Positions 1 to 64,000 of a DNA stretch of 64,000 bases are shown piece after piece. Every line of letters begins with the position of its first letter. Position 1 is the first letter of the stretch. Position numbers and translations under genes: made by a program. Where the stretch lies: assembly GCA_903894565.1 (NCBI GenBank), contig CAITQP010000016.1, forward strand, positions 16,927 to 80,926, given 5' to 3'. The DNA is from an uncultured bacterium. Its GTDB lineage: Bacteria > Patescibacteriota > Minisyncoccia > Phycocordibacterales > UBA9973. A model generated the notes under the pieces. It ran no database searches and had not been told where the DNA came from. It saw nothing but the letters and a program-made list of their open reading frames with translations.

Positions 1-262
1 TTTTAATTTCACCCGTAACAATGGTTTGTCTCAGGAAGGAAAAGTAGTCCTTTTTGATTTTAATGAAGTAACGTTCGACAAAAATGAGGTGCTCGCATTA
101 ATCGAATCCAAGCGTTGGCTCACATCGTATTCGTTCACAAAGGACTTGCATGCGGGGGCTCTAAAAGATTATTATGCCCAAGCAATGGCCAAGGCCATGA
201 CGCGCGAGAATCTCGATCGATATTGGAAAGACAATGAACAACTTCTGGCAAAAACTCAATAA
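1..262 (+). CDS. 3' end of an upstream gene (partial, continues off window start); hypothetical protein
   Basis: Frame-2 ORF is open from base 2 with no upstream stop and ends at 262, overlapping dusB start by 29 nt. No recognisable domain. Confidence 0.35.
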   Translation, partial: FNFTRNNGLSQEGKVVLFDFNEVTFDKNEVLALIESKRWLTSYSFTKDLHAGALKDYYAQAMAKAMTRENLDRYWKDNEQLLAKTQ

Positions 263-1211
263 ACCGTTTTTCGTCCTTGCGCCGATGGCAGATGTCACCG
301 ACGCTTCTTTTCGACAGATCATTGCGAAATATTCTCGCCATGGAGAGGATGGTGGTGGTCCCGATGTGTTTTGGACAGAATTCGTTGCCGCTGACGGACT
401 CATGAGCCCAGGGCGCGAAGTCTTGCGTCATGATTTGAAATTTGGCGGGAACGAGCATCCGATCGTTGCTCAGCTTTTCGGTGCGCATCCAGACAAAATG
501 GAAGGTGCGGCGCGACTGTGTCAGGAACTCGGATTCGATGGTATTGATATCAATATGGGCTGTCCGGACAAATCTATCGAGAAGCAGGGAGCAGGGGCGT
601 GCATGATGAAAAATCCAGATGTCGCGAGAGAAATCATTCGCGCCGCTAAACGCGGCGCTCCCAACCTGCCAATCTCCGTCAAAACCCGCATCGGCTACAA
701 CAAAAACGAACTCGATACATGGATCCCCGAAGTGCTCGCTGAAAATATTCAGGCGCTCACCGTACATTGTCGTACGCGCAAAGAAATGAGCAAGGTGCCT
801 GCGCGCTGGGAACATGTCCGAGAGGCGGTCGCTATTCGCGACCGCCTCGGAGTCGAAACACTCATTCTCGGCAATGGTGACGTCAAAGATATTGCCGACG
901 CGAAACAAAAAGTCGATGAGACAGGATGCGACGGTGTCATGCTCGGTCGCGCGATCTTCGGCAATCCGTGGCTCTTCGATCAGCATCGCACGGAGGTGAC
1001 GAAAGAAGAAAAAATCCGCGTCATGGTAGAGCACACCAAACTCTATGAGCAAATGCTCGGAGGCATAAAAAGTTTTGCGATTATGAAAAAGCACTACAAA
1101 GCATACGTCAACGGATTCGATGGCGCGATGGAGCTGCGCGAAAAATTCATGCAATGCGAAAATGCGAGTGAGGTAGAGGCGGTAGCGAATGCGTATTTTG
1201 AGGGGAAATAA
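234..1211 (+). CDS. dusB: tRNA-dihydrouridine synthase (Dus family)
   Basis: N-terminal FVLAPMADVTDASFRQI motif and TIM-barrel Dus signature; 325 aa. Confidence 0.85.
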   Translation: MNNFWQKLNKPFFVLAPMADVTDASFRQIIAKYSRHGEDGGGPDVFWTEFVAADGLMSPGREVLRHDLKFGGNEHPIVAQLFGAHPDKMEGAARLCQELGFDGIDINMGCPDKSIEKQGAGACMMKNPDVAREIIRAAKRGAPNLPISVKTRIGYNKNELDTWIPEVLAENIQALTVHCRTRKEMSKVPARWEHVREAVAIRDRLGVETLILGNGDVKDIADAKQKVDETGCDGVMLGRAIFGNPWLFDQHRTEVTKEEKIRVMVEHTKLYEQMLGGIKSFAIMKKHYKAYVNGFDGAMELREKFMQCENASEVEAVANAYFEGK

Positions 1212-1214
1212 AAA

Positions 1215-1248
1215 AAGGAAAGCAATTATTGGATGCTTTCCTTTTTTC
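1215..1248 (+). terminator. Intrinsic terminator after dusB
   Basis: 10-bp stem AAGGAAAGCA/TGCTTTCCTT followed by a T-tract. Confidence 0.6.
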
Positions 1249-1281
1249 ATTTGTTTCTTTTTTGTAGAAAGAGCTGTTTTA

Positions 1282-1719
1282 TTACGGTTGAATGTAGACC
1301 GTAAACATATCCGGCACATCTTCTTCTGCGCGGAGAGTAATTCCCGCTGTTGCCGATACTTCATTTACTGGGTAGAAAAATATAATTTCTCCACCTGTTT
1401 CGACATCGAAAGTGGTTTGATATTTTAGGGCGTATTCGCCCTCTTTCGATTTGAGCATAAATCGAATGCTCTTTCGAAAGGCTACGGCCACAATCATAAC
1501 GTACAACTGATTTACACGGCTTCCTGTCAGCTTTGGTGCAATGATCAGTTGTTTTAAATCACGACGGAGTTCTTGCAACCTCAGTTCCGTGATTGTGATT
1601 GGATATGAGCCTATCGCGCCAGCTTTCGTTGCGAACGTGGGAACCCCATTGAATTCATGGGTCAAATTAATTAAGAACTCATCTGTTAAAATCTTCATAT
1701 TTTTTTGGTTTGTCAGCAA
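1282..1719 (-). CDS. hypothetical protein
   Basis: 145-aa ORF with coding-like composition and no recognisable motif. Confidence 0.4.
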   Translation of the reverse strand: MLTNQKNMKILTDEFLINLTHEFNGVPTFATKAGAIGSYPITITELRLQELRRDLKQLIIAPKLTGSRVNQLYVMIVAVAFRKSIRFMLKSKEGEYALKYQTTFDVETGGEIIFFYPVNEVSATAGITLRAEEDVPDMFTVYIQP

Positions 1720-1797
1720 TATACCATTATTTCAAAATAAGTCAAAAAATAGTTGAATTTTCTGACGCTGGGCGTTTTCTGATATACTCATGAACAT

Positions 1798-2823
1798 ATG
1801 AGTGACCAAGCCCTGTATCGCAAATACCGCCCTGAAGTGTTTGCCGATCTCGTTGGTCAGGAACACATTGTCGCTTCGCTTGAAGGGGCGCTTTCGTCGG
1901 GCAAAATCGCGCATGCGTATCTTTTTTCGGGTGGACGCGGTACGGGCAAGACTACGAGTGCGCGTATCCTCGCGAGTGCCCTCGGTACGAGTCCGAGCGA
2001 CACGTACGAGATAGATGCGGCGTCGAACAATGGTGTCGATGACATTCGTGAATTGCGCGAGAACGTCGGCACGCTTCCGTTTGATTCACGATTCAAGGTC
2101 TACATCATCGACGAGGTGCACATGCTCTCAAAGGCTGCATTCAATGCGCTCCTCAAGACACTCGAAGAGCCACCAGCACACGTGATCTTCATCCTCGCAA
2201 CGACCGAACTCGAAAAAGTTCCCGAGACGATCATCTCACGTTGTCAGACGTTTGTATTTCGTAAACCATCTGAATCGACACTTCGAACTGTGATCGAGAA
2301 GACAGCGAAAAAAGAAAAAGTCACGCTCGGCGCAGGTGTGGCAGATTTGATTGCGCTTCTTGCGAATGGATCATTCCGCGATGCACTCGGCACATTGCAA
2401 AAAGTCTGCACGAGCGGGGGAGACAAAGTCTCGCTCGAACAAGCGGCACGCATCACCGGCGCACCATCGAGTACAATCGTGCACGATATCATGGACGCAA
2501 TCGCGCGCGGAGCACTGAGTGAGGCACTCACGACTGTTGAGCGCGCGCGTGCATCCAACATCGAACCCAAAATATTGCTCGGCCTCTTGCTCCACACATT
2601 CCGCCGAGTGCTCTTGCTCAAAGTCGCTCCGTCACTCGCAAAAGGCGAGATCGACGGCTTGAGTGAAGAAGAAAAAGTCTTTTTGATAAAGCTCTCAAAG
2701 TCAGACTCAGTGCACATCAATTCAAACGCGCTCCTCGCGCTCCTCGACGCCATGAGCACCCAAAAGTACGCCTACATCGAAGAATTGCCTCTCGAACTCG
2801 CGCTCATGAAGATGCTTGGATAG
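1798..2823 (+). CDS. dnaX: DNA polymerase III subunit gamma/tau, short 341-aa form
   Basis: YRKYRPEVFADLVGQEH, Walker A GGRGTGKTT, SRC and sensor motifs. Upstream TTGAAT/TATACT promoter-like hexamers. Confidence 0.9.
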   Translation: MSDQALYRKYRPEVFADLVGQEHIVASLEGALSSGKIAHAYLFSGGRGTGKTTSARILASALGTSPSDTYEIDAASNNGVDDIRELRENVGTLPFDSRFKVYIIDEVHMLSKAAFNALLKTLEEPPAHVIFILATTELEKVPETIISRCQTFVFRKPSESTLRTVIEKTAKKEKVTLGAGVADLIALLANGSFRDALGTLQKVCTSGGDKVSLEQAARITGAPSSTIVHDIMDAIARGALSEALTTVERARASNIEPKILLGLLLHTFRRVLLLKVAPSLAKGEIDGLSEEEKVFLIKLSKSDSVHINSNALLALLDAMSTQKYAYIEELPLELALMKMLG

Positions 2824-2923
2824 GGAGGTGTTTCCGGAGGGGAGATGAGGCAGATTCCGGTCAGAACCGCGAGAGAGGTTGTTTTTTGGTCGTAAAAAAG
2901 ATAAGCTAAAGTGTTTTTACCAT

Positions 2924-2997
2924 TGAGGGATCGTCTAACGGTAGGACAGAGGCCTTTGAAGCCTTTAATCGGGGTTCGATTCCCTGTCCCTCAGCCA
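2924..2997 (+). tRNA. tRNA-Gln (anticodon TTG), CCA encoded
   Basis: Manual cloverleaf: acceptor TGAGGGA/TCCCTCA, anticodon stem GAGGC/GCCTT, loop CTTTGAA, T-loop TTCGATT, 3' GCCA. Confidence 0.8.
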
Positions 2998-3094
2998 ACA
3001 AGAGCGCGCACGAGACGCGTCAATGCTACGTTTCGTGAGTTTTGCATAGATTAAAATACGCAGTAGAGCGATATAATACAAGCTCAAATTAAAT

Positions 3095-3667
3095 ATGAAT
3101 GAAGTTATAAAGTATATAATCACAATGTTGGGCGGGACCGCACTTGTCGTTGGAGGACTTGCTTGGGTTTTGCGAAAACTAATCGATCAATTTTTTAATA
3201 ATAAAATTGAAAAATTTAAATATGAGCTTGAGAAGGAAAATACAAAATTTAGAATCACTTATGAGAGATTACATTTAGAAAGAGCAGAAATTATCAAAGA
3301 GACTTATAAAAAAATTGTACTCACATTTGATCTTTTTAGGTCGTATGTTAACCCTTTGCAGTTGGTTGGAGAGAAGCCCGAAAATGAAAAGAAAAAGGAA
3401 GCGGGTTTGGCATACAATGAATTTTATAAATTTTATGACGAAAACAGGATTTTCTTCGACGAGTCTCTCGCTGCTAAGATTGATAAATTAAGAGAAGCGC
3501 TTTGGGACGCGTGGATAAAGTTTCAGTTATCTAGGGACTTACGTGAGGGTAGCCATAGAGACGGACACGATGAATGGATGCAGGCATGGACCAAAGTTGA
3601 TAATGAGGTGCCTTTGATAAGAAACGAAATTGAAGCAGAATTTAGAAAGATTATTGGAATCGAGTAG
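3095..3667 (+). CDS. hypothetical membrane-anchored coiled-coil protein (AT-rich islet)
   Basis: N-terminal TM helix then K/E-rich helical region. Much lower GC than flanks. Immediately downstream of tRNA-Gln. Confidence 0.5.
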   Translation: MNEVIKYIITMLGGTALVVGGLAWVLRKLIDQFFNNKIEKFKYELEKENTKFRITYERLHLERAEIIKETYKKIVLTFDLFRSYVNPLQLVGEKPENEKKKEAGLAYNEFYKFYDENRIFFDESLAAKIDKLREALWDAWIKFQLSRDLREGSHRDGHDEWMQAWTKVDNEVPLIRNEIEAEFRKIIGIE

Positions 3668-3670
3668 GGG

Positions 3671-4078
3671 TTGATATCCCATTTTAATATGTTCGAGGTA
3701 TATCGAAATCGTATAGTTACAAACATGTCAAAAGTACATATCCACAAAAACATTCCCACCCCAGAAGCTGAAGACTTAAAAAAAGCCTTGGAAGCTCGAG
3801 GTGTTGAAATCAATGAAGAATTTCACGATGGATTCAAAACTATTGACCTTAGACTGCCTGCTGCAAAAATCGATGTCGAAGTCGACGGTGTTCACCATTT
3901 AACGAACCCAAAACAAATACTTTCAGATTTGGATCGTGGCCATTATTCGCACAAGGATGGGTATGACACGATGCACATACCAAACAAAATGATTCATGCG
4001 CATTTGGAAGAGATTGCAGACGCACTTGCGATAGCATCTAAGACTCGACAAAAACGTCTAGACGTCTATTTGAAATAG
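3671..4078 (+). CDS. DUF559-like endonuclease-domain protein (Vsr/PD-(D/E)xK-like fold)
   Basis: IDLRLPAAKIDVEVDGVHH...D...H pattern resembles the DUF559 family. AT-rich. Confidence 0.45.
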   Translation: MISHFNMFEVYRNRIVTNMSKVHIHKNIPTPEAEDLKKALEARGVEINEEFHDGFKTIDLRLPAAKIDVEVDGVHHLTNPKQILSDLDRGHYSHKDGYDTMHIPNKMIHAHLEEIADALAIASKTRQKRLDVYLK

Positions 4079-4129
4079 ACAACCACGGCACAGCAATCTC
4101 CACCGAGCATAGCGTGGTATAATGAGCAC

Positions 4130-4750
4130 ATGAACATAATCTATGCCGTAGTAGGCCTGTGTGTGCTGTGGTCGATTTGGGGACTCGTTTCTTCGCGTGT
4201 GCCGAAGACTCCTTACTCCGTGCTTGAATCGAAGCATGGGTATGAGGTGCGACTCTATCCCGCGCATATTGTGGCACAGACCACAGTGAAGGGTTCGTAT
4301 GACATGGCGCTCAATCAGGGCTTCCGCATTGTGGCCGGATATATTTTTGGTGGCAATACGAAGAAGGAGAGTATCTCCATGACGTCACCTGTGGTAGAAA
4401 AAAGCGCACAGTCAGAATCCATCGCGATGACGTCTCCGGTCGTCGCGACCATAGAAGGCGAGTCGCACACCATCGCATTCGGTATGCCACAATCGTACAC
4501 GCTCGAAACGCTTCCGACACCGACTGATCCACGCGTCACGATCGCAACAATTCCTGAAAAGAAAATGGCCGTCATCCGATTCAGTTGGATGCGTACTCCT
4601 GAGCGTGTGCAGTCACAAAAACAAACTTTGCTCGATGCACTCGCCAAAGACAATGTCACCGTCGTCGGATCACCAGAATACGCGGGCTACAATGCTCCGT
4701 GGACTCCGCCATGGATGACGCGTCATGAAGTGCTCGTCGAAATCAAATAA
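4130..4750 (+). CDS. SOUL/HBP heme-binding family protein with N-terminal TM anchor
   Basis: YEVR-Y, duplicated MTSPV motifs, FGMP. Typical SOUL domain architecture. Confidence 0.7.
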   Translation: MNIIYAVVGLCVLWSIWGLVSSRVPKTPYSVLESKHGYEVRLYPAHIVAQTTVKGSYDMALNQGFRIVAGYIFGGNTKKESISMTSPVVEKSAQSESIAMTSPVVATIEGESHTIAFGMPQSYTLETLPTPTDPRVTIATIPEKKMAVIRFSWMRTPERVQSQKQTLLDALAKDNVTVVGSPEYAGYNAPWTPPWMTRHEVLVEIK

Positions 4751-4767
4751 TCATTTACGCAAAGCGC

Positions 4768-5874
4768 ATGCATATGAAATTTTCAAAAAGCTCAGTACTC
4801 CTCATCGCGATTCTCCTCGTCGCGGGAATTATTATCGTACAGCGAAAACGTACTATTGTTGTTCTTTCGAACGGCTACACTCAAGTATCGACGACGCCCA
4901 CTCCGCTTGCGCCGGCGCCGATCGACGAAGGAAATGCAGCCGTGTCTCCGAAATATCAGATCAATATGAGTGCGACGACAGTGGATGGATATTCGACTGT
5001 GTATTTCTCAAGTCATAAACTGAATGTTGACGTTGGTCCAAATCCGCAAGAAGGCGTCGAAGCATCGAAGCAAATGGTCGTTACAAATCTTGGCACGGCG
5101 GATCTCATGACCGAGCTTTCGATATTGCAAGCCTGCGATGTGCGGTTTGATCGTATTATGAATATTGATACGCCGACTGATCATATTGAACTCAATGTTG
5201 AGGCGACAACACCTGATGCAACGAACACAAATGATACGGTTACAAAAATCATTCGCGAGAATCCATCGTACTTTGAAAAAAATCAGGCGTATGGATGTGG
5301 AGATCAACTCATCTGGAAAAAAGATGGACAACAATCGTTCTACACTGCACTCGTCGCGGGCAAGACAGGACCGATCAGCCAGGCATGGTTCAAAACACTT
5401 GATACTATATTCGCCAAAATTCGCACAGCAAAAACTGCGAGCGAAGCAGCCGAAACTATCGGCGCAATGTCGCTTGAGGCTTCAAATTCAAACACGTTTA
5501 CCGGTCAGCCTGTGGCAATTCAATCGATCGTGAAGCAAGCGGACGGAACGTGGCAATTCGCCATCGACCTTTTGTCGAGAAACCCAAATTGGTTGCCCGG
5601 TGGAGAGGGAAACTTTTTCCTCAACCTGAGTCCTGTTGTCCGTCATCTCGCGGTGACGACTGCGACCAAGACATATGCGTGTGGTGGAAATCCTGACGAC
5701 AACAATACGTCAGCAGGTCTCCTTGAACCGACGGTCGGATATGTCGCAAAGTTACAGTCGCGCCTTGAGCAGATACAAACCGAAACTCAGGTGAGTGTTC
5801 CTCAAATGGTCACGGCGTATATGAGTGCTGACGGGACCAAGATTACGGCGATGTATGAGCAATGTTTGCCCTAG
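4768..5874 (+). CDS. hypothetical secreted/membrane-anchored protein
   Basis: N-terminal TM helix then 340-aa T/S-rich extracytoplasmic region. No known motif. Confidence 0.5.
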   Translation: MHMKFSKSSVLLIAILLVAGIIIVQRKRTIVVLSNGYTQVSTTPTPLAPAPIDEGNAAVSPKYQINMSATTVDGYSTVYFSSHKLNVDVGPNPQEGVEASKQMVVTNLGTADLMTELSILQACDVRFDRIMNIDTPTDHIELNVEATTPDATNTNDTVTKIIRENPSYFEKNQAYGCGDQLIWKKDGQQSFYTALVAGKTGPISQAWFKTLDTIFAKIRTAKTASEAAETIGAMSLEASNSNTFTGQPVAIQSIVKQADGTWQFAIDLLSRNPNWLPGGEGNFFLNLSPVVRHLAVTTATKTYACGGNPDDNNTSAGLLEPTVGYVAKLQSRLEQIQTETQVSVPQMVTAYMSADGTKITAMYEQCLP

Positions 5875-5942
5875 TTTAGGCTCCGGATTTGGTGACAAAA
5901 AATGGTGTATACTGTCGGGTATATTAGTAATGATACAAATAT

Positions 5943-6188
5943 ATGTCAGAAAAAAAGTGTACTGCGTGTGAGAGTTGTTTGATGCCGTTTGATAAAGATA
6001 CTGGTGTTCGCGAGTCGGACAAGTATTGCAGTTTGTGTTTCAAGAATGGCAAGTTGGCCTATGAGGGTACCGATCTGAAAGAATTCCAAAAAGTCTGCTA
6101 CGAGAGTATGCGCAAAAATGGTATCAATCCGCTCAAAGCGCGATTCTTCACGTGGATGATTCGGTTCGCTCCACGTTGGAAAAAATAA
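5943..6188 (+). CDS. small zinc-ribbon protein
   Basis: Two CxxC pairs (CTACESC ... CSLC) in 81 aa. Confidence 0.5.
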   Translation: MSEKKCTACESCLMPFDKDTGVRESDKYCSLCFKNGKLAYEGTDLKEFQKVCYESMRKNGINPLKARFFTWMIRFAPRWKK

Positions 6189-6196
6189 TTTCACAT

Positions 6197-6976
6197 ATGA
6201 AATCCGCGTGTCTTGATTTCGTCGTGTTTATACAGAAAGAAGCGCGAGCCTGTCTCTTTGCAGGCTCGTTTCTTTTTCTTATTTTCATTTCAAAGTACAT
6301 TCATGTGTTTGGGCTCGCGCGATATGATTTCCTTTTTCTCGCGGCAGTTCTGATTCAAATTCTGATGCTCGTGTTCAAACTTGAGACCAAGGATGAGGCG
6401 AAGACGATCGTACTTTTTCACGTGATCGGATTCGTGCTTGAAGTGTACAAGACGAGTCCAATGATTGGCTCGTGGTCATATCCAGAAGCCGGATTTTTTA
6501 AACTATGGAATGTGCCACTCTACAGCGGATTTATGTATGCGTCGATCGGAAGCTATATCGCGCACGCGTGGAAAGGCCTAGAACTGCGGCTCATCAACCC
6601 GCCTCCATATTGGTACAGCGTCGTCGTGTGTGTCTGTATTTATCTCAATTTTTTTACAAACCATTTCGTGTGGGATTTTCGTCCGATCCTCATTCTCGCC
6701 GTATTTGCGCTCTATTGGAAAACACGCGTCGAATTCACACCGCGCACGAAGGTATATTCCATGCCACTGGTGCTCAGTTTTGTATTGACGGCGTTCTTTG
6801 TATGGATTGCTGAGAACATCGGAACATTCTATGGCGCGTGGCAATATCCATCGCAGATCCATGCGTGGACTGTCGTCTCGATGCAAAAAATCACGTCATG
6901 GTTTCTGATGGTCATCATTAGTTTCATCATTGTGGCGTACTTGAAACACATAAAAGTAAAGCGAACAGAATCGTAA
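6197..6976 (+). CDS. integral membrane protein (polytopic; possibly DUF817-like)
   Basis: Six or more hydrophobic helices. Start moved to internal ATG at 6197 to avoid overlap. Confidence 0.5.
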   Translation: MKSACLDFVVFIQKEARACLFAGSFLFLIFISKYIHVFGLARYDFLFLAAVLIQILMLVFKLETKDEAKTIVLFHVIGFVLEVYKTSPMIGSWSYPEAGFFKLWNVPLYSGFMYASIGSYIAHAWKGLELRLINPPPYWYSVVVCVCIYLNFFTNHFVWDFRPILILAVFALYWKTRVEFTPRTKVYSMPLVLSFVLTAFFVWIAENIGTFYGAWQYPSQIHAWTVVSMQKITSWFLMVIISFIIVAYLKHIKVKRTES

Positions 6977-7034
6977 TTTTGGGATCAGTTCAGATATTTG
7001 ATACACTAGATGCATTATTGTTTAAAGCCACATT

Positions 7035-7454
7035 ATGGAAACAACTCACACACCAAATCCTCGTATCGAAGAACGCGCCAAAGCAGGTCCGCATTTGACC
7101 AAGCATGAGCACACTGGTATCAACGGGCGCATCGCCGTTATCATCACGAGTCTCGTCGGCACGATGTGGTGCGCGTATCTTTTTGCCCTCATCGCATTCA
7201 TTAGTTTGCCAGCTGCGATCAAAGCGGGAACACCAGCGCTCATCTCGTGGATCGCACAGACATTCTTGCAGTTGGTGCTCCTGTCCGTCATCATGGTCGG
7301 ACAAAAAGTCGCGGCTGCTGCATCTGACAAACAAGCACTTCAGACATATAAAGATGCGGAAGCACTGCTCAAAATGCAGGACGAAGTGCATCGTCTCATC
7401 ACAATCAATAATCAACTAACCCAAGAGATTCACGAGTTTGTGGTAAAGAAATAA
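7035..7454 (+). CDS. small membrane protein, DUF1003-like
   Basis: Two TM helices followed by a charged coiled-coil tail. Confidence 0.45.
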   Translation: METTHTPNPRIEERAKAGPHLTKHEHTGINGRIAVIITSLVGTMWCAYLFALIAFISLPAAIKAGTPALISWIAQTFLQLVLLSVIMVGQKVAAAASDKQALQTYKDAEALLKMQDEVHRLITINNQLTQEIHEFVVKK

Positions 7455-7459
7455 AGACG

Positions 7460-8203
7460 ATGTTGCAACGAAACCACTTCGCCATTCGTGTCATGATGAT
7501 TGTTTTTATTTGCGCCAGTGCGCAGGGTATTTTTGTGCGTGAGGCACAAGCAATCGATACACCACAAACTCCCGTCGAGAAAAAAGTCGCACTCACATTC
7601 GACGATGGTCCATATGGCGAACCAACAAAACAAATTCTCGCCATCCTTAAAAAGGAACAAGTGCACGCCACGTTTTTTGTGATGGGAGAGAACGTAGAAA
7701 AATATCCGGATATTGCGAAGGAGATCGTGGACGATGGCAACGTCATTGCGAATCATTCATATGATCATCCTAAAAACATGACGAGTGAGCCCACCAAGAA
7801 ATTTGATAGTGAATTGATACTGACCGAAAACGCGATTTATACAGCGACCAACAAACTTCCTGATTTGTTTCGTGCTCCATATGGAAAAACTTCGGCTCCA
7901 CTTTTGAAGAAATTACATAATGAGAAATACTTGCTTGTGCCATGGACGCTCGACACACTTGATTGGAATTTTCCAAAGAGTCCAGCTAGTGTCATCGTGA
8001 AGCGTGTCGAGAGTGAAGTGCGATCAAACGATATTATATTGATGCACGATGGACGCGATACAAAGATTGGATACCCGCGAGACAATATCGTTGAGGCCTT
8101 GCCGATTGTGATAGAAAATCTGAAAAAGGAAGGGTATACGTTTGTGACAGTGGATCAGCTGATTGGCAAAAGTGCATATTTCGATAAAAAGGTAGGATCG
8201 TAG
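7460..8203 (+). CDS. polysaccharide deacetylase (NodB-homology/CE4 family), secreted
   Basis: TFDDGP motif, HATFFV, NHSYDHP metal-binding motifs. N-terminal signal/TM. Confidence 0.8.
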   Translation: MLQRNHFAIRVMMIVFICASAQGIFVREAQAIDTPQTPVEKKVALTFDDGPYGEPTKQILAILKKEQVHATFFVMGENVEKYPDIAKEIVDDGNVIANHSYDHPKNMTSEPTKKFDSELILTENAIYTATNKLPDLFRAPYGKTSAPLLKKLHNEKYLLVPWTLDTLDWNFPKSPASVIVKRVESEVRSNDIILMHDGRDTKIGYPRDNIVEALPIVIENLKKEGYTFVTVDQLIGKSAYFDKKVGS

Positions 8204-8300
8204 CGACCCTCGTTATTGTATTTTTGTATTGGTGTGTTCATATCCACATTCTTCCTCGTATTTCTTTGTATTTCTTTTTGCGACTTGATACCATGTACGT

Positions 8301-8834
8301 ATGAGTATGAAAAAAATGAGCAAAACAATTTTGCGTGCACTCTTCGTGGGTGTTTTTTTATTGGCTGGGTGTAGTGCTTCGACTGTGTTTGCAAAAGCAA
8401 ACAATAAGACAAAAGGTACACAAACAAGTGTTCCAGATTACGGTGCACTCTTCACACAAAAAACAAAAGATGCGAATCTTTCGCACGATATGATAGTCGG
8501 AACGATTACGGATATCGGTGCACACTCGCTTTCAGTCACACTGACCGAAGCATCAGGCACGTTGCCTGCCGGCACGATCGTCACTGTTGCTACAGCACAT
8601 GCAAAAATGACACGCACTGGTATCGCTAATTTTAAAACAAAGCCATCAGGAAGTGTCTTTCGTTCAATGAGTGCACGATCACATACGAACGCACCAAAAA
8701 CCTCGATGAGTGATTTTGCTATCGGCGATGCTGTCACTGTCGTCGGCTCACTTGATTCAAACAAAGGAATGAAAGCAAAACAAATCATGGCGCACGCAAA
8801 GAATGATTTTCATATTAGTCAACCGGTAAAATAA
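8301..8834 (+). CDS. lipoprotein, hypothetical
   Basis: Signal peptide with lipobox LLAGC. Confidence 0.55.
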   Translation: MSMKKMSKTILRALFVGVFLLAGCSASTVFAKANNKTKGTQTSVPDYGALFTQKTKDANLSHDMIVGTITDIGAHSLSVTLTEASGTLPAGTIVTVATAHAKMTRTGIANFKTKPSGSVFRSMSARSHTNAPKTSMSDFAIGDAVTVVGSLDSNKGMKAKQIMAHAKNDFHISQPVK

Positions 8835-8835
8835 T

Positions 8836-11800
8836 ATGAAAAAAATAACTCTCCTCGCGCTTGGTATTTCTCTTGCAATTGTTTCTTCATTTTTTTTCTA
8901 CACTTCTCATACAACTCACGCTGATACAGCAACATTCACCGTTACGACGCTCGCCGACGATGTTGATGATGCTACCTGTACGGTGAGTTCATGTACGCTT
9001 CGTGAAGCAGTCGCTGCCGCAAGTCCTACACCTGGCGCGACGATAAACTTTGCATCCGGACTCACGGGTACCATTACGGTGAATGACTTACTTGGTTCGA
9101 TCACGATACCAAACAGTTTGAGTATCGTTGGTCCCGGTGCAAGCAAGCTCACAATTTCGGGCAACGACCTCATTCAAGTCATAGTGATTGCTTCAGCTGA
9201 CATCACTGCGACAATTAGCGGTGTGACCATTGCGCATGGTCAATCCCAGGGAGGTTCGGCTATATATAGTACTGGAATACTGACAGTCCATGATGTGACG
9301 TTTAAAAACAACAACGGAGGAGGCGGTGCAACTATTTCAAGTAGCGGCCCAAGTCTTACTGTAACAAACTGTATTTTTACGGGTAATACTTCAGGTGACG
9401 GTGGAGGTATCATTGCAAGTACCGGAACAGTCACGGTTACGAGTTCAGATTTCCTTGGGAATACGGCAAGTGATCAAGGAGGAGCGATTTATATCACAGG
9501 CGATGCAACACTTTCTGTGACCGATTCGACGTTCGACGCGAATGGCTCATCTTTGAATGGTGGCGCAATTTATGACGAAGCAGGAACTGTGCTCACTCTC
9601 ACACGAGATACCTTCCGTTCAAACATGTCGTACATGGGAAACGGAGGAGCTGTGTACAGTACTGGAGATGTGCATACAACGAATGGTTCGTTCTCGAACA
9701 ATAAATCGAGCGGGTACGGAGGCGCAATTGGAACGAACGGAGGTGATGTCACAACCGATGGCACAAACTTCATGACCAATGTGACGTCAGGTGACAACGG
9801 AGGTGCAATTTTTATCAACGCAAGTGGTCTCGGATCGGGGAGTAGTATTGTTGGCGGAACATATTCAAGTAATACTTCGAACTCATGTAACGGAGGAGCG
9901 ATCTTTAGTTCACTGACAACAACCATCAGTGTCTCGAACGCAAGGTTCGCAAAGAATACGGCTAATTGCAACGGAGCTGCACTCTACATTCAAGGAAACA
10001 GTAGTGTCTCAGGGAGTACATTTGAAGGCAATCGAGCATTTGAAAATGGAGGTGCTATTGCTTATGACAACGGAACAACACATACGATTGAAAGCAGTTC
10101 GTTTTTAAACAACACCGCTTTATTCAATGGAGGAGCCGTTTATCAAAATTCCGGCACATTAAGTGTCGCAACAAATACGACATTTACGGGTAATACGATC
10201 GGAACGACCAGCGGAGGAACAGGTGGTGCGATCGACGCACAAGGAGTGAATTTGAATATCGCAGAAGCAACGTTTACTGACAATCAGGCGGGGCTCGATG
10301 GCTGCGGAGGAGCGGTAAGTATCTTTTCAGATGCACATATTCACGACAGTACCTTTACAAACAATCATGGTATTGCGGGAGGGGCTGTGTGCACATTTAA
10401 TACGCATACGGTATTGATTGATGATTCAAGTTTTAGTCAAAACATTGCTCACAACGACGCTGGAGGTGCGATTTACCAAGATGCAGGAGATCTCACTGTT
10501 CACAGTTCAATCTTTAGAGAAAACCAAACTAGTGGCGTACATCGAGGAGGAGCAATTTTCGGTGGAGGAGATTCACTTACGATTACAGGAAGTGCGTTTA
10601 CTCATAATGCATCACAAGGAAGTTATGGTGGTGCGCTCTCTGTTGCGAGTTCATCTCTTGTTCTCAGTACTTCGTCACTTGTTGGAAATACAGCATCTGG
10701 CGGAAACGGAGGAGGAATTTTTCTGAACAATACGAGTAGCGCGTCAATTAGTGACACGACATTCTCGCAAAATAGTGCAAGTTACGGTGGCGGCCTTTCG
10801 ACCAATTCAAATGTTACGCTCACGAATACTACATTCGATGGAAATAATGCGTTATTGAGCGCGAATGTCGAGGTACTCGGAGGTACCGTTTCGGCTGGAA
10901 ATTCGATTTTTTCAAGCATCAATTCGTCAAATTGTAATACAGCAATTACTTCTCTTGGACACAATATTGAAACAGGAACTGATTGCGGACTGACCGATGT
11001 GTCAGACCATCAATCAACCAATCCTCATCTCGACCCAGAAGGTCCAAAATTTTCACCAGAGGGACCAACGTTCGGTGGTCTTCCATATTTGTTTACTGTT
11101 GCACTTACGCCGAGCTCTACGAGTGCTATCAACGGAGGTGCGGGTTGTAGTAGTGCAGATGAGCGTGGCATAGCGCGTGTCGGTACGTGTGATATCGGAG
11201 CGTACGAATATGATGCAAGTCATCCGCAAACTATTTCAACTCCGACTACATACAACACTCCAACGATCATGGTGACTCGTCTCGACGATCCGGTCGGAGG
11301 AACTTGTGTCTCTGGTACGGATTGTTCGCTCCGTCAGGCCGTCGCGTTTGCGATAGGCGGAGAGACGATTGGTTTTGATTCTTCGCAAACCGGAACGCTT
11401 ACGCTTGCTACTCCAATCACTATCGACAAAACAATTCATATTGCTGGATCAGGTCAAAATTTGATCACGCTTTCAGGTGGTGCGACTTCTCAAATTTTCT
11501 TGATTACATCTGATGGCAATCTCTCGCTCGACCACCTGACACTCGCGAATGGGTACGGCGGTTTGGTTGACGCTGGCGCGATTGATGCTGTCGGACCACT
11601 CACCACAAGTTTCGTTACATTCAGAGACAATATGGCACCAAGCGGTGAAGGTGGAGCTATCTATGGAGAATGTGACGTTGTTGGCAGAACTATTTCTCTT
11701 TCGAACACACTGTTCGACGGCAACTTTTCGCTTCTCGGTGGAGCGGTATATAACTGTGGGACAACATCTGATTTGAACGTACTCACTACCGCGAATGATA

Positions 11801-14208
11801 TCTTTGTAAACAACTTTGCTTCAACCGGAAGTGGAGGTGCTGTGTATACAATGAATAGCTCGCTCGACGTCACGAATTCGTTGCTCATAAACAACGCCTC
11901 AAACAACGAAGGAGGAGCAGTCTATGTTACCGCTACGAGTGTAGAGCCAGTGATTACAGTTACGAATTCTGAATTTGAAAACAATTGGTCTCACAATAGT
12001 GGTGGCGCATTTTCAAATGGGTTCAGTGCGCTTGTGCACGTTCACTTTACTGGAGGTTCTGTTTTTCGAGGAAACGTTGCAGAAAATGCCCCGGGTGGAG
12101 CAGTCAATTTGGTTGGCGCATATCTTGATGAAATTTCGAATGTTACGTTTACGGGAAATCAGTCTGCAACAAGTTATGGAGGTGCGATGAATTTGCAGGA
12201 TTTACTCAATGCATCAGTTGCGTTTGATGCCGTACATTTCGATAGTAATTTTGCAGGCAGTGTTGGAGGCGCGCTTCTCTTTTATTCAAGTAGCAATCTA
12301 AGCATTCAAAACGGAACTGAATTTACGGACAACAATGCGGCAAATGGTACTCCTGGAGGAGCAATGTATGTCCATGCAAATAATCTTGCAATTTCTGATG
12401 CTAGTTTTACGTACAATACATCGTGGGGAGAATCTGGTGGAGCAGTGTATATCGACAATACGCCGTACACAATTGATCAAAGTACGTTTACAGGAAATAA
12501 AGCGGCAGCTGGCGGATCAGGTGGAGCATTGTATATTTCAAACGATGGAGATGCCTTAAGCGGTGTGATTACGAATTCAATATTTGACGGCAATTCAACT
12601 ATGAGTGGAAGAGGAGGTGCCATCATGACGACCCTGGGTTCTGGTTCGACCACTATCACAGGATCAACGTTCCTCAACAATTACACATATGATGGTGGTG
12701 AGGGTGCCATTCGTAGTAGTGGTACTGGTCTCACGATTACCAACTCAACGTTTCAAGGAAACGCTGTATTTGACTCATCGGTTGGAGCTGTTGGCCATTA
12801 TGCTGGAAACTTGGTGCTCAGTGGAACGACATTCGCATACAATACGTCCGTTGGTTATGCTGGCGCGATATATGATGCTTCAAATGGAACAAGTACGGTA
12901 AAAAATACAACGTTCTATCGCAACTTCGCTCCCTTTGATGAAGCAGGAGCGTACTACCATGATGGAACTTCTGCTCTTACCGTAAACAACACAACATTCG
13001 CTGAAAACGTATCGAACTCGGAAGGTGGTGCCGGATTGTTTACCTACGCTCCGACGGTTGTAACAAACTCAATCTTTGCCGGTTCGCCACTTGCATCATG
13101 TCACGATGCGGGAAGTCATATCGATGCCGTGAATTCAATGTACAACGTTGATGACGCGAGCGGTTGTTTTGATGGAGAGAATCATAATCAGAATAATATA
13201 AATGGAGCGACTCTCTTTTCGAGTAATGGTCTTGCAATGGGCGGTGGCGAGACGCTAACGCTCGCACTTGCGATTCACTCACCAGCAATCGACGCCGGAA
13301 GCGACACAACATGTGAGATCACCGACCAAACAGGCCGAACACGTGCAGGCAATGGAGTAGCCTGTGATGCAGGAGCTGTTGAATCACATTACGATGTCGT
13401 TACAGAGACGCCAACACTTACGAGCCCAGCAAACGGAAGTTCATATGCACACACTGACTCAATGAGTATCTCGTTCAATCTCCCAGAAACCCCACTCGCA
13501 AATAGTATTGTTCTTACGTTTGCTCCAGCGAGCGGAGACACGATTACGATGCATCTTCGCGATGCAGAACCGAATCGCTTGAATACATTTTTATTGCCGA
13601 TCAGTGGCGGTATCACGACTGGTGTTACTGAAGTCGTTTCTTCAACTGCTGACAGTATTCCTGCTGGAACGTACATCGTAACATTGGCGTATCAAGATGC
13701 GAATGGCAATCCTCAAGCAACAGTAAGTGCGATGGGTGTCGTTGTCGCTGGTGCTGTCACGCACTATAGTGGTGGTGGCGGCGGAGGTGGAGGCGGAATT
13801 ATCATCAGCACGACCACTACTGATACTACGAAAAAGATCGTTGCTATTGATACAACAAAATCTACAAAGACTGATGCGGTCAAACCTATCGTAGTAGTAG
13901 GACTACCAGTAGGATTCCAATTCGCAAAAAATCTCAAACCACTTATGACGAGTAAAGATATCGTACAGTTGCAACTATTCCTGAATGCAAATGGATTTAT
14001 GGTTGCAACGAGCGGGCTCGGTTCGAAAGGGAAAGAAAGTCCATACTTCGGAGTAAAGACCAAGATCGCACTCGTCAAATTCCAAGAAGCATATGCCAAA
14101 GATATCCTTGTTCCACAAGGCTTGACCAAGGGTACTGGAAACCTCGGAACATTCACACGTAAGGTATTGAATGCGTGGATCGCTGGGGTACAGAAGGCGA
14201 CACAATAG
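8836..14208 (+). CDS. giant (1790 aa) secreted parallel beta-helix repeat protein, Pmp/adhesin-like, with C-terminal peptidoglycan-binding-like domain
   Basis: Signal/TM at N-terminus. Two beta-helix modules, each opened by a C-(S/T)-LR-(E/Q)-AVA cap (aa ~50 and ~830). Dozens of GGAI(Y/F) and F-x-x-N repeats. Poly-Gly linker (GGGGGGGGG) then a LQ-FLNANGF...FG-KT-AL-KFQ...GL-KGTG-LG-T segment resembling PG_binding_1. Confidence 0.8.
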   Translation: MKKITLLALGISLAIVSSFFFYTSHTTHADTATFTVTTLADDVDDATCTVSSCTLREAVAAASPTPGATINFASGLTGTITVNDLLGSITIPNSLSIVGPGASKLTISGNDLIQVIVIASADITATISGVTIAHGQSQGGSAIYSTGILTVHDVTFKNNNGGGGATISSSGPSLTVTNCIFTGNTSGDGGGIIASTGTVTVTSSDFLGNTASDQGGAIYITGDATLSVTDSTFDANGSSLNGGAIYDEAGTVLTLTRDTFRSNMSYMGNGGAVYSTGDVHTTNGSFSNNKSSGYGGAIGTNGGDVTTDGTNFMTNVTSGDNGGAIFINASGLGSGSSIVGGTYSSNTSNSCNGGAIFSSLTTTISVSNARFAKNTANCNGAALYIQGNSSVSGSTFEGNRAFENGGAIAYDNGTTHTIESSSFLNNTALFNGGAVYQNSGTLSVATNTTFTGNTIGTTSGGTGGAIDAQGVNLNIAEATFTDNQAGLDGCGGAVSIFSDAHIHDSTFTNNHGIAGGAVCTFNTHTVLIDDSSFSQNIAHNDAGGAIYQDAGDLTVHSSIFRENQTSGVHRGGAIFGGGDSLTITGSAFTHNASQGSYGGALSVASSSLVLSTSSLVGNTASGGNGGGIFLNNTSSASISDTTFSQNSASYGGGLSTNSNVTLTNTTFDGNNALLSANVEVLGGTVSAGNSIFSSINSSNCNTAITSLGHNIETGTDCGLTDVSDHQSTNPHLDPEGPKFSPEGPTFGGLPYLFTVALTPSSTSAINGGAGCSSADERGIARVGTCDIGAYEYDASHPQTISTPTTYNTPTIMVTRLDDPVGGTCVSGTDCSLRQAVAFAIGGETIGFDSSQTGTLTLATPITIDKTIHIAGSGQNLITLSGGATSQIFLITSDGNLSLDHLTLANGYGGLVDAGAIDAVGPLTTSFVTFRDNMAPSGEGGAIYGECDVVGRTISLSNTLFDGNFSLLGGAVYNCGTTSDLNVLTTANDIFVNNFASTGSGGAVYTMNSSLDVTNSLLINNASNNEGGAVYVTATSVEPVITVTNSEFENNWSHNSGGAFSNGFSALVHVHFTGGSVFRGNVAENAPGGAVNLVGAYLDEISNVTFTGNQSATSYGGAMNLQDLLNASVAFDAVHFDSNFAGSVGGALLFYSSSNLSIQNGTEFTDNNAANGTPGGAMYVHANNLAISDASFTYNTSWGESGGAVYIDNTPYTIDQSTFTGNKAAAGGSGGALYISNDGDALSGVITNSIFDGNSTMSGRGGAIMTTLGSGSTTITGSTFLNNYTYDGGEGAIRSSGTGLTITNSTFQGNAVFDSSVGAVGHYAGNLVLSGTTFAYNTSVGYAGAIYDASNGTSTVKNTTFYRNFAPFDEAGAYYHDGTSALTVNNTTFAENVSNSEGGAGLFTYAPTVVTNSIFAGSPLASCHDAGSHIDAVNSMYNVDDASGCFDGENHNQNNINGATLFSSNGLAMGGGETLTLALAIHSPAIDAGSDTTCEITDQTGRTRAGNGVACDAGAVESHYDVVTETPTLTSPANGSSYAHTDSMSISFNLPETPLANSIVLTFAPASGDTITMHLRDAEPNRLNTFLLPISGGITTGVTEVVSSTADSIPAGTYIVTLAYQDANGNPQATVSAMGVVVAGAVTHYSGGGGGGGGGIIISTTTTDTTKKIVAIDTTKSTKTDAVKPIVVVGLPVGFQFAKNLKPLMTSKDIVQLQLFLNANGFMVATSGLGSKGKESPYFGVKTKIALVKFQEAYAKDILVPQGLTKGTGNLGTFTRKVLNAWIAGVQKATQ

Positions 14209-14232
14209 CAGCTTAGTGGTATACTGCCTCCC

Positions 14233-15480
14233 GTGAAAAATGCATCCAATCACTATGATGTCATCGTCATCGGGGGCGGAGCCTCGGGCATGATTGCAGC
14301 AGGACGCGCAGCCGAAATCGGCAAGCGCGTTTTGTTGCTTGAAAAAAACAAGCACCTCGGCGAGAAACTCAAAATTTCTGGTGGTGGTCGCTGCAATATT
14401 ACGAATGCGACATACGACACGCGAGCGCTTCTTGCGAATTATGGTGACGCATCGCAGTTTCTTTTTTCGCCGTTTTCCAAATTTGGCGTGCAAGATACAT
14501 TTACATTTTTCGAATCGCGCGGATTGCCGCTCGTCGTGCAAGCCCGCAATCGCGCCTTTCCTGCGACTGAAAAATCTGTTGATGTCATTCGCACACTCGA
14601 CGGATATTTGCGAAAGGGAAATGTCGAGATCAAATCGGGCATTACCGTGAAGCGTCTATCGAAGCATGATGGTCTCGTGTCGGGGGTCGAGACTCCGGCC
14701 GGTGTGTTTACGGCCGAGACATACATCCTCGCGACTGGCGGAGTATCGCATCCGGAAACTGGTTCGACGGGTGACGGATTCAAATGGCTCGCAGATCTCG
14801 GACATACTATTAAACAGCCAACACCAACAATCGTACCACTCGCCGTCGCCGAAGAATGGGTGCACGCGCTTTCTGGTGTGTCGCTCTCGTTTATGAAAGT
14901 TACATTTTTCCTTGAGGACAAAAAACAATTTTCCAAAACAGGCAAAATTTTGTTTACGCATTTTGGACTTTCGGGTCCGCTCATTTTGAATTCGGCGGGG
15001 AAGGTGGGAGATTTGTTGCAAGAAGGGCGCGTGAGCGCCCGTATCGACGCGTATCCAGATACGGAAATCGGTGCGCTTGATGCACAGATCACCAAACATT
15101 TTGATGCGAACAAAAACAAAATGCTCAAGAATATTTTGAAAGAAATTGTGCCTGAAGGTATGGCACCAGGCATTGCACAACTCCTCACTGCGATCAATCT
15201 CGATACCAAAGTGCACAGCATCACAAAGGCTGAACGTCGTATCATCGTCGATACATTGAAAGCACTTCCAGTCACAATCACCAATCTCATGGGCTATGAC
15301 CGTGCCGTCGTCGCTGACGGAGGTCTCGCGCTCAGTGAAATCGACACCAAAACAATGCGTTCGAAAATAACGCCAAACCTTGCCGTCACCGGCGACCTTC
15401 TCCATATCAATCGTCCAAGTGGTGGCTACTCACTCCAGCTCTGCTGGACAAGTGGCTGGGTTGCGGGCGCAAATTCCTAA
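14233..15480 (+). CDS. FAD-dependent oxidoreductase, HI0933/YhiN (aminoacetone oxidase-like) family
   Basis: GTG start. YDVIVIGGGASGMIAAGRAAE Rossmann motif, GGGRCN. Confidence 0.8.
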   Translation: MKNASNHYDVIVIGGGASGMIAAGRAAEIGKRVLLLEKNKHLGEKLKISGGGRCNITNATYDTRALLANYGDASQFLFSPFSKFGVQDTFTFFESRGLPLVVQARNRAFPATEKSVDVIRTLDGYLRKGNVEIKSGITVKRLSKHDGLVSGVETPAGVFTAETYILATGGVSHPETGSTGDGFKWLADLGHTIKQPTPTIVPLAVAEEWVHALSGVSLSFMKVTFFLEDKKQFSKTGKILFTHFGLSGPLILNSAGKVGDLLQEGRVSARIDAYPDTEIGALDAQITKHFDANKNKMLKNILKEIVPEGMAPGIAQLLTAINLDTKVHSITKAERRIIVDTLKALPVTITNLMGYDRAVVADGGLALSEIDTKTMRSKITPNLAVTGDLLHINRPSGGYSLQLCWTSGWVAGANS

Positions 15481-15559
15481 CCTTTAAAATGAGCAGCAGG
15501 TGTGAAAAAGGCTCTACAATTGAATGTAGAGCCTCTATCGTCATTAAAATCATTTTGAT

Positions 15560-16399
15560 TTATCTTAGTCCTTGTTCCCGATACAAAGAATAGATAAAGA
15601 ATTCCTGCTTTTCCGTAACTTGATTTGCGGGGAACAAATCACTGATCGCGTACAAGCATGTGGTAATCCACAGGTTTGTTGCCCTGAAATCTTTTTCTTG
15701 GTCGGACATAGCCTGTCCAAAAAAAATGTCGAGTTTTTGATCGTATTTTTTCCTTTGTGGGAACTGACTGTTTTTTATTCCCGCTCCGAATTCTTTGATC
15801 GTTTGCTCAACTTCGCTCGACAGAAACGTTTCATACTCTTGCCCTCCAATCTTCCTCGTGAAATCGCTTTGCAGTAAATATGCCAAAAGTTCTTCCTCAG
15901 CGTATTCTTTATCCGTCTGACTTTTTTTGTTCCGATGCTGACTGAACATAAAAGCATGGAAGCTTTCATGCATTAATGTGATGGCTTTGGTTGATGCCGT
16001 TGCCGGTTCGCCGGCTCGAATAACGAGAGCGTTCAGTTTTGAGATAAACTCCGCGTACATTCCTTTTTGGTTGCACAATTCAACCCAGAAACCTCCGAAA
16101 AGGCTATCTTGCGTGAATAATGGCACCATCGAAATACTTGAATCGTTTTTTTTCCAAGACATGAGTCCATCGGAGTCGGGTGCTCCTAGGACAACGTTTT
16201 GGATTAAAAATCCATTCAAGCGTTTTGCAGCAACGTCGTTTGTTGCACTAGCAAAACTGTCAAAGTAATATAATGAATGAGCAACAATCGTTGTACGTTC
16301 ATCCTGGGTAATTGCTCTCACTTTTTTCTTAGGCGAGCAGTTTTGATAGATCACTATCATTCCGAGCAGTGAGCACACTGCGATTAGCATTTTCTTCAT
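15560..16399 (-). CDS. hypothetical secreted protein with HExxH zinc-metallopeptidase-like motif
   Basis: N-terminal hydrophobic signal, internal TLMHESFHAFMF (HExxH). Confidence 0.45.
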   Translation of the reverse strand: MKKMLIAVCSLLGMIVIYQNCSPKKKVRAITQDERTTIVAHSLYYFDSFASATNDVAAKRLNGFLIQNVVLGAPDSDGLMSWKKNDSSISMVPLFTQDSLFGGFWVELCNQKGMYAEFISKLNALVIRAGEPATASTKAITLMHESFHAFMFSQHRNKKSQTDKEYAEEELLAYLLQSDFTRKIGGQEYETFLSSEVEQTIKEFGAGIKNSQFPQRKKYDQKLDIFFGQAMSDQEKDFRATNLWITTCLYAISDLFPANQVTEKQEFFIYSLYREQGLR

Positions 16400-16526
16400 T
16401 TGGTTTTTTATTTGTTTTTTAAGGGGTGACCACTGGGAGATGGGGTGTCTCGCACTGGTCACCGCTTAAAAATATGTCAAAGAAGAAGTTTCATATATTA
16501 ACATATAATTTAGATTACGTCAATAA

Positions 16527-17897
<1,371 letters not shown>

Positions 17898-19445
17898 ATG
17901 GATTCATCAATCAAAAAACAAATTGTGCTTGTGGTGCTCGATGGATGGGGCGAGCGCGCGGAAGCGCGCGATAACGCAATCCGCGAAGCCAAGATTCCGT
18001 TTTTTGATTCGCTCATCGCCACATATCCACACACAACGCTCGATGCATCTGAAGAAAATGTTGGTTTGCCATCTGGGCAGATTGGTAATAGCGAAGTCGG
18101 TCACATGACAATAGGTGCTGGACGCGTGATTGATACCGACCTCGTTCGTATTACAAAAGCGATGAAGGCAGGAGAATTCGTTACGAACCCTGCACTCAAG
18201 TCCGTGTATGACCACGTCAAACACTATGGCTCAACACTCCACATTATGGGTCTCGTGTCTCCAGGGGGTATTCATAGTCACGAAGAGCATCTGTATGGAT
18301 TGCTCCGTGCATGTAAAGACGTTGGTATTACCAATGTCGCTATTCACGCATTCATGGACGGTCGCGACGTCGCTCCCCAAAGTGGTGCAGAATCACTCAA
18401 GCGACTCGAAGCACTGTGTGCCGAGCTTGGTGTCGGTCGCATTGCGACGGTGAGCGGTCGTATCTATGCGATGGATCGCGACAACAATTGGGACCGCATT
18501 GCGAAAGTGCAACACGCAATCTGTGACGGCGTTGGATGTGCGACCGCGACTACGAGCGGTGTCGAACAAGCCAAATCAGCATCGAGTGTTGTCGAAGCAA
18601 TGTATGGCGCGGGTACATTTGATGAACACATTGAGCCCGTTGTATTTCTTGATGCAAGTGGCAAGGCCTCAACAATCAGCATGAATGATGGTGTACTCTT
18701 TTTCAATTTCCGTCCTGATCGTGCGCGCGAAATGAGCAAAATTATTGCTGATATGCGTACAGCCTTGAACCTCTCCTTCACTACACTCACAGAATATGAT
18801 GCCAAGCTCGGCGCGAACGTTGCCTTTCCTCAAACCAAAATTGAAACAACACTTGCGAACGAAATCGCGAAAGCTGGGATGACGCAAACGCATATTGCAG
18901 AGACAGAAAAATATCCGCATGCGACATATTTCTTAAACGGGGGACAAGAAACGCCACACGAGGGTGAAGAGTTTGTGCTCATCGCAAGTCGCAAGGACGT
19001 GCTCACGCACGACCTTGCTCCCGAAATGCGCGCGAAAGAAATCGCCGATGCAGCCATAGCGCGCATCGAGAGTGGCACAGACTTTATTTTTATAAACTTC
19101 GCCAACGCCGACATGGTCGGACACACTGCAAACAAGCCTGCGATCATCACGGCAGTCGAGACAGTTGATCGCGAACTCGGCCGAGTCGTCGGAGCGCTCA
19201 TGGCGCGCCACCCGAATGGGGGAGGCATTGCGTTCATCACGGCCGATCACGGCAACGCCGAAATGAATATCGATCCAAATACTGGCGACAAGCACACAGC
19301 ACACACACTCAATGTTGTGCCCGCAATCCTGACCGAAAAAGGCCACGAACTCCATCACGGCACGCTCGCCGACATCGCACCCACCATCCTCACGCTCTAC
19401 GGCTTGCCGGTGCCTGCTGCCATGACAGGAAAAGTATTGATGTAG
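17898..19445 (+). CDS. gpmI: 2,3-bisphosphoglycerate-independent phosphoglycerate mutase
   Basis: VVLDGWGE, GNSEVGH, ADHGN motifs. ATG immediately follows eno stop. Confidence 0.9.
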   Translation: MDSSIKKQIVLVVLDGWGERAEARDNAIREAKIPFFDSLIATYPHTTLDASEENVGLPSGQIGNSEVGHMTIGAGRVIDTDLVRITKAMKAGEFVTNPALKSVYDHVKHYGSTLHIMGLVSPGGIHSHEEHLYGLLRACKDVGITNVAIHAFMDGRDVAPQSGAESLKRLEALCAELGVGRIATVSGRIYAMDRDNNWDRIAKVQHAICDGVGCATATTSGVEQAKSASSVVEAMYGAGTFDEHIEPVVFLDASGKASTISMNDGVLFFNFRPDRAREMSKIIADMRTALNLSFTTLTEYDAKLGANVAFPQTKIETTLANEIAKAGMTQTHIAETEKYPHATYFLNGGQETPHEGEEFVLIASRKDVLTHDLAPEMRAKEIADAAIARIESGTDFIFINFANADMVGHTANKPAIITAVETVDRELGRVVGALMARHPNGGGIAFITADHGNAEMNIDPNTGDKHTAHTLNVVPAILTEKGHELHHGTLADIAPTILTLYGLPVPAAMTGKVLM

Positions 19446-19539
19446 TGCAGTCATTCCAATCTTTGCCCAAAAAAGTAGTAAAAGTTGTTTCCGAAGGTTG
19501 CTTCACATAAATTCTAAATAAATGTATGGTAATTAAAAA

Positions 19540-19568
19540 AATTCTACTTTTGGGTAGAATTTTTTTTA
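19540..19568. terminator. Bidirectional intrinsic terminator
   Basis: Perfect 8-bp stem AATTCTAC/GTAGAATT, loop TTTTGG, flanked by A- and T-tracts. Confidence 0.6.
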
Positions 19569-19571
19569 TTT

Positions 19572-20435
19572 TTATTTAATCGCAAACGCAAACGGTTTAA
19601 AACAAAATTGTGATCCAACGGGAATATGTGCTGGCGTGTCCTTGTAATTTCTTTTAAAGAATCGAAGTCGGTTTACTTCACGAGTCAGCCCAAGACAAAA
19701 TTCTTTACCATTATTATTTATATACAGAAGACACGTGTCATCAATATTCTCGAGATTGCCTGCTATGACCATCTTTTTAAGGATCTCGAGTCCTTCGTAA
19801 TACGACCAATCATGGTAAATTGCAAAATTTGAAGCTTCCTCTAATAGTGACCATTCTCCAATGGAGTTTCTCTTTTTACATGCGTAAGTCTGTACTTGAA
19901 GGATTGCGCTTTCTCCTATAATCGTTTCAATTGGAACGATTTGTCCGACTTTGTACGTTCCATCTAAGTCGCCGATGTCAATTTTGGAAGCTCTTCCCAT
20001 TGAAGATTCGTATTCTGCGAGATCCGCCATGTATTCATGAAGACCATTTTCGCTAAAAGTAATATCTCTCGCAGGGATTTCAATTGAAGAAATAACTGTT
20101 TTTTCAATTGAAAGGAACTCTCCACAAAAAATAAAATCAGCATAGAATTTTCTAATCGAGATTAAGAGATTATCTGTAATGAGGTAGTCGTATTTGATTA
20201 CAAGATTACGCATACTCTGTAAATGTTTATTTAATCCATTACCCATGAATCGACTGGGGTCAGTTGATTCGTAGAAGTTGAAATAGATTAAAAAATAATC
20301 AAGTAGGAGATTTATACTAATTCTGCTTGGTTCTGTGTCGGGGTGTTCCTCGAGTAGGTCAAGTGACGAGATGAATGTAACAATAGGAAACTCTTTATTT
20401 GTTTCCTCGTTTAAAATTGCTGGCTGATTTCGCAT
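19572..20435 (-). CDS. hypothetical protein, AT-rich orphan
   Basis: 287-aa ORF with markedly lower GC than neighbours. No known domain. Confidence 0.5.
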   Translation of the reverse strand: MRNQPAILNEETNKEFPIVTFISSLDLLEEHPDTEPSRISINLLLDYFLIYFNFYESTDPSRFMGNGLNKHLQSMRNLVIKYDYLITDNLLISIRKFYADFIFCGEFLSIEKTVISSIEIPARDITFSENGLHEYMADLAEYESSMGRASKIDIGDLDGTYKVGQIVPIETIIGESAILQVQTYACKKRNSIGEWSLLEEASNFAIYHDWSYYEGLEILKKMVIAGNLENIDDTCLLYINNNGKEFCLGLTREVNRLRFFKRNYKDTPAHIPVGSQFCFKPFAFAIK

Positions 20436-20614
20436 ATGAGTTGATTTTATTTAGTTATCAATATTTTCCTCAGATTACCATTTAAATCAGTAATGTCAAT
20501 TATAATTATCGCTAGATATTGGAATATACTAAGTAAAATAAGGTTGAAAATTGATTATAAAAATTCTGTTAACAAAACTTGACACAAAACAGACTATACA
20601 ATACAATACAGAAT

Positions 20615-21397
20615 ATGAAAGACCAGATGCTGAAGATCAAAGAATTGTTGCAAGAAGGTGGCTTTTTGAACAAAGAAATCGCTGTGTATATCTCTATCCT
20701 TGAACTCGGTCGGGGGACTGTCGCGGAGATTTCGCGCAAGGCGGGGATCAATCGCTCGACTGGCTATGTGACGCTCGATAGTTTGGCTGGCAAAGGACTC
20801 GTGAGTGTCTCAGGCAAGGAGCCAAAACAGGAGTACTCTGCAGAATCTCCTGAGAAACTCGTCGCGTACATGCGAGAGAGTGCGTTGCGTCAAAAAACGC
20901 TTGCCGATACAGCCGAAGCACTGCTTCCTGAACTCACCTCGATTCATCGCGTGGGGGACCGGCCTCGCGTGCGCTTCTACGAAGGACTCGCCGGACTCGA
21001 AGCGGTGTATGAAGATACGCTGACGTCGAGTGAGGATATCTATTCGACCTCGACGTACGAAGATATGCATGACGTGCTCCCGAAATACTTTTCTGACTAC
21101 TATGCACGACGCGCGAAAAAGAATATTTTTGTGCGCACGTTCGTGGCGGATACTCCAATCGCTCATATTCGTCGCGCGAATGATCTAAAAGAATTTCGCG
21201 AGACATTGCTCATACCACAAGCTGATTTTCCCGTGCCAACAGATATCGAAATATATGACAACAAGGTTATGATCGCCTCGTGGCACGAGAAGCTTGGAAT
21301 CATTCTCGAATCACAGGAGATCGCGACGACGCTCAAGAGTGTATTCAAGCTCGCTCGGGCTGAGGCAAAGCGACTCGACGAGGCACGAAAAAAATAA
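20615..21397 (+). CDS. TrmB-family transcriptional regulator
   Basis: N-terminal wHTH (EIAVYISILELGRGTVAEISRKAGINRSTGYVTLDSLAGKGLV). Start at MKDQMLKIKE. Confidence 0.65.
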   Translation: MKDQMLKIKELLQEGGFLNKEIAVYISILELGRGTVAEISRKAGINRSTGYVTLDSLAGKGLVSVSGKEPKQEYSAESPEKLVAYMRESALRQKTLADTAEALLPELTSIHRVGDRPRVRFYEGLAGLEAVYEDTLTSSEDIYSTSTYEDMHDVLPKYFSDYYARRAKKNIFVRTFVADTPIAHIRRANDLKEFRETLLIPQADFPVPTDIEIYDNKVMIASWHEKLGIILESQEIATTLKSVFKLARAEAKRLDEARKK

Positions 21398-21443
21398 CCC
21401 CTCGATAACGAGGGGTCGGACGGCGATTCGGACATGCGCACTT

Positions 21444-21866
21444 TTAAAAAATCTTCTCTAGTTTGTCCATAAACAGTAATGTTACCGTTGCAGGGGTAGA
21501 CGTATCTAGCCCGCACGATACTTGGTCCCCGACAAGTGTTCCCATCCATCGATTGGGGTACATAGCAAGTGGTGGGGTCGGCATACCAGCAGGTTCTTTC
21601 AGGTCTGCGTTCAAACGCTCTCGAAGATCAGATAGCCTATCCATAGGTACTTCGTATACGAAGTAGTACGTACTACTCTTATTCTTAGTATGAGTGTAGT
21701 CACTCATTGAGGTCGCACCTGCGTTTTTAGCACTTACGATGTGTTGATTTCGCCAAATTTCAAAATTCTTTGTTGAGCATGTTAACTCGCTGAGACATGC
21801 AACAATTCTAATTTTACCCATAATTGTCAGTTTTGCCCAATCTACCATATGGAATGCATTCGTCAA
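21444..21866 (-). CDS. hypothetical protein; doubtful ORF in the long pyr-upstream intergenic region
   Basis: 140-aa ORF without motifs. The region contains adjacent perfect palindromes. Confidence 0.25.
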   Translation of the reverse strand: MTNAFHMVDWAKLTIMGKIRIVACLSELTCSTKNFEIWRNQHIVSAKNAGATSMSDYTHTKNKSSTYYFVYEVPMDRLSDLRERLNADLKEPAGMPTPPLAMYPNRWMGTLVGDQVSCGLDTSTPATVTLLFMDKLEKIF

Positions 21867-22033
21867 ATGTTTTGACTTTTGGCTCCAATCTTGCTATTCT
21901 TTTCTGGATATACCCATGCAATCGAAAACCATCCACAACTTCGTTTTTGGTTTTAAACCCCACTCTCATTCTGAGGGCTGGGGTTATTTTTTTGCCTCGA
22001 CATCTCGGGGCTCCGACTATTCGGGAAGTGCCC

Positions 22034-23266
22034 ATGCTTAGTATCGAGGGAATGATGGTTTTGCCCGAGGGGACGCGAATTGCTCGGGTGGAGATTGATA
22101 CGGAGAGTGGAATGATCACGAAGGTAGCGGAGCCGGTAGGCTCCGCGGATATCGTGCTCGATAGCACGAAGCTTGTATTCCCAGGGTTCATCGACATTCA
22201 TGTACACGCACGCGAAGACGTGACTCATTCACAGGATTACAAGGAGGATTACCTCACTGCAAGTGAAGCCGCGATACATGGCGGACTTGTCGCATTTGCA
22301 GACATGCCAAACTGTCCGACACCACCAGTCGATGATGCGTCGTACAATGCTCGCGAGGCACTCACAGAGAAATCTGCAGTCACGATTTTGCTCTACGCCG
22401 GCATTGGACCAGCGACCAATCCGCTCACACACACAGTTCCATACAAGGCATTCATGGGTCACTCAATGGGTGATCTCTTTTTCAGCTCACGTGGTGAGCT
22501 CGACAGCACGCTCGCACGCTACGAAGGTCAATCAGTCAGTTTTCATTGTGAAGATCCAAAAATAATGGACGAACACAAAGGCGATGCGACACACGAAGCA
22601 CGTCGCCCTGCGATTGCTGAAACTTCCGCTGTCGACACTGCACTTCTATTGATTGAAAAATATAATCTCAAGGGCAAAATTTGTCACGCCTCAACGATCG
22701 AAGCGATTCAGAAAATCCGAGATGCAAAAGCGCGCGGCCTCAACGTCACCGTTGAAGTCACACCACACCATCTCTATTTTGACGAGACACAATTCCCTGA
22801 TCATGTACCGACACAATTTCAAGTAAATCCGCCAATTCGCCAAACCAAAGAAAATCGTCTTGCATTGATCAAAGCACTCCGCAGTGGAGACATTGATTAT
22901 CTCGCCACCGACCACGCGCCACATTCAATCGAAGAAAAGAAAAGCGGAATGTCTGGTCTCACGCATCTTGATACCTACGGCGCATTCACAACATGGCTCA
23001 TGCATGAACACGCATTTCGACCTGAAGATATTGCTCGCGTGTGCGCGAATGGTCCAGGGCAATTCATGAATAAATTTCTGCCGGATAAATACGGACTTAT
23101 CAAGGAAGGCTACACAGGGTCAATTACGATACTTGCACCAAATATGCCGACAGAAGTTCGAGCAGAGGATCTTGAAACAAAGTGCAAGTGGTCACCGTTC
23201 GAAGGAGTTACATTCCAAGGCAAAGTCGTTATAACCATAGTGAAAGGAAAAATATATGAATGCTAA
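22034..23266 (+). CDS. pyrC: dihydroorotase (cyclic amidohydrolase family)
   Basis: PGFIDIHVHAREDV, carboxylated-lysine region, DHAPH. Start trimmed to ATG at 22034. Confidence 0.8.
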   Translation: MLSIEGMMVLPEGTRIARVEIDTESGMITKVAEPVGSADIVLDSTKLVFPGFIDIHVHAREDVTHSQDYKEDYLTASEAAIHGGLVAFADMPNCPTPPVDDASYNAREALTEKSAVTILLYAGIGPATNPLTHTVPYKAFMGHSMGDLFFSSRGELDSTLARYEGQSVSFHCEDPKIMDEHKGDATHEARRPAIAETSAVDTALLLIEKYNLKGKICHASTIEAIQKIRDAKARGLNVTVEVTPHHLYFDETQFPDHVPTQFQVNPPIRQTKENRLALIKALRSGDIDYLATDHAPHSIEEKKSGMSGLTHLDTYGAFTTWLMHEHAFRPEDIARVCANGPGQFMNKFLPDKYGLIKEGYTGSITILAPNMPTEVRAEDLETKCKWSPFEGVTFQGKVVITIVKGKIYEC

Positions 23267-24305
23267 ATTAATTTTTAAAGACAAAACTGAATTCGAAGGC
23301 AAAAGTTTCGGGGCTGATACACCTGTCTCTGGCGAAGTCGTGTTTGCTACCGGTATGGTTGGATATCCTGAAGCGTTGACTGATCCATCGTTCCGCGGAC
23401 AGATTCTCGTCATGACATATCCACTCGTGGGCAACTACGGCGTGCCTCGCGAGGACCTCTGGGAATCAAAAGAAATTCAGGTTGCGGGACTCATTGTCTC
23501 CTCATATATAGACACTCCTTCACACTCGACATCAGAAATGACACTTGGGGAATGGTTTCGCAAACAGAATGTACCGCTCTTTGAAATCAAGGACACACGT
23601 GCGCTTGCAGAAAAATTGCGTGATGGGGGTGCGATGCTTGGCAAGATGATTGTTGGCAAAAAGGATATTCCATTTGTTGATCCGAACATTCGCAATCTTT
23701 CGGCAGAAGTTTCGACCAAAGAAATGCTCACGTTTGGTGAGGGAGAAAAAACTGTCGTGGTGATCGACTGTGGTACGAAGATGAATATCGCGCGACGCTT
23801 CGCGTCGCGCGGAGTCAAAGTCGTCGTCGTTCCATGGGACACTGACGTGACAAAACTCGACTTCGTCGTTGACGGCGTCCTCATTTCAAATGGCCCCGGC
23901 GATCCCAAAAAAGTTACTGCAACGATCGCAAATGTGAAAAAAATTCTTGCAAAGAAAATTCCAATTCTCGGAATTTGTCTTGGAAATCAAATCCTCGCGC
24001 TTGCAGCCGGAGGCAATACATACAAATTGAAATTCGGTCACCGCAGTCAAAACCAGCCAGCAGTACTATCGGGTACGAATCAGGCATACCTCACAACACA
24101 AAATCACGGTTTTGCAGTAGGCAAAATTCCGTCAGGATTTCGCGAGTGGTTTGTGAATGGGAATGATGGAACAAACGAAGGAATCATTCACAAGTCACTG
24201 CCAATCATGTCCGTACAGTTCCATCCTGAAAGTTCACCAGGGCCACTTGATACCGATTGGATTTTCGACTACTTCTTAGAAAAAGCTAACCTCCTCAAGA
24301 AGTAA
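23256..24305 (+). CDS. carA: carbamoyl-phosphate synthase small (glutaminase) subunit
   Basis: GMVGYPEALTDPSF, GICLGNQ catalytic Cys, HPE. Confidence 0.9.
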   Translation: MNAKLIFKDKTEFEGKSFGADTPVSGEVVFATGMVGYPEALTDPSFRGQILVMTYPLVGNYGVPREDLWESKEIQVAGLIVSSYIDTPSHSTSEMTLGEWFRKQNVPLFEIKDTRALAEKLRDGGAMLGKMIVGKKDIPFVDPNIRNLSAEVSTKEMLTFGEGEKTVVVIDCGTKMNIARRFASRGVKVVVVPWDTDVTKLDFVVDGVLISNGPGDPKKVTATIANVKKILAKKIPILGICLGNQILALAAGGNTYKLKFGHRSQNQPAVLSGTNQAYLTTQNHGFAVGKIPSGFREWFVNGNDGTNEGIIHKSLPIMSVQFHPESSPGPLDTDWIFDYFLEKANLLKK

Positions 24306-24308
24306 TCT

Positions 24309-27300
24309 ATGGCAACATCTAAAACGACAATGAAAAAAGACTCACAAAAAAATCACACTGCGAAATTTAAAAAAGTCCTCGTCCTCGGATCAGGAGCTTT
24401 GAAGATTGGTGAAGCAGGTGAATTCGACTATTCAGGTTCCCAAGCAATTAAGGCACTCAAAGAAGAGGGTATTAAGTGTATCCTCATCAACCCAAACATC
24501 GCGACATTCCAGACATCGAAAGAGCTTGCTGACGAGGTCTATTTTTTGCCAGTGAATCCATATTTCGTTGAAAAAGTGATTGCCAAGGAAAAGCCAGACG
24601 GCATCATGCTTTCATTCGGTGGACAGACTGCACTCAACTGCGGACTCGCCCTCGAAGAAAAAGGTATTTTGAAAAAGCATAACGTTGCCGTACTCGGTAC
24701 ACCGGTCGCTTCTATTGATCTCACTGAAGATCGTCAGCTTTTTGCAGATCATCTTCGTGCGCTCGGCATTCCAACTGCACCAAGTGGTGCAGCGACGAAT
24801 TTTGAAGATGCACTTCGCATCGGTCACCAAATTGGATTTCCCCTCATGGTTCGTGCAGCATTTGCGCTTGGCGGACAAAAGTCAGGAATCGCGCATGATG
24901 ACGCCGAGCTCAAAGAGATCGTGGACGGCGCACTCGCGATCGCGCCACAGGTACTCGTCGAAAAATATTTGCACCATTTCAAAGAAATTGAATATGAAGT
25001 CGTGCGTGACCGATTCGACAATACAGTTACAGTTTGTAACATGGAGAACTTTGACCCACTCGGTATTCATACCGGCGACTCGATTGTCATTGCGCCATCA
25101 CAAACGCTCAACAACTTTGAATATCATGGTTTGCGCGAAGCTTCAATTCGCATCGTGAAGAGTCTTGGTATCGTCGGAGAATGTAACGTGCAGTACGCGC
25201 TCAATCCAAATCCAAAAGAAGGGGAACTCGATTACTTTGTGATTGAGGTTAACGCGCGCCTCTCTCGATCGAGTGCGCTTGCTTCAAAAGCAACTGGATA
25301 TCCGCTTGCGTATGTTGCGGCAAAACTTGCGCTTGGAAAAAGTTTGCTCGAAATCAAAAACAAAATCACACAAGTCACTCAGAGTTTCTTTGAACCCGCG
25401 CTCGACTATGTCGTGGTCAAGTTTCCACGTTGGGATCTCGACAAGTTTGTCGGTGCCGATGTCAAAATCGGTAGTGCAATGAAGTCTGTCGGAGAAGTCA
25501 TGGCTATCGGCAGAAATTTCGAAGAAGCAATGCAGAAAGCTGTACGCATGCAGTCTGGAGCAACCGAAAGTGTGACTGACAACGGATTCGTCGACAAGAA
25601 TGAAGTGCGACGATTTCTTGAAACGCCAACTCCAAAGCGCTTGTTTGCCATTACGGAGAGTATGAAAGATGGGATGAGTGTTGATACGATTCACGATATC
25701 ACCGGTGTGGATCGCTGGTTCTTGTATCGACTCGAAGTTATTGTTCGAGCCGAACTCGCACTCGAAAAAACAAAGAAGCTCGATAAGGAAACCATGCTTT
25801 CGCTTAAACGACTCGGCTTTTCAGACAAGAAAATCGGACAAGTTATTGGCAAAACTGAATTTGATGTACGCAAGACTCGTAAGCAATTCAAGATTCTTCC
25901 TTCGATATTTCAGATTGATACGCTTGCAGGAGAAGTGCCTGCGAAGACAAACTATTTGTATCTCACATATCACGGCAATCACAACGACGTAAAGCCACTC
26001 GGCAAAAATGCAATCATGGTACTTGGTTCAGGACCATACCATATTGGAAGTTCTGTTGAATTCGATTGGTCATGCGTGAATGCTGCACTCGCTCTCAAGA
26101 AACACAAAAAAGAATCAATCGTCATCAACTGTAATCCGGAAACAGTTTCGACTGACTACGACATGAGTGATCGTCTCTACTTCGAAAACCTTTCATTCGA
26201 AACGGTTGCAGATATTTATGAGTTTGAAAATTCTGGAGGTCTCGTGATTTCTGTTGGAGGTCAGCGACCAAACAATCTTGCACGAAAGCTTTCGAAAGAA
26301 AAATTCCACATTCTCGGAACAACGGCGCAAAACATTGATCGAGCCGAAGATCGCAATGCGTTCAGTGCTTTGCTCGACAAACTCAACATCTTGCAACCAA
26401 AATGGCAGAGCTTTAGTACGCTCGAAGAGGCGGAGAAATTCGCTGAGATCGAAGGATATCCTGTGCTTGTACGTCCTTCATATGTGCTCTCAGGCGCTGC
26501 GATGAGTGTTTGCTACACAAAGGCACAATTGCACAATTTCATTGGCAAAGCCGCGATTCTTGGGCCAGAGCATCCAGTGACTATTTCGAAATTCGTCGAG
26601 AATGCGAAGGAACTTGAATTTGATGCCGTCGCTCAAAATGGTGAAGTCATGGTCTACGGTATTAGTGAACACGTTGAGAATGCTGGAGTACACTCTGGTG
26701 ACGCGACAATTGTTTTCCCAACTCAGCGCGTCTATGCATCGACCGAATCGCAAATCCGCGAAATCTCAAAAAAGATTGCGAAAGAACTTTCAATCACTGG
26801 ACCATTCAACATCCAGTTCCTCGTCAAAGACAACAAGCCGTCGGTGATTGAAGTGAATCTTCGTGCAAGTCGCACGTTCCCAATGCTTTCAAAAGCAATG
26901 GATGTGAACTTTCCAGAAATGGCAGTTGATAGTTTCTTCGGCAAAGCAAAGCCGCACACGTTCGTATACCCAAAGAGTGTTATCGTGAAGAGTCCACAAT
27001 TCTCCTTCTCACGATTGCTCGGTGCGGATCCAATCTTGCGTGTTGAGATGTCTTCAACTGGTGAAGTGGCATGTTTCGGAAAAGATTACGATGAGGCATT
27101 ATTGAAATCGATCATGAGTGCGCATACGTTTGATTTTCGAAAGAAAAGCGTCTTGCTCTCACTTGGTGGTTTGGTAAATAAGGCAAAATTCTTAGAATCA
27201 GCAAAGTTACTCAACGCACTTGGGTACAAACTATATGCGACAGAAAACACGGCAGAATTCTTGAACGAGCAAGGTGTCGAAACGACAATGGTACGAAAAG

Positions 27301-27575
27301 CATATGAAGATTCACCGAACTTCCTCGACCTCATGCATTCAAGAGAAGTCGCCTTCGTTGTAAACTTGAGTCAGACGGCAAGTATGAAAAAAGAAAAAGA
27401 GGGCGAGAAACAGCTCACCGATGGATTCCAAATTCGTCGCGCTGCTGTCGACAATCAGGTGCCACTCTTTACCGATCTTCATCTTGGACGAGCATTCATC
27501 AAAGCACTCTCGAATTATCAAATCGATGACCTTGAGATTAAGTCGTACAAGGAATATCTCGGTATTACTCAATAA
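24309..27575 (+). CDS. carB: carbamoyl-phosphate synthase large subunit
   Basis: 1088 aa, duplicated ATP-grasp halves, MGS-like C-terminal domain. Confidence 0.95.
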   Translation: MATSKTTMKKDSQKNHTAKFKKVLVLGSGALKIGEAGEFDYSGSQAIKALKEEGIKCILINPNIATFQTSKELADEVYFLPVNPYFVEKVIAKEKPDGIMLSFGGQTALNCGLALEEKGILKKHNVAVLGTPVASIDLTEDRQLFADHLRALGIPTAPSGAATNFEDALRIGHQIGFPLMVRAAFALGGQKSGIAHDDAELKEIVDGALAIAPQVLVEKYLHHFKEIEYEVVRDRFDNTVTVCNMENFDPLGIHTGDSIVIAPSQTLNNFEYHGLREASIRIVKSLGIVGECNVQYALNPNPKEGELDYFVIEVNARLSRSSALASKATGYPLAYVAAKLALGKSLLEIKNKITQVTQSFFEPALDYVVVKFPRWDLDKFVGADVKIGSAMKSVGEVMAIGRNFEEAMQKAVRMQSGATESVTDNGFVDKNEVRRFLETPTPKRLFAITESMKDGMSVDTIHDITGVDRWFLYRLEVIVRAELALEKTKKLDKETMLSLKRLGFSDKKIGQVIGKTEFDVRKTRKQFKILPSIFQIDTLAGEVPAKTNYLYLTYHGNHNDVKPLGKNAIMVLGSGPYHIGSSVEFDWSCVNAALALKKHKKESIVINCNPETVSTDYDMSDRLYFENLSFETVADIYEFENSGGLVISVGGQRPNNLARKLSKEKFHILGTTAQNIDRAEDRNAFSALLDKLNILQPKWQSFSTLEEAEKFAEIEGYPVLVRPSYVLSGAAMSVCYTKAQLHNFIGKAAILGPEHPVTISKFVENAKELEFDAVAQNGEVMVYGISEHVENAGVHSGDATIVFPTQRVYASTESQIREISKKIAKELSITGPFNIQFLVKDNKPSVIEVNLRASRTFPMLSKAMDVNFPEMAVDSFFGKAKPHTFVYPKSVIVKSPQFSFSRLLGADPILRVEMSSTGEVACFGKDYDEALLKSIMSAHTFDFRKKSVLLSLGGLVNKAKFLESAKLLNALGYKLYATENTAEFLNEQGVETTMVRKAYEDSPNFLDLMHSREVAFVVNLSQTASMKKEKEGEKQLTDGFQIRRAAVDNQVPLFTDLHLGRAFIKALSNYQIDDLEIKSYKEYLGITQ

Positions 27576-27584
27576 TAGAAATAT

Positions 27585-28502
27585 ATGTCACACGTACTCA
27601 CAACGAAGCAGTTCACAAAAGCCGACGCAGAACGTATCCTCGCGCGTGCGAAGGATATGGAATTGCAGTGTTCCACTGGAACTGTCGACAAATTGTTAAA
27701 AGACAAAATTGTTGCATGTATTTTCTTTGAGCCATCAACACGCACCCGACTTTCGTTTGAGACAGCCGCTCTTCGTCTTGGAGCTCAGGTAATTTCCGCA
27801 GAAGATGCTGCAGGGAATTCTTCAGCATACAAAGGGGAGACGATCAAGGATACCGCTCGGATTCTTTCATGCTACGCAGATGCAATTGTAATGCGCCACT
27901 ATCTTCCAGGAGCGGCCGAGGCTCTCGCCTCGGCCGCCTCAAAGCCCGTCGTCAATGCTGGCGATGGAGCTCATGAGCACCCATCACAAGGATTGCTTGA
28001 TCTCTACACGATCAAAAAGGAGCACGGACGTCTCGAGAATCTTACGGTGGCCTTTGTTGGGGATTTGAAAAATAGCCGAACACTACATTCTTTACTTCCG
28101 CTCATGGTGCAGTATCCTGGAAACATATTTTATTTTGTCTCGCCGAAAGAATTACGTGTTGCACCTGAACAGCTTGCAGACCTTACTGCAAAAGGTGTGA
28201 AATTCATCGAATCAGAAAATCTTGACGAAGTATTACCCAAAGCTGATGTGCTTTATATGACACGTGTTCAAAAGGAACGTTTCGAAAACGAAGCAGATTA
28301 TGACAAAGTAAAAGACGCTTTCTTGCTTGTAAAATCAGACCTTGATCAAATGAAGCCAGATGCGATTATCATGCACCCACTTCCACGTATTAACGAAGTT
28401 GATCATGCGATTGATACTGACAAACGCGCTGCATATTTCCGCCAAGCACAAAATGGTCTCTACGTTCGCATGGCACTTTTGCTCTACGTTTTTGGATTAT
28501 AA
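27585..28502 (+). CDS. pyrB: aspartate carbamoyltransferase catalytic subunit
   Basis: FFEPSTRTR, HPLP motifs. Confidence 0.9.
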   Translation: MSHVLTTKQFTKADAERILARAKDMELQCSTGTVDKLLKDKIVACIFFEPSTRTRLSFETAALRLGAQVISAEDAAGNSSAYKGETIKDTARILSCYADAIVMRHYLPGAAEALASAASKPVVNAGDGAHEHPSQGLLDLYTIKKEHGRLENLTVAFVGDLKNSRTLHSLLPLMVQYPGNIFYFVSPKELRVAPEQLADLTAKGVKFIESENLDEVLPKADVLYMTRVQKERFENEADYDKVKDAFLLVKSDLDQMKPDAIIMHPLPRINEVDHAIDTDKRAAYFRQAQNGLYVRMALLLYVFGL

Positions 28503-28528
28503 TTTTAAATTAGGAGTATACTGACCGT

Positions 28529-29257
28529 ATGGAAAATTCAAGTACAAAGGCTGTTTCGTTTGGTGCCACGATACTGAGCGTCGGGTTTATCGTGTGCACA
28601 CTTATTGGTGGATATTTCTTCTATCAAGCGCGCGCACTCGATAACGTGCTCTCAGTGACAGGTTCAGCCAAAATGGATGTTACAAGTGACCAAGTCAAAT
28701 GGGTCACAGTAATCACTCGACCAACGACCGCCTCGACGCTTAAGGCAGGATATGCGCAAATGAATTCGGATGCGACACTTGTAAAGCAATTTTATACTGA
28801 CAACAAAATTGATCCACAAGCACTTACAATCTCGCCAGTCCAAATGAATGAAGTGTATGAGCAATACGCAAGTGCTGACAAAAAATATACTTTGACGCAA
28901 ACGTTCGAACTTGATTCAGCTGATATCGATGGTGTAACTGCGCTATCAAAGGGTACTGAGTCACTCATTCAAAAAGGAGTTATTGCTTCAACACAGACGC
29001 TTGAATATTCATACTCAAAACTCCCAGATCTTCGTGTGAGCTTGCTTGCTGATGCTGTCAAAGATGCTCGTGCTCGTGCAAATGAAATCGTCACTGGTAC
29101 AGGCCAAGCAGTTGGCAAACTCAAGTCGGCATCAAGTGGCGTTGTCCAAGTCTTGTCTCCAAACTCAACAGATGTATCAGACTACGGATCGTACGATACT
29201 TCAAGCATCAAGAAGAGCATTATGGTCACAGTAAAAGCAACGTTTTCACTCAAGTAG
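28529..29257 (+). CDS. SIMPL/DUF541-like secreted protein
   Basis: N-terminal TM. C-terminal region matches the SIMPL family pattern. Confidence 0.45.
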   Translation: MENSSTKAVSFGATILSVGFIVCTLIGGYFFYQARALDNVLSVTGSAKMDVTSDQVKWVTVITRPTTASTLKAGYAQMNSDATLVKQFYTDNKIDPQALTISPVQMNEVYEQYASADKKYTLTQTFELDSADIDGVTALSKGTESLIQKGVIASTQTLEYSYSKLPDLRVSLLADAVKDARARANEIVTGTGQAVGKLKSASSGVVQVLSPNSTDVSDYGSYDTSSIKKSIMVTVKATFSLK

Positions 29258-29268
29258 GAAAAGCGCAA

Positions 29269-29380
29269 AGGAGCCACACACACTTATAAAAGCATCTTCG
29301 GAGCGCGACGGCGCGAGAATAAGGCGTAAAATCCTTCAGGATTTTACGCCGGTGCTTTTATGAGTGTGTGGCTCTTTTTC
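29269..29380. terminator. Compound nested hairpin structure between convergent genes
   Basis: Outer imperfect ~22-bp inverted repeat GAGCCACACACACTTATAAAAGCA/TGCTTTTATGAGTGTGTGGCTC enclosing a perfect 12-bp hairpin GGCGTAAAATCC-TTCA-GGATTTTACGCC. T-tract follows. Confidence 0.55.
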
Positions 29381-29406
29381 GCTACTCCTTGCATTCGTGA
29401 AAGTGA

Positions 29407-30147
29407 TTATTTTGCGCTTTTCCACCTGTCGAGGATGATGGCTCCCGCTATTGCTGCGTTGAGAGACTCGGCTTCGCCGAATCGAGGGATGGTGATTTTT
29501 TCGGTGGTGAGTTTTTCGACTTGAGCGCTGATGCCGTGTGATTCGCTGCCGATAACAAGAATACCATTCTTTGGGAATGCGTATGTGTGCACAGAGGTGC
29601 CTCCAAGGAACGCGCCAAGGACTGGGGCGTCTTGTTTTTTGAGATAGCTTGGTAAGTCAGTGTAGTGACCTCGGACACGTGTGAATGAGCCCATTGATGA
29701 TGCTACGACTTTTGGATTATACCAATCAACACATGTTCCTGAACAGATAATGTCTGTGATGCCGTACCAGTCAGCGATGCGAATGAGCGTACCGAGATTG
29801 CCTGGGTCGCGGATGTCGTCGAGTGCAAGTACGATGCCTTCAATCTTGGATGGGAGGATAGATACTTTCTGGTGTGCAATCGCAAGAGCTCCGTCGTTGT
29901 GTTCGAGCGTGCCGAATGCTTTGAGTTCAGCACTATCAACGGCCTGCGCCTTGATGTTTTTCTTGTCGAGAAGCTTTTGATTGTTTGCGATAAAATCTTT
30001 TGTCGCATAAACACTCTCCACAGGATAATCGCTCGCAATGAGTTCCATTACGCTCTTGGTACCTTCGACGAGGAACTTCTTGGTCTCTTGGCGGTATTTC
30101 TTTTCTCTGAGGGATTTGATGAGTTTTACGGCGTTTGGGCTAGTCAT
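29407..30147 (-). CDS. RNA 2'-O-methyltransferase, SpoU/TrmH family (RlmB-like)
   Basis: DPGNLGTLIRIADWYG, SESHGIS, EAESLNAAIA motifs. Confidence 0.8.
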   Translation of the reverse strand: MTSPNAVKLIKSLREKKYRQETKKFLVEGTKSVMELIASDYPVESVYATKDFIANNQKLLDKKNIKAQAVDSAELKAFGTLEHNDGALAIAHQKVSILPSKIEGIVLALDDIRDPGNLGTLIRIADWYGITDIICSGTCVDWYNPKVVASSMGSFTRVRGHYTDLPSYLKKQDAPVLGAFLGGTSVHTYAFPKNGILVIGSESHGISAQVEKLTTEKITIPRFGEAESLNAAIAGAIILDRWKSAK

Positions 30148-30236
30148 TCTTTGAGTATAGAGCAAAAGAGGGAATTCGGGAAGCACAAAAAAACACCCGC
30201 ATACGCGAGTGTTTTTTTTGTGCACAAGAGATGAGA

Positions 30237-30560
30237 TTATTTCTTCGGAGTTGGTGTTGCTGCCTGTGGTACTGCCGGGCCTACATCTGGAGCTCCAACA
30301 TCGTTTCCGTATGTTGCGTAACCACCATCTGCTGGGTATACACCCATCATTCCGCCACCGTAGTAGCGATGTCCGAATGATTCACCGCGACTTTCGAGCA
30401 TTCCTTTGAGTTCACCCATTTTAAAAGCAAAGAGGAATACTACTGCGAGAAGGGCAATCTTAACAGCCCATTTCATCATATGCTTGTGGCCATGATGGCA
30501 ACCATGATTGCATCCGCCACACATTTGTTCACCACCACACACATTTTTTTCATTTTCCAT
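30237..30560 (-). CDS. small membrane protein with Cys/His-rich N-terminus and Gly/Tyr-rich tail
   Basis: CGGEQMCGGCNHGCHHGHKH cluster, one TM, G/Y-rich C-terminus. Confidence 0.5.
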   Translation of the reverse strand: MENEKNVCGGEQMCGGCNHGCHHGHKHMMKWAVKIALLAVVFLFAFKMGELKGMLESRGESFGHRYYGGGMMGVYPADGGYATYGNDVGAPDVGPAVPQAATPTPKK

Positions 30561-30615
30561 AAAGTTTTTTTTATTATTAACTAATTAATAGAACTTATTA
30601 TATCACTGTTTCTTT

Positions 30616-39609: not shown

Positions 39610-41322
39610 ATGAAAAAAGTTATCAACGAAATACAAAAAGCAACGTCGACAAAACGACGATATAAAAATCCGATGATCGAACCGGACGAGATTTTTCTTG
39701 ATTCTCAAAATCTTCCGCAGTTTGATACACAGCAATTCGAGGGGCAGATGGAACGTCCGCTTGAGCGTAAAGCGTTGTTTAGTGTCGGTGTTGCGTTTCT
39801 CGTTATTGCTATTATCTTTGCGAGCAAGTTGTGGTTTCTCCAAGTCAAAAATACTGCGTCATATAAACATTTAGCGGAAAATAATAGTTTGTCGAGCGAG
39901 CCAATTTTCGCATCGCGTGGCAATATTTACGATCGAAACAATGTTCCTCTTGCGTGGAACGATACTCGTACAGATGACGCTCCGTGGGGACAGCGTTCAT
40001 ATATATCAAGTCCAGGATTTTCGAATCTCCTTGGTTATATTGGATATCCGCAAAGAGATAAGTCTGGCAACTATTGGCAAACAGAGATGACGGGAAAAGA
40101 TGGGGTTGAAAAAGCATTTAATACAGAGCTCAATGGCTCGAACGGCTCGACGATTGTCGAGCGAGATATTACGGGCAAAGTACAAGGCGGTACTATTGTC
40201 GACGAACCGGTAGCGGGGAAAAATTTGACGCTTACCATTGATTCACGATTGCAAACAAAAATGCAACAAGTTCTCGCAGACTATGTAAATCGAGCTGGCT
40301 TTCGGAGTGGCTCTGCCGTCATGATGGACGTACGTAATGGTGACGTTATCGCGATGACGAATGTTCCTGAGTATGATTCGAATGTTATGGCGAGTGGTAC
40401 AAATTCAGCAAAAATTCATGAGTATTTAAACGATTCGCGAACGCCACTCTTAAACCGCGCTATCTCTGGTCTGTTTACTCCTGGTTCTATCGTGAAGCCA
40501 TACATTGCACTTGAAGCTCTGAAGGAAGGAGTGGTTACTCCGAATACGCTTATTTGTTCCTGCGGTTCGATTACTGTTCCAAACCCGTACGATCCGGCAC
40601 ATCCAGGAGTATTTCGTGATTACAATCCAAACAATGGTATCGTTGATATTCGAAAAGCTATCGCGATTTCCTCAAACATTTTTTTTATGGAAGTTTCGGG
40701 TGGATATCATGCACAAAAGGGAATTGGTATTGATAATCTCGATATTGCACTGCAACGGTTTGGTTTGACGAGCAAAACTGGCATTGATCTTGGTGGCGAG
40801 CAGTCCGGCAATATCCCAAGTCCAGCATGGAAGGCGCAAAAATTCGCTGGCGAAAGCTGGCGTATTGGAGATACCTACAACACTGCGATTGGGCAATACA
40901 GTGTAGTTGTTACTCCTCTTGAAATGGCGCGTTCGGTTGCAGCTGTTTCCCGAAACGGAGTGCTCGTCACTCCTCATGTACTGAAAGATGCACCGATAGT
41001 TGAAACCAAGATCACTGATGTTCCTCAAGATGAGTATCAAGTTGTGCATGAAGGAATGCGTATGGGAGCGACAATCGGCACAGGAAAGATTCTTGCTGGG
41101 TTGCCTTTTACCGCAGGTTCAAAAACGGGAACAGCGCAAGTCGGATCAAACGCACAGTATGTCAACGCGTGGATGAATGCTTTTTTTCCATACGAGGATC
41201 CACATTATGTACTGGTGATTTTGACTGAACGTGGACCACAAAATGGTCTTGGCGCGTCACAACATGTCGCATATGATTTCTTAAGTTGGGTTGCTCAGAA
41301 TGCTCCTGAATACACAAAATAG
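39610..41322 (+). CDS. mrdA: penicillin-binding protein 2 (peptidoglycan D,D-transpeptidase)
   Basis: N-terminal TM. SxxK (GSIVKP), SxN (SSN), KTGTA motifs. Confidence 0.85.
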   Translation: MKKVINEIQKATSTKRRYKNPMIEPDEIFLDSQNLPQFDTQQFEGQMERPLERKALFSVGVAFLVIAIIFASKLWFLQVKNTASYKHLAENNSLSSEPIFASRGNIYDRNNVPLAWNDTRTDDAPWGQRSYISSPGFSNLLGYIGYPQRDKSGNYWQTEMTGKDGVEKAFNTELNGSNGSTIVERDITGKVQGGTIVDEPVAGKNLTLTIDSRLQTKMQQVLADYVNRAGFRSGSAVMMDVRNGDVIAMTNVPEYDSNVMASGTNSAKIHEYLNDSRTPLLNRAISGLFTPGSIVKPYIALEALKEGVVTPNTLICSCGSITVPNPYDPAHPGVFRDYNPNNGIVDIRKAIAISSNIFFMEVSGGYHAQKGIGIDNLDIALQRFGLTSKTGIDLGGEQSGNIPSPAWKAQKFAGESWRIGDTYNTAIGQYSVVVTPLEMARSVAAVSRNGVLVTPHVLKDAPIVETKITDVPQDEYQVVHEGMRMGATIGTGKILAGLPFTAGSKTGTAQVGSNAQYVNAWMNAFFPYEDPHYVLVILTERGPQNGLGASQHVAYDFLSWVAQNAPEYTK

Positions 41323-41323
41323 T

Positions 41324-42346
41324 ATGAATACATCCGTACGAATAATTGAAGACGAGAAGGAGCGTGAGGCGTATGATGCATGCGCGATTCATCCGATGCA
41401 ATCCTGGGCATGGGGCGATGTTCGAATTGCCACAGGGATACGTGTTGTGCGTTTTGGACGGTATGATGGTGAACGACTGAGTGCTGTGTATCAAATGACT
41501 GTACACAAGCTTCCGAAGGTTTCATTTTTCATCGGATATATTCCACGTTCAGGAATTCCAGACAAAGAAACTGAATCCTTTCTCGCAGATTGGGCAAGAA
41601 AAGAAAAGATTATTTTTATAAAGTGGGAACCATATCAGGAACTCGCTTCTGATATGGGTCACGAGAAGCTCTCAGATATATTTTCTTCGATGCGCATTTC
41701 ACATCACCCGTTGTTCACGGAATGGAATCAAGAGGTTGATCTGACAGCTAGCGCGGATGAGATTTTGAAACGATTCAAAAAAAATACGCGCTATTCGATT
41801 CGACATGCTGAACAAGCTGGAGTGACAACATGCGAAATGAGTACCGACGAAGGATTTCAGATTTTTGCTGATTTATATTTTTCGACGGCAAATCGCCAAA
41901 AATATCACGGACACACGCGGAAATATCACGAAACGATTTGGCGAGTGCTCTCACGTGCAGGAATTGCAAGAATTTTTGTTGCCTACTACGAAGGAAAACC
42001 GCATGCTGCATATGAAATCTTCTTTTGGCACGATCGCGCCTATTATCCATACAGTGGCAGTTCTTCGACCGATCGACATATTCCCGCAACACAATATTTG
42101 ATGTGGCATGTCATCCAAGAAGCCAAAAAGAGTGGGGCAAAAACACTCGATTTGTGGGGGAGTCTTCCGCCGGAGTATGACAAAAAACACCCATGGGCTG
42201 GATTTACATTGTTCAAAAGTGGGTTTGGAACACGCTTCGTGCATATGCATCCGAGCACTGATCAGGTGATTTTTGGTGGATTGTATCGACTCTATTCGAT
42301 TGCATACATGCTCCGCGCACTCATTTGGAAGGGCGGAATCGTCTGA
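41324..42346 (+). CDS. FemAB-family peptidoglycan interpeptide-bridge aminoacyltransferase
   Basis: FemAB-type acyltransferase fold signature. Start abuts mrdA stop. Confidence 0.7.
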   Translation: MNTSVRIIEDEKEREAYDACAIHPMQSWAWGDVRIATGIRVVRFGRYDGERLSAVYQMTVHKLPKVSFFIGYIPRSGIPDKETESFLADWARKEKIIFIKWEPYQELASDMGHEKLSDIFSSMRISHHPLFTEWNQEVDLTASADEILKRFKKNTRYSIRHAEQAGVTTCEMSTDEGFQIFADLYFSTANRQKYHGHTRKYHETIWRVLSRAGIARIFVAYYEGKPHAAYEIFFWHDRAYYPYSGSSSTDRHIPATQYLMWHVIQEAKKSGAKTLDLWGSLPPEYDKKHPWAGFTLFKSGFGTRFVHMHPSTDQVIFGGLYRLYSIAYMLRALIWKGGIV

Positions 42347-42486
42347 TGGTATAAGGGTTTTTGACATCGTCTCATATATCGAATATAATTTGTCGTCACT
42401 CAAATTTGCCCTCCTGCGATCCGTCGCTCGGTGGGTTTTCATTTGGTTGAACGTTCCCTTTACGAATCACTAATCTGTAACCGCAT

Positions 42487-42954
42487 ATGGACTCAGGAAA
42501 AAATTACATTACTACCGAAAAGCGTGCAGAGCTTGAGAAAGAGCTTCTCTCGCTTCAGACTGAAAAGCGCAAGGAAATTCTAGAAGCTCTTGAATTCGCA
42601 AAGTCACTTGGCGATCTTTCTGAAAATGCTGAATATCACCAGGCACGTGAAGAGCAAGGCAAACTCGAAGAGCGCATTTCTGCAATCGAACACATTCTTC
42701 GAAATTCAATCGTCATCAAGAAACACCATTCAGCGACCGTTGATGTTGGATCAACGGTGACAGTCCAAAAAGAAGGCGACAAGAACAAGCAAACATTCCA
42801 GATTGTCGGAAGTGAAGAAGCTGATTTTGCGTCTGGACGTATTTCAAACAATTCTCCACTTGGCATGGCACTTCATGGCAAGAAGCCAGGTGACAAAGCA
42901 AACTTCAAGACTCCAAAAGGTGAAACTGTATACAAAGTAATTAGTATTGAATAA
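42487..42954 (+). CDS. greA: transcription elongation factor GreA
   Basis: LGDLSENAEYHQAREEQ coiled-coil motif and FKBP-like C-terminal domain. Confidence 0.9.
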   Translation: MDSGKNYITTEKRAELEKELLSLQTEKRKEILEALEFAKSLGDLSENAEYHQAREEQGKLEERISAIEHILRNSIVIKKHHSATVDVGSTVTVQKEGDKNKQTFQIVGSEEADFASGRISNNSPLGMALHGKKPGDKANFKTPKGETVYKVISIE

Positions 42955-42959
42955 TAAAA

Positions 42960-42988
42960 ACGCCTCTATTACATAGAGGCGTTTTTAT
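42960..42988 (+). terminator. Intrinsic terminator after greA
   Basis: ACGCCTCTAT-TAC-ATAGAGGCGT hairpin plus T-tract. Confidence 0.7.
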
Positions 42989-43002
42989 ATATACTTACGC
43001 AT

Positions 43003-44271
43003 ATGTCGTCAGTTTTCGAACAAGGAATGAATACGGGTCCGCTCTCAGAGAACAATGCTGAGAATATTTCTTTTTTGCGAGTTGAGAAAATTGCGAAAGA
43101 AATAAAAGAAAAATCATTTACTGATCCTGAAACTCGAGTACTTTTTGATCAATGGCTCGATGAGCGCGAAGCATGGTCTACCAAAGAAAATACTGTACGA
43201 TCACAGGTAATTGTTTGTATGGAACAAGCAGGTATTTTTGCCATGGCGGGTCAATACGAACAGGCACTTGAGTTCTTGCGTGGTGCGGATGATATTGCAT
43301 ATCAAGAGGGTGATGAGCTCAGCGATCTCTATGATCTTATTTTTAATATGGCAACGGAGATCAAGGAATTAGCTACAGCGAGTATTGAAAATGTTCGAGA
43401 AGAAGAATTTCAAGAGAACCTTGCTCCAGAAGTTTTTCTCACTCCTTCTCCGGCCGAAGGCAAGAAAATTCGAAAACTCAAAATAGGTAGTATTGATCTG
43501 CCGACCTCTCTCATTGTTGAGGAGGGACGTTTTCGTTTGAATGGTAAAGATACTGCTACGAACGAGGGAGTGATTATGTCCGGACGCGAGGCTATTACAG
43601 AGCGAGGAGGTATATATAAAATAAATCACTTCAATGTTACGCCCGGTCTTCTGAATGAAGATGGAACAAGCCTAGATGTGAAAAAGGCGCTTCTCAAAGA
43701 ACTAGAATCAAATTTGAAAATTCGTGTATCCGCGGGGAATGTTCGTACGGCGGCAATTTATGCAACCACATCGAATCCTGACGAGGTTACTCTTTTTCTT
43801 GAGAACGGCTACACCGCTGTCTCTCCTGATTCATTGGATGAAGAGACTCGTAGGGTGCTTAAAATTAGCAAGAACGAAGGAACAGTACTGTCTCGCGAAT
43901 TAAAACAACAGACGATGGAATGCGTGAGAATGGCAAAAGAGCTCGCTCTGCGAACGGAAGGTTTTCCGTTCGCAGGAATTACTGACGAAGCATATGTCTC
44001 ACTCAAAGAGATTGAATTTGATGATCCCGACCATATGTATTCGGTTGAGACAGATCCGCTTCTTGAAAAATTTGAGCGTGATGGCATGAAATTGATTCTA
44101 GCCAAAGATGATATTGATAGTCCGAATATGTACTTTTTGCCGAACGGGAACGAAGATTCTGATCGATCAGAAGAGTCCTTGCCCCCAAACTATATTTCAA
44201 TAAAAGACGATATGGACGACCTGCTTAAGAATTTCCTCACACTGTTTAAGGCGCGGTTTGGCAAAAAGTAA
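43003..44271 (+). CDS. hypothetical protein (422 aa, acidic, cytoplasmic)
   Basis: Long ORF with coding-like composition. No recognisable motif. Confidence 0.55.
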   Translation: MSSVFEQGMNTGPLSENNAENISFLRVEKIAKEIKEKSFTDPETRVLFDQWLDEREAWSTKENTVRSQVIVCMEQAGIFAMAGQYEQALEFLRGADDIAYQEGDELSDLYDLIFNMATEIKELATASIENVREEEFQENLAPEVFLTPSPAEGKKIRKLKIGSIDLPTSLIVEEGRFRLNGKDTATNEGVIMSGREAITERGGIYKINHFNVTPGLLNEDGTSLDVKKALLKELESNLKIRVSAGNVRTAAIYATTSNPDEVTLFLENGYTAVSPDSLDEETRRVLKISKNEGTVLSRELKQQTMECVRMAKELALRTEGFPFAGITDEAYVSLKEIEFDDPDHMYSVETDPLLEKFERDGMKLILAKDDIDSPNMYFLPNGNEDSDRSEESLPPNYISIKDDMDDLLKNFLTLFKARFGKK

Positions 44272-44294
44272 CTCTACGGGTATACTCCCTCTAT

Positions 44295-45752
44295 ATGGCA
44301 TCAATAGAAGAACTTCGGGCAGAACGCCTCACCAAGCTTGAGAAACTGGCTTCGGCTGGGATGGACGCGTATCCAGCGCGCGTAGCGCGCGACTATCCGC
44401 TCGACTATGTTCGAACGGAATTTACAGGACTTGAGACTTCGGGTAAAACATTCTCGATTGCCGGACGTGTAATGGCGATTCGCGGACAAGGCGCGATTCT
44501 CTTTGTCGTGCTCGACGATGGCACTGCTAAATTTCAGTGTGTATTCAAGAAAGACACGCTCGACGAAAAGCTTTTTTCACTTTTTGAATCAACCGTAGAC
44601 ATGGGAGATTTCATTTCCGTATCAGGAACATTCTTTACGACTCAGCGAGGCGAGCCGTCACTTCTTGCGACAGGTTGGACTATGGCTACCAAGAGCTTGC
44701 TCCCACTTCCAGAAAAATGGCATGGTATCACTGATCCCGACGAGCGTTTTCGCAAACGATATCTCGATATCGTGATGAATCCAGAACTTCGTGATTTGTT
44801 TTATAAAAAAGCCGAGTTTTGGAAATCCACACGCAACTTCATGCTTGAACACGGATTCCTTGAAGTTGAAACTCCAACACTTGAACTCACGACGGGTGGA
44901 GCCGAAGCAAATCCGTTCAAGACATATCACAAAGATTTTGATGTGAGTGTGTTTCTTCGTATCTCAATCGGTGAACTCTGGCAGAAGCGTCTGATGGCAG
45001 CAGGATTTCCAAAGACATTTGAGATCGGGCGTGCATACCGCAACGAGGGCACGAGTCCAGAGCACTTGCAGGAATTCACCAATATGGAATTCTATTGGGC
45101 GTATGCTGATTACAAAGATGGCATGAAGATCACACAACAGCTCTATCAGAAAATCGCCCTCGACGTATTCGGCAAAACCGAGTTTACTACACGCGGTCAT
45201 ACATTTGATCTCGCCGGAGAATGGCCAGTTGTTGAATATGTTTCTGAAATACAAAATCAAACTGGCATCGACGTACTCACGGCAAGTGTCGAAGACATGA
45301 AAGCAAAACTCGACACACTCAAGGTCAAATACGAAGGCACGAATCGTGAACGATTGACTGATACACTTTGGAAATATTGCCGAAAGAATATCGCGGGCCC
45401 AGCATTTCTCGTACATCATCCAAAACTCGTATCGCCACTCGCCAAGGAATCAAAAGAGCGTCCAGGTACTGTGGAGCGTTTCCAGGTGTTGCTCGCTGGA
45501 AGTGAAGTAGGGAACGGGTTTAGTGAATTGAACGATCCAATCGATCAACGCGCTCGATTTGAATTGCAACAAAAACTTCTCGAAGAAGGTGACGAAGAGG
45601 CCATGATGCCAGAATGGGAATTCGTCGACATGCTCGAACATGGCATGCCACCAACGTGCGGTTTCGGATTTGGAGAGAGACTCTTCGCCTTTATGGTAGA
45701 CAAGCCACTTCGCGAAACTCAGCTTTTCCCTCTGATGCGTCCGAAGGAATAG
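44295..45752 (+). CDS. lysS: lysine--tRNA ligase, class II
   Basis: OB-fold anticodon-binding N-terminus. Class II motifs (FLEVETP, GRAYRNEG, EFTNMEFYWAY, GFGERL). Confidence 0.9.
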   Translation: MASIEELRAERLTKLEKLASAGMDAYPARVARDYPLDYVRTEFTGLETSGKTFSIAGRVMAIRGQGAILFVVLDDGTAKFQCVFKKDTLDEKLFSLFESTVDMGDFISVSGTFFTTQRGEPSLLATGWTMATKSLLPLPEKWHGITDPDERFRKRYLDIVMNPELRDLFYKKAEFWKSTRNFMLEHGFLEVETPTLELTTGGAEANPFKTYHKDFDVSVFLRISIGELWQKRLMAAGFPKTFEIGRAYRNEGTSPEHLQEFTNMEFYWAYADYKDGMKITQQLYQKIALDVFGKTEFTTRGHTFDLAGEWPVVEYVSEIQNQTGIDVLTASVEDMKAKLDTLKVKYEGTNRERLTDTLWKYCRKNIAGPAFLVHHPKLVSPLAKESKERPGTVERFQVLLAGSEVGNGFSELNDPIDQRARFELQQKLLEEGDEEAMMPEWEFVDMLEHGMPPTCGFGFGERLFAFMVDKPLRETQLFPLMRPKE

Positions 45753-45794
45753 CAAGCGATAAAAACGGAAAGGGGATTACATAGTAATCCCGCT

Positions 45795-45998
45795 TTAGCG
45801 ACTAACAATTTGATTGTAAGAATATCCGTCCAATGGGTCGGGATCTTTTTTGTTTTCTTCATCCTGACTATCGTCAGGATTTTTTTCTTCAACTACTTTG
45901 ACTTGCTCAGGAATTACCACCGTGACTTCTCTGAGTTGCATGTCAGTGTAATCCTTGTAGCTAAATAAACTAAATTGCCCCATAAAAGTATTTTTCAT
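45795..45998 (-). CDS. small acidic hypothetical protein
   Basis: 67-aa ORF. Confidence 0.3.
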   Translation of the reverse strand: MKNTFMGQFSLFSYKDYTDMQLREVTVVIPEQVKVVEEKNPDDSQDEENKKDPDPLDGYSYNQIVSR

Positions 45999-46069
45999 AA
46001 TTCTATAATTTTTCCGTCGTTTGTCAAAGTTTGCGTTTGGAATAAGTTATCCACCATTATCGCGCTTTG

Positions 46070-46122
46070 CGAAGTGGGACAAAGTGGAGTAAAATATGAA
46101 GTAAGTGGGGAATAGTGGGAGG
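46070..46122 (+). promoter_or_regulatory. Putative MraZ operator: four GTGGR direct repeats with 10-bp periodicity upstream of mraZ
   Basis: GTGGGA (46074), GTGGAG (46084), GTGGGG (46105), GTGGGA (46115). Known MraZ boxes are TGGGN direct repeats spaced by a helical turn. Confidence 0.5.
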
Positions 46123-46155
46123 AAAGAAGAAATCAAATTTTAGCCAGAAAATACA

Positions 46156-46590
46156 ATGTTAATCGGAGAATACATCCACAGCATCGACGAGAAAAACCGA
46201 GTCTCACTCCCGGTCAAATTTAAGACCGAACTCGGGAAGAAAGTCGTGCTTGCTCCAGGCCTCGATAATTCGATTTTCATGTTTAGTATCGATGAATGGG
46301 AGAAGATCTCATCCAAGCTCGCCGAGAATTCGATGCTTCAGGCAGACAACCGTAGTTTCAACCGTTTTATGTTCGGAGGTGCTCAAGAAGTAGAGGTCGA
46401 TAGTGCCGGGCGCATTCTCATTCCCGATTTCTTGAAAGCTCGTACAAAGCTTTCCGGTAAGGTTGCCATCATTGGTGTCCAAAATCGTGCAGAAATCTGG
46501 AATGAGAGGGCGTGGGCAAAGTACAAGGCAGGCGTCGAGAGTCAGGCAGATACGCTGGCAGAAAAACTCGGAAACGTTGGTGCTCTGTAA
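46156..46590 (+). CDS. mraZ: division/cell wall cluster transcriptional regulator MraZ
   Basis: Duplicated MraZ halves; DEKNRVSLP and DSAGRILIP motifs. Confidence 0.85.
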   Translation: MLIGEYIHSIDEKNRVSLPVKFKTELGKKVVLAPGLDNSIFMFSIDEWEKISSKLAENSMLQADNRSFNRFMFGGAQEVEVDSAGRILIPDFLKARTKLSGKVAIIGVQNRAEIWNERAWAKYKAGVESQADTLAEKLGNVGAL

Positions 46591-46595
46591 TTTGT

Positions 46596-47483
46596 ATGGA
46601 ACACGTCCCAGTCCTTTTACACGAGAGTATAGATGGTCTTCGTTTGTCCGAGGGTGCAGTCGTCGTTGATGGCACGCTCGGAGCAGGTGGTCACTCAAGT
46701 GAGATTGCTCGACGATTTGGAACTTCGGTAACTATTGTCGGATTTGATCTTGATGCTGATGCACTTGAGCTCGCGGGAGCGAGCGTCAAAGATGCAGGCG
46801 GCAAACTCGTTCCGATTCATGCGAACTTTCGCACAATCGTAAACGCGTGTGAACAGCATGGCCAGAGCGAAATCGATGGCGCATTGTTTGATCTCGGCAT
46901 TTCCTCAATGGAGATAGGCGAATCGGGTCGTGGATTTTCATTTAAGTATGATGAACCACTTCTTATGACCCTCGCGAATCCAATAACGAGCGAGACGCTC
47001 ACGGCAGCAGAAGTCGTGAACGGGATGCGCGAAAACGAACTCGCCGACATGATCTACAAGTATGGCGAAGAGCGGTTTAGTCGTCAGATTGCCAAAGCTA
47101 TTGTTTTGGCTCGACGCAAAGCAAAGATAGATTCGAGCCTTCAGCTCGCAGAAATCATTGCCGAATCAGTTCCAGCTTCATACCGAAATGGACGAATCAA
47201 TCCCGCAACGAAAACATTTCAAGCGCTCCGCATTTATGTGAATGACGAGCTTGGCGCTGCAGTAGAAGGCATTCGCGGAGCATGGAAACTGCTCAAAAAA
47301 GGCGGACGAATCGCAGTCATTACATTCCATAGTCTCGAAGATCGACTGGTCAAGAATTTATTCAAAGAACTCAAAGAAGACGGCGGGCAGATTATCACAA
47401 AGAAACCTCTCATTCCAACTCGAAAAGAAATAGAAGAAAACAAAAGGTCGCGTAGTGCAAAGTTACGAATAATCGAAAAATAA
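46596..47483 (+). CDS. rsmH: 16S rRNA (cytosine1402-N4)-methyltransferase
   Basis: HVPVLL, DGTLGAGGHS, DLGISS motifs. Start at ATG 46596 directly after mraZ. Confidence 0.85.
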   Translation: MEHVPVLLHESIDGLRLSEGAVVVDGTLGAGGHSSEIARRFGTSVTIVGFDLDADALELAGASVKDAGGKLVPIHANFRTIVNACEQHGQSEIDGALFDLGISSMEIGESGRGFSFKYDEPLLMTLANPITSETLTAAEVVNGMRENELADMIYKYGEERFSRQIAKAIVLARRKAKIDSSLQLAEIIAESVPASYRNGRINPATKTFQALRIYVNDELGAAVEGIRGAWKLLKKGGRIAVITFHSLEDRLVKNLFKELKEDGGQIITKKPLIPTRKEIEENKRSRSAKLRIIEK

Positions 47484-47487
47484 TATT

Positions 47488-47832
47488 ATGAATACAGCAT
47501 ACAAAATTCAAGAGTTCGCACTTCCAAAACAGCAATATGTAAAGCGCATTGTGTATTTTGGTCTCGCACTACTTGCGGTTTCAGTGAGTATGTACGTTTA
47601 TTTCGTAGGTAAAATTGTTTTCGATGTCGTTGGTCGTCGCACCGCAGAAGCTAGTATCCGTACTTCTCAAAGTGAAATAAGTGCCAATTCAAGCGAATAT
47701 TTTGCTAAAATGAAGGAGGTTGATATTGCGCAAGCGACCGGGCTTGGACTTGCAGTATCAAACAACACGCTCTATGCCACACGTACACTCGCATCAATCA
47801 AAACGGCAAGTGTGGCTATGGCGCATGAATAA
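47488..47832 (+). CDS. ftsL: FtsL-like cell division protein (single TM)
   Basis: Position between rsmH and ftsI. One TM helix. Confidence 0.4.
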
Positions 47833-47837
47833 AGCGC

Positions 47838-49634
47838 ATGGCATCCTCGGGTAATACCATCAGTCACATACGACTCATTATTGTCCTGTCAGCGATAGGA
47901 CTTTTTGCGTTGCTTATTATAGCCAAATTATTTTCCCTCCAAATAATTCACGGGGAACAATTTTCTGAACGTGCAAATCGTCAATATGCACCCTCATCAA
48001 CTGCGTCATTTGATCGAGGCAAAATTTTTGCTACAGCAAAAGATGGTAGTCTCGTAGAACTCGCGAGTGTTACGCAAGGATACAAACTTGCGATTGTTCC
48101 AAACGAATTGGTGGACAAGGAAGCAACATACAAAGCACTCGCAAACATCATTACACTTGATCATGATACGTTCATGATGCACGCAAATAAAGCGAATGAT
48201 CCATACGAAGAAATTACGACTCATCTTTCAAAAGAAAATGCAGACGCTATAAAAGCGCTCAAGATCAAAGGAATATATCTCTACCAAGATAGTTGGCGTT
48301 CCTACCCCGCCGGCACACTTGCTTCGCAAGTGGTTGGATTCGTTGGGTATAAAGGCAATATTTTGACAGGGCGATATGGATTGGAACAAGAATATAACGA
48401 TGTTTTGTCTCGAACTTCAAGTGGGCTATATACAAATTTCTTTGCAGAGGTTTTTGATAATCTGAAAGATACTTTTACGAGTAGTGAGGGGCAAGGCGAT
48501 GTTGTCACAACGATTGAACCGACAGTGCAGGCATATCTTGAACAAACGCTCCAAAGTGCAAAAAATAAATTTGTTGTGGACAAAGCAGCCGGGATTGTAA
48601 TGGATCCACATACGGGAGCTATTATTGCAATGGCTGGGCTTCCTGATTTCGATCCAAATGAATATGGTAAGGTTGTGGATGTAAGCGCATATAACAATCC
48701 TGTTGTTGAGAATGTCTACGAACTTGGATCGATCGTAAAAGGCTTGACGATGTCTGCGGGATTGGATGCGAAAGTTGTAACTCCAGCTACAACATACGAC
48801 GATAAAGGATTTTTGATTATTGATAAGGCAAAAGTAAAAAACTTCGATGGCAAAGGGCGTGGTATTATTCCGATGCAGGAGGTTTTGAACGAATCGCTCA
48901 ACACGGGTGCCGTATACGTACAACAAAAGCTTGGTAAAGATGCGTTTCGAAATTATTTTTATAAATTTGGTTTGAATTCTAAAACGGGAATCGATTTACC
49001 CGATGAAGCACAAAGTCTTGTCAAAAATTTGGAGAGCCCTCGCGACCTTGAATATGCAACAGCATCGTTCGGCCAAGGTATCGCGCTTACACCCATCGAC
49101 GCAATTCGTGCTTTCAGTGCACTTGCAAATAACGGCGTACCAGTGACTCCTCATGTTGCAAGTGAGATCCGATACCCAGCGGGAACGTCAAAAAAAATGA
49201 CTGTACCAGTCCTTGCTCCTGCTATTACACCTGATACTGTTACAACTATTGATAGAATGCTTGTCACTGCTTTCGACCAAAGTCCAGCAGGTAAGGCAGG
49301 AAAAAGTAGAAATGGAATGTGGAGCATCGCTGCGAAGACTGGAACAGCGCAAATTTCAATGGAGAATGGTGGCGGGTACTACAGTGACAGATATCTGCAC
49401 AGTATGGTAGGGTACTTCCCAGCCTATGATCCGAAGTTTATTGTTTTGATTTATCTTTACAATCCTCGGAATGCGGGTACGCTTTTCTCTTCAGGTACGG
49501 TTGCATACAGTATGGCCGATATCGCCAATTTCCTCTTGAACTATTACCAAATTCCACCTGACAGACCAGTACCTCAAGCGCCAGTACCGCAAACAACAAA
49601 AGTCGCTATACCCGCCGTAACCAAAACGCACTAA
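47838..49634 (+). CDS. ftsI: penicillin-binding protein (FtsI/PBP3-like transpeptidase)
   Basis: N-terminal TM, SxxK (GSIVKG), SxN (SLN), KTGTA. Confidence 0.8.
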
Positions 49635-49643
49635 CCCATATCT

Positions 49644-50939
49644 ATGAAATCATTTTTCAAAAAAATCATCACGATTATCCTTACACTTATTGCCAAAGGA
49701 ATTTTGTGGCGACATAATCCTCGCGTCATAGCTGTGACTGGCTCAGTAGGGAAAACAAGCACCAAAGATGCGATTTACACAGTGCTCAAAGGCCAAGGGA
49801 GCGTACGTCGCAGTGACAAGAGTTTCAACAGCGAGCTCGGTGTTCCACTCTCGATCATTGGTGCATCAAGCGGTTGGAACAATCCGTTTGCTTGGCTTGG
49901 AGTTATCGCAAGTGGTATTTTTCAAATTCTCGAACCACGTGGGAGCTATCCAAAAACACTCGTACTTGAAGTTGGGGCAGATCGCCCAGGTGATATAAGC
50001 TCAATTGCAAAGTGGATCAAGCCACATGTCGTTGTTATTACACGATTACCAGAAATTCCAGTGCACATTGAATTCTTTCCAACACTTGAGTCATTAATCG
50101 AAGAAAAGCTATCACTCGCGAAAGGACTTCGCAAAGAAGGCACGCTTGTTTTGAACGCGGATGATCATCGAGTACTCGCAGCAAAAGAAAAAATGCATGC
50201 AAAGACAGTCACGTACGGGTTGAATCCCGATGCAGATATTCGCGCAAGCAATCTGCAGTTGCTTGCTCCAGGAGAGATTTTTGCTGAAGGTGGTCTGACC
50301 TTTAAGCTCGAATTCGATGGCAAAAGTTTGCCAGTGACGCTTCCAAATATTTATTCTGAAACATTTGTTACGGTTGCACTTGCGGCACTCACTGTCGCAT
50401 ATGTCTCTGATGTGAATATGATTGCTGCGATCGGGGATCTCGCTCTGTATGAGACACCGCCAGGACGCGTACGATTGATCCCTGGTCTCAACGAGACGGT
50501 TTTGATTGATGATTCATACAACTCATCACCAACTGCCTGCGAAGCTGGACTTCACATGCTTCGTGATATTCCGTTTGGGAAACGTAAAATTGCGATGCTC
50601 GGAGATATGCTTGAGCTTGGTAAACATACCAATGATGCTCACATTGAAATCGGCCGTGTCGCCAAAGACTGCGCCGACGTTTTGATCACGGTCGGGCTAC
50701 GCGCAAAAGAATTTGCCGTCGGCGCCCGCAAATCCAAAATGAACGAAAAGAAAATCATCGAATGTGCTGACGCACACGAGGCAGCCGAAACATATGCAGA
50801 AATGCGCAAAGCAGGTGACATTGTCTACATCAAAGGATCACAAAGTATGCGTATGGAAAATGCCGTAAAAATGCTTATGGCCGAACCCGAGAAAGCAAGC
50901 AAGTTGCTCGTACGTCAGGAGACTGAGTGGGAAGGGTAG
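49644..50939 (+). CDS. murF: UDP-N-acetylmuramoyl-tripeptide--D-alanyl-D-alanine ligase
   Basis: P-loop AVTGSVGKTSTK, Mur ligase middle and C-terminal domains. Confidence 0.85.
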   Translation: MKSFFKKIITIILTLIAKGILWRHNPRVIAVTGSVGKTSTKDAIYTVLKGQGSVRRSDKSFNSELGVPLSIIGASSGWNNPFAWLGVIASGIFQILEPRGSYPKTLVLEVGADRPGDISSIAKWIKPHVVVITRLPEIPVHIEFFPTLESLIEEKLSLAKGLRKEGTLVLNADDHRVLAAKEKMHAKTVTYGLNPDADIRASNLQLLAPGEIFAEGGLTFKLEFDGKSLPVTLPNIYSETFVTVALAALTVAYVSDVNMIAAIGDLALYETPPGRVRLIPGLNETVLIDDSYNSSPTACEAGLHMLRDIPFGKRKIAMLGDMLELGKHTNDAHIEIGRVAKDCADVLITVGLRAKEFAVGARKSKMNEKKIIECADAHEAAETYAEMRKAGDIVYIKGSQSMRMENAVKMLMAEPEKASKLLVRQETEWEG

Positions 50940-50962
50940 TAGCCTCGGGTATCGTCGTGTAT

Positions 50963-50991
50963 TGACTATTTTCTATTATACGTGTTATAAT
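50963..50991 (+). promoter_or_regulatory. Near-consensus sigma70 promoter (TTGACT-N17-TATAAT)
   Basis: -35 at 50963..50968, -10 at 50986..50991, about 35 nt upstream of the 51027 ORF. Confidence 0.5.
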
Positions 50992-51026
50992 ATAAATAAT
51001 ATTCACGGGCACAGGCCTTTAAAAAT

Positions 51027-51299
51027 TTGGACATGAAAAAATTAACCATTTTTGCCTTATTAAGTGTAGGCACAAGTTGCTATGGTCAAGAAATATTAAA
51101 CGCAACGAAAGTAACTGATACAGTCTCAGTCGCTAAGGTGAGCGATTCGATGAGAATAGTGAACTATCAAAATGAAATAAAAAAGCTGAAAGCTCAAATC
51201 AATCAGAATGAGAAAACAATCAAGGCTCTTTTGATTCAAAAATCAGGCTTGCAATATCAGATTAGGAATCAGCCTAGTACACAACATTACGGGAGGTAG
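51027..51299 (+). CDS. small secreted coiled-coil protein
   Basis: Signal peptide then heptad-repeat region. Confidence 0.45.
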   Translation: MDMKKLTIFALLSVGTSCYGQEILNATKVTDTVSVAKVSDSMRIVNYQNEIKKLKAQINQNEKTIKALLIQKSGLQYQIRNQPSTQHYGR

Positions 51300-51375
51300 A
51301 TGTTCTAACAATCTCTGAACAATAAAAGCGCTGGAATAAAACCAGTGCTTTTTGTTTGTACAGTACAGAACGAAG

Positions 51376-51951
51376 TTAAAACATTCGTTGTCTATTTCTG
51401 CCGAGAAGTATTGTGAGCCCAATTCCGTAATTCATCACACAAATCCAAAGCGGGAAGATGATGAGTGAGAAGTTGAGTGTGCCGACAGCAAACGCTCCGA
51501 GTAGTCCGCCTGTACCACATATCATATATGCGCTGAATGTTTCGGTGCTTGGTTCTTTGTATGTTTTGATGACGGTGAGCATGCTTGCGAGCATATCAAT
51601 CGCGATGGTGATCACAATCGCGAAGAGTGGTTCGTTGGTCAGATACCAGAGCACGAGCCCGACGCCTGAAGCAACGAGCGCGAAGATATCGAGTCGAGAA
51701 GCACCACCCATGCCGTATTTGATAGAGAGTGCAAAAATGATGATGACGATGAGACAATCGATACCGGTTGTGATGAGTGACCATGTGCCACCTTTGGCAA
51801 ACTGAGCAAAGAAGGCGATCGTGAGGAGTACACTCCAGATGAACCATGTTGCGCGTTCTGGCTTCGTCTTAAGGCGAAAAATGTCGCTAATATACGGCAC
51901 GGCTGAAATCGTGATGAGGAGGCCCGAGGCGTAGCCGAGGAGTTCTTGCAT
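51376..51951 (-). CDS. hypothetical polytopic membrane protein
   Basis: 191 aa, six hydrophobic helices. Confidence 0.5.
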   Translation of the reverse strand: MQELLGYASGLLITISAVPYISDIFRLKTKPERATWFIWSVLLTIAFFAQFAKGGTWSLITTGIDCLIVIIIFALSIKYGMGGASRLDIFALVASGVGLVLWYLTNEPLFAIVITIAIDMLASMLTVIKTYKEPSTETFSAYMICGTGGLLGAFAVGTLNFSLIIFPLWICVMNYGIGLTILLGRNRQRMF

Positions 51952-52275
51952 AAGAATCTCAGTATACCAGGCATCTATTTGCTTGTCTTTACAAGAGGAT
52001 TACTTTGACATTTAGATACAATATCTTTGTAAATGGAAGTTTTTATGTAGAAACCCAAAAATACGCAAAGTGCATTGGGGTCATAGGTTCATTTAGCATG
52101 AACCAAAAAAATGAAATTGTACTTGCATCCAAATGGCTCGCAGGTACACGTGCGTACGCCCTAGAGGGTTATTATTACGCACGGGAACCTATATCATTAT
52201 ATGAAGTACACAGCATTCGCTTGTCTTTTTGTGTAAAAATGATTTCTGTTGTAGTCTAATCAAAACAATTGAAAA

Positions 52276-52668
52276 TTGATTAATCTGAAAGATTCTTCGA
52301 CTTGGCAATTGGTTCGTTTTGGATTGGTCGGACTTTCCGGCATTCTTTTGTATTATGGAATTTTATTTACACTAACTCAGTACTTTCACTTTTGGTATCT
52401 TTTGTCTGCGGTCATCGCGTACTGTATTTGTTTTGTCTGGAATTTTTTCTTACAAAAATTCTGGGCATTTAAAAATAAAGATCAAAAAAAGATTAAACGC
52501 CAAATGTTTTGGTACTCGGTAATGTATATAGCATTTTTTATTACAAATACTGTTGCGCTCTATGTGCTGGTGGATATGATTCACCTTTGGTACATATATG
52601 CTCAAATTATACTCACGGTTGTACTGAGTATAATTAGTTATTTTTCAACCAAACGAATTTTTGCCTAA
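52276..52668 (+). CDS. GtrA-family membrane protein (polysaccharide synthesis/flippase-associated)
   Basis: WQLVRFGLVGLSG...FFLQKFWAFKN; 4 TM. Confidence 0.65.
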   Translation: MINLKDSSTWQLVRFGLVGLSGILLYYGILFTLTQYFHFWYLLSAVIAYCICFVWNFFLQKFWAFKNKDQKKIKRQMFWYSVMYIAFFITNTVALYVLVDMIHLWYIYAQIILTVVLSIISYFSTKRIFA

Positions 52669-52695
52669 GGTCCTGCACGATGCAGGACCTTTTTG
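52668..52695 (+). terminator. Intrinsic terminator after gtrA-like gene
   Basis: AGGTCCTGCA-CGA-TGCAGGACCT hairpin plus TTTT. Confidence 0.65.
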
Positions 52696-52766
52696 TTATA
52701 TACTATTGACTTTTTTAAAATAAGTTATATTATGAATTTCATAAATTCATTCAAACTACATCGCAT

Positions 52767-53036
52767 ATGGAATTAGAAGATACTGTACCGGTTTCCACCG
52801 ACGACTACGTTTTACTTGGAAAACTTTTTGTAATGCTTACGGCTCGTAATGGGATGCCGTTTCCTGCAGAAATCCTGACTAAAAAGAAAAAAGAAATTGC
52901 GAGGAAGTTGAGTATAGACGATGGCAAAGTCGTAGCGTTGTACCAACTATTATTTACGTTGTCGGTGCAACTCCCACTGACAGCTGAGATTCAAAACCCA
53001 ATCGGTTTTGATCAGCATAAAAAAAGAGAGACATAA
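52767..53036 (+). CDS. small hypothetical protein (cassette 1)
   Basis: 89 aa. Own TTGACT promoter-like element upstream and hairpin terminator downstream. Confidence 0.4.
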   Translation: MELEDTVPVSTDDYVLLGKLFVMLTARNGMPFPAEILTKKKKEIARKLSIDDGKVVALYQLLFTLSVQLPLTAEIQNPIGFDQHKKRET

Positions 53037-53040
53037 CTCA

Positions 53041-53079
53041 AAAAGGAACAGAAGGGAACATACCCGCTGTTCCTTTTTT
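53041..53079 (+). terminator. Intrinsic terminator T1 (GGAACAG...CTGTTCC family)
   Basis: AAAAGGAACAGAAGGGAACATACCCGCTGTTCCTTTTTT. Paralogous to T2 at 53760. Confidence 0.6.
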
Positions 53080-53148
53080 GTATTTGACACTTTTGTATTT
53101 TATGATATATTAACAAACAAATAGTTTGTTGAAAAAAACGAATTTGAG

Positions 53149-53195
53149 AGCTTTGTTTAAATCCCAGAGACGCCCTAATCTATGGCCTTTGTGGG
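53149..53195 (+). promoter_or_regulatory. Perfect 11-bp inverted repeat (TTTAAATCCCA...TGGGATTTAAA) with 25-nt spacer upstream of the 53234 gene; adjacent AACAAAtagTTTGTT palindrome at 53106..53120
   Basis: Read directly from sequence. Possible operator or 5' UTR structure. Confidence 0.4.
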
Positions 53196-53233
53196 ATTTA
53201 AATAATATCTCTTAACTTTTAATACAAACAAAA

Positions 53234-53758
53234 ATGAAAAAAGTCGCCGTATTTCTTGTTGTGCTCCTGATGTTGGGGCTCGACTACACCGGAATTTATT
53301 ACGCATATCCGTATGCGATTCATCATGTTTCCGACCCAGTATTAAATTTCCTGGTCAGGGTTTTGATTGAATGTGTTGCCGTTCTCTGGGTCTGCCCAGT
53401 GACATCGTCTTTGTTCATCTATCTCACGCCGTATGGTAGAAGTTTTAATCTGAACCTCAGGCAAGAGCAGGAAAGAGAAAAAATCGCACGGAAAATATAT
53501 TTGTATACCGCGGCTTCTCTTATTGTAATTATAACCTGTCTGGTATTCCCGTGGACTTGGCATAATTTGGCCTACAGCACGAAAACTTTTATGGCGTCTT
53601 TCAATGAGAATACAGAGACCATTCAGTATCGTTTTTTACCTATTACGATCATTGGTTCGTCTGAAATGATGAAAACGTACGTCTCTCTTGTATGCAGTGG
53701 GATGCTTTCAGTAGCATTATTCGCTCGCGGTTACGTTAAGTTCAAAAAGAAACAATAA
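53234..53758 (+). CDS. hypothetical membrane protein (cassette 2)
   Basis: 174 aa, four hydrophobic helices. Confidence 0.45.
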   Translation: MKKVAVFLVVLLMLGLDYTGIYYAYPYAIHHVSDPVLNFLVRVLIECVAVLWVCPVTSSLFIYLTPYGRSFNLNLRQEQEREKIARKIYLYTAASLIVIITCLVFPWTWHNLAYSTKTFMASFNENTETIQYRFLPITIIGSSEMMKTYVSLVCSGMLSVALFARGYVKFKKKQ

Positions 53759-53759
53759 C

Positions 53760-53791
53760 AAAAGGAACAGGGACATACTCTGTTCCTTTTT
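53760..53791 (+). terminator. Intrinsic terminator T2 (paralog of T1)
   Basis: AAAAGGAACAGGGACATACTCTGTTCCTTTTT. Confidence 0.6.
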
Positions 53792-53880
53792 CTTTTGTGC
53801 AGTATTGTTGCAGGGGAAAAATTGACTAAATATATTTTGTGTACTATTTTAAATTTAAATCAAAAAACAAGGAGGTAAAA

Positions 53881-54189
53881 ATGGTTGGCACTGTAATCTT
53901 AATAAAAGAGTTAGACGCGTTGTACGGGGCATACCCTCACGTGAAGAATCTGTTCCCAGAGTTTCTTGAAAACTGGGGCTTGGTTGAAAAGACACCACAA
54001 TGGGCGAGGGCTAATATTGAGCGAGCGCTCAATGAACGTCAACCCGATTGGGGTGGGCTGAAAATCCTTTACCGAAAGGATTCAAATCTTAGGATTGCAG
54101 TTGTCCTTCGCGACCATCCAAATGCTGCATTCATCGATGCATGGGATGCGAGCACAGGGCAATCCTGCGAGGTTCCTGAGCTTGGGTAA
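53881..54189 (+). CDS. small hypothetical protein (cassette 3)
   Basis: Start at ATG after AAGGAGGT RBS. TTGACT promoter-like element at ~53808. Terminator 54209..54245. Confidence 0.45.
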   Translation: MVGTVILIKELDALYGAYPHVKNLFPEFLENWGLVEKTPQWARANIERALNERQPDWGGLKILYRKDSNLRIAVVLRDHPNAAFIDAWDASTGQSCEVPELG

Positions 54190-54273
54190 ATTCAGAAGGC
54201 AAAATTAAAAAGAGAAGTGGGAAACAAATTCCACTTCTCTTTTTGCATGATTAGATTGGACAACAAGTAACGT

Positions 54274-54301
54274 TGACAAAAACATATTTATATTTAAAAT
54301 A
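54274..54301 (+). promoter_or_regulatory. sigma70-like promoter copy A (TTGACA-N16-TAAAAT)
   Basis: 34-bp element 54271..54304 is 31/34 identical to 55521..55554. Confidence 0.5.
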
Positions 54302-54316
54302 TGCAAAACGATCATT

Positions 54317-54724
54317 ATGCCTATTATTCGTATTAGAAAGACAGCAAAACCTTGGGAGAAAGTAGAAGCCAACGATTCAAACGAAATGTACTTCTACCAA
54401 GCAATAGCCACCCGCTTTGAAAATGGTGACTGCCTTATCTGGGATGACAAACTCGGCTTAGAAGTTCGCCGACTCGTACCGGAGGAAGCCTTTGAGGATA
54501 CGGGTGACGGAAAACTTGAGTACGTCAATTTATTTTTCAATGGTATGGTGTCCACAAAAAGGAGGAATATAGGGGTTAAGCGCATCAAACTGAACCCGGC
54601 TATGGCTGATAAAGCCTTCCATCTCGACCTCGTTGAGCAACAAGGCTTTGCGCTTGAGCGATCAACCGTTTTTCCTGGCGAGTGCTATACGCTGAGATTT
54701 GTCGAAGAACTTCCTGAAGATTAA
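54317..54724 (+). CDS. small hypothetical protein (cassette 4)
   Basis: 135 aa. Hairpin terminator 54753..54776. Confidence 0.45.
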   Translation: MPIIRIRKTAKPWEKVEANDSNEMYFYQAIATRFENGDCLIWDDKLGLEVRRLVPEEAFEDTGDGKLEYVNLFFNGMVSTKRRNIGVKRIKLNPAMADKAFHLDLVEQQGFALERSTVFPGECYTLRFVEELPED

Positions 54725-54915
54725 GAAAAAATAGTATTAAACGCATTAAACACCCTCTATTCATTTAGGGGGTTTTGCTATTTATGTAGAATCTACGCGT
54801 GAGCCAGCTTGGTCGAAATTTGACAAATAAATTAATAATGTTAGATTAATTTATAAGAAGGCACAAAAAAGGGTAGGACCACGCCTGAGCAGTATTTCTC
54901 ATTAAAAATATTTTT

Positions 54916-55305
54916 ATGACTAGAAAATTAATTGCGCTCTGCGCCTTTTTGATTATTTGGGGCTCGACTTCAGCTCAAGATAAGATTTCTCAATCAAAGT
55001 TTAAGGAACTATTTGTGTTGATCAAAAAACACGGATTGGCCTCTACTGTGACAGCACACCTGACTGATACCACCATAGTACTTGGGAAATTGGACAGTGT
55101 TCGAATCTCGGCAGTTGAGGATACTGTCAAAAAGGATTCGACTCTAATTTTTAGACAAGACTTTATTATGGCAAGTATCTCTACTAAAAAAAACCGTGAC
55201 TTACTAGTAGAAGTCGAGGGTGGTTTATTTGGAAACATTCCATCGTATAAAGACGAACAGAGAGCGAAAAAAATGGTTACTCGTGTTTGTGCGATAATGA
55301 AGTAA
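54916..55305 (+). CDS. small secreted hypothetical protein (cassette 5)
   Basis: Signal peptide (LCAFLIIWGSTSA-QD), 129 aa. Confidence 0.45.
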   Translation: MTRKLIALCAFLIIWGSTSAQDKISQSKFKELFVLIKKHGLASTVTAHLTDTTIVLGKLDSVRISAVEDTVKKDSTLIFRQDFIMASISTKKNRDLLVEVEGGLFGNIPSYKDEQRAKKMVTRVCAIMK

Positions 55306-55431
55306 GGCAAAAACTAAAATAAACTATGTTGTACTTTAATTGATTTAATAATCATCACTGATATTTTTTTTCAGGGTGGTTATTTTTTTTGCTTAGAATG
55401 AATGGAAGGAAAATAATTTTTTTAAAAAAAC

Positions 55432-55473
55432 TGTGACCCACTGTAGCCGAAACTGGAACCTGATTCATACGCA
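55432..55473 (+). repeat. 42-bp direct repeat, copy 1 (TGTGACCCACTGTAGCCGAAACTGGAACCTGATTCATACGCA)
   Basis: 36/42 identical to copy 2 at 56075..56116. Five of six differences are C/T transitions. Confidence 0.7.
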
Positions 55474-55524
55474 GGTCAAGGACTTAGTGTCGTGACGCCA
55501 AGCTGTTGAGCCTAAATGATAATG

Positions 55525-55552
55525 TTGACAAAAATATATTTATATTTATAAT
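55525..55552 (+). promoter_or_regulatory. sigma70 consensus promoter copy B (TTGACA-N16-TATAAT)
   Basis: Duplicate of the 54271..54304 element, with a consensus -10. Confidence 0.55.
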
Positions 55553-55583
55553 ATAAAAAACAATCAAATTCAAACTGGAAAAC

Positions 55584-56030
55584 ATGAAGAACGACAACAA
55601 GTTATCTCTTTCTGAAATGATTGAGAACAGTACCATAGACGGGGCTTTTCATTTAGATACAGTCCCTGGAATAAACTCAATAGATGGTCTGAATAAAACA
55701 TTCCTGATGTTTTATGAGTATCCGAATCGGAGACAAATATTTATGGATCTCCTTTCCAAATCTGAGTGGGGTGGTTCCACTTTAATTTCCACGCTTAATC
55801 GCCCGAGTCTTCTCAGTGCACTTAGGTTTGGCGGAGTAGATTATTTAGTACAAGGCAAAACGTATATGGTGCCGAACAATTTGTTTACGGATATTAATTC
55901 CATAAACAGAACCATTGCAAAAAAATGGAAAGGTAAAATATATTTTTTTGACGATGTGCAGGATGAAGCAAACTCAATTATTCATGTTAGAGATTTAAAA
56001 TTGCTGCATGGAAAATTGCCGACAAATTAA
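55584..56030 (+). CDS. small hypothetical protein (cassette 6), flanked by 42-bp direct repeats
   Basis: 148 aa. Shares a short AFHLD-V motif with the 54317 gene product (possibly chance). Confidence 0.45.
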   Translation: MKNDNKLSLSEMIENSTIDGAFHLDTVPGINSIDGLNKTFLMFYEYPNRRQIFMDLLSKSEWGGSTLISTLNRPSLLSALRFGGVDYLVQGKTYMVPNNLFTDINSINRTIAKKWKGKIYFFDDVQDEANSIIHVRDLKLLHGKLPTN

Positions 56031-56074
56031 ACAGAACTACGGGGGACAAGAGGAAACTTTTGTTCCTTTTGTTT

Positions 56075-56116
56075 TTATAAAATTTGTGACCCATTGTAGC
56101 CGAAATTGGAATCAGA
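56075..56116 (+). repeat. 42-bp direct repeat, copy 2
   Basis: TGTGACCCATTGTAGCCGAAATTGGAATCAGATTTATATGCA. Confidence 0.7.
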
Positions 56117-56130
56117 TTTATATGCAATGT

Positions 56131-56167
56131 AATGATTTTTAAATAAAAATAAACCCGAGATTTCTCG
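56131..56167. terminator. Bidirectional intrinsic terminator
   Basis: ACCCGAGA-TT-TCTCGGGT hairpin flanked by an A-tract and a T-tract, between convergent genes. Confidence 0.65.
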
Positions 56168-56198
56168 GGTTTATTTCAAATAATTTTTAATTGATGAA

Positions 56199-56909
56199 CT
56201 AACGGTAACTTAATGTCTTGAAACTTTGCAATGGAAATGTGTTTTTTCCTGTAAGATCTACCAACTGATAGTAATACATTTTTCCTGGCAGTAAGTTATT
56301 CATGCCTCCTATCCCTTGATGAAACCCCTGAATATCTCCCGGGATGAGCTGACAGTTCAAGAGGAATGCCAAATTATCGGGGTCCGTACCAAATTTGACG
56401 CCCGCAATAAGATTAACCCCAGTTGCATCGCCGTTGTAAACACACATAACGCTCGCTGATGTTTGAGTAATGTCCTGAGCAACAATTCTCATTGTTTTGA
56501 AAACTATGTTTTCAATAGCTGCTTTAGCGGTGGTTAACTGGAGTGTATCTGAAGAAGTAATAATTTTGTTACCCTTTTCATTTACAACCCAGAAGTAGTA
56601 TTCCTTACCTGGCAGCATACCGTATAAATTTGCCTGGTACACGTTCGGAGGCATACCATTGTTCCACATGTTAGGGTTGGTACTGGTGTTGTATGTCATA
56701 GTCCATACCCCACGTTGTGTACCAGCATAAATAACAGTGGAACTGCCTTCCTCAACAGGGAGATTGTAAACAATTTGTATCTCGGCTTGTGTGCCTGAGA
56801 CCCTCCCGATTGCTACAGAGATTTTCTGGGCGCTTACTTTTGCTGAGCAAAAGAAGGACATCAATAATAGTGCTGTGGCGTACAGCTTAGCCGTCATGTT
56901 GTATTTCAT
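56199..56909 (-). CDS. secreted protein with two fibronectin type III-like domains
   Basis: Signal peptide. Two ~100-aa repeats each ending LPGKEYYFWVV / LLPGKMYYYQLV. Confidence 0.5.
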   Translation of the reverse strand: MKYNMTAKLYATALLLMSFFCSAKVSAQKISVAIGRVSGTQAEIQIVYNLPVEEGSSTVIYAGTQRGVWTMTYNTSTNPNMWNNGMPPNVYQANLYGMLPGKEYYFWVVNEKGNKIITSSDTLQLTTAKAAIENIVFKTMRIVAQDITQTSASVMCVYNGDATGVNLIAGVKFGTDPDNLAFLLNCQLIPGDIQGFHQGIGGMNNLLPGKMYYYQLVDLTGKNTFPLQSFKTLSYR

Positions 56910-57044
56910 AATCTAATTGTTAATGAGCCCCCTTGATTTAATGAACCTCTTCAATTACCACTATGGTCACTGAAGAGGCTCATTAAAAACACGAAAAACG
57001 ATTCTTTTTCATACTACAATAAATCCATAAATAGTCAAATTTTG

Positions 57045-57116
57045 TGACTCTACGGGGAATCGAACCCCGATTACTGCCTTGAGAAGGCGGTGTCCTAACC
57101 GTTAGACGATAGAGCC
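57045..57116 (-). tRNA. tRNA-Glu (anticodon CTC)
   Basis: Manual fold on minus strand: acceptor GGCTCTA/TAGAGTC, D-loop AACGGTTA, anticodon loop TTCTCAA, T-arm GGGG-TTCGATT-CCCC. One C.A mismatch in anticodon stem. No CCA encoded. Confidence 0.7.
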
Positions 57117-57232
57117 GATGAAAACGGCTCGAAAATCATAGCATTTTTTGTCACTTTCGTAAATAGACGGCTTGACTCGTGTGCTATACTCAAATGAGGA
57201 AGAAATCATTATTAGTTAATTGATTTATTTTT

Positions 57233-57472
57233 ATGCACACAGTTACTGTCTACTCAACGCCATCATGTCACTTCTGCCACATGGCGAAAGATTATTTCAA
57301 AGAAAAGGGAGTCGAGTTCACTGATATCGACGTCGCCGCTGATCCTGCAAAGCGCAAGGAAATGGTCGACCTCACCAAACAGCTCGGCGTGCCAGTCATT
57401 CGTATCGACGATTCATTTGTTGTTGGATTCAACAAGCCACGACTCATGGAACTCCTCGGACTGTCCGACTAA
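57233..57472 (+). CDS. glutaredoxin-like protein (NrdH/YruB-type thioredoxin fold)
   Basis: 79 aa, CHFC active site near N-terminus. Confidence 0.7.
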   Translation: MHTVTVYSTPSCHFCHMAKDYFKEKGVEFTDIDVAADPAKRKEMVDLTKQLGVPVIRIDDSFVVGFNKPRLMELLGLSD

Positions 57473-57527
57473 CCAGAAATCATGTATGCTAAAGGCACCC
57501 TTCGGGGTGTTTTTTGCTATTCGCTTG

Positions 57528-57602
57528 CCCTTGTAGTTCAATGGATAGAACTGTCGCGTCCTAAGCGATCAATGTCGGTCCGATTCCGGCCGAGGGCACC
57601 AT
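57528..57602 (+). tRNA. tRNA-Arg (anticodon CCT), CCA encoded
   Basis: Acceptor GCCCTTG/CGAGGGC, D-arm GTTC-AATGGATA-GAAC, anticodon stem GTCGC/GCGAT, loop GTCCTAA, T-arm GTCGG-TCCGATT-CCGGC. Confidence 0.75.
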
Positions 57603-57637
57603 TTGAGAATCAAGCACAATTGTGTTACAGTACGTGC

Positions 57638-57928
57638 ATGGACGCCGATGACAAGAAAAAACTCGATCGCATACTCGAACTTGCGGAAGAGAACAATCAA
57701 TACATTCGGAAAGTCCGCACTTCACAAAAGACGTCTCAAATGTTTAAGGCGATCTATTGGGTTGTGATCATCGTCTTTGTACTTGGTGGGTTTTATTACA
57801 TACAACCATACTTCAAGACGCTCACAGGTATCTATTCTGCAACGACAGGGAAGTCAGCGAATTTTCAATTCTCTGATACAGCCCAGATTCAGAATCTTCT
57901 CGAACAGTTCAAAGGTCAAATCAAATAG
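57638..57928 (+). CDS. small membrane protein, hypothetical
   Basis: Start trimmed to ATG after tRNA-Arg. One TM. Confidence 0.4.
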   Translation: MDADDKKKLDRILELAEENNQYIRKVRTSQKTSQMFKAIYWVVIIVFVLGGFYYIQPYFKTLTGIYSATTGKSANFQFSDTAQIQNLLEQFKGQIK

Positions 57929-57935
57929 ACCTAAT

Positions 57936-58008
57936 GCCGAAGTAGCTCAGTTGGTAGAGCGCTCCCCTGAAGAGGGAGATGTCACCAGTTCAAATCTGGT
58001 CTTCGGCA
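57936..58008 (+). tRNA. tRNA-Phe (anticodon GAA)
   Basis: GCCGAAGTAGCTCAGTTGGTAGAGC..., anticodon loop CTGAAGA, T-arm CCAGTTCAAATCTGG, acceptor 3' CTTCGGC-A. Confidence 0.85.
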
Positions 58009-58083
58009 CAACGTAGCACTCAAACTTGCACAAATTAGCTTTTTGTGTTGTTTTGGTGTATATTGGTCTCAAACCAATTTTTT

Positions 58084-58500
58084 ATGATTAAAAGAATTTT
58101 AGGAATCATGGATTCTTCGATTAATGGACTTCGTTTTGTTCAGAAGATGAACGAAGTTCAAGAAAAATTTCCTAGTAAACGAATTGTCATTTACCACGAT
58201 TCACTTTCAGAAGTGAATGAATTCGACGGTGTAATAGTGCTCGCACTGCCAGTAGAGATTACGCAAATCATATCGAGCACTTTTGTGTTCGAGGAAGCAC
58301 TTAAAGTTTTGTGGATTTTTAACGACGATATAGTAATCCTATACGTCGATGGAAGTCAGAAGCTCCCAGGTAGGCACGTTGCATGCAGGCAACACCTACA
58401 CTTAAAAATCTCCATGATGCTGATAATGGACCAGCACGAGGAAGATTTTTGGCGGAGTATGGTTGCCTTTTACGAGTTTAGAAATCCGACATGGATTTAA
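58084..58500 (+). CDS. hypothetical protein
   Basis: Start at MIKRILGIMD. No known motif. Confidence 0.4.
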   Translation: MIKRILGIMDSSINGLRFVQKMNEVQEKFPSKRIVIYHDSLSEVNEFDGVIVLALPVEITQIISSTFVFEEALKVLWIFNDDIVILYVDGSQKLPGRHVACRQHLHLKISMMLIMDQHEEDFWRSMVAFYEFRNPTWI

Positions 58501-58573
58501 AGTAGAAAGATACCAGCCTTGATAAAGGGCTGGGATCTTTTGCATTTAGGGGGTCCAATGTATACTGGACGAC

Positions 58574-59413
58574 ATGATCGAAGGAGAAATACATCCTCTC
58601 AAAACAGCACCGAAATCAAAAGGGATCGGGCGCGGTTTGAAGCGCGCAGCTCTTGTGACTATTGCGACCACGCTTCCTATCGCTATCGGCAAAGAGAAAA
58701 TTCCGCACCACACATCATCTACTTCAGAAAAAATAATTGAACGAAACGCACAGTTTGATTCAAGAGCACCGCGCTTGGTCCCTGTAGACGAGCTTCCAAA
58801 GCAAATTGAACTTGGGCCTGATACTTTGCGTGCGAATGATACAAACGTTCCACAACAAACTGTTGCGATTGATACTGTCCGATCTGATCTTGAAAAGACT
58901 TTTACTTCAAGTACCCGAGAGCGCGCAATGCCGAGTTTGCTTGAGAAAAAGCAGGTTGAAATTGGTACAGACACACTTGAGCGATATATCCGCGATATCG
59001 TGAACGAAGGATTGAAAAACGCCGAGAACGAAGTTAAGTACGACAAAAAAGGCAGAGTGATAAAGAAAAATGTAAAAACGACATTACACTCGCTGCATAT
59101 TACAAAACAAGGAGATGTGTTGAGTTGTGAGGCTGTCTTGAATGCAAAGAAAGGTTTTTTTCTTTCATTTGATATTGTTGTAAACGGGGAGCTGTTTAAT
59201 AAAGGTAATACCATTGCACTCAGCAACCCGATGATTAGTGCCTATACAGATGGCATCGCACAACAAGCGGCGGAACAAATCATGCCTGTGTGGGACACAA
59301 TCATACCGATGCTTGGCATGAGGCTCATGCGCGAACACAAAAGTGAAGGAAAGCCAACCACGACAGTCGGTGGAAGCGGTTTGAAATATGAGTTTACCCC
59401 CAAGAAGGAGTAG
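58574..59413 (+). CDS. hypothetical protein (279 aa)
   Basis: Coding-like ORF. No motif recognised. Confidence 0.45.
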   Translation: MIEGEIHPLKTAPKSKGIGRGLKRAALVTIATTLPIAIGKEKIPHHTSSTSEKIIERNAQFDSRAPRLVPVDELPKQIELGPDTLRANDTNVPQQTVAIDTVRSDLEKTFTSSTRERAMPSLLEKKQVEIGTDTLERYIRDIVNEGLKNAENEVKYDKKGRVIKKNVKTTLHSLHITKQGDVLSCEAVLNAKKGFFLSFDIVVNGELFNKGNTIALSNPMISAYTDGIAQQAAEQIMPVWDTIIPMLGMRLMREHKSEGKPTTTVGGSGLKYEFTPKKE

Positions 59414-59457
59414 TTGCGAGCACTATCGTTTTTTTGATTTTTTGCTACAATACGCGC

Positions 59458-60480
59458 ATGAATAAAACACGCGTAGCAATCAACGGATTCGGTCGTATCG
59501 GCCGAGCATTTTTAAAAGTAGCTTGGGAACGACCAGAATTAGAAATCGTCGCAGTCAACGATCTCGGATCAATCGAGGCGCTGACCTATCTCTTGAAATA
59601 TGACACGGTATATCATCGCTGGAATCATGAGGTCAAGCACGATGGCAAGGATATTTGGGTAGATGGCAAGCAGGTCCGCTTCATTTCAGAAAAGGATACA
59701 ACCAAACTTCCATGGAAAGATTTGAATGTTGACGTCGTTGTTGAATCGACCGGTCTCTTTACCGCGTTTGAGAAATGCAAATTCCACCTCGATGATGGCG
59801 CGAAGAAAGTCGTCATCTCGGCTCCGTCAAAAGGCGACGGATCATTCCCCGGTGAGACAATTCTCCTCGGTGTGAATGAAGAAAAATTTGGTACCTGCGA
59901 TATTACTTCGAATGCATCATGTACGACAAACGCGGCTTCGCCGCTCATCGGTATTCTCGATAAGGCGATTGGTATCGAAAAGGCCGTGCTCTCGACAACA
60001 CACGCATACACCGGTACTCAGGCAATCGTTGACGGACCAAGCAAAAAAGATTTGCGTGAGGGACGCGCAGCGGCCCAGAACATCGTACCTAGCTCGACGG
60101 GTGCTGCAGTCGCTGTTGCCAAGGCATACCCACAACTCGACGGACTCTTCGACGGTATCTCACTCCGCGTGCCAGTACCAGCGGGATCAATCGTTGACAT
60201 TACGTTCATTGCAAAGCGCCCAACAACTGTCGAAGAAGTAAACACTATCCTTCGCACAGCAGCCAAAGATCCAAAATGGTCAGCAATCTTCGATGCAAGT
60301 GACGAACCACTCGTCTCAAGTGACATCCTCGGTGAATCACACGCTTCGATCGCCGACCTCGCCATGACTCGCGTCATCGGTGGCAACCTCGTCAAAGTCC
60401 TCGGTTGGTACGACAACGAAATGGGATACACACACACGCTCGTTGATCATGTCGTAAAGACCGGAAAGACGATTAAGTAA
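59458..60480 (+). CDS. gap: glyceraldehyde-3-phosphate dehydrogenase, type I
   Basis: MNKTRVAINGFGRIGR, ASCTTN catalytic Cys motif. Confidence 0.95.
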   Translation: MNKTRVAINGFGRIGRAFLKVAWERPELEIVAVNDLGSIEALTYLLKYDTVYHRWNHEVKHDGKDIWVDGKQVRFISEKDTTKLPWKDLNVDVVVESTGLFTAFEKCKFHLDDGAKKVVISAPSKGDGSFPGETILLGVNEEKFGTCDITSNASCTTNAASPLIGILDKAIGIEKAVLSTTHAYTGTQAIVDGPSKKDLREGRAAAQNIVPSSTGAAVAVAKAYPQLDGLFDGISLRVPVPAGSIVDITFIAKRPTTVEEVNTILRTAAKDPKWSAIFDASDEPLVSSDILGESHASIADLAMTRVIGGNLVKVLGWYDNEMGYTHTLVDHVVKTGKTIK

Positions 60481-60484
60481 CTAT

Positions 60485-61354
60485 ATGCCTCCGCGAGAAT
60501 CAATTGATCTAAATAAGCAATCAGATGAGCAAAACAAGCAAAATGAAAGTACTTGGCTTGGAAGGAGTACTCGCAAATTAATCGCAGGTGCTGCGCTTAC
60601 TGCGCTCTCGTTTGCTCCGCAAGAGTCGCAAGCCCAGAAAACGTATTCTGAAAAAGATACCGCAGTGCACCCGACAACTGAATGGACATATCAAGACGGA
60701 AAGGACATCGCCATTCATAAATCTAAAAAATATCCCGGATTTGTGGAATATTTCGGACGTAATGTATATAAAGGAAGCAAAGATACTACTTCGTATAGTT
60801 TCAATGGGTATATGACAGATGATCAGTTACCGATTGATCCTCCAGACGTGACAAAACTACAGATGACCCAAAAAGAGATTGAAGCTTCTTTTTATCGAAA
60901 TCCCGAAGAGTGGGCCAAACAGCAAGTTGCGTTCCAACAAACTCCTGCCTTTCGACAAAAAGTGGACACGGAATATCTTAAGGAAATAGATTCAAGAATA
61001 GAAGAACTTGAGTTTAAGGTGTCGGTGTTTGATTCAAATCATATGGATCATTTTATGGAAGGTGATATGGTGAAAAAAGATTCAAGTGATGTGTATGAGT
61101 TTAAGAACGTGAAATCAGTCGAGGTTAAGATGACTGATGAACTGAGGCAACTAAAAGAACAACGGGTGTACTATCTTAAGCATAAGGATGAACTCTTAGA
61201 TAAACACGTGGTAAGCGAAACAAAAACCTACGAACAGCTCGAAGGAATTGCAAAAATGAAACAAGCCGAGCTTCAAGAGGAATTAAAGGACCTTAGTGAG
61301 AAATACCAAAATACGCTAAAATATATCAAGGACCACACGCCAGCAGAAAAATAA
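60485..61354 (+). CDS. hypothetical secreted coiled-coil protein
   Basis: Signal-like N-terminus then K/E-rich helical C-terminal half. Confidence 0.45.
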   Translation: MPPRESIDLNKQSDEQNKQNESTWLGRSTRKLIAGAALTALSFAPQESQAQKTYSEKDTAVHPTTEWTYQDGKDIAIHKSKKYPGFVEYFGRNVYKGSKDTTSYSFNGYMTDDQLPIDPPDVTKLQMTQKEIEASFYRNPEEWAKQQVAFQQTPAFRQKVDTEYLKEIDSRIEELEFKVSVFDSNHMDHFMEGDMVKKDSSDVYEFKNVKSVEVKMTDELRQLKEQRVYYLKHKDELLDKHVVSETKTYEQLEGIAKMKQAELQEELKDLSEKYQNTLKYIKDHTPAEK

Positions 61355-61357
61355 TTT

Positions 61358-61846
61358 ATGAAAATCTACATCGCAACAGATCATGCAGGGTTTGAACTCA
61401 AGGAAACACTCAAGGCATACTTGGGTACTTTGGGGCACGAAGTTGTCGACAAAGGCGCTTTCACATTTGATGCGCAGGATGATTATCCTGACTTCGTGCG
61501 TCCATGTGCCGAGGCCGTTGCGGCTGATACCGAAAGTCTTGGTGTCGTGCTCGGCGGGTCTGGTCAAGGCGAGGCAATATGTGCCAATCGCGTGAAGGGG
61601 ATTCGAGCGGCTGTGTTTTATGGTCCGATGCTTCCTGTGGGTGCGACTGATGTGAGTGGACGTGAGTCCACGGATCCGTTTGAGCTTATTACGCTCGCAC
61701 GAGAACACAACAATGCCAATATCTTGTCGCTTGGTTCACGTTTTCTCACTGAAGCAAATGCAAAGACTGCCGTTAAGCTCTTCGTCGAAGGAGTGTTTCC
61801 AAAAGCCGAACGAAATGTTCGTCGCATTACCAAACTTGATCTCTAA
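61358..61846 (+). CDS. rpiB: ribose-5-phosphate isomerase B (RpiB/LacA/LacB family)
   Basis: MKIYIATDHAGFELKE...GSGQGEAICANRVKGIRAA. Confidence 0.85.
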   Translation: MKIYIATDHAGFELKETLKAYLGTLGHEVVDKGAFTFDAQDDYPDFVRPCAEAVAADTESLGVVLGGSGQGEAICANRVKGIRAAVFYGPMLPVGATDVSGRESTDPFELITLAREHNNANILSLGSRFLTEANAKTAVKLFVEGVFPKAERNVRRITKLDL

Positions 61847-61849
61847 TCT

Positions 61850-62566
61850 ATGACTGAAATTATCCCAGCTGTGCTCGAAAAAAACTATACCGAAGTTGTG
61901 AAGCGTCTCGATCAGGTCGCTGGTCTTGTAAAAACTGTACAGATTGATATTTGTGACGGAGTATTTGTTCCAAGTGTGACATGGCCATTCATCAGTCCTG
62001 CGCAATACGACAAGACTTTGAATCTTGATGTGGGATATCAGAAAATCGTCGCTGACGAAAAAGAAATGCCTCATTGGGAAAATTTTGATTTCGAACTCGA
62101 CCTCATGGTAGCTGATGCCAAAAAATTGCTTCCTGATTTGATGACCCTTGGACCATCACGCGTACTTTTTCATGCAGAAGCATTTACTGATCTCTACACT
62201 GAGATTGAAGAATGTTGCAAACTCATGCCAACAATCGTTGAGCCTGGGATTGCTATCAATGCTGATACGAATCCAGAGGTCTTGTTTGAATTGCTTGATG
62301 CTGGACTCATCACGAGTGTGCAGTGTATGGGTATCGCCAAAATTGGATACCAAGGTCAGCCATTTGATGAACGAGTAGTTGCAAACTTGCGCACGCTTCG
62401 TGCGCGCTACCCAAAACTCCCGCTCGGAGTTGATGGAGCTGTTACTCTCGAAACTGCACCAAAGCTCGTCGAAGCCGGCGCTACGCGCCTCGCTTCAGGC
62501 TCGGGCATCTTCGCCGCTCCTGATATTACAAAAAGAATCAAAGAATTCGAATCTGTGCTAAAATAG
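61850..62566 (+). CDS. rpe: ribulose-phosphate 3-epimerase-like protein
   Basis: TIM-barrel Rpe pattern (IDICDGVFVP, GVDGAV-LET). Divergent. Confidence 0.65.
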   Translation: MTEIIPAVLEKNYTEVVKRLDQVAGLVKTVQIDICDGVFVPSVTWPFISPAQYDKTLNLDVGYQKIVADEKEMPHWENFDFELDLMVADAKKLLPDLMTLGPSRVLFHAEAFTDLYTEIEECCKLMPTIVEPGIAINADTNPEVLFELLDAGLITSVQCMGIAKIGYQGQPFDERVVANLRTLRARYPKLPLGVDGAVTLETAPKLVEAGATRLASGSGIFAAPDITKRIKEFESVLK

Positions 62567-62572
62567 CTCCAT

Positions 62573-63421
62573 ATGCTTACTGATGAAAAAGTTCGGGAAC
62601 TTACATTACAAGCCAATGCTATCCGCCAGTCGACAATAGAGGAATTGCTCCTTGCAAAATCAGGACATTCTGCGGGTCCGCTCGGAATGACGGATATTTT
62701 TACGTATTTTTATTTCCACGCACTCCGTCATGATCCAAAGCGTCCTGATTGGGCAGAACGTGATCGCTTTGTGCTTTCGAATGGACACATTTGTCCAGGG
62801 CTCTACGCTACGCTCGCGCATGCAGGGTATTTCCCAGTGGAAGAATTGAAGACACTTCGCAAGCTTGGCAGTCGTCTCCAAGGTCACCCACATCGTGAGT
62901 GGCTTTCGTGTGTTGAGACATCAAGTGGTCCACTCGGATCAGGTCTTTCACAGGCTGCAGGTATGGCACTCGCCGACAAAATGGATTATGGCGCCACAGC
63001 AACTCGCCACATTTACTGTTTCATTTCTGATGGAGAACTTCAGGAGGGAAATAGTTGGGAGGGCATCATGTTTGCTGGAAAATACAAACTCAACAATCTC
63101 ATCACGGTCATCGACTACAACAATATTCAAATCGAAGGTCTTGTCTCTGATATTATGCCCCTCGAACCACTCGCTGATAAATGGAAGAGTTTTAATTGGC
63201 ATGTGATTGAAGTTGATGGTCATGATTTTCGTGCTATCGATGAAGCAGTCGAGCAAGCAAAATCTATGTCTGCACAGCCGACAGTCATCATTGCGCACAC
63301 GATTCCAGGCAAGGGCGTCTCATATATGGAACGCAATTACAAATGGCATGGCAATCCACCAAACGCCGAGCAAGCAGCTCAAGCAATCGCCGAACTCAAA
63401 GAAGCAGCGCTCAAGATATAA
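62573..63421 (+). CDS. transketolase, N-terminal (TPP-binding) subunit of a split enzyme
   Basis: SGHSAGPLGMTDIF, DRFVLSNGH, GDGELQEG motifs. Confidence 0.85.
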   Translation: MLTDEKVRELTLQANAIRQSTIEELLLAKSGHSAGPLGMTDIFTYFYFHALRHDPKRPDWAERDRFVLSNGHICPGLYATLAHAGYFPVEELKTLRKLGSRLQGHPHREWLSCVETSSGPLGSGLSQAAGMALADKMDYGATATRHIYCFISDGELQEGNSWEGIMFAGKYKLNNLITVIDYNNIQIEGLVSDIMPLEPLADKWKSFNWHVIEVDGHDFRAIDEAVEQAKSMSAQPTVIIAHTIPGKGVSYMERNYKWHGNPPNAEQAAQAIAELKEAALKI

Positions 63422-63425
63422 TCAT

Positions 63426-64000
63426 ATGATAAATCCAAATCTAAAACTCAATCCAAAAATCTGGAACGACGATGTCGAGATGCTTCCAATCCGTCACGGA
63501 TTTGGCGAAGGCTTGCTTAAGGCAGCTGAGACTGACGAAAGTATCGTTGGTATTTGCGCCGACCTTACCGAAAGTACAAAAATGAATCTTTTTGCGGACA
63601 AATTTCCAAAGCGTTTCGTACAAGTTGGAGTTGCAGAACAGAACCTCGTCACGGTCGCGTCTGGGATGGCTGCAATGGGCAAATTTCCATTTGTATCTTC
63701 CTACGCAATGTTTAGTCCAGGACGCAACTGGGAACAGATTCGCACGACGATTTGCTACAACAATGTCCCAGTCGTTGTTGCCGGAAGCCACGCAGGAATT
63801 TCTGTTGGACCAGATGGTGGCACACACCAAGCGCTTGAAGATATCGCATTGATGCGTGTCCTCCCAAATATGATTGTGCTTACACCATGTGATGCAATCG
63901 AGGCTCGCAAAGCAACACTTGCGATCGCAAAACTCCGCAAGCCTGCATATATCCGTCTCGCACGTGAAAAGAGCCCTGTTATCACTACAGAAGAAACTCC
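63426..64000 (+). CDS. transketolase, C-terminal (pyrimidine-binding) subunit, 5' partial (runs off window end)
   Basis: ATG at 63426. Open frame to window end; GVAEQNLVTVASGMA and FSPGR-WEQIR motifs. Confidence 0.8.
   Translation, partial: MINPNLKLNPKIWNDDVEMLPIRHGFGEGLLKAAETDESIVGICADLTESTKMNLFADKFPKRFVQVGVAEQNLVTVASGMAAMGKFPFVSSYAMFSPGRNWEQIRTTICYNNVPVVVAGSHAGISVGPDGGTHQALEDIALMRVLPNMIVLTPCDAIEARKATLAIAKLRKPAYIRLAREKSPVITTEET

Follow-up and report, generated by a model that had tools for sequence, protein, structure and literature searches.

A 1790-residue protein with two capped beta-helix modules and a predicted wall-binding C-terminus in a Paceibacteria bacterium

A 64,000-nucleotide stretch of bacterial DNA (hereafter the window) encodes a giant protein of 1790 residues that consists of two tandem, capped parallel beta-helix modules, an Ig/FN3-like domain, a disordered tether and a C-terminal domain with the PG_binding_1 fold. 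We propose that it is exported by the Sec pathway and retained, without a covalent bond, on the wall of the cell that makes it, its rods pointing outward, a reading to which we assign a probability of roughly 0.6. The ORF (8836..14208, stop codon included; forward strand, as for all features described below) starts with ATG and spans 5373 nt, or 8.4% of the window. Its assignment as a new member of the known but uncharacterised CSLREA / PMP-repeat / choice-of-anchor Q family of surface proteins is well supported by sequence signatures.

The LysRS encoded in the window shares 83% identity with sequences from Cand. Pacebacteria, and by this placement the organism is a member of the Paceibacteria (CPR/Patescibacteria). 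This is in line with the initial annotation of the locus, which had likened the protein to adhesins that reduced, episymbiotic bacteria may use for host attachment. Genes for two PBP2-type transpeptidases in the window indicate that the organism makes peptidoglycan.

Export signal, beta-helix modules and family

Residues 1-29 (8836..8922) have the composition of a signal peptide, with MKK, a hydrophobic core (hydrophobic window aa 2-24) and a T-H-A|D motif. This (T/V/A)-H-A|D cleavage-type motif is kept in five of five orthologues, with H28, A29 and D30 invariant; over the rest of the signal peptide, the distant orthologues share only 27-34% identity. The N-terminal signal of the initial annotation is thereby borne out, and signal peptidase I is likely to cut after T-H-A29. 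The only other TM-like segment is a beta-strand-like stretch at about aa 112-133, within the helix. A sequence scan of the protein detected neither a C-terminal TM segment nor an LPXTG motif, and we therefore rejected the possibility that it is a sortase substrate. A promoter and terminator scan was uninformative, as promoter-like sites occurred at chance level.

Module 1 (aa 31-830) aligns end to end with module 2 (aa 831-1560), with 28.5% identity over 792 columns (E 1e-28). The C-x-LR-(E/Q)-A motif is found exactly twice in the protein, as CTLREAVA at aa 53 and CSLRQAVA at aa 830, and never in 1000 shuffles. Counts of the two tetrapeptides also far exceed those of shuffled sequences, with 26 occurrences of GGA[IVLMFA] (shuffle mean 1.1 +/- 1.1, maximum 7) and 37 of FxxN (6.5 +/- 2.3, maximum 15). 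GGA follows FxxN by ~9-11 aa, successive GGA motifs are 24-32 aa apart and the autocorrelation peaks at 27-28 aa; the coils are very regular, with few long loops. Scans with hmm profiles yielded matches to Beta_helix (PF13229; six stretches, E 3e-28, 98.8 bits for a GA of 25.9), Chlam_PMP (PF02415; E 4e-14, 51.6 bits, GA 20.6) and the POMP_repeat TIGR01376 (34.6 bits, cut-off 15). The cap signatures CSLREA (TIGR04214; 29.7 bits, cut-off 25, best stretch aa 34-62) and choice-of-anchor Q (NF041518; 82.2 bits, cut-off 25, best stretch aa 1466-1517) each match two stretches.

In module 1, the N-terminal CSLREA cap (aa 34-62, 8935..9021; invariant pair C48/C53) is followed by a beta-helix of ~21 PMP-type coils of ~27 aa (aa 100-688, 9133..10899), delimited from the Beta_helix, Chlam_PMP and TIGR01376 matches and the motif spacing. 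The module closes with a C-terminal cap (aa 689-793, 10900..11214; invariant pairs C700/C717 and C771/C785) that contains a choice-of-anchor Q domain ending in CDIGAYEYD, which was placed using NF041518, the module-to-module alignment and the motif. Module 2 has a CSLREA cap (aa 811-840, 11266..11355; invariant pair C824/C830), which corresponds to the second TIGR04214 stretch and whose bounds were deduced from the module alignment. Its beta-helix (aa 841-1410, 11356..13065), defined by domain matches, module alignment and motif spacing, has ~17-18 coils, and its choice-of-anchor Q cap (aa 1411-1518, 13066..13389; NF041518) harbours the invariant pairs C1422/C1444 and C1493/C1510. Altogether, eight Cys pairs are invariant among orthologues down to 45% identity, which fits an extracytoplasmic, disulfide-bonded protein, and the pairs in both types of caps are consistent with disulfide bonds. 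When the PDB was searched by sequence, neither the whole protein nor a profile of five orthologues retrieved a solved structure related to the beta-helix modules.

These analyses confirm the large two-module beta-helix ORF of the initial annotation, located next to a lipoprotein-like ORF and a CE4 deacetylase gene, with hmm profiles, shuffles and the module alignment all corroborating its Cys-x-LR cap motifs and GGAI/FxxN repeats. Its domain inventory was right about the beta-helices and the PG_binding_1-like end, but it overlooked the membership in the CSLREA family, both choice-of-anchor Q domains, the Ig/FN3-like domain and the recurrence of the PG_binding_1 variant, frequently behind such an Ig-like domain, on many other proteins.

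CSLREA / choice-of-anchor Q proteins (TIGR04214, NF041518) are common in Chloroflexota, Planctomycetota and some Proteobacteria, and they share the same grammar, namely a CSLREA cap, PMP-type coils and a Q domain ending in C-D-x-G-A-x-E. Tandem arrangements are also found among them, with four CSLREA motifs each in P0015 and P0042 and three Q ends in P0005. The protein described here differs from them in that its host is a CPR bacterium, its identity to non-orthologous members is only ~30% and it carries an Ig-like spacer, a tether and PG_binding_1, whereas the C-termini of P0015, P0054 and P0064, a hydrophobic segment with a basic tail, look like a sorting signal. A CSLREA-domain protein was reported among putative T2SS-secreted proteins in an Acinetobacter culture supernatant (PMC9245377).

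The likeness to chlamydial Pmp proteins lies in the GGA(I/L/V) and FxxN tetrapeptides, paired once in each coil, and in the Chlam_PMP/POMP_repeat matches. However, Pmp proteins have one passenger domain and are inserted into the outer membrane, unlike the two capped modules and predicted wall anchor found here. No autotransporter beta-barrel (PF03797) or Pmp middle domain was detected by the Pfam scan at E<=0.1, in line with the lack of a beta-barrel translocator noted in the initial annotation. In place of a barrel, a beta-sandwich is followed at the C-terminus by a disordered linker and a three-helix bundle, and we rejected an autotransporter identity because no barrel is present.

The C-terminal region

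The second module is followed by an Ig/FN3-like beta-sandwich spacer (aa 1525-1640, 13408..13755), a member of a widespread family of repeats that went undetected by Pfam in this protein. It resembles S-layer and FN3 spacer modules. Because generic Ig/FN3 matches dominated the Foldseek results obtained with a two-domain C-terminal model, the C-terminal domain was modelled by itself. Between the two domains lies a flexible linker (aa 1641-1692, 13756..13911) with a G9 run (aa 1646-1654, nt 13771-13797) and then a Thr/Lys-rich stretch. AF2 pLDDT values are below 50 there (model residues 126-150), and it is the least conserved region among orthologues (13-67% identity).

The C-terminal domain (aa 1693-1784, 13912..14187) was assigned to PG_binding_1 (PF01471) by profile and model. 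Its scores, 14.7 bits within the full-length protein and 22.6 bits in isolation, stay just under the GA of 23, and the orthologues P0003 and P0004 pass the GA, as do many homologues with the insertion described below (e.g. P0143, 69 bits). The domain models as a three-helix bundle superposable on solved PG_binding_1 domains, as the initial annotation had anticipated for the segment after its poly-Gly linker. The relationship is visible only with profiles, since a phmmer search of the PDB with the last 290 aa returned noise only.

A 9-aa insertion, AKDILVPQG, precedes the last helix. A word-indexed homologue search with the 98-aa C-terminal domain gave three proteins only, and an exhaustive search of representatives was used instead. 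The insertion (consensus ..ILxPxGL..), which falls after helix 2 and ahead of the G-x-x-G turn, was seen in 105 of the 132 closest representatives bearing the domain. The domain lies <=15 aa from the C-terminus in 113 of the 132 best representative matches, in proteins of 144 to 5509 aa, many of which carry one to four copies of it at their end. Judged by these sequences, the PG_binding_1 variant is a terminal module that recurs across many other proteins, often with an Ig-like domain before it. The single taxon-labelled example obtained by cluster look-ups of the insertion variant belongs to Cand. Nomurabacteria, and no second protein with the same anchor was found in the 64-kb window. We compared the domain with its relatives in CtpB, SleB, the Zn DD-peptidase (1LBU) and phage endolysins (phiKZ gp144, AP3); it differs from those by its insertion and by being borne by a non-enzymatic giant protein rather than a wall hydrolase.

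Orthologues and neighbouring genes

The orthologous group is rare, with five 90%-identity clusters in 5.8 billion and one genome among 185,579 GTDB species representatives. JGI metagenome scans found no members, and metagenome scans with the ortholog profile and with a profile of the small partner described below revealed no further orthologous loci. A comparison of the orthologues for repeat-number variation, proposed in the initial annotation, found none: down to 45% identity, the modules are strictly colinear, and repeat number and length are invariant.

Directly upstream, 8301..8834 encodes a 177-aa protein, predicted to be secreted or lipid-anchored, with a DUF5666-like C-terminal beta-barrel, as assigned from homologues and DUF5666 scores. 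Its stop codon lies 1 nt ahead of the ATG of the giant gene, and a homologue is found at the same place in L001, L002, L003 and L081, the other flanking genes being different. Going by this gene context, the small protein is the only conserved partner of the giant protein. The DUF5666 signature (PF18914; GA 27) gives 27.1, 24.3 and 15.5 bits for the L003, L002 and L001 orthologues, respectively, and no match at E<=0.1 for the window copy. No match to the small-partner hmm was obtained in the 76 loci of more distant family members, nor did a PDB search with the small-partner profile give any. The upstream lipoprotein of the initial annotation does carry an L-A-G-C lipobox, shared with L081 only, and stands as a conserved partner, but the lipobox Cys is not conserved: it is replaced by Thr in the 81%-identical L001 protein, and L002 and L003 lack a lipobox.

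Further upstream, 7460..8203 codes for a CE4 polysaccharide/peptidoglycan deacetylase that is predicted to be secreted (PF01522, 116.5 bits, GA 23.1, E 1e-33), with TFDDGP, HSYDH, RAPYG and LMHD motifs in its translation, which contains the Asp-Asp and His-x-x-x-His metal/catalytic signatures of the family. PgdA/PdaB-type NCBIfam matches are sub-threshold, and all NCBIfam equivalogs score below the cut-off. The gene lies outside the segment 8301-14208 to which the initial annotation had assigned the locus.

Proposed mechanism, role and alternatives

In the mechanism that we propose, signal peptidase I would cut after T-H-A29 and release the mature chain, which would fold into a pair of rigid rods, each a right-handed parallel beta-helix, with ~21 and ~17-18 coils of ~27 aa. 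At ~4.8 A per coil, we estimate rod lengths of roughly 10 and 9 nm. Each rod would be capped by a CSLREA element at its N-terminus and by choice-of-anchor Q at its C-terminus. Following the Ig/FN3-like spacer and the disordered Gly/Thr-rich tether of ~50 aa, PG_binding_1 would grip the cell's own peptidoglycan non-covalently, so that the rods project outward. The small DUF5666-like secreted protein would be co-translated as a conserved partner. A non-covalent wall-binding module at the C-terminus is the usual means by which monoderm bacteria retain their own surface proteins. The same logic of signal peptide, ectodomain and C-terminal wall binder is found in proteins with GW, choline-binding or LysM modules, from which the present protein differs by its binding fold.

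By analogy with Pmp proteins and autotransporter passengers, the most likely role of the rods would be adhesion or another contact with a host cell or surface. Chlamydial Pmp beta-helices mediate adhesion (PMC2997323). That activity has been mapped to side loops, and GGA/FxxN are predicted to be structural elements of coil stacking rather than adhesive sites (PMC11166332). Given this prediction and the regular coils with few long loops, the motifs by themselves are no argument for adhesion. Of the wall-anchored adhesin of the initial annotation, the two-module helix and the PG_binding_1-type end are supported; the adhesin and host-attachment part is putative, by analogy with Pmp proteins.

An alternative that we consider unlikely, though worth keeping in view, is that the protein is a spacer or protective component of the envelope, comparable to an S-layer accessory protein or a fibril, and binds no specific ligand. 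The smooth rods with few loops and the resemblance of the Ig-like domain to S-layer and FN3 spacers would suit such a coat. So would the constancy of repeat number and length in orthologues down to 45% identity, unlike typical adhesins, which are usually phase-variable or rapidly diversifying. Conversely, the rarity of the orthologous group would be unexpected for a core envelope component.

Quite unlikely is the reverse orientation, in which the tethered PG_binding_1 domain would bind the peptidoglycan of the host (basibiont) and the CPR end would be held by an uncleaved N-terminal anchor or by the small partner, lipid-anchored in this strain; the 9-residue insertion would then tune specificity. 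If the N-terminus were the attached end, the domain would be distal, at the end of the ~50-aa disordered tether, and the conserved, translationally coupled partner does have a lipobox or a hydrophobic N-terminus. The PG_binding_1 fold targets foreign walls in endolysins and a T6SS-type effector (PDB 3bkh, 5nm7, 7rum, 4nso), and cultivated members of the clade in which LysRS places the organism are described as episymbionts (PMC12206443). Against this orientation, the conserved small-x-A|D after the hydrophobic core favours cleavage of the signal peptide, the lipobox Cys of the partner varies, and C-terminal modules of this kind ordinarily serve self-retention in monoderms.

We regard it as very unlikely that the protein is a wall-anchored enzyme whose beta-helices are catalytic in the manner of polysaccharide lyases or glycoside hydrolases, as in pectate lyases and phage tailspikes, and would degrade host or matrix glycans. 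Beta_helix (PF13229) is common to many carbohydrate-active enzymes, a relative (P0026) is named 'Probable pectate lyase C' in UniRef, and the CE4 gene is close by. However, there are no matches to lyase or hydrolase families in Pfam or NCBIfam, PDB sequence searches gave no enzyme relative, the CE4 linkage is not conserved, and uniform PMP-type coils characterise passenger and adhesin rods (PMC11166332).

Likewise, we hold it highly improbable that the CE4 enzyme and the lipoprotein act together with the giant protein as a single functional unit for cell-surface remodelling: the three genes are on the same strand, predicted to encode exported proteins and adjacent here and in the close relatives L001 and L081, but the 45%-identity orthologues L002 and L003 retain the small partner only, with no CE4 gene nearby, the gap between the CE4 and partner genes is 97 nt compared with 1 nt between the partner and giant genes, and synteny with L001 extends over many unrelated housekeeping genes (DUF817, HI0933-like flavoprotein, enolase) and so reflects close relatedness, not functional linkage. 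The remodelling locus of the initial annotation is weakened accordingly.

Non-covalent retention on the producer's own wall thus remains our preferred reading. The protein belongs to an already catalogued family, and the evidence does not indicate a new mechanism. To our knowledge, the means by which CPR/Patescibacteria attach to their hosts are largely unknown apart from type IV pili, and the obvious candidates are large exported proteins of this sort. The present analysis provides a parts list, in which a pair of capped beta-helix rods is followed by an Ig-like spacer, a tether and a predicted PG-binding anchor, together with a conserved small partner. Were the domain to bind host peptidoglycan instead, the proteins ending in copies of the PG_binding_1 variant would constitute a general attachment toolkit of episymbionts. 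If the variant is a standard device for wall retention, it would offer a simple sequence handle to predict the surface proteomes of these organisms.

Architecture of the tandem beta-helix protein

The ORF list includes a gene with an ATG start at 8836..14208 (+ strand), coding for a giant protein of 1790 residues. Upstream of it are two ORFs on the same strand, of 247 (7460..8203, +) and 177 residues (8301..8834, +). The sequence features attributed to the giant protein in the initial annotation are all present according to the ORF list, the translations and motif counts. Using 1000 composition-preserving shuffles of the protein for comparison, we found exactly two copies of C-x-LR-(E/Q)-A, at residues 53 and 830 (0 expected), 26 copies of GGA[IVLMFA] (1.1 +/- 1.1 expected) and 37 copies of FxxN (6.5 +/- 2.3 expected). 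The motifs are phased, with FxxN followed by GGA ~9-11 residues on, and successive GGA motifs are 24-32 residues apart, with an autocorrelation peak at 27-28 residues. Residues 31-830 align with residues 831-1560 at 28.5% identity over 792 columns (E = 1e-28), and the two are therefore genuine tandem copies of a single module. Residues 2-24 form the sole strongly hydrophobic segment at either terminus, and searches of the protein for an LPXTG motif or a C-terminal transmembrane segment found neither.

Pfam signatures for Beta_helix (six stretches, E = 3e-28) and Chlam_PMP (E = 4e-14) were identified in the giant protein, with no match to an autotransporter barrel in the same scan. NCBIfam profiles revealed POMP repeats, the CSLREA N-terminal domain (TIGR04214, two stretches, 29.7 bits vs a cut-off of 25) and the choice-of-anchor Q domain (NF041518, two stretches, 82.2 bits vs 25), which closes each module. 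The Cys-x-LR-E/Q-AVA cap described initially is the already catalogued CSLREA domain. The NCBIfam and Pfam matches therefore define the order of each module as a CSLREA cap, ~20 PMP-type coils and a choice-of-anchor Q cap. Eight Cys pairs are invariant in an alignment of five orthologs with identities as low as 45%, namely one per CSLREA cap, two per Q-domain region and another within each helix, as would be expected for disulfide-stabilised extracytoplasmic domains.

These five orthologs are strictly colinear across both modules, with zero gaps of 4 residues or more, and therefore the repeat-number variation for which a comparison had been proposed does not occur among them.

A variable C-terminal cassette with a predicted peptidoglycan-binding domain

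Variation between orthologs is concentrated in the C-terminal cassette. Compared with P0001, the ortholog of a 96% identical strain, the rods and caps are 98-100% identical except for the second Q-domain cap (93%), and identity is 75% for the Ig-like domain and 67% for the linker (13408-13911). The Ig-like domain of the window protein is nearer, at 81%, to that of P0002, an ortholog with 76% identity. In P0004, a CHB_HEX_C-type domain takes the place of the Ig-like domain and the anchor is kept. These sequence comparisons suggest that the 3' end of the gene is a mosaic resulting from recombinational cassette exchange.

When 1.84 billion representative proteins were scanned in full by HMMER with residues 1525-1790 as the query (E <= 1e-3), 6859 matches were obtained, which resolve into two independent units. 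The first unit, of ~110 residues (1525-1637), occurs in tandem arrays in further proteins. The corresponding domain (13408-13755), a modelled Ig-like beta-sandwich, belongs to a large repeat family; it has no Pfam match in the giant protein, and its homologs have weak Big_13-type matches only. Re-scanning of unannotated proteins (P0124, P0126 and P0129) revealed as many as 14 copies in tandem, and the server listing gives 18 matched stretches for P0124. Another protein with this domain, P0125, ends in a T9SS sorting domain.

The second unit, of ~90 residues (1694-1784), is mostly located at the extreme C-terminus of its proteins, in one to four copies. The PF01471 score of the window protein stays below the gathering threshold (GA) of 23, both in context (14.7 bits) and for the isolated domain (22.6 bits). 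The assignment to PG_binding_1 has further support. In orthologs P0003, P0004 and P0005, the homologous position is occupied by a classical PG_binding_1 domain, to which the window domain aligns with one 9-residue insertion, AKDILVPQG. In the PDB, profiles of the C-terminal domain matched PG_binding_1-carrying proteins only (4nso, 5tv7, 7rum, 4xxt, CtpB, phiKZ gp144, AP3 endolysin, SleB, 1lbu and an L,D-transpeptidase). Modelled alone, the domain consists of three main helices (pLDDT 95.3, pTM 0.86), and the outcome that would have refuted the initial annotation, failure to model as a PG-binding three-helix bundle, did not arise.

Among the 149 best representative matches, 132 harbour this PG_binding_1 domain. 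It lies at most 15 residues from the C-terminus in 113 of these 132 carriers; the insertion-type motif is seen in 105 and the domain occurs twice in 85. The carriers range from 144 to 5509 residues, the longest being annotated as Candidatus Nomurabacteria. The Ig-like domain is also present in 19 of them, and other passengers include cadherin-like, Big_9, fn3 and CHB_HEX_C domains. Judging from these architectures, the PG_binding_1 variant appears to behave as a portable C-terminal retention module, a useful by-product of this analysis.

Taxonomic distribution and genetic environment

The LysRS encoded in the window is 100% identical to a protein present in NCBI, Logan and ENA. Its nearest named relatives belong to 'Candidatus Pacebacteria' (83% and 82%), 'Candidatus Paceibacterota' (74%) and 'Candidatus Taylorbacteria' (72%), which places the organism in the Paceibacteria group of the Patescibacteria/CPR, in agreement with its initial placement. 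Two PBP2-type transpeptidases with PBP_dimer and Transpeptidase domains are encoded within 10 kb (39610-41319 and 47838-49631), indicating that a peptidoglycan wall is made. Contiguous de novo pyrimidine genes, coding for an amidohydrolase/dihydroorotase-like protein, CarA, CarB (1088 residues) and aspartate carbamoyltransferase, were found at 21824-28499. To our knowledge, CPR bacteria are usually described as devoid of nucleotide biosynthesis, and this Paceibacteria lineage may therefore be less reduced than is typical of CPR bacteria. The window also encodes a MacB-type ABC permease and an HlyD-family fusion protein (31096-34836, minus strand). A stretch of low GC content (52000-56100, 0.36-0.38 vs ~0.45 elsewhere) harbours a run of small ORFs without Pfam matches, except for a GtrA-like membrane protein, and adjoins three tRNA genes (Glu, Arg and Phe, 57044-58009). 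The stretch may represent an island of foreign or mobile DNA.

The giant protein has more than 1200 matches at E <= 1e-5, and identity drops to ~30% outside five orthologous clusters. Most relatives collected by the genome scan belong to Chloroflexota (Anaerolineae) and some to Gammaproteobacteria, Nitrospirae or other groups, and the protein search also named Planctomycetota such as Gimesia. Tandem multi-module CSLREA proteins are found among them, with four CSLREA motifs in P0015 and P0042 and two in P0054, P0064 and P0107. They differ in their C-terminal tails, for instance a hydrophobic segment followed by RRKSR, and the name 'choice-of-anchor' refers to such variety. The giant protein adds a new member to the CSLREA/PMP-repeat/choice-of-anchor Q family, with a PG_binding_1 anchor and in a Paceibacteria genome; nothing indicates a new kind of system. 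In Acinetobacter baumannii, a CSLREA-domain protein was recovered as one of the putative T2SS-dependent secreted proteins (PMC9245377), and we found nothing beyond that report on experimental localisation for the CSLREA family.

Among GTDB species representatives, an ortholog (76% identity) was found solely in the MAG 'bacterium ELA106' (GCA_037143195.1). The rarity of the orthologous group fits poorly with the giant protein being a purely structural coat, a role with which the invariance of the rods among orthologs would agree but which we regard as unlikely.

The 177-residue partner is conserved in position and sequence at all four other loci with the giant gene. It is near-identical at L081 (the 96% strain), 81% identical at L001 (the 76% ortholog) and 24-26% identical at L002 and L003 (the 45%-identity orthologs), and the other flanking genes are wholly different between the two ortholog lineages. 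Its stop codon is 1 nt before the ATG of the giant gene, and the C-terminal part of the partner orthologs matches DUF5666 at or near threshold. An hmm profile of the partner gave no match beside any of the 76 loci of more distant family members, and the pairing therefore appears to be specific to the small ortholog clade. The Cys of its LAGC lipobox (8361-8372) is present in the window and at L081, replaced by Thr at L001 (L001 7460-7996) and absent at L002 and L003. Lipidation is thus not a conserved property, and the partner may carry a lipid anchor in one strain and be secreted without one in another.

The CE4 deacetylase encoded at 7460..8203 is a genuine member of its family, as judged from a score of 116 bits and from the catalytic motifs readable in its translation. 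Its gene is absent from the L002 and L003 loci and adjoins that of the partner only in close relatives, where synteny runs across unrelated housekeeping genes. Given such limited linkage, the cell-surface remodelling locus proposed initially is unsupported as regards the CE4 enzyme. Just upstream of the syntenic block, L001 harbours a restriction-modification pair (RE_LlaMI/MvaI_BcnI and DNA methylase, 1242-3003), with no counterpart among the window ORFs scanned in the corresponding region. At L003, the gene directly downstream of the giant gene (13152-15431) codes for a further large protein that is exported or on the surface, namely a secreted subtilase (Peptidase_S8) that has FIVAR repeats and a prodomain of the fervidolysin type.

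Proposed export and wall retention, and a possible contact function

For the giant protein, the analysis establishes the domain architecture, the folds of the last two domains as modelled, the family membership, the conserved partner and the CPR origin. Residues H28, A29 and D30 are invariant in the orthologs, whereas the signal peptide is otherwise divergent. We propose that the giant protein is exported by the Sec machinery and cleaved by SPase I after T-H-A29. Its caps would be disulfide-stapled, and its modules would form two rigid rods of ~21 and 17-18 coils, roughly 10 and 9 nm long at the 4.8 A per coil of general beta-helix geometry. The tethered C-terminal domain would then hold the protein non-covalently on the cell's own peptidoglycan. 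A grappling hook, in which this domain would hold the peptidoglycan of the host, is improbable, as the conserved cleavage-type motif in the signal peptide speaks against it. A catalytic beta-helix has zero family-level support from Pfam, NCBIfam and PDB sequence searches and is highly improbable. We favour an exported, wall-retained beta-helix surface protein, with a probability of roughly 0.8.

Adhesion was reported to be mediated by Pmp fragments with the GGA/FxxN motifs (PMC2997323), and a later structural analysis assigned these motifs a stacking role and located Pmp adhesion in side loops (PMC11166332). The giant protein has few side loops. By analogy with the Pmp proteins, an adhesin or contact function is possible, and we propose it with modest confidence. 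The observation made in the initial annotation is confirmed as a whole, and its interpretation as a wall-anchored adhesin is supported in part. We consider the giant protein a reasonable candidate for mediating contact between an episymbiont and its host.

Follow-up and report, generated by a model that had tools for sequence, protein, structure and literature searches.

How do six small genes, unrelated to one another and each seemingly equipped with its own promoter and terminator, come to stand in a row in the tiny genome of a Patescibacteria (Paceibacteria-like) bacterium? The original prediction, drawn from the 64-kb stretch of DNA analysed here (the window), placed them between a GtrA-like gene and a tRNA cluster and took them for a cassette array, which diversifies by duplicating regulatory shells around effector-like genes. 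Part of this picture stands, namely the unrelated genes, the single-gene units, the paralogous signals and the variability, whereas the dedicated cassette mechanism is not supported.

A hypervariable island beside tRNA-Glu

The array (52690-56200) is enclosed in a hypervariable island of 6.1 kb (50940-57043), with the following setting:

49644..50939, plus strand: Mur-ligase gene of the dcw cluster (Pfam Mur_ligase_M/C), with the stop codon marking the left island boundary
50940..57043, no strand: hypervariable island between the Mur-ligase gene and tRNA-Glu, replaced in relatives, low in GC
50962-50991, plus strand: promoter-like site (11/12) upstream of the next ORF
51027..51299, plus strand: small ORF, 90 aa, signal-peptide-like N-terminus, singleton cluster, replaced in relatives
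51376..51951, minus strand: 191-aa polytopic membrane protein; homologue in L083 (92%), none in L001
52276..52668, plus strand: GtrA-like membrane protein (Pfam GtrA_DPMS_TM, 1.3e-22), TTG start, GC 0.33
56199..56909, minus strand: ORF G, 236 aa, signal-peptide-like N-terminus, last island gene before the tRNA
57044..57116, minus strand: tRNA-Glu(CUC), 3' end towards the island, right boundary

All six ORFs lie in the predicted interval, but ORF G had been overlooked, and the GtrA-like gene, taken for a flank, is itself part of the variable island, being absent from both L001 and L083; a strong terminator (52667-52691) then follows it. ORF G has weak FN3 / purple-acid-phosphatase-N similarity (Pfam Pur_ac_phosph_N, 1.7e-7), and the gene at 51376..51951, which has a core-like TATACT box 9 nt before its ATG, is the only island gene in common with a relative.

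In the related contigs L001 and L083, whose flank DNA is about 85% (~80-90%) identical to the window, the left flank is colinear until 50939/50938, and L001 becomes colinear again from 57042 on the right. At the island position, L001 holds 2.4 kb of unrelated genes, and the island of L083 shares with the window only a homologue of the 51376..51951 gene. The presence/absence variation that had been proposed as a check is found, the array region being absent or replaced in both. As these relatives are different species (~85% identity), however, the differences could reflect loss there as much as gain here. Two other assemblies of the window locus are 100% identical to it, strain-level polymorphism of single units was not seen, and a donor lineage did not emerge. 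The 3' end of tRNA-Glu is the exact divergence point for the window, L001, L094, L097 and L101 (homology with these four starts at 57042-57052), and across related contigs at least five different sequences adjoin it. In L094/L095, a 561-aa Resolvase+Recombinase protein (large serine recombinase) is encoded directly against tRNA-Glu, the last 19 codons of its gene overlapping the tRNA, with ~9 kb of small cargo ORFs and an rve IS beside it; this element has no protein in common with the window island. In the islands of relatives, too, single small ORFs follow TTGAC(A/T)-16/17-TATAAT sites and have terminators.

The AT-richness that had been described is evident: GC is 0.35-0.41 across 52-57 kb compared with ~0.45 elsewhere in the window. 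Intergenic spacers have a median of 168 nt inside the island and 24 nt outside. Integrase, transposase and phage genes are absent from the window's island copy, and a recombinase is likewise missing within +/- 8 kb. A recombinase remnant was not found either, nor was a partial tRNA-Glu copy or another att-like repeat delimiting the island. Genomic islands have been reported to be common in Patescibacteria (PMC12455944). The present one is of a familiar kind, a probably acquired accessory island.

Six small orphan genes

52767-53036, plus strand: ORF A, 89 aa, soluble, orphan
53234-53758, plus strand: ORF B, 174 aa, membrane protein with 3-4 hydrophobic segments, orphan
53881-54189, plus strand: ORF C, 102 aa from the ATG behind AAGGAGG, acidic, orphan
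54317-54724, plus strand: ORF D, 135 aa, one distant homologue (P0011)
54916-55305, plus strand: ORF E, 129 aa, basic, signal-peptide-like N-terminus (MTRKLIALCAFLIIWGSTSA/Q, as read from sequence), orphan
55584-56030, plus strand: ORF F, 148 aa, orphan

The six small ORFs of 89-174 aa are indeed all present: plus-strand ORFs of at least 89 aa number six and cover 68% of 52690-56200, against a mean of 0.14 (maximum 2) in 1000 shuffles. In each of the six, the annotated frame alone among the six frames has a positive codon score, and the gene caller of the source annotation predicts them all. These features support coding in A-F, whose codon-frame scores are 0.05-0.15 compared with 0.26 +/- 0.09 in core genes. 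Gene GC spans 0.36 to 0.485, and as C (0.485) and D (0.45) are core-like, composition gives no foreign mark for these two. The consensus Shine-Dalgarno AAGGAGG occurs in the array in front of C only, and in 3/57 core genes; started at an upstream GTG, ORF C would have 116 aa. A -10 box placed 6-10 nt before the start codon is found in 13/57 core genes but in none of the six array genes.

The absence of recognisable homology is borne out at the level of families. A-F are unrelated to one another, gave no matches in Pfam, NCBIfam, PHROG, PADLOC or PDB and no protein matches in phages, plasmids or IMG/VR; they are all singletons when 15 billion proteins are clustered at 90% identity. F found only itself among 5.8 billion clustered proteins, and D has one true homologue, P0011, with 46% identity among 1.84 billion representatives. 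Orphan status is established for D and F, the searches with A, B, C and E having been weaker. Codon positions of D and P0011 differ by 36/37/64% (dN 0.51, dS saturated), and D, judged from this comparison, is under purifying selection. The homologue sits on contig L092 in a different context and behind a non-homologous TTGACA promoter; the D terminator is kept there, with ~78% mean column identity over 76 aligned columns, at saturated synonymous sites. D with its terminator thereby also occurs as a module in another context. The suggested structure predictions gave very poor AlphaFold models of D and F (pLDDT 35 and 39), and the PDB offered no match for A-F. For effector-like, toxin or defence roles, which had also been proposed, we see no supporting evidence: PADLOC returned nothing, and among A-F, a signal-peptide-like N-terminus is seen in E alone, while B is the sole membrane protein.

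Promoter-like sites and terminators

Promoter-like sites and terminators are consensus predictions. The promoter-like sites are scored out of 12 against TTGACA/TATAAT:

52706..52733, plus strand: site A, TTGACT-16-TATTAT, 10/12
53084..53111, plus strand: site B, TTGACA-16-TATATT, TG-extended, 11/12
53822..53850, plus strand: site C, TTGACT-17-TATTTT, 9/12
54268..54314, plus strand: promoter D, repeat copy 1, TTGACA-16-TAAAAT at 54273, 11/12
54820..54847, plus strand: site E, TTGACA-16-TAGATT, TG-extended, 10/12
55520..55566, plus strand: promoter F, repeat copy 2, perfect TTGACA-16-TATAAT at 55525, 12/12

At the 9/12 level, sites in 50-59 kb are not above chance (26 versus 22.2 +/- 4.1 in shuffles). 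At 10/12 or better, 6 of the 19 sites on both strands of the whole window fall inside the island, each on the coding strand shortly upstream of an ORF, and this clustering is non-random.

53041..53079, plus strand: terminator A, -19.5 kcal/mol, z = -5.4, paralogous to terminator B
53144..53215, plus strand: long hairpin in the 122-nt leader of B (inverted repeat I1), -35.3 kcal/mol, z = -6.97
53760..53790, plus strand: terminator B, paralogous to terminator A
54206..54244, plus strand: terminator C, perfect stem of 16-17 pairs, -22.1 kcal/mol, z = -6.2
54737..54783, plus strand: terminator block D, hairpin 54752-54773, conserved behind the D homologue on L092
55347..55392, plus strand: terminator E, hairpin and T8 run, weakest of the set, z = -1.9
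56041..56068, plus strand: terminator F, 3' arm TGTTCCTTTT common to terminators A and B
56147..56176, no strand: perfect 14-bp palindromic hairpin flanked by A and T runs, z = -4.2

A hairpin with a T tail lies downstream of every ORF from A to F (z -1.9 to -6.2), and the region holds 15 terminator hairpins compared with 7.2 +/- 2.8 in shuffles. A sigma70-like promoter and a terminator of its own can thus be predicted for all six genes, as claimed. The common core claimed for terminators A and B was likewise recovered, AAGGAACAG...TGTTCCTT occurring in this pair and nowhere else in the window. The leader hairpin of B has no Rfam match, and the palindromic hairpin at 56147..56176 probably serves as a bidirectional terminator that separates the array from gene G.

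Duplicated regulatory segments

The promoter duplication, described as 34 bp, is real and extends to 47 nt: 54268-54314 and 55520-55566 are identical at 41/47 positions (87%, z = 24.8). The direct repeat likewise grows from 42 to 55 nt, with 46/55 identical positions (84%, z = 18.1) between the copies:

55419..55473, plus strand: direct repeat copy 1, shortly downstream of the E terminator
56072..56126, plus strand: direct repeat copy 2, shortly downstream of the F terminator

Shuffled sequence yielded no match to either repeat; promoter repeat, terminator pair and direct repeat are far beyond chance. The direct repeat had been described as bracketing the F unit, but this is one reading of two. 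Since one copy stands behind the terminator of E and the other behind that of F, a 3' flank common to two units is an equally good interpretation. In 6 of the 9 differences between its copies, read from the alignment, copy 2 has T where copy 1 has C. It has no significant fold on either strand and no tRNA or attC-like character. Paralogy of the regulatory parts applies to some promoters, terminators and flanks, but a motif common to all unit junctions does not exist, just three pairwise repeat families. The proposed search for further copies of the 47-nt and 55-nt repeats found none in the 64-kb window, nor were the regulatory repeats found in the relatives' islands, IMG/VR or JGI metagenomes; the 55-nt repeat is absent from all 91 related loci.

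Origin of the array

The anatomy of the locus, its repeats, its variability and the coding nature of its ORFs can be read from the sequence itself. We favour, with a probability of about 0.55, a flexible island linked to a tRNA gene and occupied by self-contained, moron-like ORFan transcription units, whose regulatory pieces were copied locally. That the ORFs are not genes, but decaying non-coding or pseudogenised DNA in which AT-rich composition yields ORFs and signal-like sites, seems highly improbable to us. Five of the six do lack a detected homologue, the models of D and F are poor, promoter sites at the 9/12 level are no more frequent than in shuffles and codon scores fall below those of core genes; yet the six long same-strand ORFs (0.14 expected), the correct frame alone being positive in each, the conservation of D at 46% identity with saturated third positions, the precise placement of signals around each ORF and the agreement of the gene caller on all six speak against it. 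A dedicated cassette system, by which units would be captured, shuffled or duplicated via repeated shells such as the 55-nt repeat, with a recombinase possibly acting in trans, is improbable as well. It would fit the repeat after the E and F terminators, which brackets a 653-bp F unit, the composition of that unit (promoter as in D, terminator arm as in A and B, 3' flank as in E) and the recurrence of D plus terminator elsewhere. As a mechanism of diversification it is nevertheless unsupported, because an integrase, an att repeat and a junction site common to the units are all missing from the window copy. The repeats are pairwise and 84-87% identical, the 55-nt repeat has no further copy in the window, the 91 related loci, IMG/VR or JGI metagenomes and lacks significant secondary structure, its C-to-T differences look like unconstrained drift, and no recombinase is present within +/- 8 kb.

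An unlikely alternative, but one to be taken seriously, is a decayed integrative element or prophage accessory/early region, which entered tRNA-Glu by means of a serine recombinase and lost this recombinase together with its ends; the repeated strong promoters and terminators would then be reiterated signals belonging to the element. Phage early regions typically contain near-consensus promoters in several copies. An intact serine-recombinase element occupies the same tRNA end in L094/L095, all of A-F share one orientation, their promoters and terminators group in families, and the leadered architecture, with the Shine-Dalgarno on C, is foreign to the core genome. Against this stand the lack of any protein in common with that element, phages, plasmids or IMG/VR, the missing recombinase remnant and att repeat, gene GC values suggesting more than one source, and the non-homologous promoter of the D homologue.

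According to the flexible-island reading, the Mur-ligase/tRNA-Glu(CUC) locus would be a hotspot in the genus, in which foreign DNA is inserted and replaced, and A-F would be lineage-specific orphan genes, probably horizontally acquired and acting like phage morons outside a phage. The repeated promoter (D, F), terminator (A, B, partly F) and 55-nt segment (E, F) may be local regulatory copies, arisen by short-range duplication or recombination as units joined or were exchanged, which would make the assembly piecemeal and the repeats something other than sites of a dedicated recombination machine.

Comparison with known systems

Morons are defined by their own promoter and terminator and by deviant GC (PMC3594210). 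Those of the HK97/HK022 type are, as here, single genes with both signals (PMC3594210), their composition is unlike that of the neighbours, one genome carries them while its close relatives do not, and their products are mutually unrelated and mostly of unknown function. However, morons are insertions between conserved (pro)phage genes, whereas the units of the array stand in tandem in a Patescibacteria chromosomal island, for which PHROGs, INPHARED and IMG/VR revealed no phage backbone. With tRNA-linked islands and integrative elements the locus shares the abutting tRNA 3' end, the atypical GC, the variable content and a recombinase-bearing element at the same site in a relative (L094/L095). 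The window copy, in contrast, lacks a recombinase, mobility genes and a flanking direct repeat of the tRNA end, and its left border is a gene's stop codon and not an att site; at best, it represents such an island after degradation or secondary remodelling. Integron arrays, too, line up unrelated small ORFs in tandem and in one orientation, some of them separated by repeats, but IntI, attI, Pc and an attC-like imperfect palindrome after each gene are lacking here, and integron cassettes typically are promoterless, while these units carry their own promoters. Flexible hotspot islands, including those of Patescibacteria (PMC12455944), likewise occupy a fixed place between core genes. As here, their gene sets differ by lineage and are enriched in hypothetical, membrane and secreted proteins. 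To our knowledge, monocistronic strong-promoter/terminator architecture with copied regulatory segments is no described hallmark of such islands.

Each unit would be transcribed independently, from a near-consensus sigma-70 promoter to an intrinsic terminator, as a leadered mRNA with a single ORF. Being self-contained, it would be expressible and insulated at any landing place, whatever its neighbours. One might speculate on an accessory role at the envelope, host or phage interface, with B a membrane protein, E and G secreted-looking and the GtrA-like gene alongside.

An island of variable content at tRNA-Glu

Comparison with related contigs places the array of six ORFs (A-F), the GtrA-like gene and the ORF nearest the tRNA (G) in one hypervariable island, which runs from the stop codon of the Mur-ligase gene to the 3' end of tRNA-Glu(CUC) and comprises the following features.

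Features of the island and its border
50940-57043: hypervariable island
51027-51299 (+): ORF of 90 aa
51376-51951: membrane protein
52005-52259 (+): ORF of 84 aa with TTG start
52276-52668 (+): GtrA-like gene
52767-56030 (+): non-overlapping ORFs A (89 aa), B (174 aa), C (102 aa if started at the ATG that follows AAGGAGG), D (135 aa), E (129 aa) and F (148 aa)
56199-56909 (-): G
57044 (-): 3' end of tRNA-Glu(CUC), which the island end at 57043 abuts

The window belongs to a Patescibacteria genome and lies on an ENA scaffold of 87.5 kb; at this locus it agrees at 100% identity with two further assemblies. The Mur-ligase protein has a 96%-identical copy in MAG ELA106 (contig L001) and copies at about 40-49% identity in Paceibacteria-type MAGs, among them Yonathbacteria and Taylorbacteria. 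DNA homology to L001 amounts to 82-86% up to 50939 (the Mur-ligase stop) and sets in again at 57042 (the tRNA-Glu(CUC) 3' end, minus strand); between these points lie 6.1 kb in the window and 2.4 kb in L001 with unrelated genes, which in L001 are a signal-peptide-like ORF, a 262-aa ORF, a LysE-type transporter and a fragment. In L083, a contig from the GROS21-1 samples, colinearity likewise stops at the Mur-ligase stop, and the membrane protein at 51376-51951 is the only part found again, as a 92% copy followed by other ORFs, two of them signal-peptide-like; no other protein of the window's island has a relative in the fetched loci. We thus observe presence/absence variation of the array as a whole, which is absent from L001 and L083 despite their colinear flanks, in relatives which at about 85% identity represent different species. 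In two further short contigs, L097 and L101, the point of divergence from every other contig is precisely the tRNA end, and at least five different sequences adjoin tRNA-Glu in close relatives.

One of these neighbours is an element with its own recombinase. Contigs with an identical glutaredoxin, from the GROS21-1 samples, encode on the tRNA-Glu side a 561-aa large serine recombinase (Resolvase + Recombinase; L094 7084-8769, L095 8188-9873); its gene runs into tRNA-Glu, so that the final 19 codons read the 3' half of the tRNA in antisense. The adjoining stretch of about 9 kb carries small ORFs (DUF4145, bPH_2/SHOCT, unknowns), and an rve-type IS is found at the contig end. A possible far-end site, GTGACTCTACG (11 nt, L094 894-904), is at chance level. 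The window island contains no integrase or recombinase gene, no IntI-type recombinase was found by Pfam within about 8 kb on either side, and a search for att repeats (tRNA-Glu and its flank against 50940-57020) gave a best match of 11 nt, which is chance level. The L001 fragment adjoining tRNA-Glu, a doubtful candidate for a serine-recombinase remnant, matches the recombinase weakly in a single comparison (E = 0.027), and its stronger tblastn match is tRNA DNA read in another frame.

Two features of the island's gene content deserve mention. The GtrA-like gene, which starts with TTG, has a GC of 0.33 and matches its Pfam family over the full length, is missing from the gene calls of the source assemblies, and the 84-aa TTG ORF lies just upstream of it, in a 324-nt gap. 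Many island proteins in all three genomes have a signal-peptide-like N-terminus that closes with A-Q or G-Q (SAQ, GAQ, FAQ, IAQ, YGQ): E (54916), G (56909, minus strand) and the 90-aa ORF at 51027 in the window, 70-537, 710-1519 and 2851-3384 in L083, and 11359-11919 in L001. This shared motif suggests that the variable secreted proteins encoded here may be exported or cleaved in a common way.

Variability was also seen outside the island. The 3' side of tRNA-Arg(CCU) (57601/57602) is a second variable spot, empty in the window and occupied by a 176-aa ORF with weak LPD3 similarity in L001 (14296-14983) and by a 300-aa DUF3800 gene in L094 (9266-10290), which also has an extra Fic gene (14770-15318) ahead of rpiB that is absent in the window. 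Between greA and a class-II (Asp/Lys/Asn-type) tRNA synthetase lies a 422-aa ORF (43003-44271, plus strand) with no Pfam match, a singleton cluster with a TATACT box 7 nt upstream of its ATG; L001 and L083 both lack it and join 42956 directly to 44281, and it is another lineage-specific insertion. Conversely, L001 has some 490 bp (5914-6401) separating the tRNA-synthetase gene from mraZ that are missing from the window (46031-46044), a further small indel.

The six ORFs as genes

All six small ORFs of 89-174 aa announced by the original prediction were found. Together the six, each 89 aa or longer, take up 68% of 52690-56200, and their number lies far above that in shuffled sequence (mean 0.14, maximum 2, n=1000). 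Under a codon-frame model for which 30 long core ORFs from the window served as training set, each of the six has a positive score in the annotated frame alone, at 0.05-0.15 vs 0.26 +/- 0.09 for the core.

D is the one array protein for which a homologue was found. An exhaustive search against 1.84 billion representatives yielded a single true one, P0011 (138 aa, 46% identity, E = 9e-25), encoded on a contig of 586 bp; JGI metagenomes and IMG/VR gave no further D homologues. Four other hits (P0012-P0015, E down to 4e-15) were rejected as internally repetitive giants or a tape-measure protein, with many matches to one short stretch. Between D and P0011, 36% of first, 37% of second and 64% of third codon positions are different, and a dN of 0.51 with saturated dS argues for purifying selection on a real protein and thus for coding constraint in D. 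The idea that the array ORFs are spurious is contradicted by ORF statistics, frame test and the conservation of D alike, and we consider it very improbable. The terminator block behind P0011 is clearly homologous to that of D (about 78% mean column identity over 76 columns), whereas the site upstream of P0011 (TTGACA-N16-TAACAT) is non-homologous to the D promoter, which suggests that the D gene has stayed linked to its terminator as one module.

The six proteins share no similarity with one another, and none has a significant match in Pfam, NCBIfam, PHROGs (none at E < 0.01), PADLOC or PDB sequences. Neither tblastn against 50,697 phage and 72,556 plasmid records nor peptide scans of IMG/VR returned anything significant. 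In a collection of 15 billion proteins all six are singleton clusters at 90% identity, and F as a query retrieved only itself; for A, B, C and E the searches (90% clusters, profile libraries, PDB, tblastn, IMG/VR) were weaker than for D and F. The lack of recognisable homology claimed at the outset therefore stands except for D, and the suggested defence role receives no support, PADLOC-DB having no match at E < 0.03 for any of the six. AlphaFold2 models of D (two-sequence alignment, pLDDT 35) and F (single sequence, pLDDT 39) are unusable. Judged by sequence, three to four segments of B are hydrophobic, signal-peptide-like N-termini are present in E and G, and the remaining array proteins look soluble. 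Since B is a membrane protein, E and G look secreted and a GtrA-like gene lies alongside, one might guess at an envelope, host or phage-interface role.

Expression signals of the array

Every ORF of the array is preceded by a predicted promoter and followed by a predicted intrinsic terminator, as originally proposed. The upstream sites have the form TTGAC(A/T)-N16/17-TAnnnT and score 9-12/12, a prediction at the level of consensus; behind all six ORFs lies a GC-stem hairpin with a T run (fold z from -1.9 for E to -6.2 for C).

Predicted promoter sites
52706 (+): A
53084 (+): B
53822 (+): C
54273 (+): D
54820 (+): E
55525 (+): F

At the permissive threshold of 9/12 such sites are not enriched in the region (26 vs 22.2 +/- 4.1 in shuffles). 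With the threshold raised to 10/12, both strands of the 64-kb window together have 19 sites, of which six fall into the island, all of them on the coding strand and immediately upstream of an ORF.

This expression style differs from that of the core genome. A TATACT/TATAAT box ending 6-10 nt upstream of the start codon precedes 13/57 core genes (background 2.5%) and none of the six array genes, and only three of the 57 core genes have an SD-like motif; the box placement suggests that leaderless mRNAs may be widespread in the organism. The array genes have full -35/-10 predicted promoters with leaders of roughly 10 to 120 nt, and C has a consensus AAGGAGG. The median spacer is 168 nt within the island vs 24 nt outside. 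GC drops from about 0.45 in the rest of the window to 0.35-0.41 in 52-57 kb, bearing out the AT-richness noted before; by gene, A, B, E and F have 0.36-0.41, C 0.485 and D 0.45, the core value being 0.46. Foreign expression style, low GC and weak codon scores together fit DNA that was probably acquired. Since small ORFs in the islands of relatives are likewise flanked by TTGACT-N16/17-TATAAT sites and terminators, the monocistronic style seems to belong to this locus rather than to one genome.

The leader of B (53112-53233) contains, between promoter and start codon, a long and very stable hairpin (53144-53215, plus strand; z = -6.97, -35.3 kcal/mol), whose 11-nt arms, TTTAAATCCCA/TGGGATTTAAA, pair perfectly and which matches no Rfam family. 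Possible roles are those of an attenuator or other regulatory leader and of a palindrome bound by a protein; alternatively, a small palindromic sequence may have been inserted here. A scan of the island with Rfam (E <= 10) returned tRNAs and chance-level matches on terminator hairpins, and nothing else.

Regulatory parts, probably copied locally

An all-against-all comparison of the intergenic regions of the island gave exactly three significant paralogous pairs. They correspond to the duplicated promoter element, the direct repeat and the paralogous terminators described earlier; the first two proved longer than reported.

Paralogous pairs
54268-54314 vs 55520-55566 (+): promoters of D and F, 47 nt, 41/47 identical, z = 24.8
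55419-55473 vs 56072-56126 (+): segments downstream of the E and F terminators, 55 nt, 46/55 identical, z = 18.1
Terminators of A and B: core AAGGAACAG...TGTTCCTT, z = 7.2

The 3' arm TGTTCCTTTT is found in the F terminator too, and TTGACAAA is present in the promoters of D, E and F. The search for more copies was negative: neither the 47-nt nor the 55-nt repeat has a third copy in the 64-kb window (shuffles gave 0 matches) or anywhere else searched. No motif is common to all unit junctions, and no regulatory sequences are common to the islands of different genomes.

Several identities of the 55-nt repeat were considered and rejected. As a degraded tRNA or att site it aligns to all four tRNAs no better than shuffles do, apart from a 12-nt A/T-rich tRNA match in one copy (p about 0.04); as a structured RNA or attC it has fold z of -0.1 to +0.9 on both strands; as a coding remnant it has, counted by eye in the two minus-strand frames, 3 synonymous vs 6 non-synonymous differences and 0 vs 8, respectively. 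Six of the nine differences of copy 2 from copy 1 are C-to-T, a bias as expected under unconstrained drift. Most simply, the repeated promoter, terminator and post-terminator segment would be local copies from the addition or exchange of units. Such locally copied regulatory parts are a mildly unusual feature of the locus.

Comparison with known systems and interpretation

A moron is defined by its own promoter and terminator, by deviant GC and by presence in one genome but not in relatives (PMC3594210). The array resembles phage morons in the promoter and terminator predicted around each of its six genes and in being extra DNA compared with the colinear L001 and L083; the GC deviation is seen in A, B, E, F and the region overall, but not in C and D. 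Unlike morons, however, it lies in no phage or prophage, the flanks being dcw-cluster, tRNA and glycolysis genes, and for want of a phage backbone we describe the units as working like morons, not as members of the class. With tRNA-linked integrative islands the locus has in common its position at the 3' end of tRNA-Glu and a content that varies among related genomes, whereas it differs in having no recombinase gene, which the same site in L094 and L095 does have, and no flanking att repeats containing part of the tRNA. Genomic islands are reported to be frequent in Patescibacteria (PMC12455944), and the island matches this general notion. The likeness to integrons is slight: no IntI tyrosine recombinase with attI and Pc is found near the array, no attC follows every unit, the hairpins being GC-stem terminators with T runs, and integron cassettes are generally promoterless, while each array ORF has its own promoter-like site.

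The best-supported reading, to which we give a probability of about 0.55, is a flexible genomic island linked to tRNA-Glu and populated by moron-like single-gene units with lineage-specific orphan genes, each unit being a presumably self-sufficient and insulated transcription unit. Such a locus falls within a known class, the tRNA-adjacent flexible island with moron-like ORFan units, and shows no new mechanism. That the array is what remains of a single decayed integrative element is rather unlikely. In favour of it, a relative has a serine-recombinase element at this very position, and the signals of the array fall into families; against it, there is no common protein, recombinase remnant or att repeat, and the GC of the genes is heterogeneous. 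Still more doubtful is the original prediction's dedicated mechanism, a cassette array diversifying by duplicated regulatory shells, as no recombinase, common junction site or motif, fold in the repeat or further copy was found anywhere searched.

The boldest reading is that accessory genes of these Patescibacteria move about as small self-contained modules, of which several are captured side by side at the tRNA-Glu hotspot, and that new modules are recombined from the regulatory parts of their neighbours; we rate it as improbable. A module would consist of a promoter, one ORF, a terminator and sometimes a short 3' flank, and its capture might be served by a serine recombinase supplied in trans. 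The F unit would then have drawn its promoter from the family of D, its terminator from that of A and B, and its flank from that of E. If true, the locus would be an analogue of an integron cassette platform in which the cassettes bring their own promoters, and it would provide an episymbiont with orphan proteins for the cell surface and interior.

Patescibacteria genomes are very small; that one of them devotes space to six orphan genes, widely spaced and each with strong predicted signals of its own, suggests that the array genes are of selective value. The hotspot, delimited by the stop of the Mur-ligase gene and by the 3' end of tRNA-Glu, can be used for population comparison, and the array is a source of candidate strong promoters and terminators for a phylum which, to our knowledge, has almost no genetic tools. 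As a clean and bounded example, the locus would illustrate how new genes are taken up and expressed in such small genomes.

Follow-up and report, generated by a model that had tools for sequence, protein, structure and literature searches.

A strain-variable island beside a tRNA-Glu gene

The window, by which is meant the whole 64,000-nucleotide stretch of DNA analysed, includes a variable island of 6.1 kb (50940..57043) extending from a murE-like gene to a gene for tRNA-Glu(CTC) (57044..57116), the candidate integration target, which lies on the minus strand with its 3' end toward the island. Comparisons with the nearest genome (L003) and with strain-level relatives (L084, L085, L087 and L090) established that similarity to every related genome ends at 57042-57044, the 3' end of tRNA-Glu, and that unrelated DNA, including a gene for a 561-aa large serine recombinase (LSR), occupies the site in the relatives, the flanking DNA of which is ~90–95% identical to that of the window. 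One recognised feature of attachment (att) junctions, a strain-variable island abutting a tRNA 3' end, is thus present. The GC content at 52–56 kb is 0.36–0.38, as against ~0.45 for most other DNA of the window, and the island consists of single-gene units of lineage-specific open reading frames (ORFs), each equipped with its own promoter and terminator. Neither a recombinase nor a Rep remnant was found in the island or elsewhere in the window, no Pfam recombinase domain was present among the genes called between ~14300 and 64000, and a search for paralogy among the island proteins was equally negative.

Two copies of a 42-nt direct repeat lie within the island on the plus strand, copy 1 (M1 or W1) at 55432-55473 and copy 2 (M2 or W2) at 56085-56126. 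Both were present letter for letter as originally predicted, with 6 of the 42 nucleotides differing between them, five as C in copy 1 against T in copy 2 and one as T against A; the end of copy 2 had been placed wrongly at 56116, and a separation given as 643 bp is in fact 653 nt from start to start and 611 nt between the copies. Upstream, the ungapped likeness of the copies reaches 55419/56072 (55 nt, 84% identity), which brings the C/T differences to six and adds two of the A/T type, while downstream a weaker similarity continues to ~55495/56142; the longest identical run is only ~12 nt. When searched with up to three mismatches, a 29-nt degenerate core was found at 2 sites in the window (0.00 expected from shuffled sequence), and the ~74 kb of available scaffold contained no copies beyond these two.

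The unit of promoter and 148-aa gene predicted between the copies was also confirmed. A sigma-70 promoter (TTGACA-16-TATAAT, a 12/12 match; 55525..55552, plus strand) is followed by the ORF (55584..56030, plus strand), the product of which belongs to a small family with a GWGGS motif and has a predicted flavodoxin/CheY-like fold, and then by a hairpin terminator (56041..56068, plus strand), the T-tail of which runs into the start of copy 2. The nearest relatives of the 148-aa protein in large protein collections are at most 54% identical, none with informative flanks, and a metagenome scan returned no relatives at all. A second copy of the promoter region, 47 nt long and 87% identical to 55520-55566, is located at 54268..54314 on the plus strand upstream of a 135-aa gene, with no recognisable repeat copy preceding it.

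Beyond copy 2 the plus strand carries neither promoter nor gene. Inverted-repeat and folding analysis identified a perfect hairpin with 14-bp arms directly after the copy (56147..56176), probably a bidirectional terminator that serves the convergent 236-aa gene. The latter (56199..56909, minus strand), which codes for a secreted protein of 232 or 236 aa with an FN3-like domain (Pur_ac_phosph_N) and has no close homologues among the sequences searched, is the sole gene between copy 2 and the tRNA.

Members of the repeat family at other loci

Together with the window pair, nine copies of the repeat were recognised in the 1.5 Mb of loci searched, the remainder being distributed among three other loci with direct repeats, designated L098 (3 copies), L014 (2) and L025 (2). 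The copies are homologous, and their place and orientation are fixed: in 4/4 loci a tRNA-Glu gene is located on the opposite strand with its 3' end toward the copies. A model prepared without L098 detected copies at that locus with E values of 4.6e-5 and 1.5e-3, and one prepared without L014 detected copy L014b with E = 1.9e-4. For a model prepared without any window sequence, the best match in the window was copy 2, in register. On DNA evidence alone the membership of the window copies is weak, the leave-out E value for W2 being 0.97 in the 1.5-Mb search and the p values of pairwise alignments, judged against shuffled sequences, ~2e-4 to 2e-3.

Each copy begins with the last bases of the tRNA in reverse complement. 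The match extends to 15/17 nt in copy La, to 10/10 in copy Lc (ATGGTGACCC) and to 11/11 in copy L025a (TTTGGTGACCC). The counterpart of this terminus in M1 occupies 55433-55441 (GTGACCCAC), where only GTGAC.C is common to the window copies and the resident tRNA (GTGACCC vs GTGACTC), a match both short and diverged.

What appears to be an intact element of ~5 kb was present at both L098 and L025, and comprises, from the tRNA outward, a gene for an LSR of ~505 aa, a gene for a RepSA/G2P-like rolling-circle Rep protein, and cargo. The LSR genes (8344-9870 in L098; 12017-13528 in L025) code for proteins 53% identical over their full length with Resolvase and Recombinase (and Zn_ribbon_recom) domains, as befits serine recombinases; both reading frames overlap the tRNA 3' end, and the corresponding Rep proteins are 62% identical. 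A 63-aa ORF upstream of the LSR gene is a candidate for a directionality factor. No LSR body precedes an internal repeat copy at any of the five internal junctions (0/5), a pattern that would not be expected if elements had merely integrated in tandem and then undergone deletions at random. The order of repeat, promoter and first cargo gene is the same in the window as in L098, where the gene for a homologue of the 148-aa protein (34% identical) comes next after a repeat copy and a promoter and has a CBASS pair just downstream of it.

Relationship of the repeats to the recombinase C-terminus

After the tRNA-derived bases, each copy continues with an encoded pattern V-T-x4-N-W-N-... that matches the long C-terminal tail of uninterrupted LSR homologues. 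M1 has an open frame from GTG to TGA that yields VTHCSRNWNLIHTQVKDLVS before its stop codon, and M2 similarly encodes VTHCSRNWNQIYMQCNDF followed by a stop; in copy L014a, a stop codon occupies the third codon position. The LSR of L098 terminates in STMVTLRGIEPRLTA and a stop codon, VTLRG being read from GTG ACC CTA CGG GGA in the frame that it shares with the copies. The family is a substantial one, with 1445 homologues in Patescibacteria at E<=1e-30, and among the 120 best homologues 86 have tRNA-encoded tails and 15 have long tails of the ..WN.. type, as exemplified by P0062 (LVTHISANWNLLLRQIVGR, to be compared with VTHCSRNWNLIHTQVKDL from the window).

A hidden Markov model (HMM) built solely from the 15 database LSR tails was used to search 5055 six-frame peptides, and the seven highest-scoring were all repeat copies: W2 (7e-6), W1 (1.9e-4), Lc (2.6e-4), Lb (4.5e-4), La (0.017), L025a (0.041) and L025b (0.12). 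This tail-only model, together with alignment to the tRNA and to other copies, defines M1 as an attR-type relic at 55433..55495 on the plus strand; M2, the top match of the tail model and the best window match of the window-free DNA model, constitutes a second such relic at 56086..56142 on the same strand. Pooled codon-position counts of differences within loci (9/5/12, p=0.24) were not significantly periodic.

All of the WN-tailed LSR genes were located on contigs of 18 kb or less, and contigs longer than 20 kb accounted for 0/13 of these as against 25/86 of the tRNA-tailed genes (Fisher p=0.035). Several contigs with WN-tailed LSR genes measure 4–6 kb, much like the distance between Lc and the tRNA in L098 (5.0 kb), and these sizes fit a free form of the element. 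The comparison of gene ends indicates that the attachment site of the element, attP, probably lies within the 3' end of the LSR gene. For the window the link to an LSR rests on homology with the other loci, because no remnant of a recombinase or Rep gene accompanies the copies; these are regarded as relics rather than parts of an active element because no cognate recombinase lies beside the tRNA-side junction.

Proposed origin of the repeat pair

On this evidence the repeats are most probably two attR-type junction relics of degraded small integrative elements that targeted the 3' end of tRNA-Glu in Patescibacteria. We infer a circular intermediate, and with it an exact crossover point and an order of events, as follows. 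In the free circular element the LSR would end in a tail of ~20–35 aa of the form ..L-V-T-x3-4-[NSDE]-W-N-x-[IL]..., and recombination of attP with attB near the acceptor end of the tRNA would split the LSR gene. The body of the gene would remain beside the tRNA and gain a short tail from the tRNA reverse complement (..VTLRGIEPR..), while the last LSR codons would pass to the far junction, fused to the displaced last 8–10 nt of the tRNA and with the cargo promoter next in line. Under this scheme M1 (55433-55495), together with the promoter and the 148-aa gene, would represent the far end of one element, and M2 (56086-56142) that of another located closer to the tRNA, both having lost their LSR and Rep genes and deriving from two related LSR alleles. 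The 148-aa gene is thus cargo of an integrative element that targets tRNA-Glu.

The suggestion that the repeats are att-like remnants is accordingly upheld in so far as they are relics of recombinase attachment junctions at a tRNA site, though not as the two ends of one insertion of the 148-aa gene. Because a single LSR integration yields one such junction, the other being the tRNA itself, two copies imply either two events or a later duplication.

Differences between the two copies

A further element of the original prediction, a one-directional bias of transitions, survives as a count, in that 6/6 transitions in the 55-nt alignment have C in copy 1 and T in copy 2, but not as a mutational signature. 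Given the base composition, the probability of all six falling into one class is ~0.002, and Fisher's test of C-to-T against G-to-A gave p = 0.046, both values being weakened because the pattern was picked only after it had been seen; the bias is statistically modest. At three of the six C/T sites the change falls on the silent third base of a CAY or AAY (His, Asn) codon, where C/T changes are the only silent ones possible, and over the first nine codons (VTHCSRNWN) W1 and W2 differ by three silent C/T wobble changes and nothing else.

Strand-specific hypermutation, whereby cytosine deamination or the decay of methylated cytosine struck one copy, would account for six transitions in a single class with no G/A change among them, and for the fact that five of the six changed C residues follow an A. 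Taking the other copies as reference, however, copy 1 would have changed from T to C at two sites, the others having T there, and copy 2 from C to T at only two, with the last two sites pointing neither way, so that no deamination signature remains because the changes run both ways. The silent wobble positions noted above and the small sample, six sites selected post hoc, further weaken the proposal, as does the ACTG tetranucleotide, which is not depleted in the window (observed/expected 1.03) as methylation-linked decay would require. Hypermutation is consequently considered extremely improbable, and the differences look like the divergence of two related recombinase alleles.

Alternative explanations

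The most direct alternative is a single local event in which a cassette carrying the 148-aa gene was inserted or tandemly duplicated in place, so that both copies arose at once, either by duplication of a long target or as the attL and attR of one insertion, and then drifted apart. The copies do enclose exactly one unit of promoter, gene and terminator, the similarity stops fairly sharply on either side, and the window has no recombinase to argue otherwise. Yet both copies are full-length members of a family that recurs beside tRNA-Glu at three other loci, the same portion of an LSR tail is encoded in each, and one LSR integration would give one such junction rather than two. An empty site was not found, the closest relatives of the 148-aa protein being too distant and devoid of useful flanks, and a divergence of 16% within an island that is absent from ~90–95% identical relatives fits copies that already differed on arrival. 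A one-step origin of this kind is regarded as unlikely, and target-site duplication was rejected as the identity of the pair. About equally unlikely is a regulatory or shuffling module, that is, an element upstream of promoters which travels with the cargo and provides either homology for shuffling, in the manner of PeSL cassettes, or an integron-like recombination site. Such readings were entertained for a time and dropped once the tRNA and LSR links emerged. The exchange of cassettes, one of the original suggestions, keeps a small probability, as arrays of these sites devoid of recombinase bodies occur at all four loci. Much of the arrangement is compatible with them: a sigma-70 promoter follows 5/9 copies, in four cases at 58–64 nt; direct copies bound blocks of one to four accessory genes in 4/4 loci, among them the CBASS pair and, accompanied by HNH and NERD genes, a type II restriction-modification system; internal copies lack an upstream LSR body; and the monocistronic units, together with the duplicated promoter region (D2), recall the arrangement of PeSL cassettes (PMC2839356, PMC4122927). 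The promoter association nevertheless follows from an element gene order of tail, stop codon and cargo promoter, and the spacing between copy and -35 box varies by 27 nt within the window. No gene follows four of the copies, and at L014 and L025 the genes between copies are encoded on the opposite strand. Identical runs as short as that of the window pair are poorly suited to homologous exchange, there is neither dyad symmetry nor an attC-like fold, and the tRNA-derived start and the match to LSR tails would be left unaccounted for.

It could also be supposed that each copy is a free-standing micro-gene of 18–22 codons for a functional peptide, since the frame is open in 8/9 copies, eight begin with GTG or ATG, and the encoded peptides keep to the pattern V-T-x-x-x-x-N-W-N-x-[LIV]. 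Against this, each copy is located right after the terminator of the preceding gene with no Shine-Dalgarno sequence or promoter of its own, the same peptide forms the C-terminal tail of a 500-aa recombinase, and the lengths and sequences of the tails vary freely after NWN. The proposal is therefore very improbable, and junction relics of tRNA-targeting elements remain the preferred explanation.

Several other identities were tried and set aside. A structured RNA motif, as had also been suggested, was rejected: Rfam gave no match to the motif, either at the gathering threshold or with E up to 10, such weak matches as occurred being driven by the terminator at 56147-56176; copy 1 folded no better than shuffled sequence (z-score +0.61); and RNAalifold returned zero consensus pairs for the nine copies on either strand. 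The stretch with copy 2 had a z-score of -4.3, most of which comes from the terminator hairpin next to it, even though some of the motif is also paired in the predicted fold. A dispersed repeat of the REP or MITE type was rejected on account of the low copy number (2 in ~74 kb and 9 in 1.5 Mb, all beside tRNA-Glu) and the non-palindromic sequence, and an integron cassette or attC site on account of there being no inverted repeat in the motif and no consensus structure on either strand. The terminal inverted repeat of an IS3-type element, considered in view of the TGT start of the motif and an rve transposase in L085, was discarded because the copies are direct rather than inverted and bear no resemblance to that IS end.

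Searches for the repeat or its parent element elsewhere were likewise negative. The exact degenerate motif had 0 matches in genome, metagenome and viral contig collections; a looser viral scan yielded 6, close to a rough chance estimate, all of them coding-like and with no downstream similarity. BLAST searches, in which the region was compared with phages and the motif with plasmids, returned only tRNA matches or noise, and when Rep, P0038 and an LSR alignment served as queries for viral scans they detected distant relatives only, the element itself being absent. The empty-site search conducted via the 148-aa and 232-aa proteins gave no close homologues, and the homologue contigs obtained (L094-L097 and L107) were short and lacked the element.

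Comparison with known systems

[quoted passage not shown] The island in the window is similar in that it abuts a tRNA 3' end and is strain-variable, relatives carry a recombinase at the same tRNA, and the repeats begin with the terminal bases of the tRNA, follow its orientation and lie on its 3' side. It differs in that the bulk of each repeat is the split-off end of a recombinase gene rather than tRNA, that the enzyme concerned is an LSR where a tyrosine integrase is usual, and that the window copies are relics devoid of a recombinase. The composite SCCmec-type islands of staphylococci, in which tandem cassettes, some lacking ccr, are separated by direct repeats recognised by the Ccr LSRs, offer a second parallel. 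Arrays of cargo blocks split by direct LSR attachment repeats beside a conserved target, and blocks without a recombinase, are common to both; by way of contrast, the staphylococcal target is rlmH and not a tRNA, and the repeats there are short integration-site sequences, not gene fragments.

The 'suicidal' integrases of the SSV type, which belong to archaeal viruses and plasmids, carry attP within their own gene (PMC8371274), and such integrases were described in a 2021 review as confined to archaea (PMC8371274). Judged by its sequence, the present LSR may work similarly without being a member of that group, since attP would lie in the recombinase frame and integration would split the gene, leaving one piece at each junction. 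The SSV-type enzymes, however, are tyrosine recombinases divided into two large parts, whereas here a bacterial serine recombinase would lose only its last 20–35 codons and gain a short tRNA-encoded tail. Mycobacteriophage BPs and its relatives exhibit integration-dependent immunity, attP being inside the repressor gene, and the switch has been tested experimentally (PMC4557955). As in that case, a frame that crosses attP would here result in a protein C-terminus that differs between the free and integrated states; the gene concerned there is a repressor, and here it would be the recombinase itself. The PeSL promoter/stem-loop cassettes of T4-type phages, motifs of promoter plus terminator which recombine by homology (PMC2839356, PMC4122927), also consist of small lineage-specific single-gene units that occupy a hypervariable region and are separated by regulatory DNA of a repeated type. 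The present repeat differs in being located upstream of the promoter, in its derivation from a tRNA end and a recombinase tail, and in its ~12-base identical runs.

Implications

For the window itself the result is modest: the repeat pair represents scars of mobile elements at a tRNA integration site. The scar is of a known kind, with the unusual twist that it includes the last codons detached from the serine recombinase gene of the element. The recombinase gene appears to extend across the attachment site, and each integration would thus leave behind a coding fragment by which the far junction can be recognised. GTGACCC followed by a ..NWN.. tail provides a simple marker with which earlier integrations could be traced, and cargo blocks delimited, in Patescibacteria, the mobile elements and defence islands of which are poorly charted; the relative in L098 of the 148-aa cargo gene travels with a CBASS defence pair.

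A bolder proposal, which is possible although somewhat doubtful at present, is that the exchange of LSR tails upon integration acts as a state switch, attP being in frame across the large LSR family: only the free circular form would make the full-length integrase, and the integrated form would be altered in activity or directionality. Under that reading the recombinase-less blocks between copies could be cargo cassettes moved in trans. If the tail swap does alter activity, it would constitute a new coupling of integration state to recombinase function in bacteria; a switch of this type would be the bacterial serine-recombinase counterpart of the archaeal 'suicidal' integrases, and knowledge of the tail swap could assist the choice of serine integrases as genome-engineering tools.

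Location and setting of the repeats

Two copies of the repeat were located on the plus strand at 55432–55473 and 56085–56126, confirming the positions originally predicted save for the end of copy 2 (previously given as 56116), and likewise confirming six differences between the copies, five C/T and one T/A. The start-to-start distance was 653 nt, and ungapped similarity extended over 55 nt (55419–55473 versus 56072–56126, 84%), thereby adding a sixth C/T and two A/T differences to the 42-nt comparison. A 29-nt degenerate core, allowing at most three mismatches, was found at two sites in the window, both of them the repeats, where shuffles expect 0.00, and a sensitive self-comparison of the island returned no third copy. 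One complete transcription unit is enclosed, comprising a sigma-70 promoter (55525–55552, 12/12), the 148-aa ORF (55584–56030) and a hairpin terminator (56041–56068).

A different direct repeat of 47 nt (54268–54314 and 55520–55566, 87% identical) lies over the 135-aa and 148-aa gene promoters; the likeness extends well past the -35/-10 consensus, and its six differences are all G/C or A in the first copy and A/T in the second. The short stretch at around 54245–54262 (GCATGATTAG), which follows the preceding terminator, might represent what is left of a third attachment relic.

The window is chromosomal DNA from a metagenome-assembled Patescibacteria genome (ENA ERZ18638863, scaffold_88; L001 is identical) and contains ordinary housekeeping genes. 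The GC content of the repeat-bearing stretch was 0.36–0.38, compared with ~0.45 across most of the remaining window. This low-GC stretch is built of units of one gene apiece that have their own promoter and terminator, and most of the products lacked a Pfam or PHROG match above threshold; a GtrA-family protein and a 236-aa protein with a Pur_ac_phosph_N domain were the exceptions. A shared gene origin for the units was dropped, as the island proteins exhibited no paralogy with one another. The 174-aa gene has in its 5' leader a long imperfect palindrome (53141–53218; AAATCCCA...TGGGATTT), a sequence matching its reverse complement.

Of the genomes in the species collection, the nearest (L003; murE-like protein 96% identical) is collinear with the window to 50939 and again from 57042, with 2.4 kb of unrelated DNA in place of the 6.1 kb present in the window. 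In strain-level relatives with an identical glutaredoxin, similarity ended exactly at 57044, a break point occupied by a 561-aa large serine recombinase (LSR). Because 57044 is also the 3' end of a minus-strand tRNA-Glu(CTC), the island is a variable region at a tRNA integration site.

A second variable spot was apparent at 57601, just after tRNA-Arg (57527–57601), where L003 (14296–14983) and the GROS21 strains (L084, 9266–10290) carry ~0.7–1.0 kb lacking in the window: a minus-strand 176-aa gene in the former and a 300-aa DUF3800 gene in the latter. Another 148-aa ORF (57482–57928) overlaps this tRNA-Arg, and comparison with a 96-aa ORF of L003, whose first residues are MDADDKKKLDR, suggests that its true start is the corresponding internal Met codon, downstream of the tRNA.

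Homologous repeats in three further loci

An 89-nt direct repeat occurs three times (La, Lb and Lc) in L098, a mobile element that encodes an LSR of 508 aa together with a rolling-circle replication protein (Rep), each time just upstream of a gene, one of which encodes P0005, a protein 34% identical to the 148-aa protein. The L098 repeat and the window motif align in register, with the consensus GTGACcCA-N9-aAATTGGAAyC...TAAGG..TTTAG, and two further pairs were recovered from 1.5 Mb of searched loci, in the Patescibacteria contigs L014 and L025, both originally taken in for unrelated reasons. A DNA model built without L098 recovered L098 copies (E = 4.6e-5 and 1.5e-3) and one built without L014 recovered L014b (E = 1.9e-4); the model built without the window scored copy 2 at only E = 0.97, yet this was the best match in the entire window, and in register. 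In pairwise alignments of the window copies with Lb and Lc, only 1–12 of 5000 shuffles did better.

Copies in each locus are arranged as direct repeats around one to four accessory genes: a CBASS cyclase, a 1TM effector and the 148-aa homologue in L098, and a type II methylase, an MvaI/BcnI-type endonuclease, and HNH and NERD proteins in L025.

Several other features of these loci were recorded. The end of the L098 CBASS cyclase gene (6877–6904; ..KTNWNQIVW*) resembles the AAATTGGAAyC block in its last 21 nt (15/16 versus window copy 2), a likeness that may be due to chance, there being no DNA-model score and the cyclase profile reaching the protein end. After two more L098 terminators, at 4385 and 5536, comes TTTATTT-GTGA[GC]CC, which is the opening of the repeat with the remainder missing; these sites may be copies that have decayed heavily. 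Between the CBASS genes and Rep, at 6940–7040, L098 is GC-rich and highly self-complementary (the rest of the element is 43% GC), which makes this stretch a candidate replication origin. A 220-aa protein (2105–2767), encoded immediately upstream of the first copy, has an RNA polymerase alpha C-terminal-like domain (PF03118); it is unusual for this DNA-binding domain to stand alone. In L025, two 35-nt direct repeats (20234–20268 and 20359–20393), 94% identical and spaced 125 nt apart, are located just beyond the outer copy.

The tRNA terminus and recombinase frame within the copies

An all-ORF comparison of the four loci revealed a Rep common to L098 and L025 (62% identical), and translations across tRNA genes that match between loci. 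A tRNA scan then placed tRNA-Glu in all four, where it always lies on the other strand from the copies and points its 3' end towards them. The tRNA-side backbone of L025 is the same as that of L098, an LSR followed by Rep; the L025 LSR (503 aa) is 53% identical to that of L098 over its full length, and both LSR frames overlap the tRNA 3' end.

When set beside the tRNA reverse complement (L098 tRNA, TGGTGACCCTACGGGGAATCGAACC), each copy was found to open with the tRNA terminus, as illustrated by La (ATGACCCTACGGGGAAGGAATTGG; 15/17), Lc (ATGGTGACCC; 10/10) and L025a (TTTGGTGACCC; 11/11). The L098 LSR ends in ..STMVTLRGIEPRLTA*, its codons GTG ACC CTA CGG GGA (VTLRG) being the reverse complement of the tRNA end, and the copies are open in this same frame, encoding VTHCSRNWNLIHTQVKDLVS* (copy 1, W1), VTHCSRNWNQIYMQCNDF* (copy 2, W2), MTLRGRNWNRLIYCIRVFSEIH* (La), VTQGGRNWNRFVYSIRVFREMY* (Lb) and VTQGRRNWNRLVYSIRMFSEIH* (Lc).

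If attP lies within the LSR gene, uninterrupted genes should end in the repeat-encoded peptide, a prediction tested on an LSR family of 1445 proteins (E ≤ 1e-30; the one organism name shown was Candidatus Nomurabacteria). Among the best 120 homologues, 86 had short tails consisting of translated tRNA T-arm and acceptor sequence (..LVTLRGIEPR.., ..LVTLQRIEL, ..LVTLPGIEPG..), and 15 had longer ..LV[TA]-x3-4-[NSDE]WN-x-[IL].. tails, such as those of P0062 (LVTHISANWNLLLRQIVGR), P0038 (LVTLCLKNWNQIFLYIKNF) and P0124 (LVALVRKNWNRIVQHLQAW). An HMM built from these 15 database tails alone, and searched against the 5055 peptides from six-frame translation of the window, L098, L014 and L025, returned as its top seven matches exactly the repeat copies (W2, E = 7e-6; W1, 1.9e-4; Lc, 2.6e-4; Lb, 4.5e-4; La, 0.017; L025a, 0.041; L025b, 0.12). 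The long-tailed LSRs of the best 120 were confined to contigs of ≤18 kb, several of 4–6 kb, in contrast to the tRNA-tailed LSRs, 25/86 of which were carried by contigs of >20 kb (Fisher p = 0.035); the segment of L098 that runs from Lc to the tRNA measures 5.0 kb.

The tails of the integrated forms (P0012–P0131) fall into several classes (..RGIEPR.., ..PGIEPG.., ..QRIEL, ..RGVEPL.., ..DPxGxEP..), which suggests that the targeted tRNA gene differs between LSR subfamilies. The strain-level relatives' 561-aa LSR (L084, 7084–8769), which is unrelated to the L098 type (25% identical), likewise runs into tRNA-Glu (window 57046–57102), whose reverse complement encodes its last 19 residues in another frame; having the site within the frame of the recombinase may therefore be common among the tRNA-targeting LSRs of this group.

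The C/T differences and the 148-aa protein

Read in the LSR frame, three of the six differences across the 42 nt are silent (copy 1/copy 2: CAC/CAT, His; AAC/AAT, Asn, at two codons) and three are replacements (CTG/CAG, Leu/Gln; CAT/TAT, His/Tyr; ACG/ATG, Thr/Met). Since CAY and AAY are two-fold degenerate and can change silently only between C and T, selection acting on the tail for as long as the respective recombinase worked accounts for half of the C/T pattern and its strand. Pooled codon-position counts were not significant by themselves, so this coding argument rests on the tail match rather than on periodicity. Copies from the other loci, used as outgroups, have T at positions 21 and 38, indicating T-to-C changes in copy 1, and mostly C at positions 27 and 34, indicating C-to-T changes in copy 2, with two of the six sites having no assigned direction. 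Given these mixed directions, and with ACTG not depleted in the window, the pattern provides no evidence of a directional mutational process, and a mutational reading of the one-directional bias is not supported.

No close relatives of the 148-aa protein were found. An exhaustive profile-free search yielded nine distant relatives, a small family with a GWGGS motif, invariant residues F40, L57, W62, G64, S65 and P74 (P0002–P0010) and no Pfam match, for which a flavodoxin/CheY-like fold is predicted (pLDDT 83.7). The same type of domain also forms the C-terminus of proteins of 374–453 aa.

Origin of the repeats

The original prediction had entertained a small structured RNA among other origins, an option that was ruled out. 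The motif gave no Rfam match up to E 10, copy 1 folded no better than shuffles on either strand, nine copies lacked a consensus RNA structure on both strands, and the low fold z-score of the copy 2 stretch was due largely to the neighbouring terminator hairpin. A dispersed repeat was ruled out by the absence of the exact motif from genome, metagenome and viral collections and from plasmids. Consideration was also given to a promoter-upstream module or cassette-boundary site resembling the PeSL cassettes of T4-type phages.

Direct repeats with a tRNA 3' end are textbook features at the borders of integrated elements. The copies described here are demonstrably homologous across loci, lie in fixed orientation beside tRNA-Glu, begin with the tRNA terminus and encode an LSR-family tail. 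The proposal of att-like remnants was thus right in essence, on the basis of the tRNA-Glu adjacency, the tRNA terminus in the copies and the LSR-tail match, and the repeats are probably relics of integration at the tRNA.

The free element would be circular, ~5 kb long, with an LSR frame that crosses attP. On recombination with an attB close to the tRNA acceptor end, the LSR body would stay next to the tRNA, whose last bases would then be supplied by the element's LVT codons as the LSR frame runs on into the tRNA. The final 20–35 LSR codons would shift to the far junction (attR), where they would be fused on one side to the original, now displaced, tRNA terminus and have the cargo promoter after them. 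In L098, the TGA stop of the tail falls within the TTGACA -35 box, and the window order of copy 1, promoter and 148-aa gene is that of Lc, promoter and P0005; copy 2 would represent another junction, nearer the tRNA. Both window elements are considered degraded because the window contains no LSR or Rep remnant. An LSR body lay upstream of the copy in 0/5 internal junctions from the four loci, possibly reflecting recombinase-less cassettes moved in trans, or excision via an inner copy that left the outer cargo behind. A regulatory role for the tail swap is conceivable, though rather doubtful.

The repeats are ordinary in kind, as scars of tRNA integration; the unusual point would be an attachment site within the recombinase's own frame. 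According to a 2021 review (PMC8371274), recombinases disrupting the gene that encodes them, the SSV-type tyrosine integrases, are known only in archaea, while in bacteria mycobacteriophage BPs and its relatives have attP inside the repressor gene (PMC4557955). The LSR family appears, as inferred from sequence, to work similarly to both systems while belonging to neither: unlike the SSV type it is a serine recombinase with the tail alone exchanged, and unlike BPs the gene crossing attP is the recombinase rather than the repressor. A limited literature search found no description of this arrangement. The tail class of an LSR could serve to predict its tRNA target, and the content of the repeats exposes a widespread family of Patescibacteria elements in which the recombinase gene appears to cross attP.
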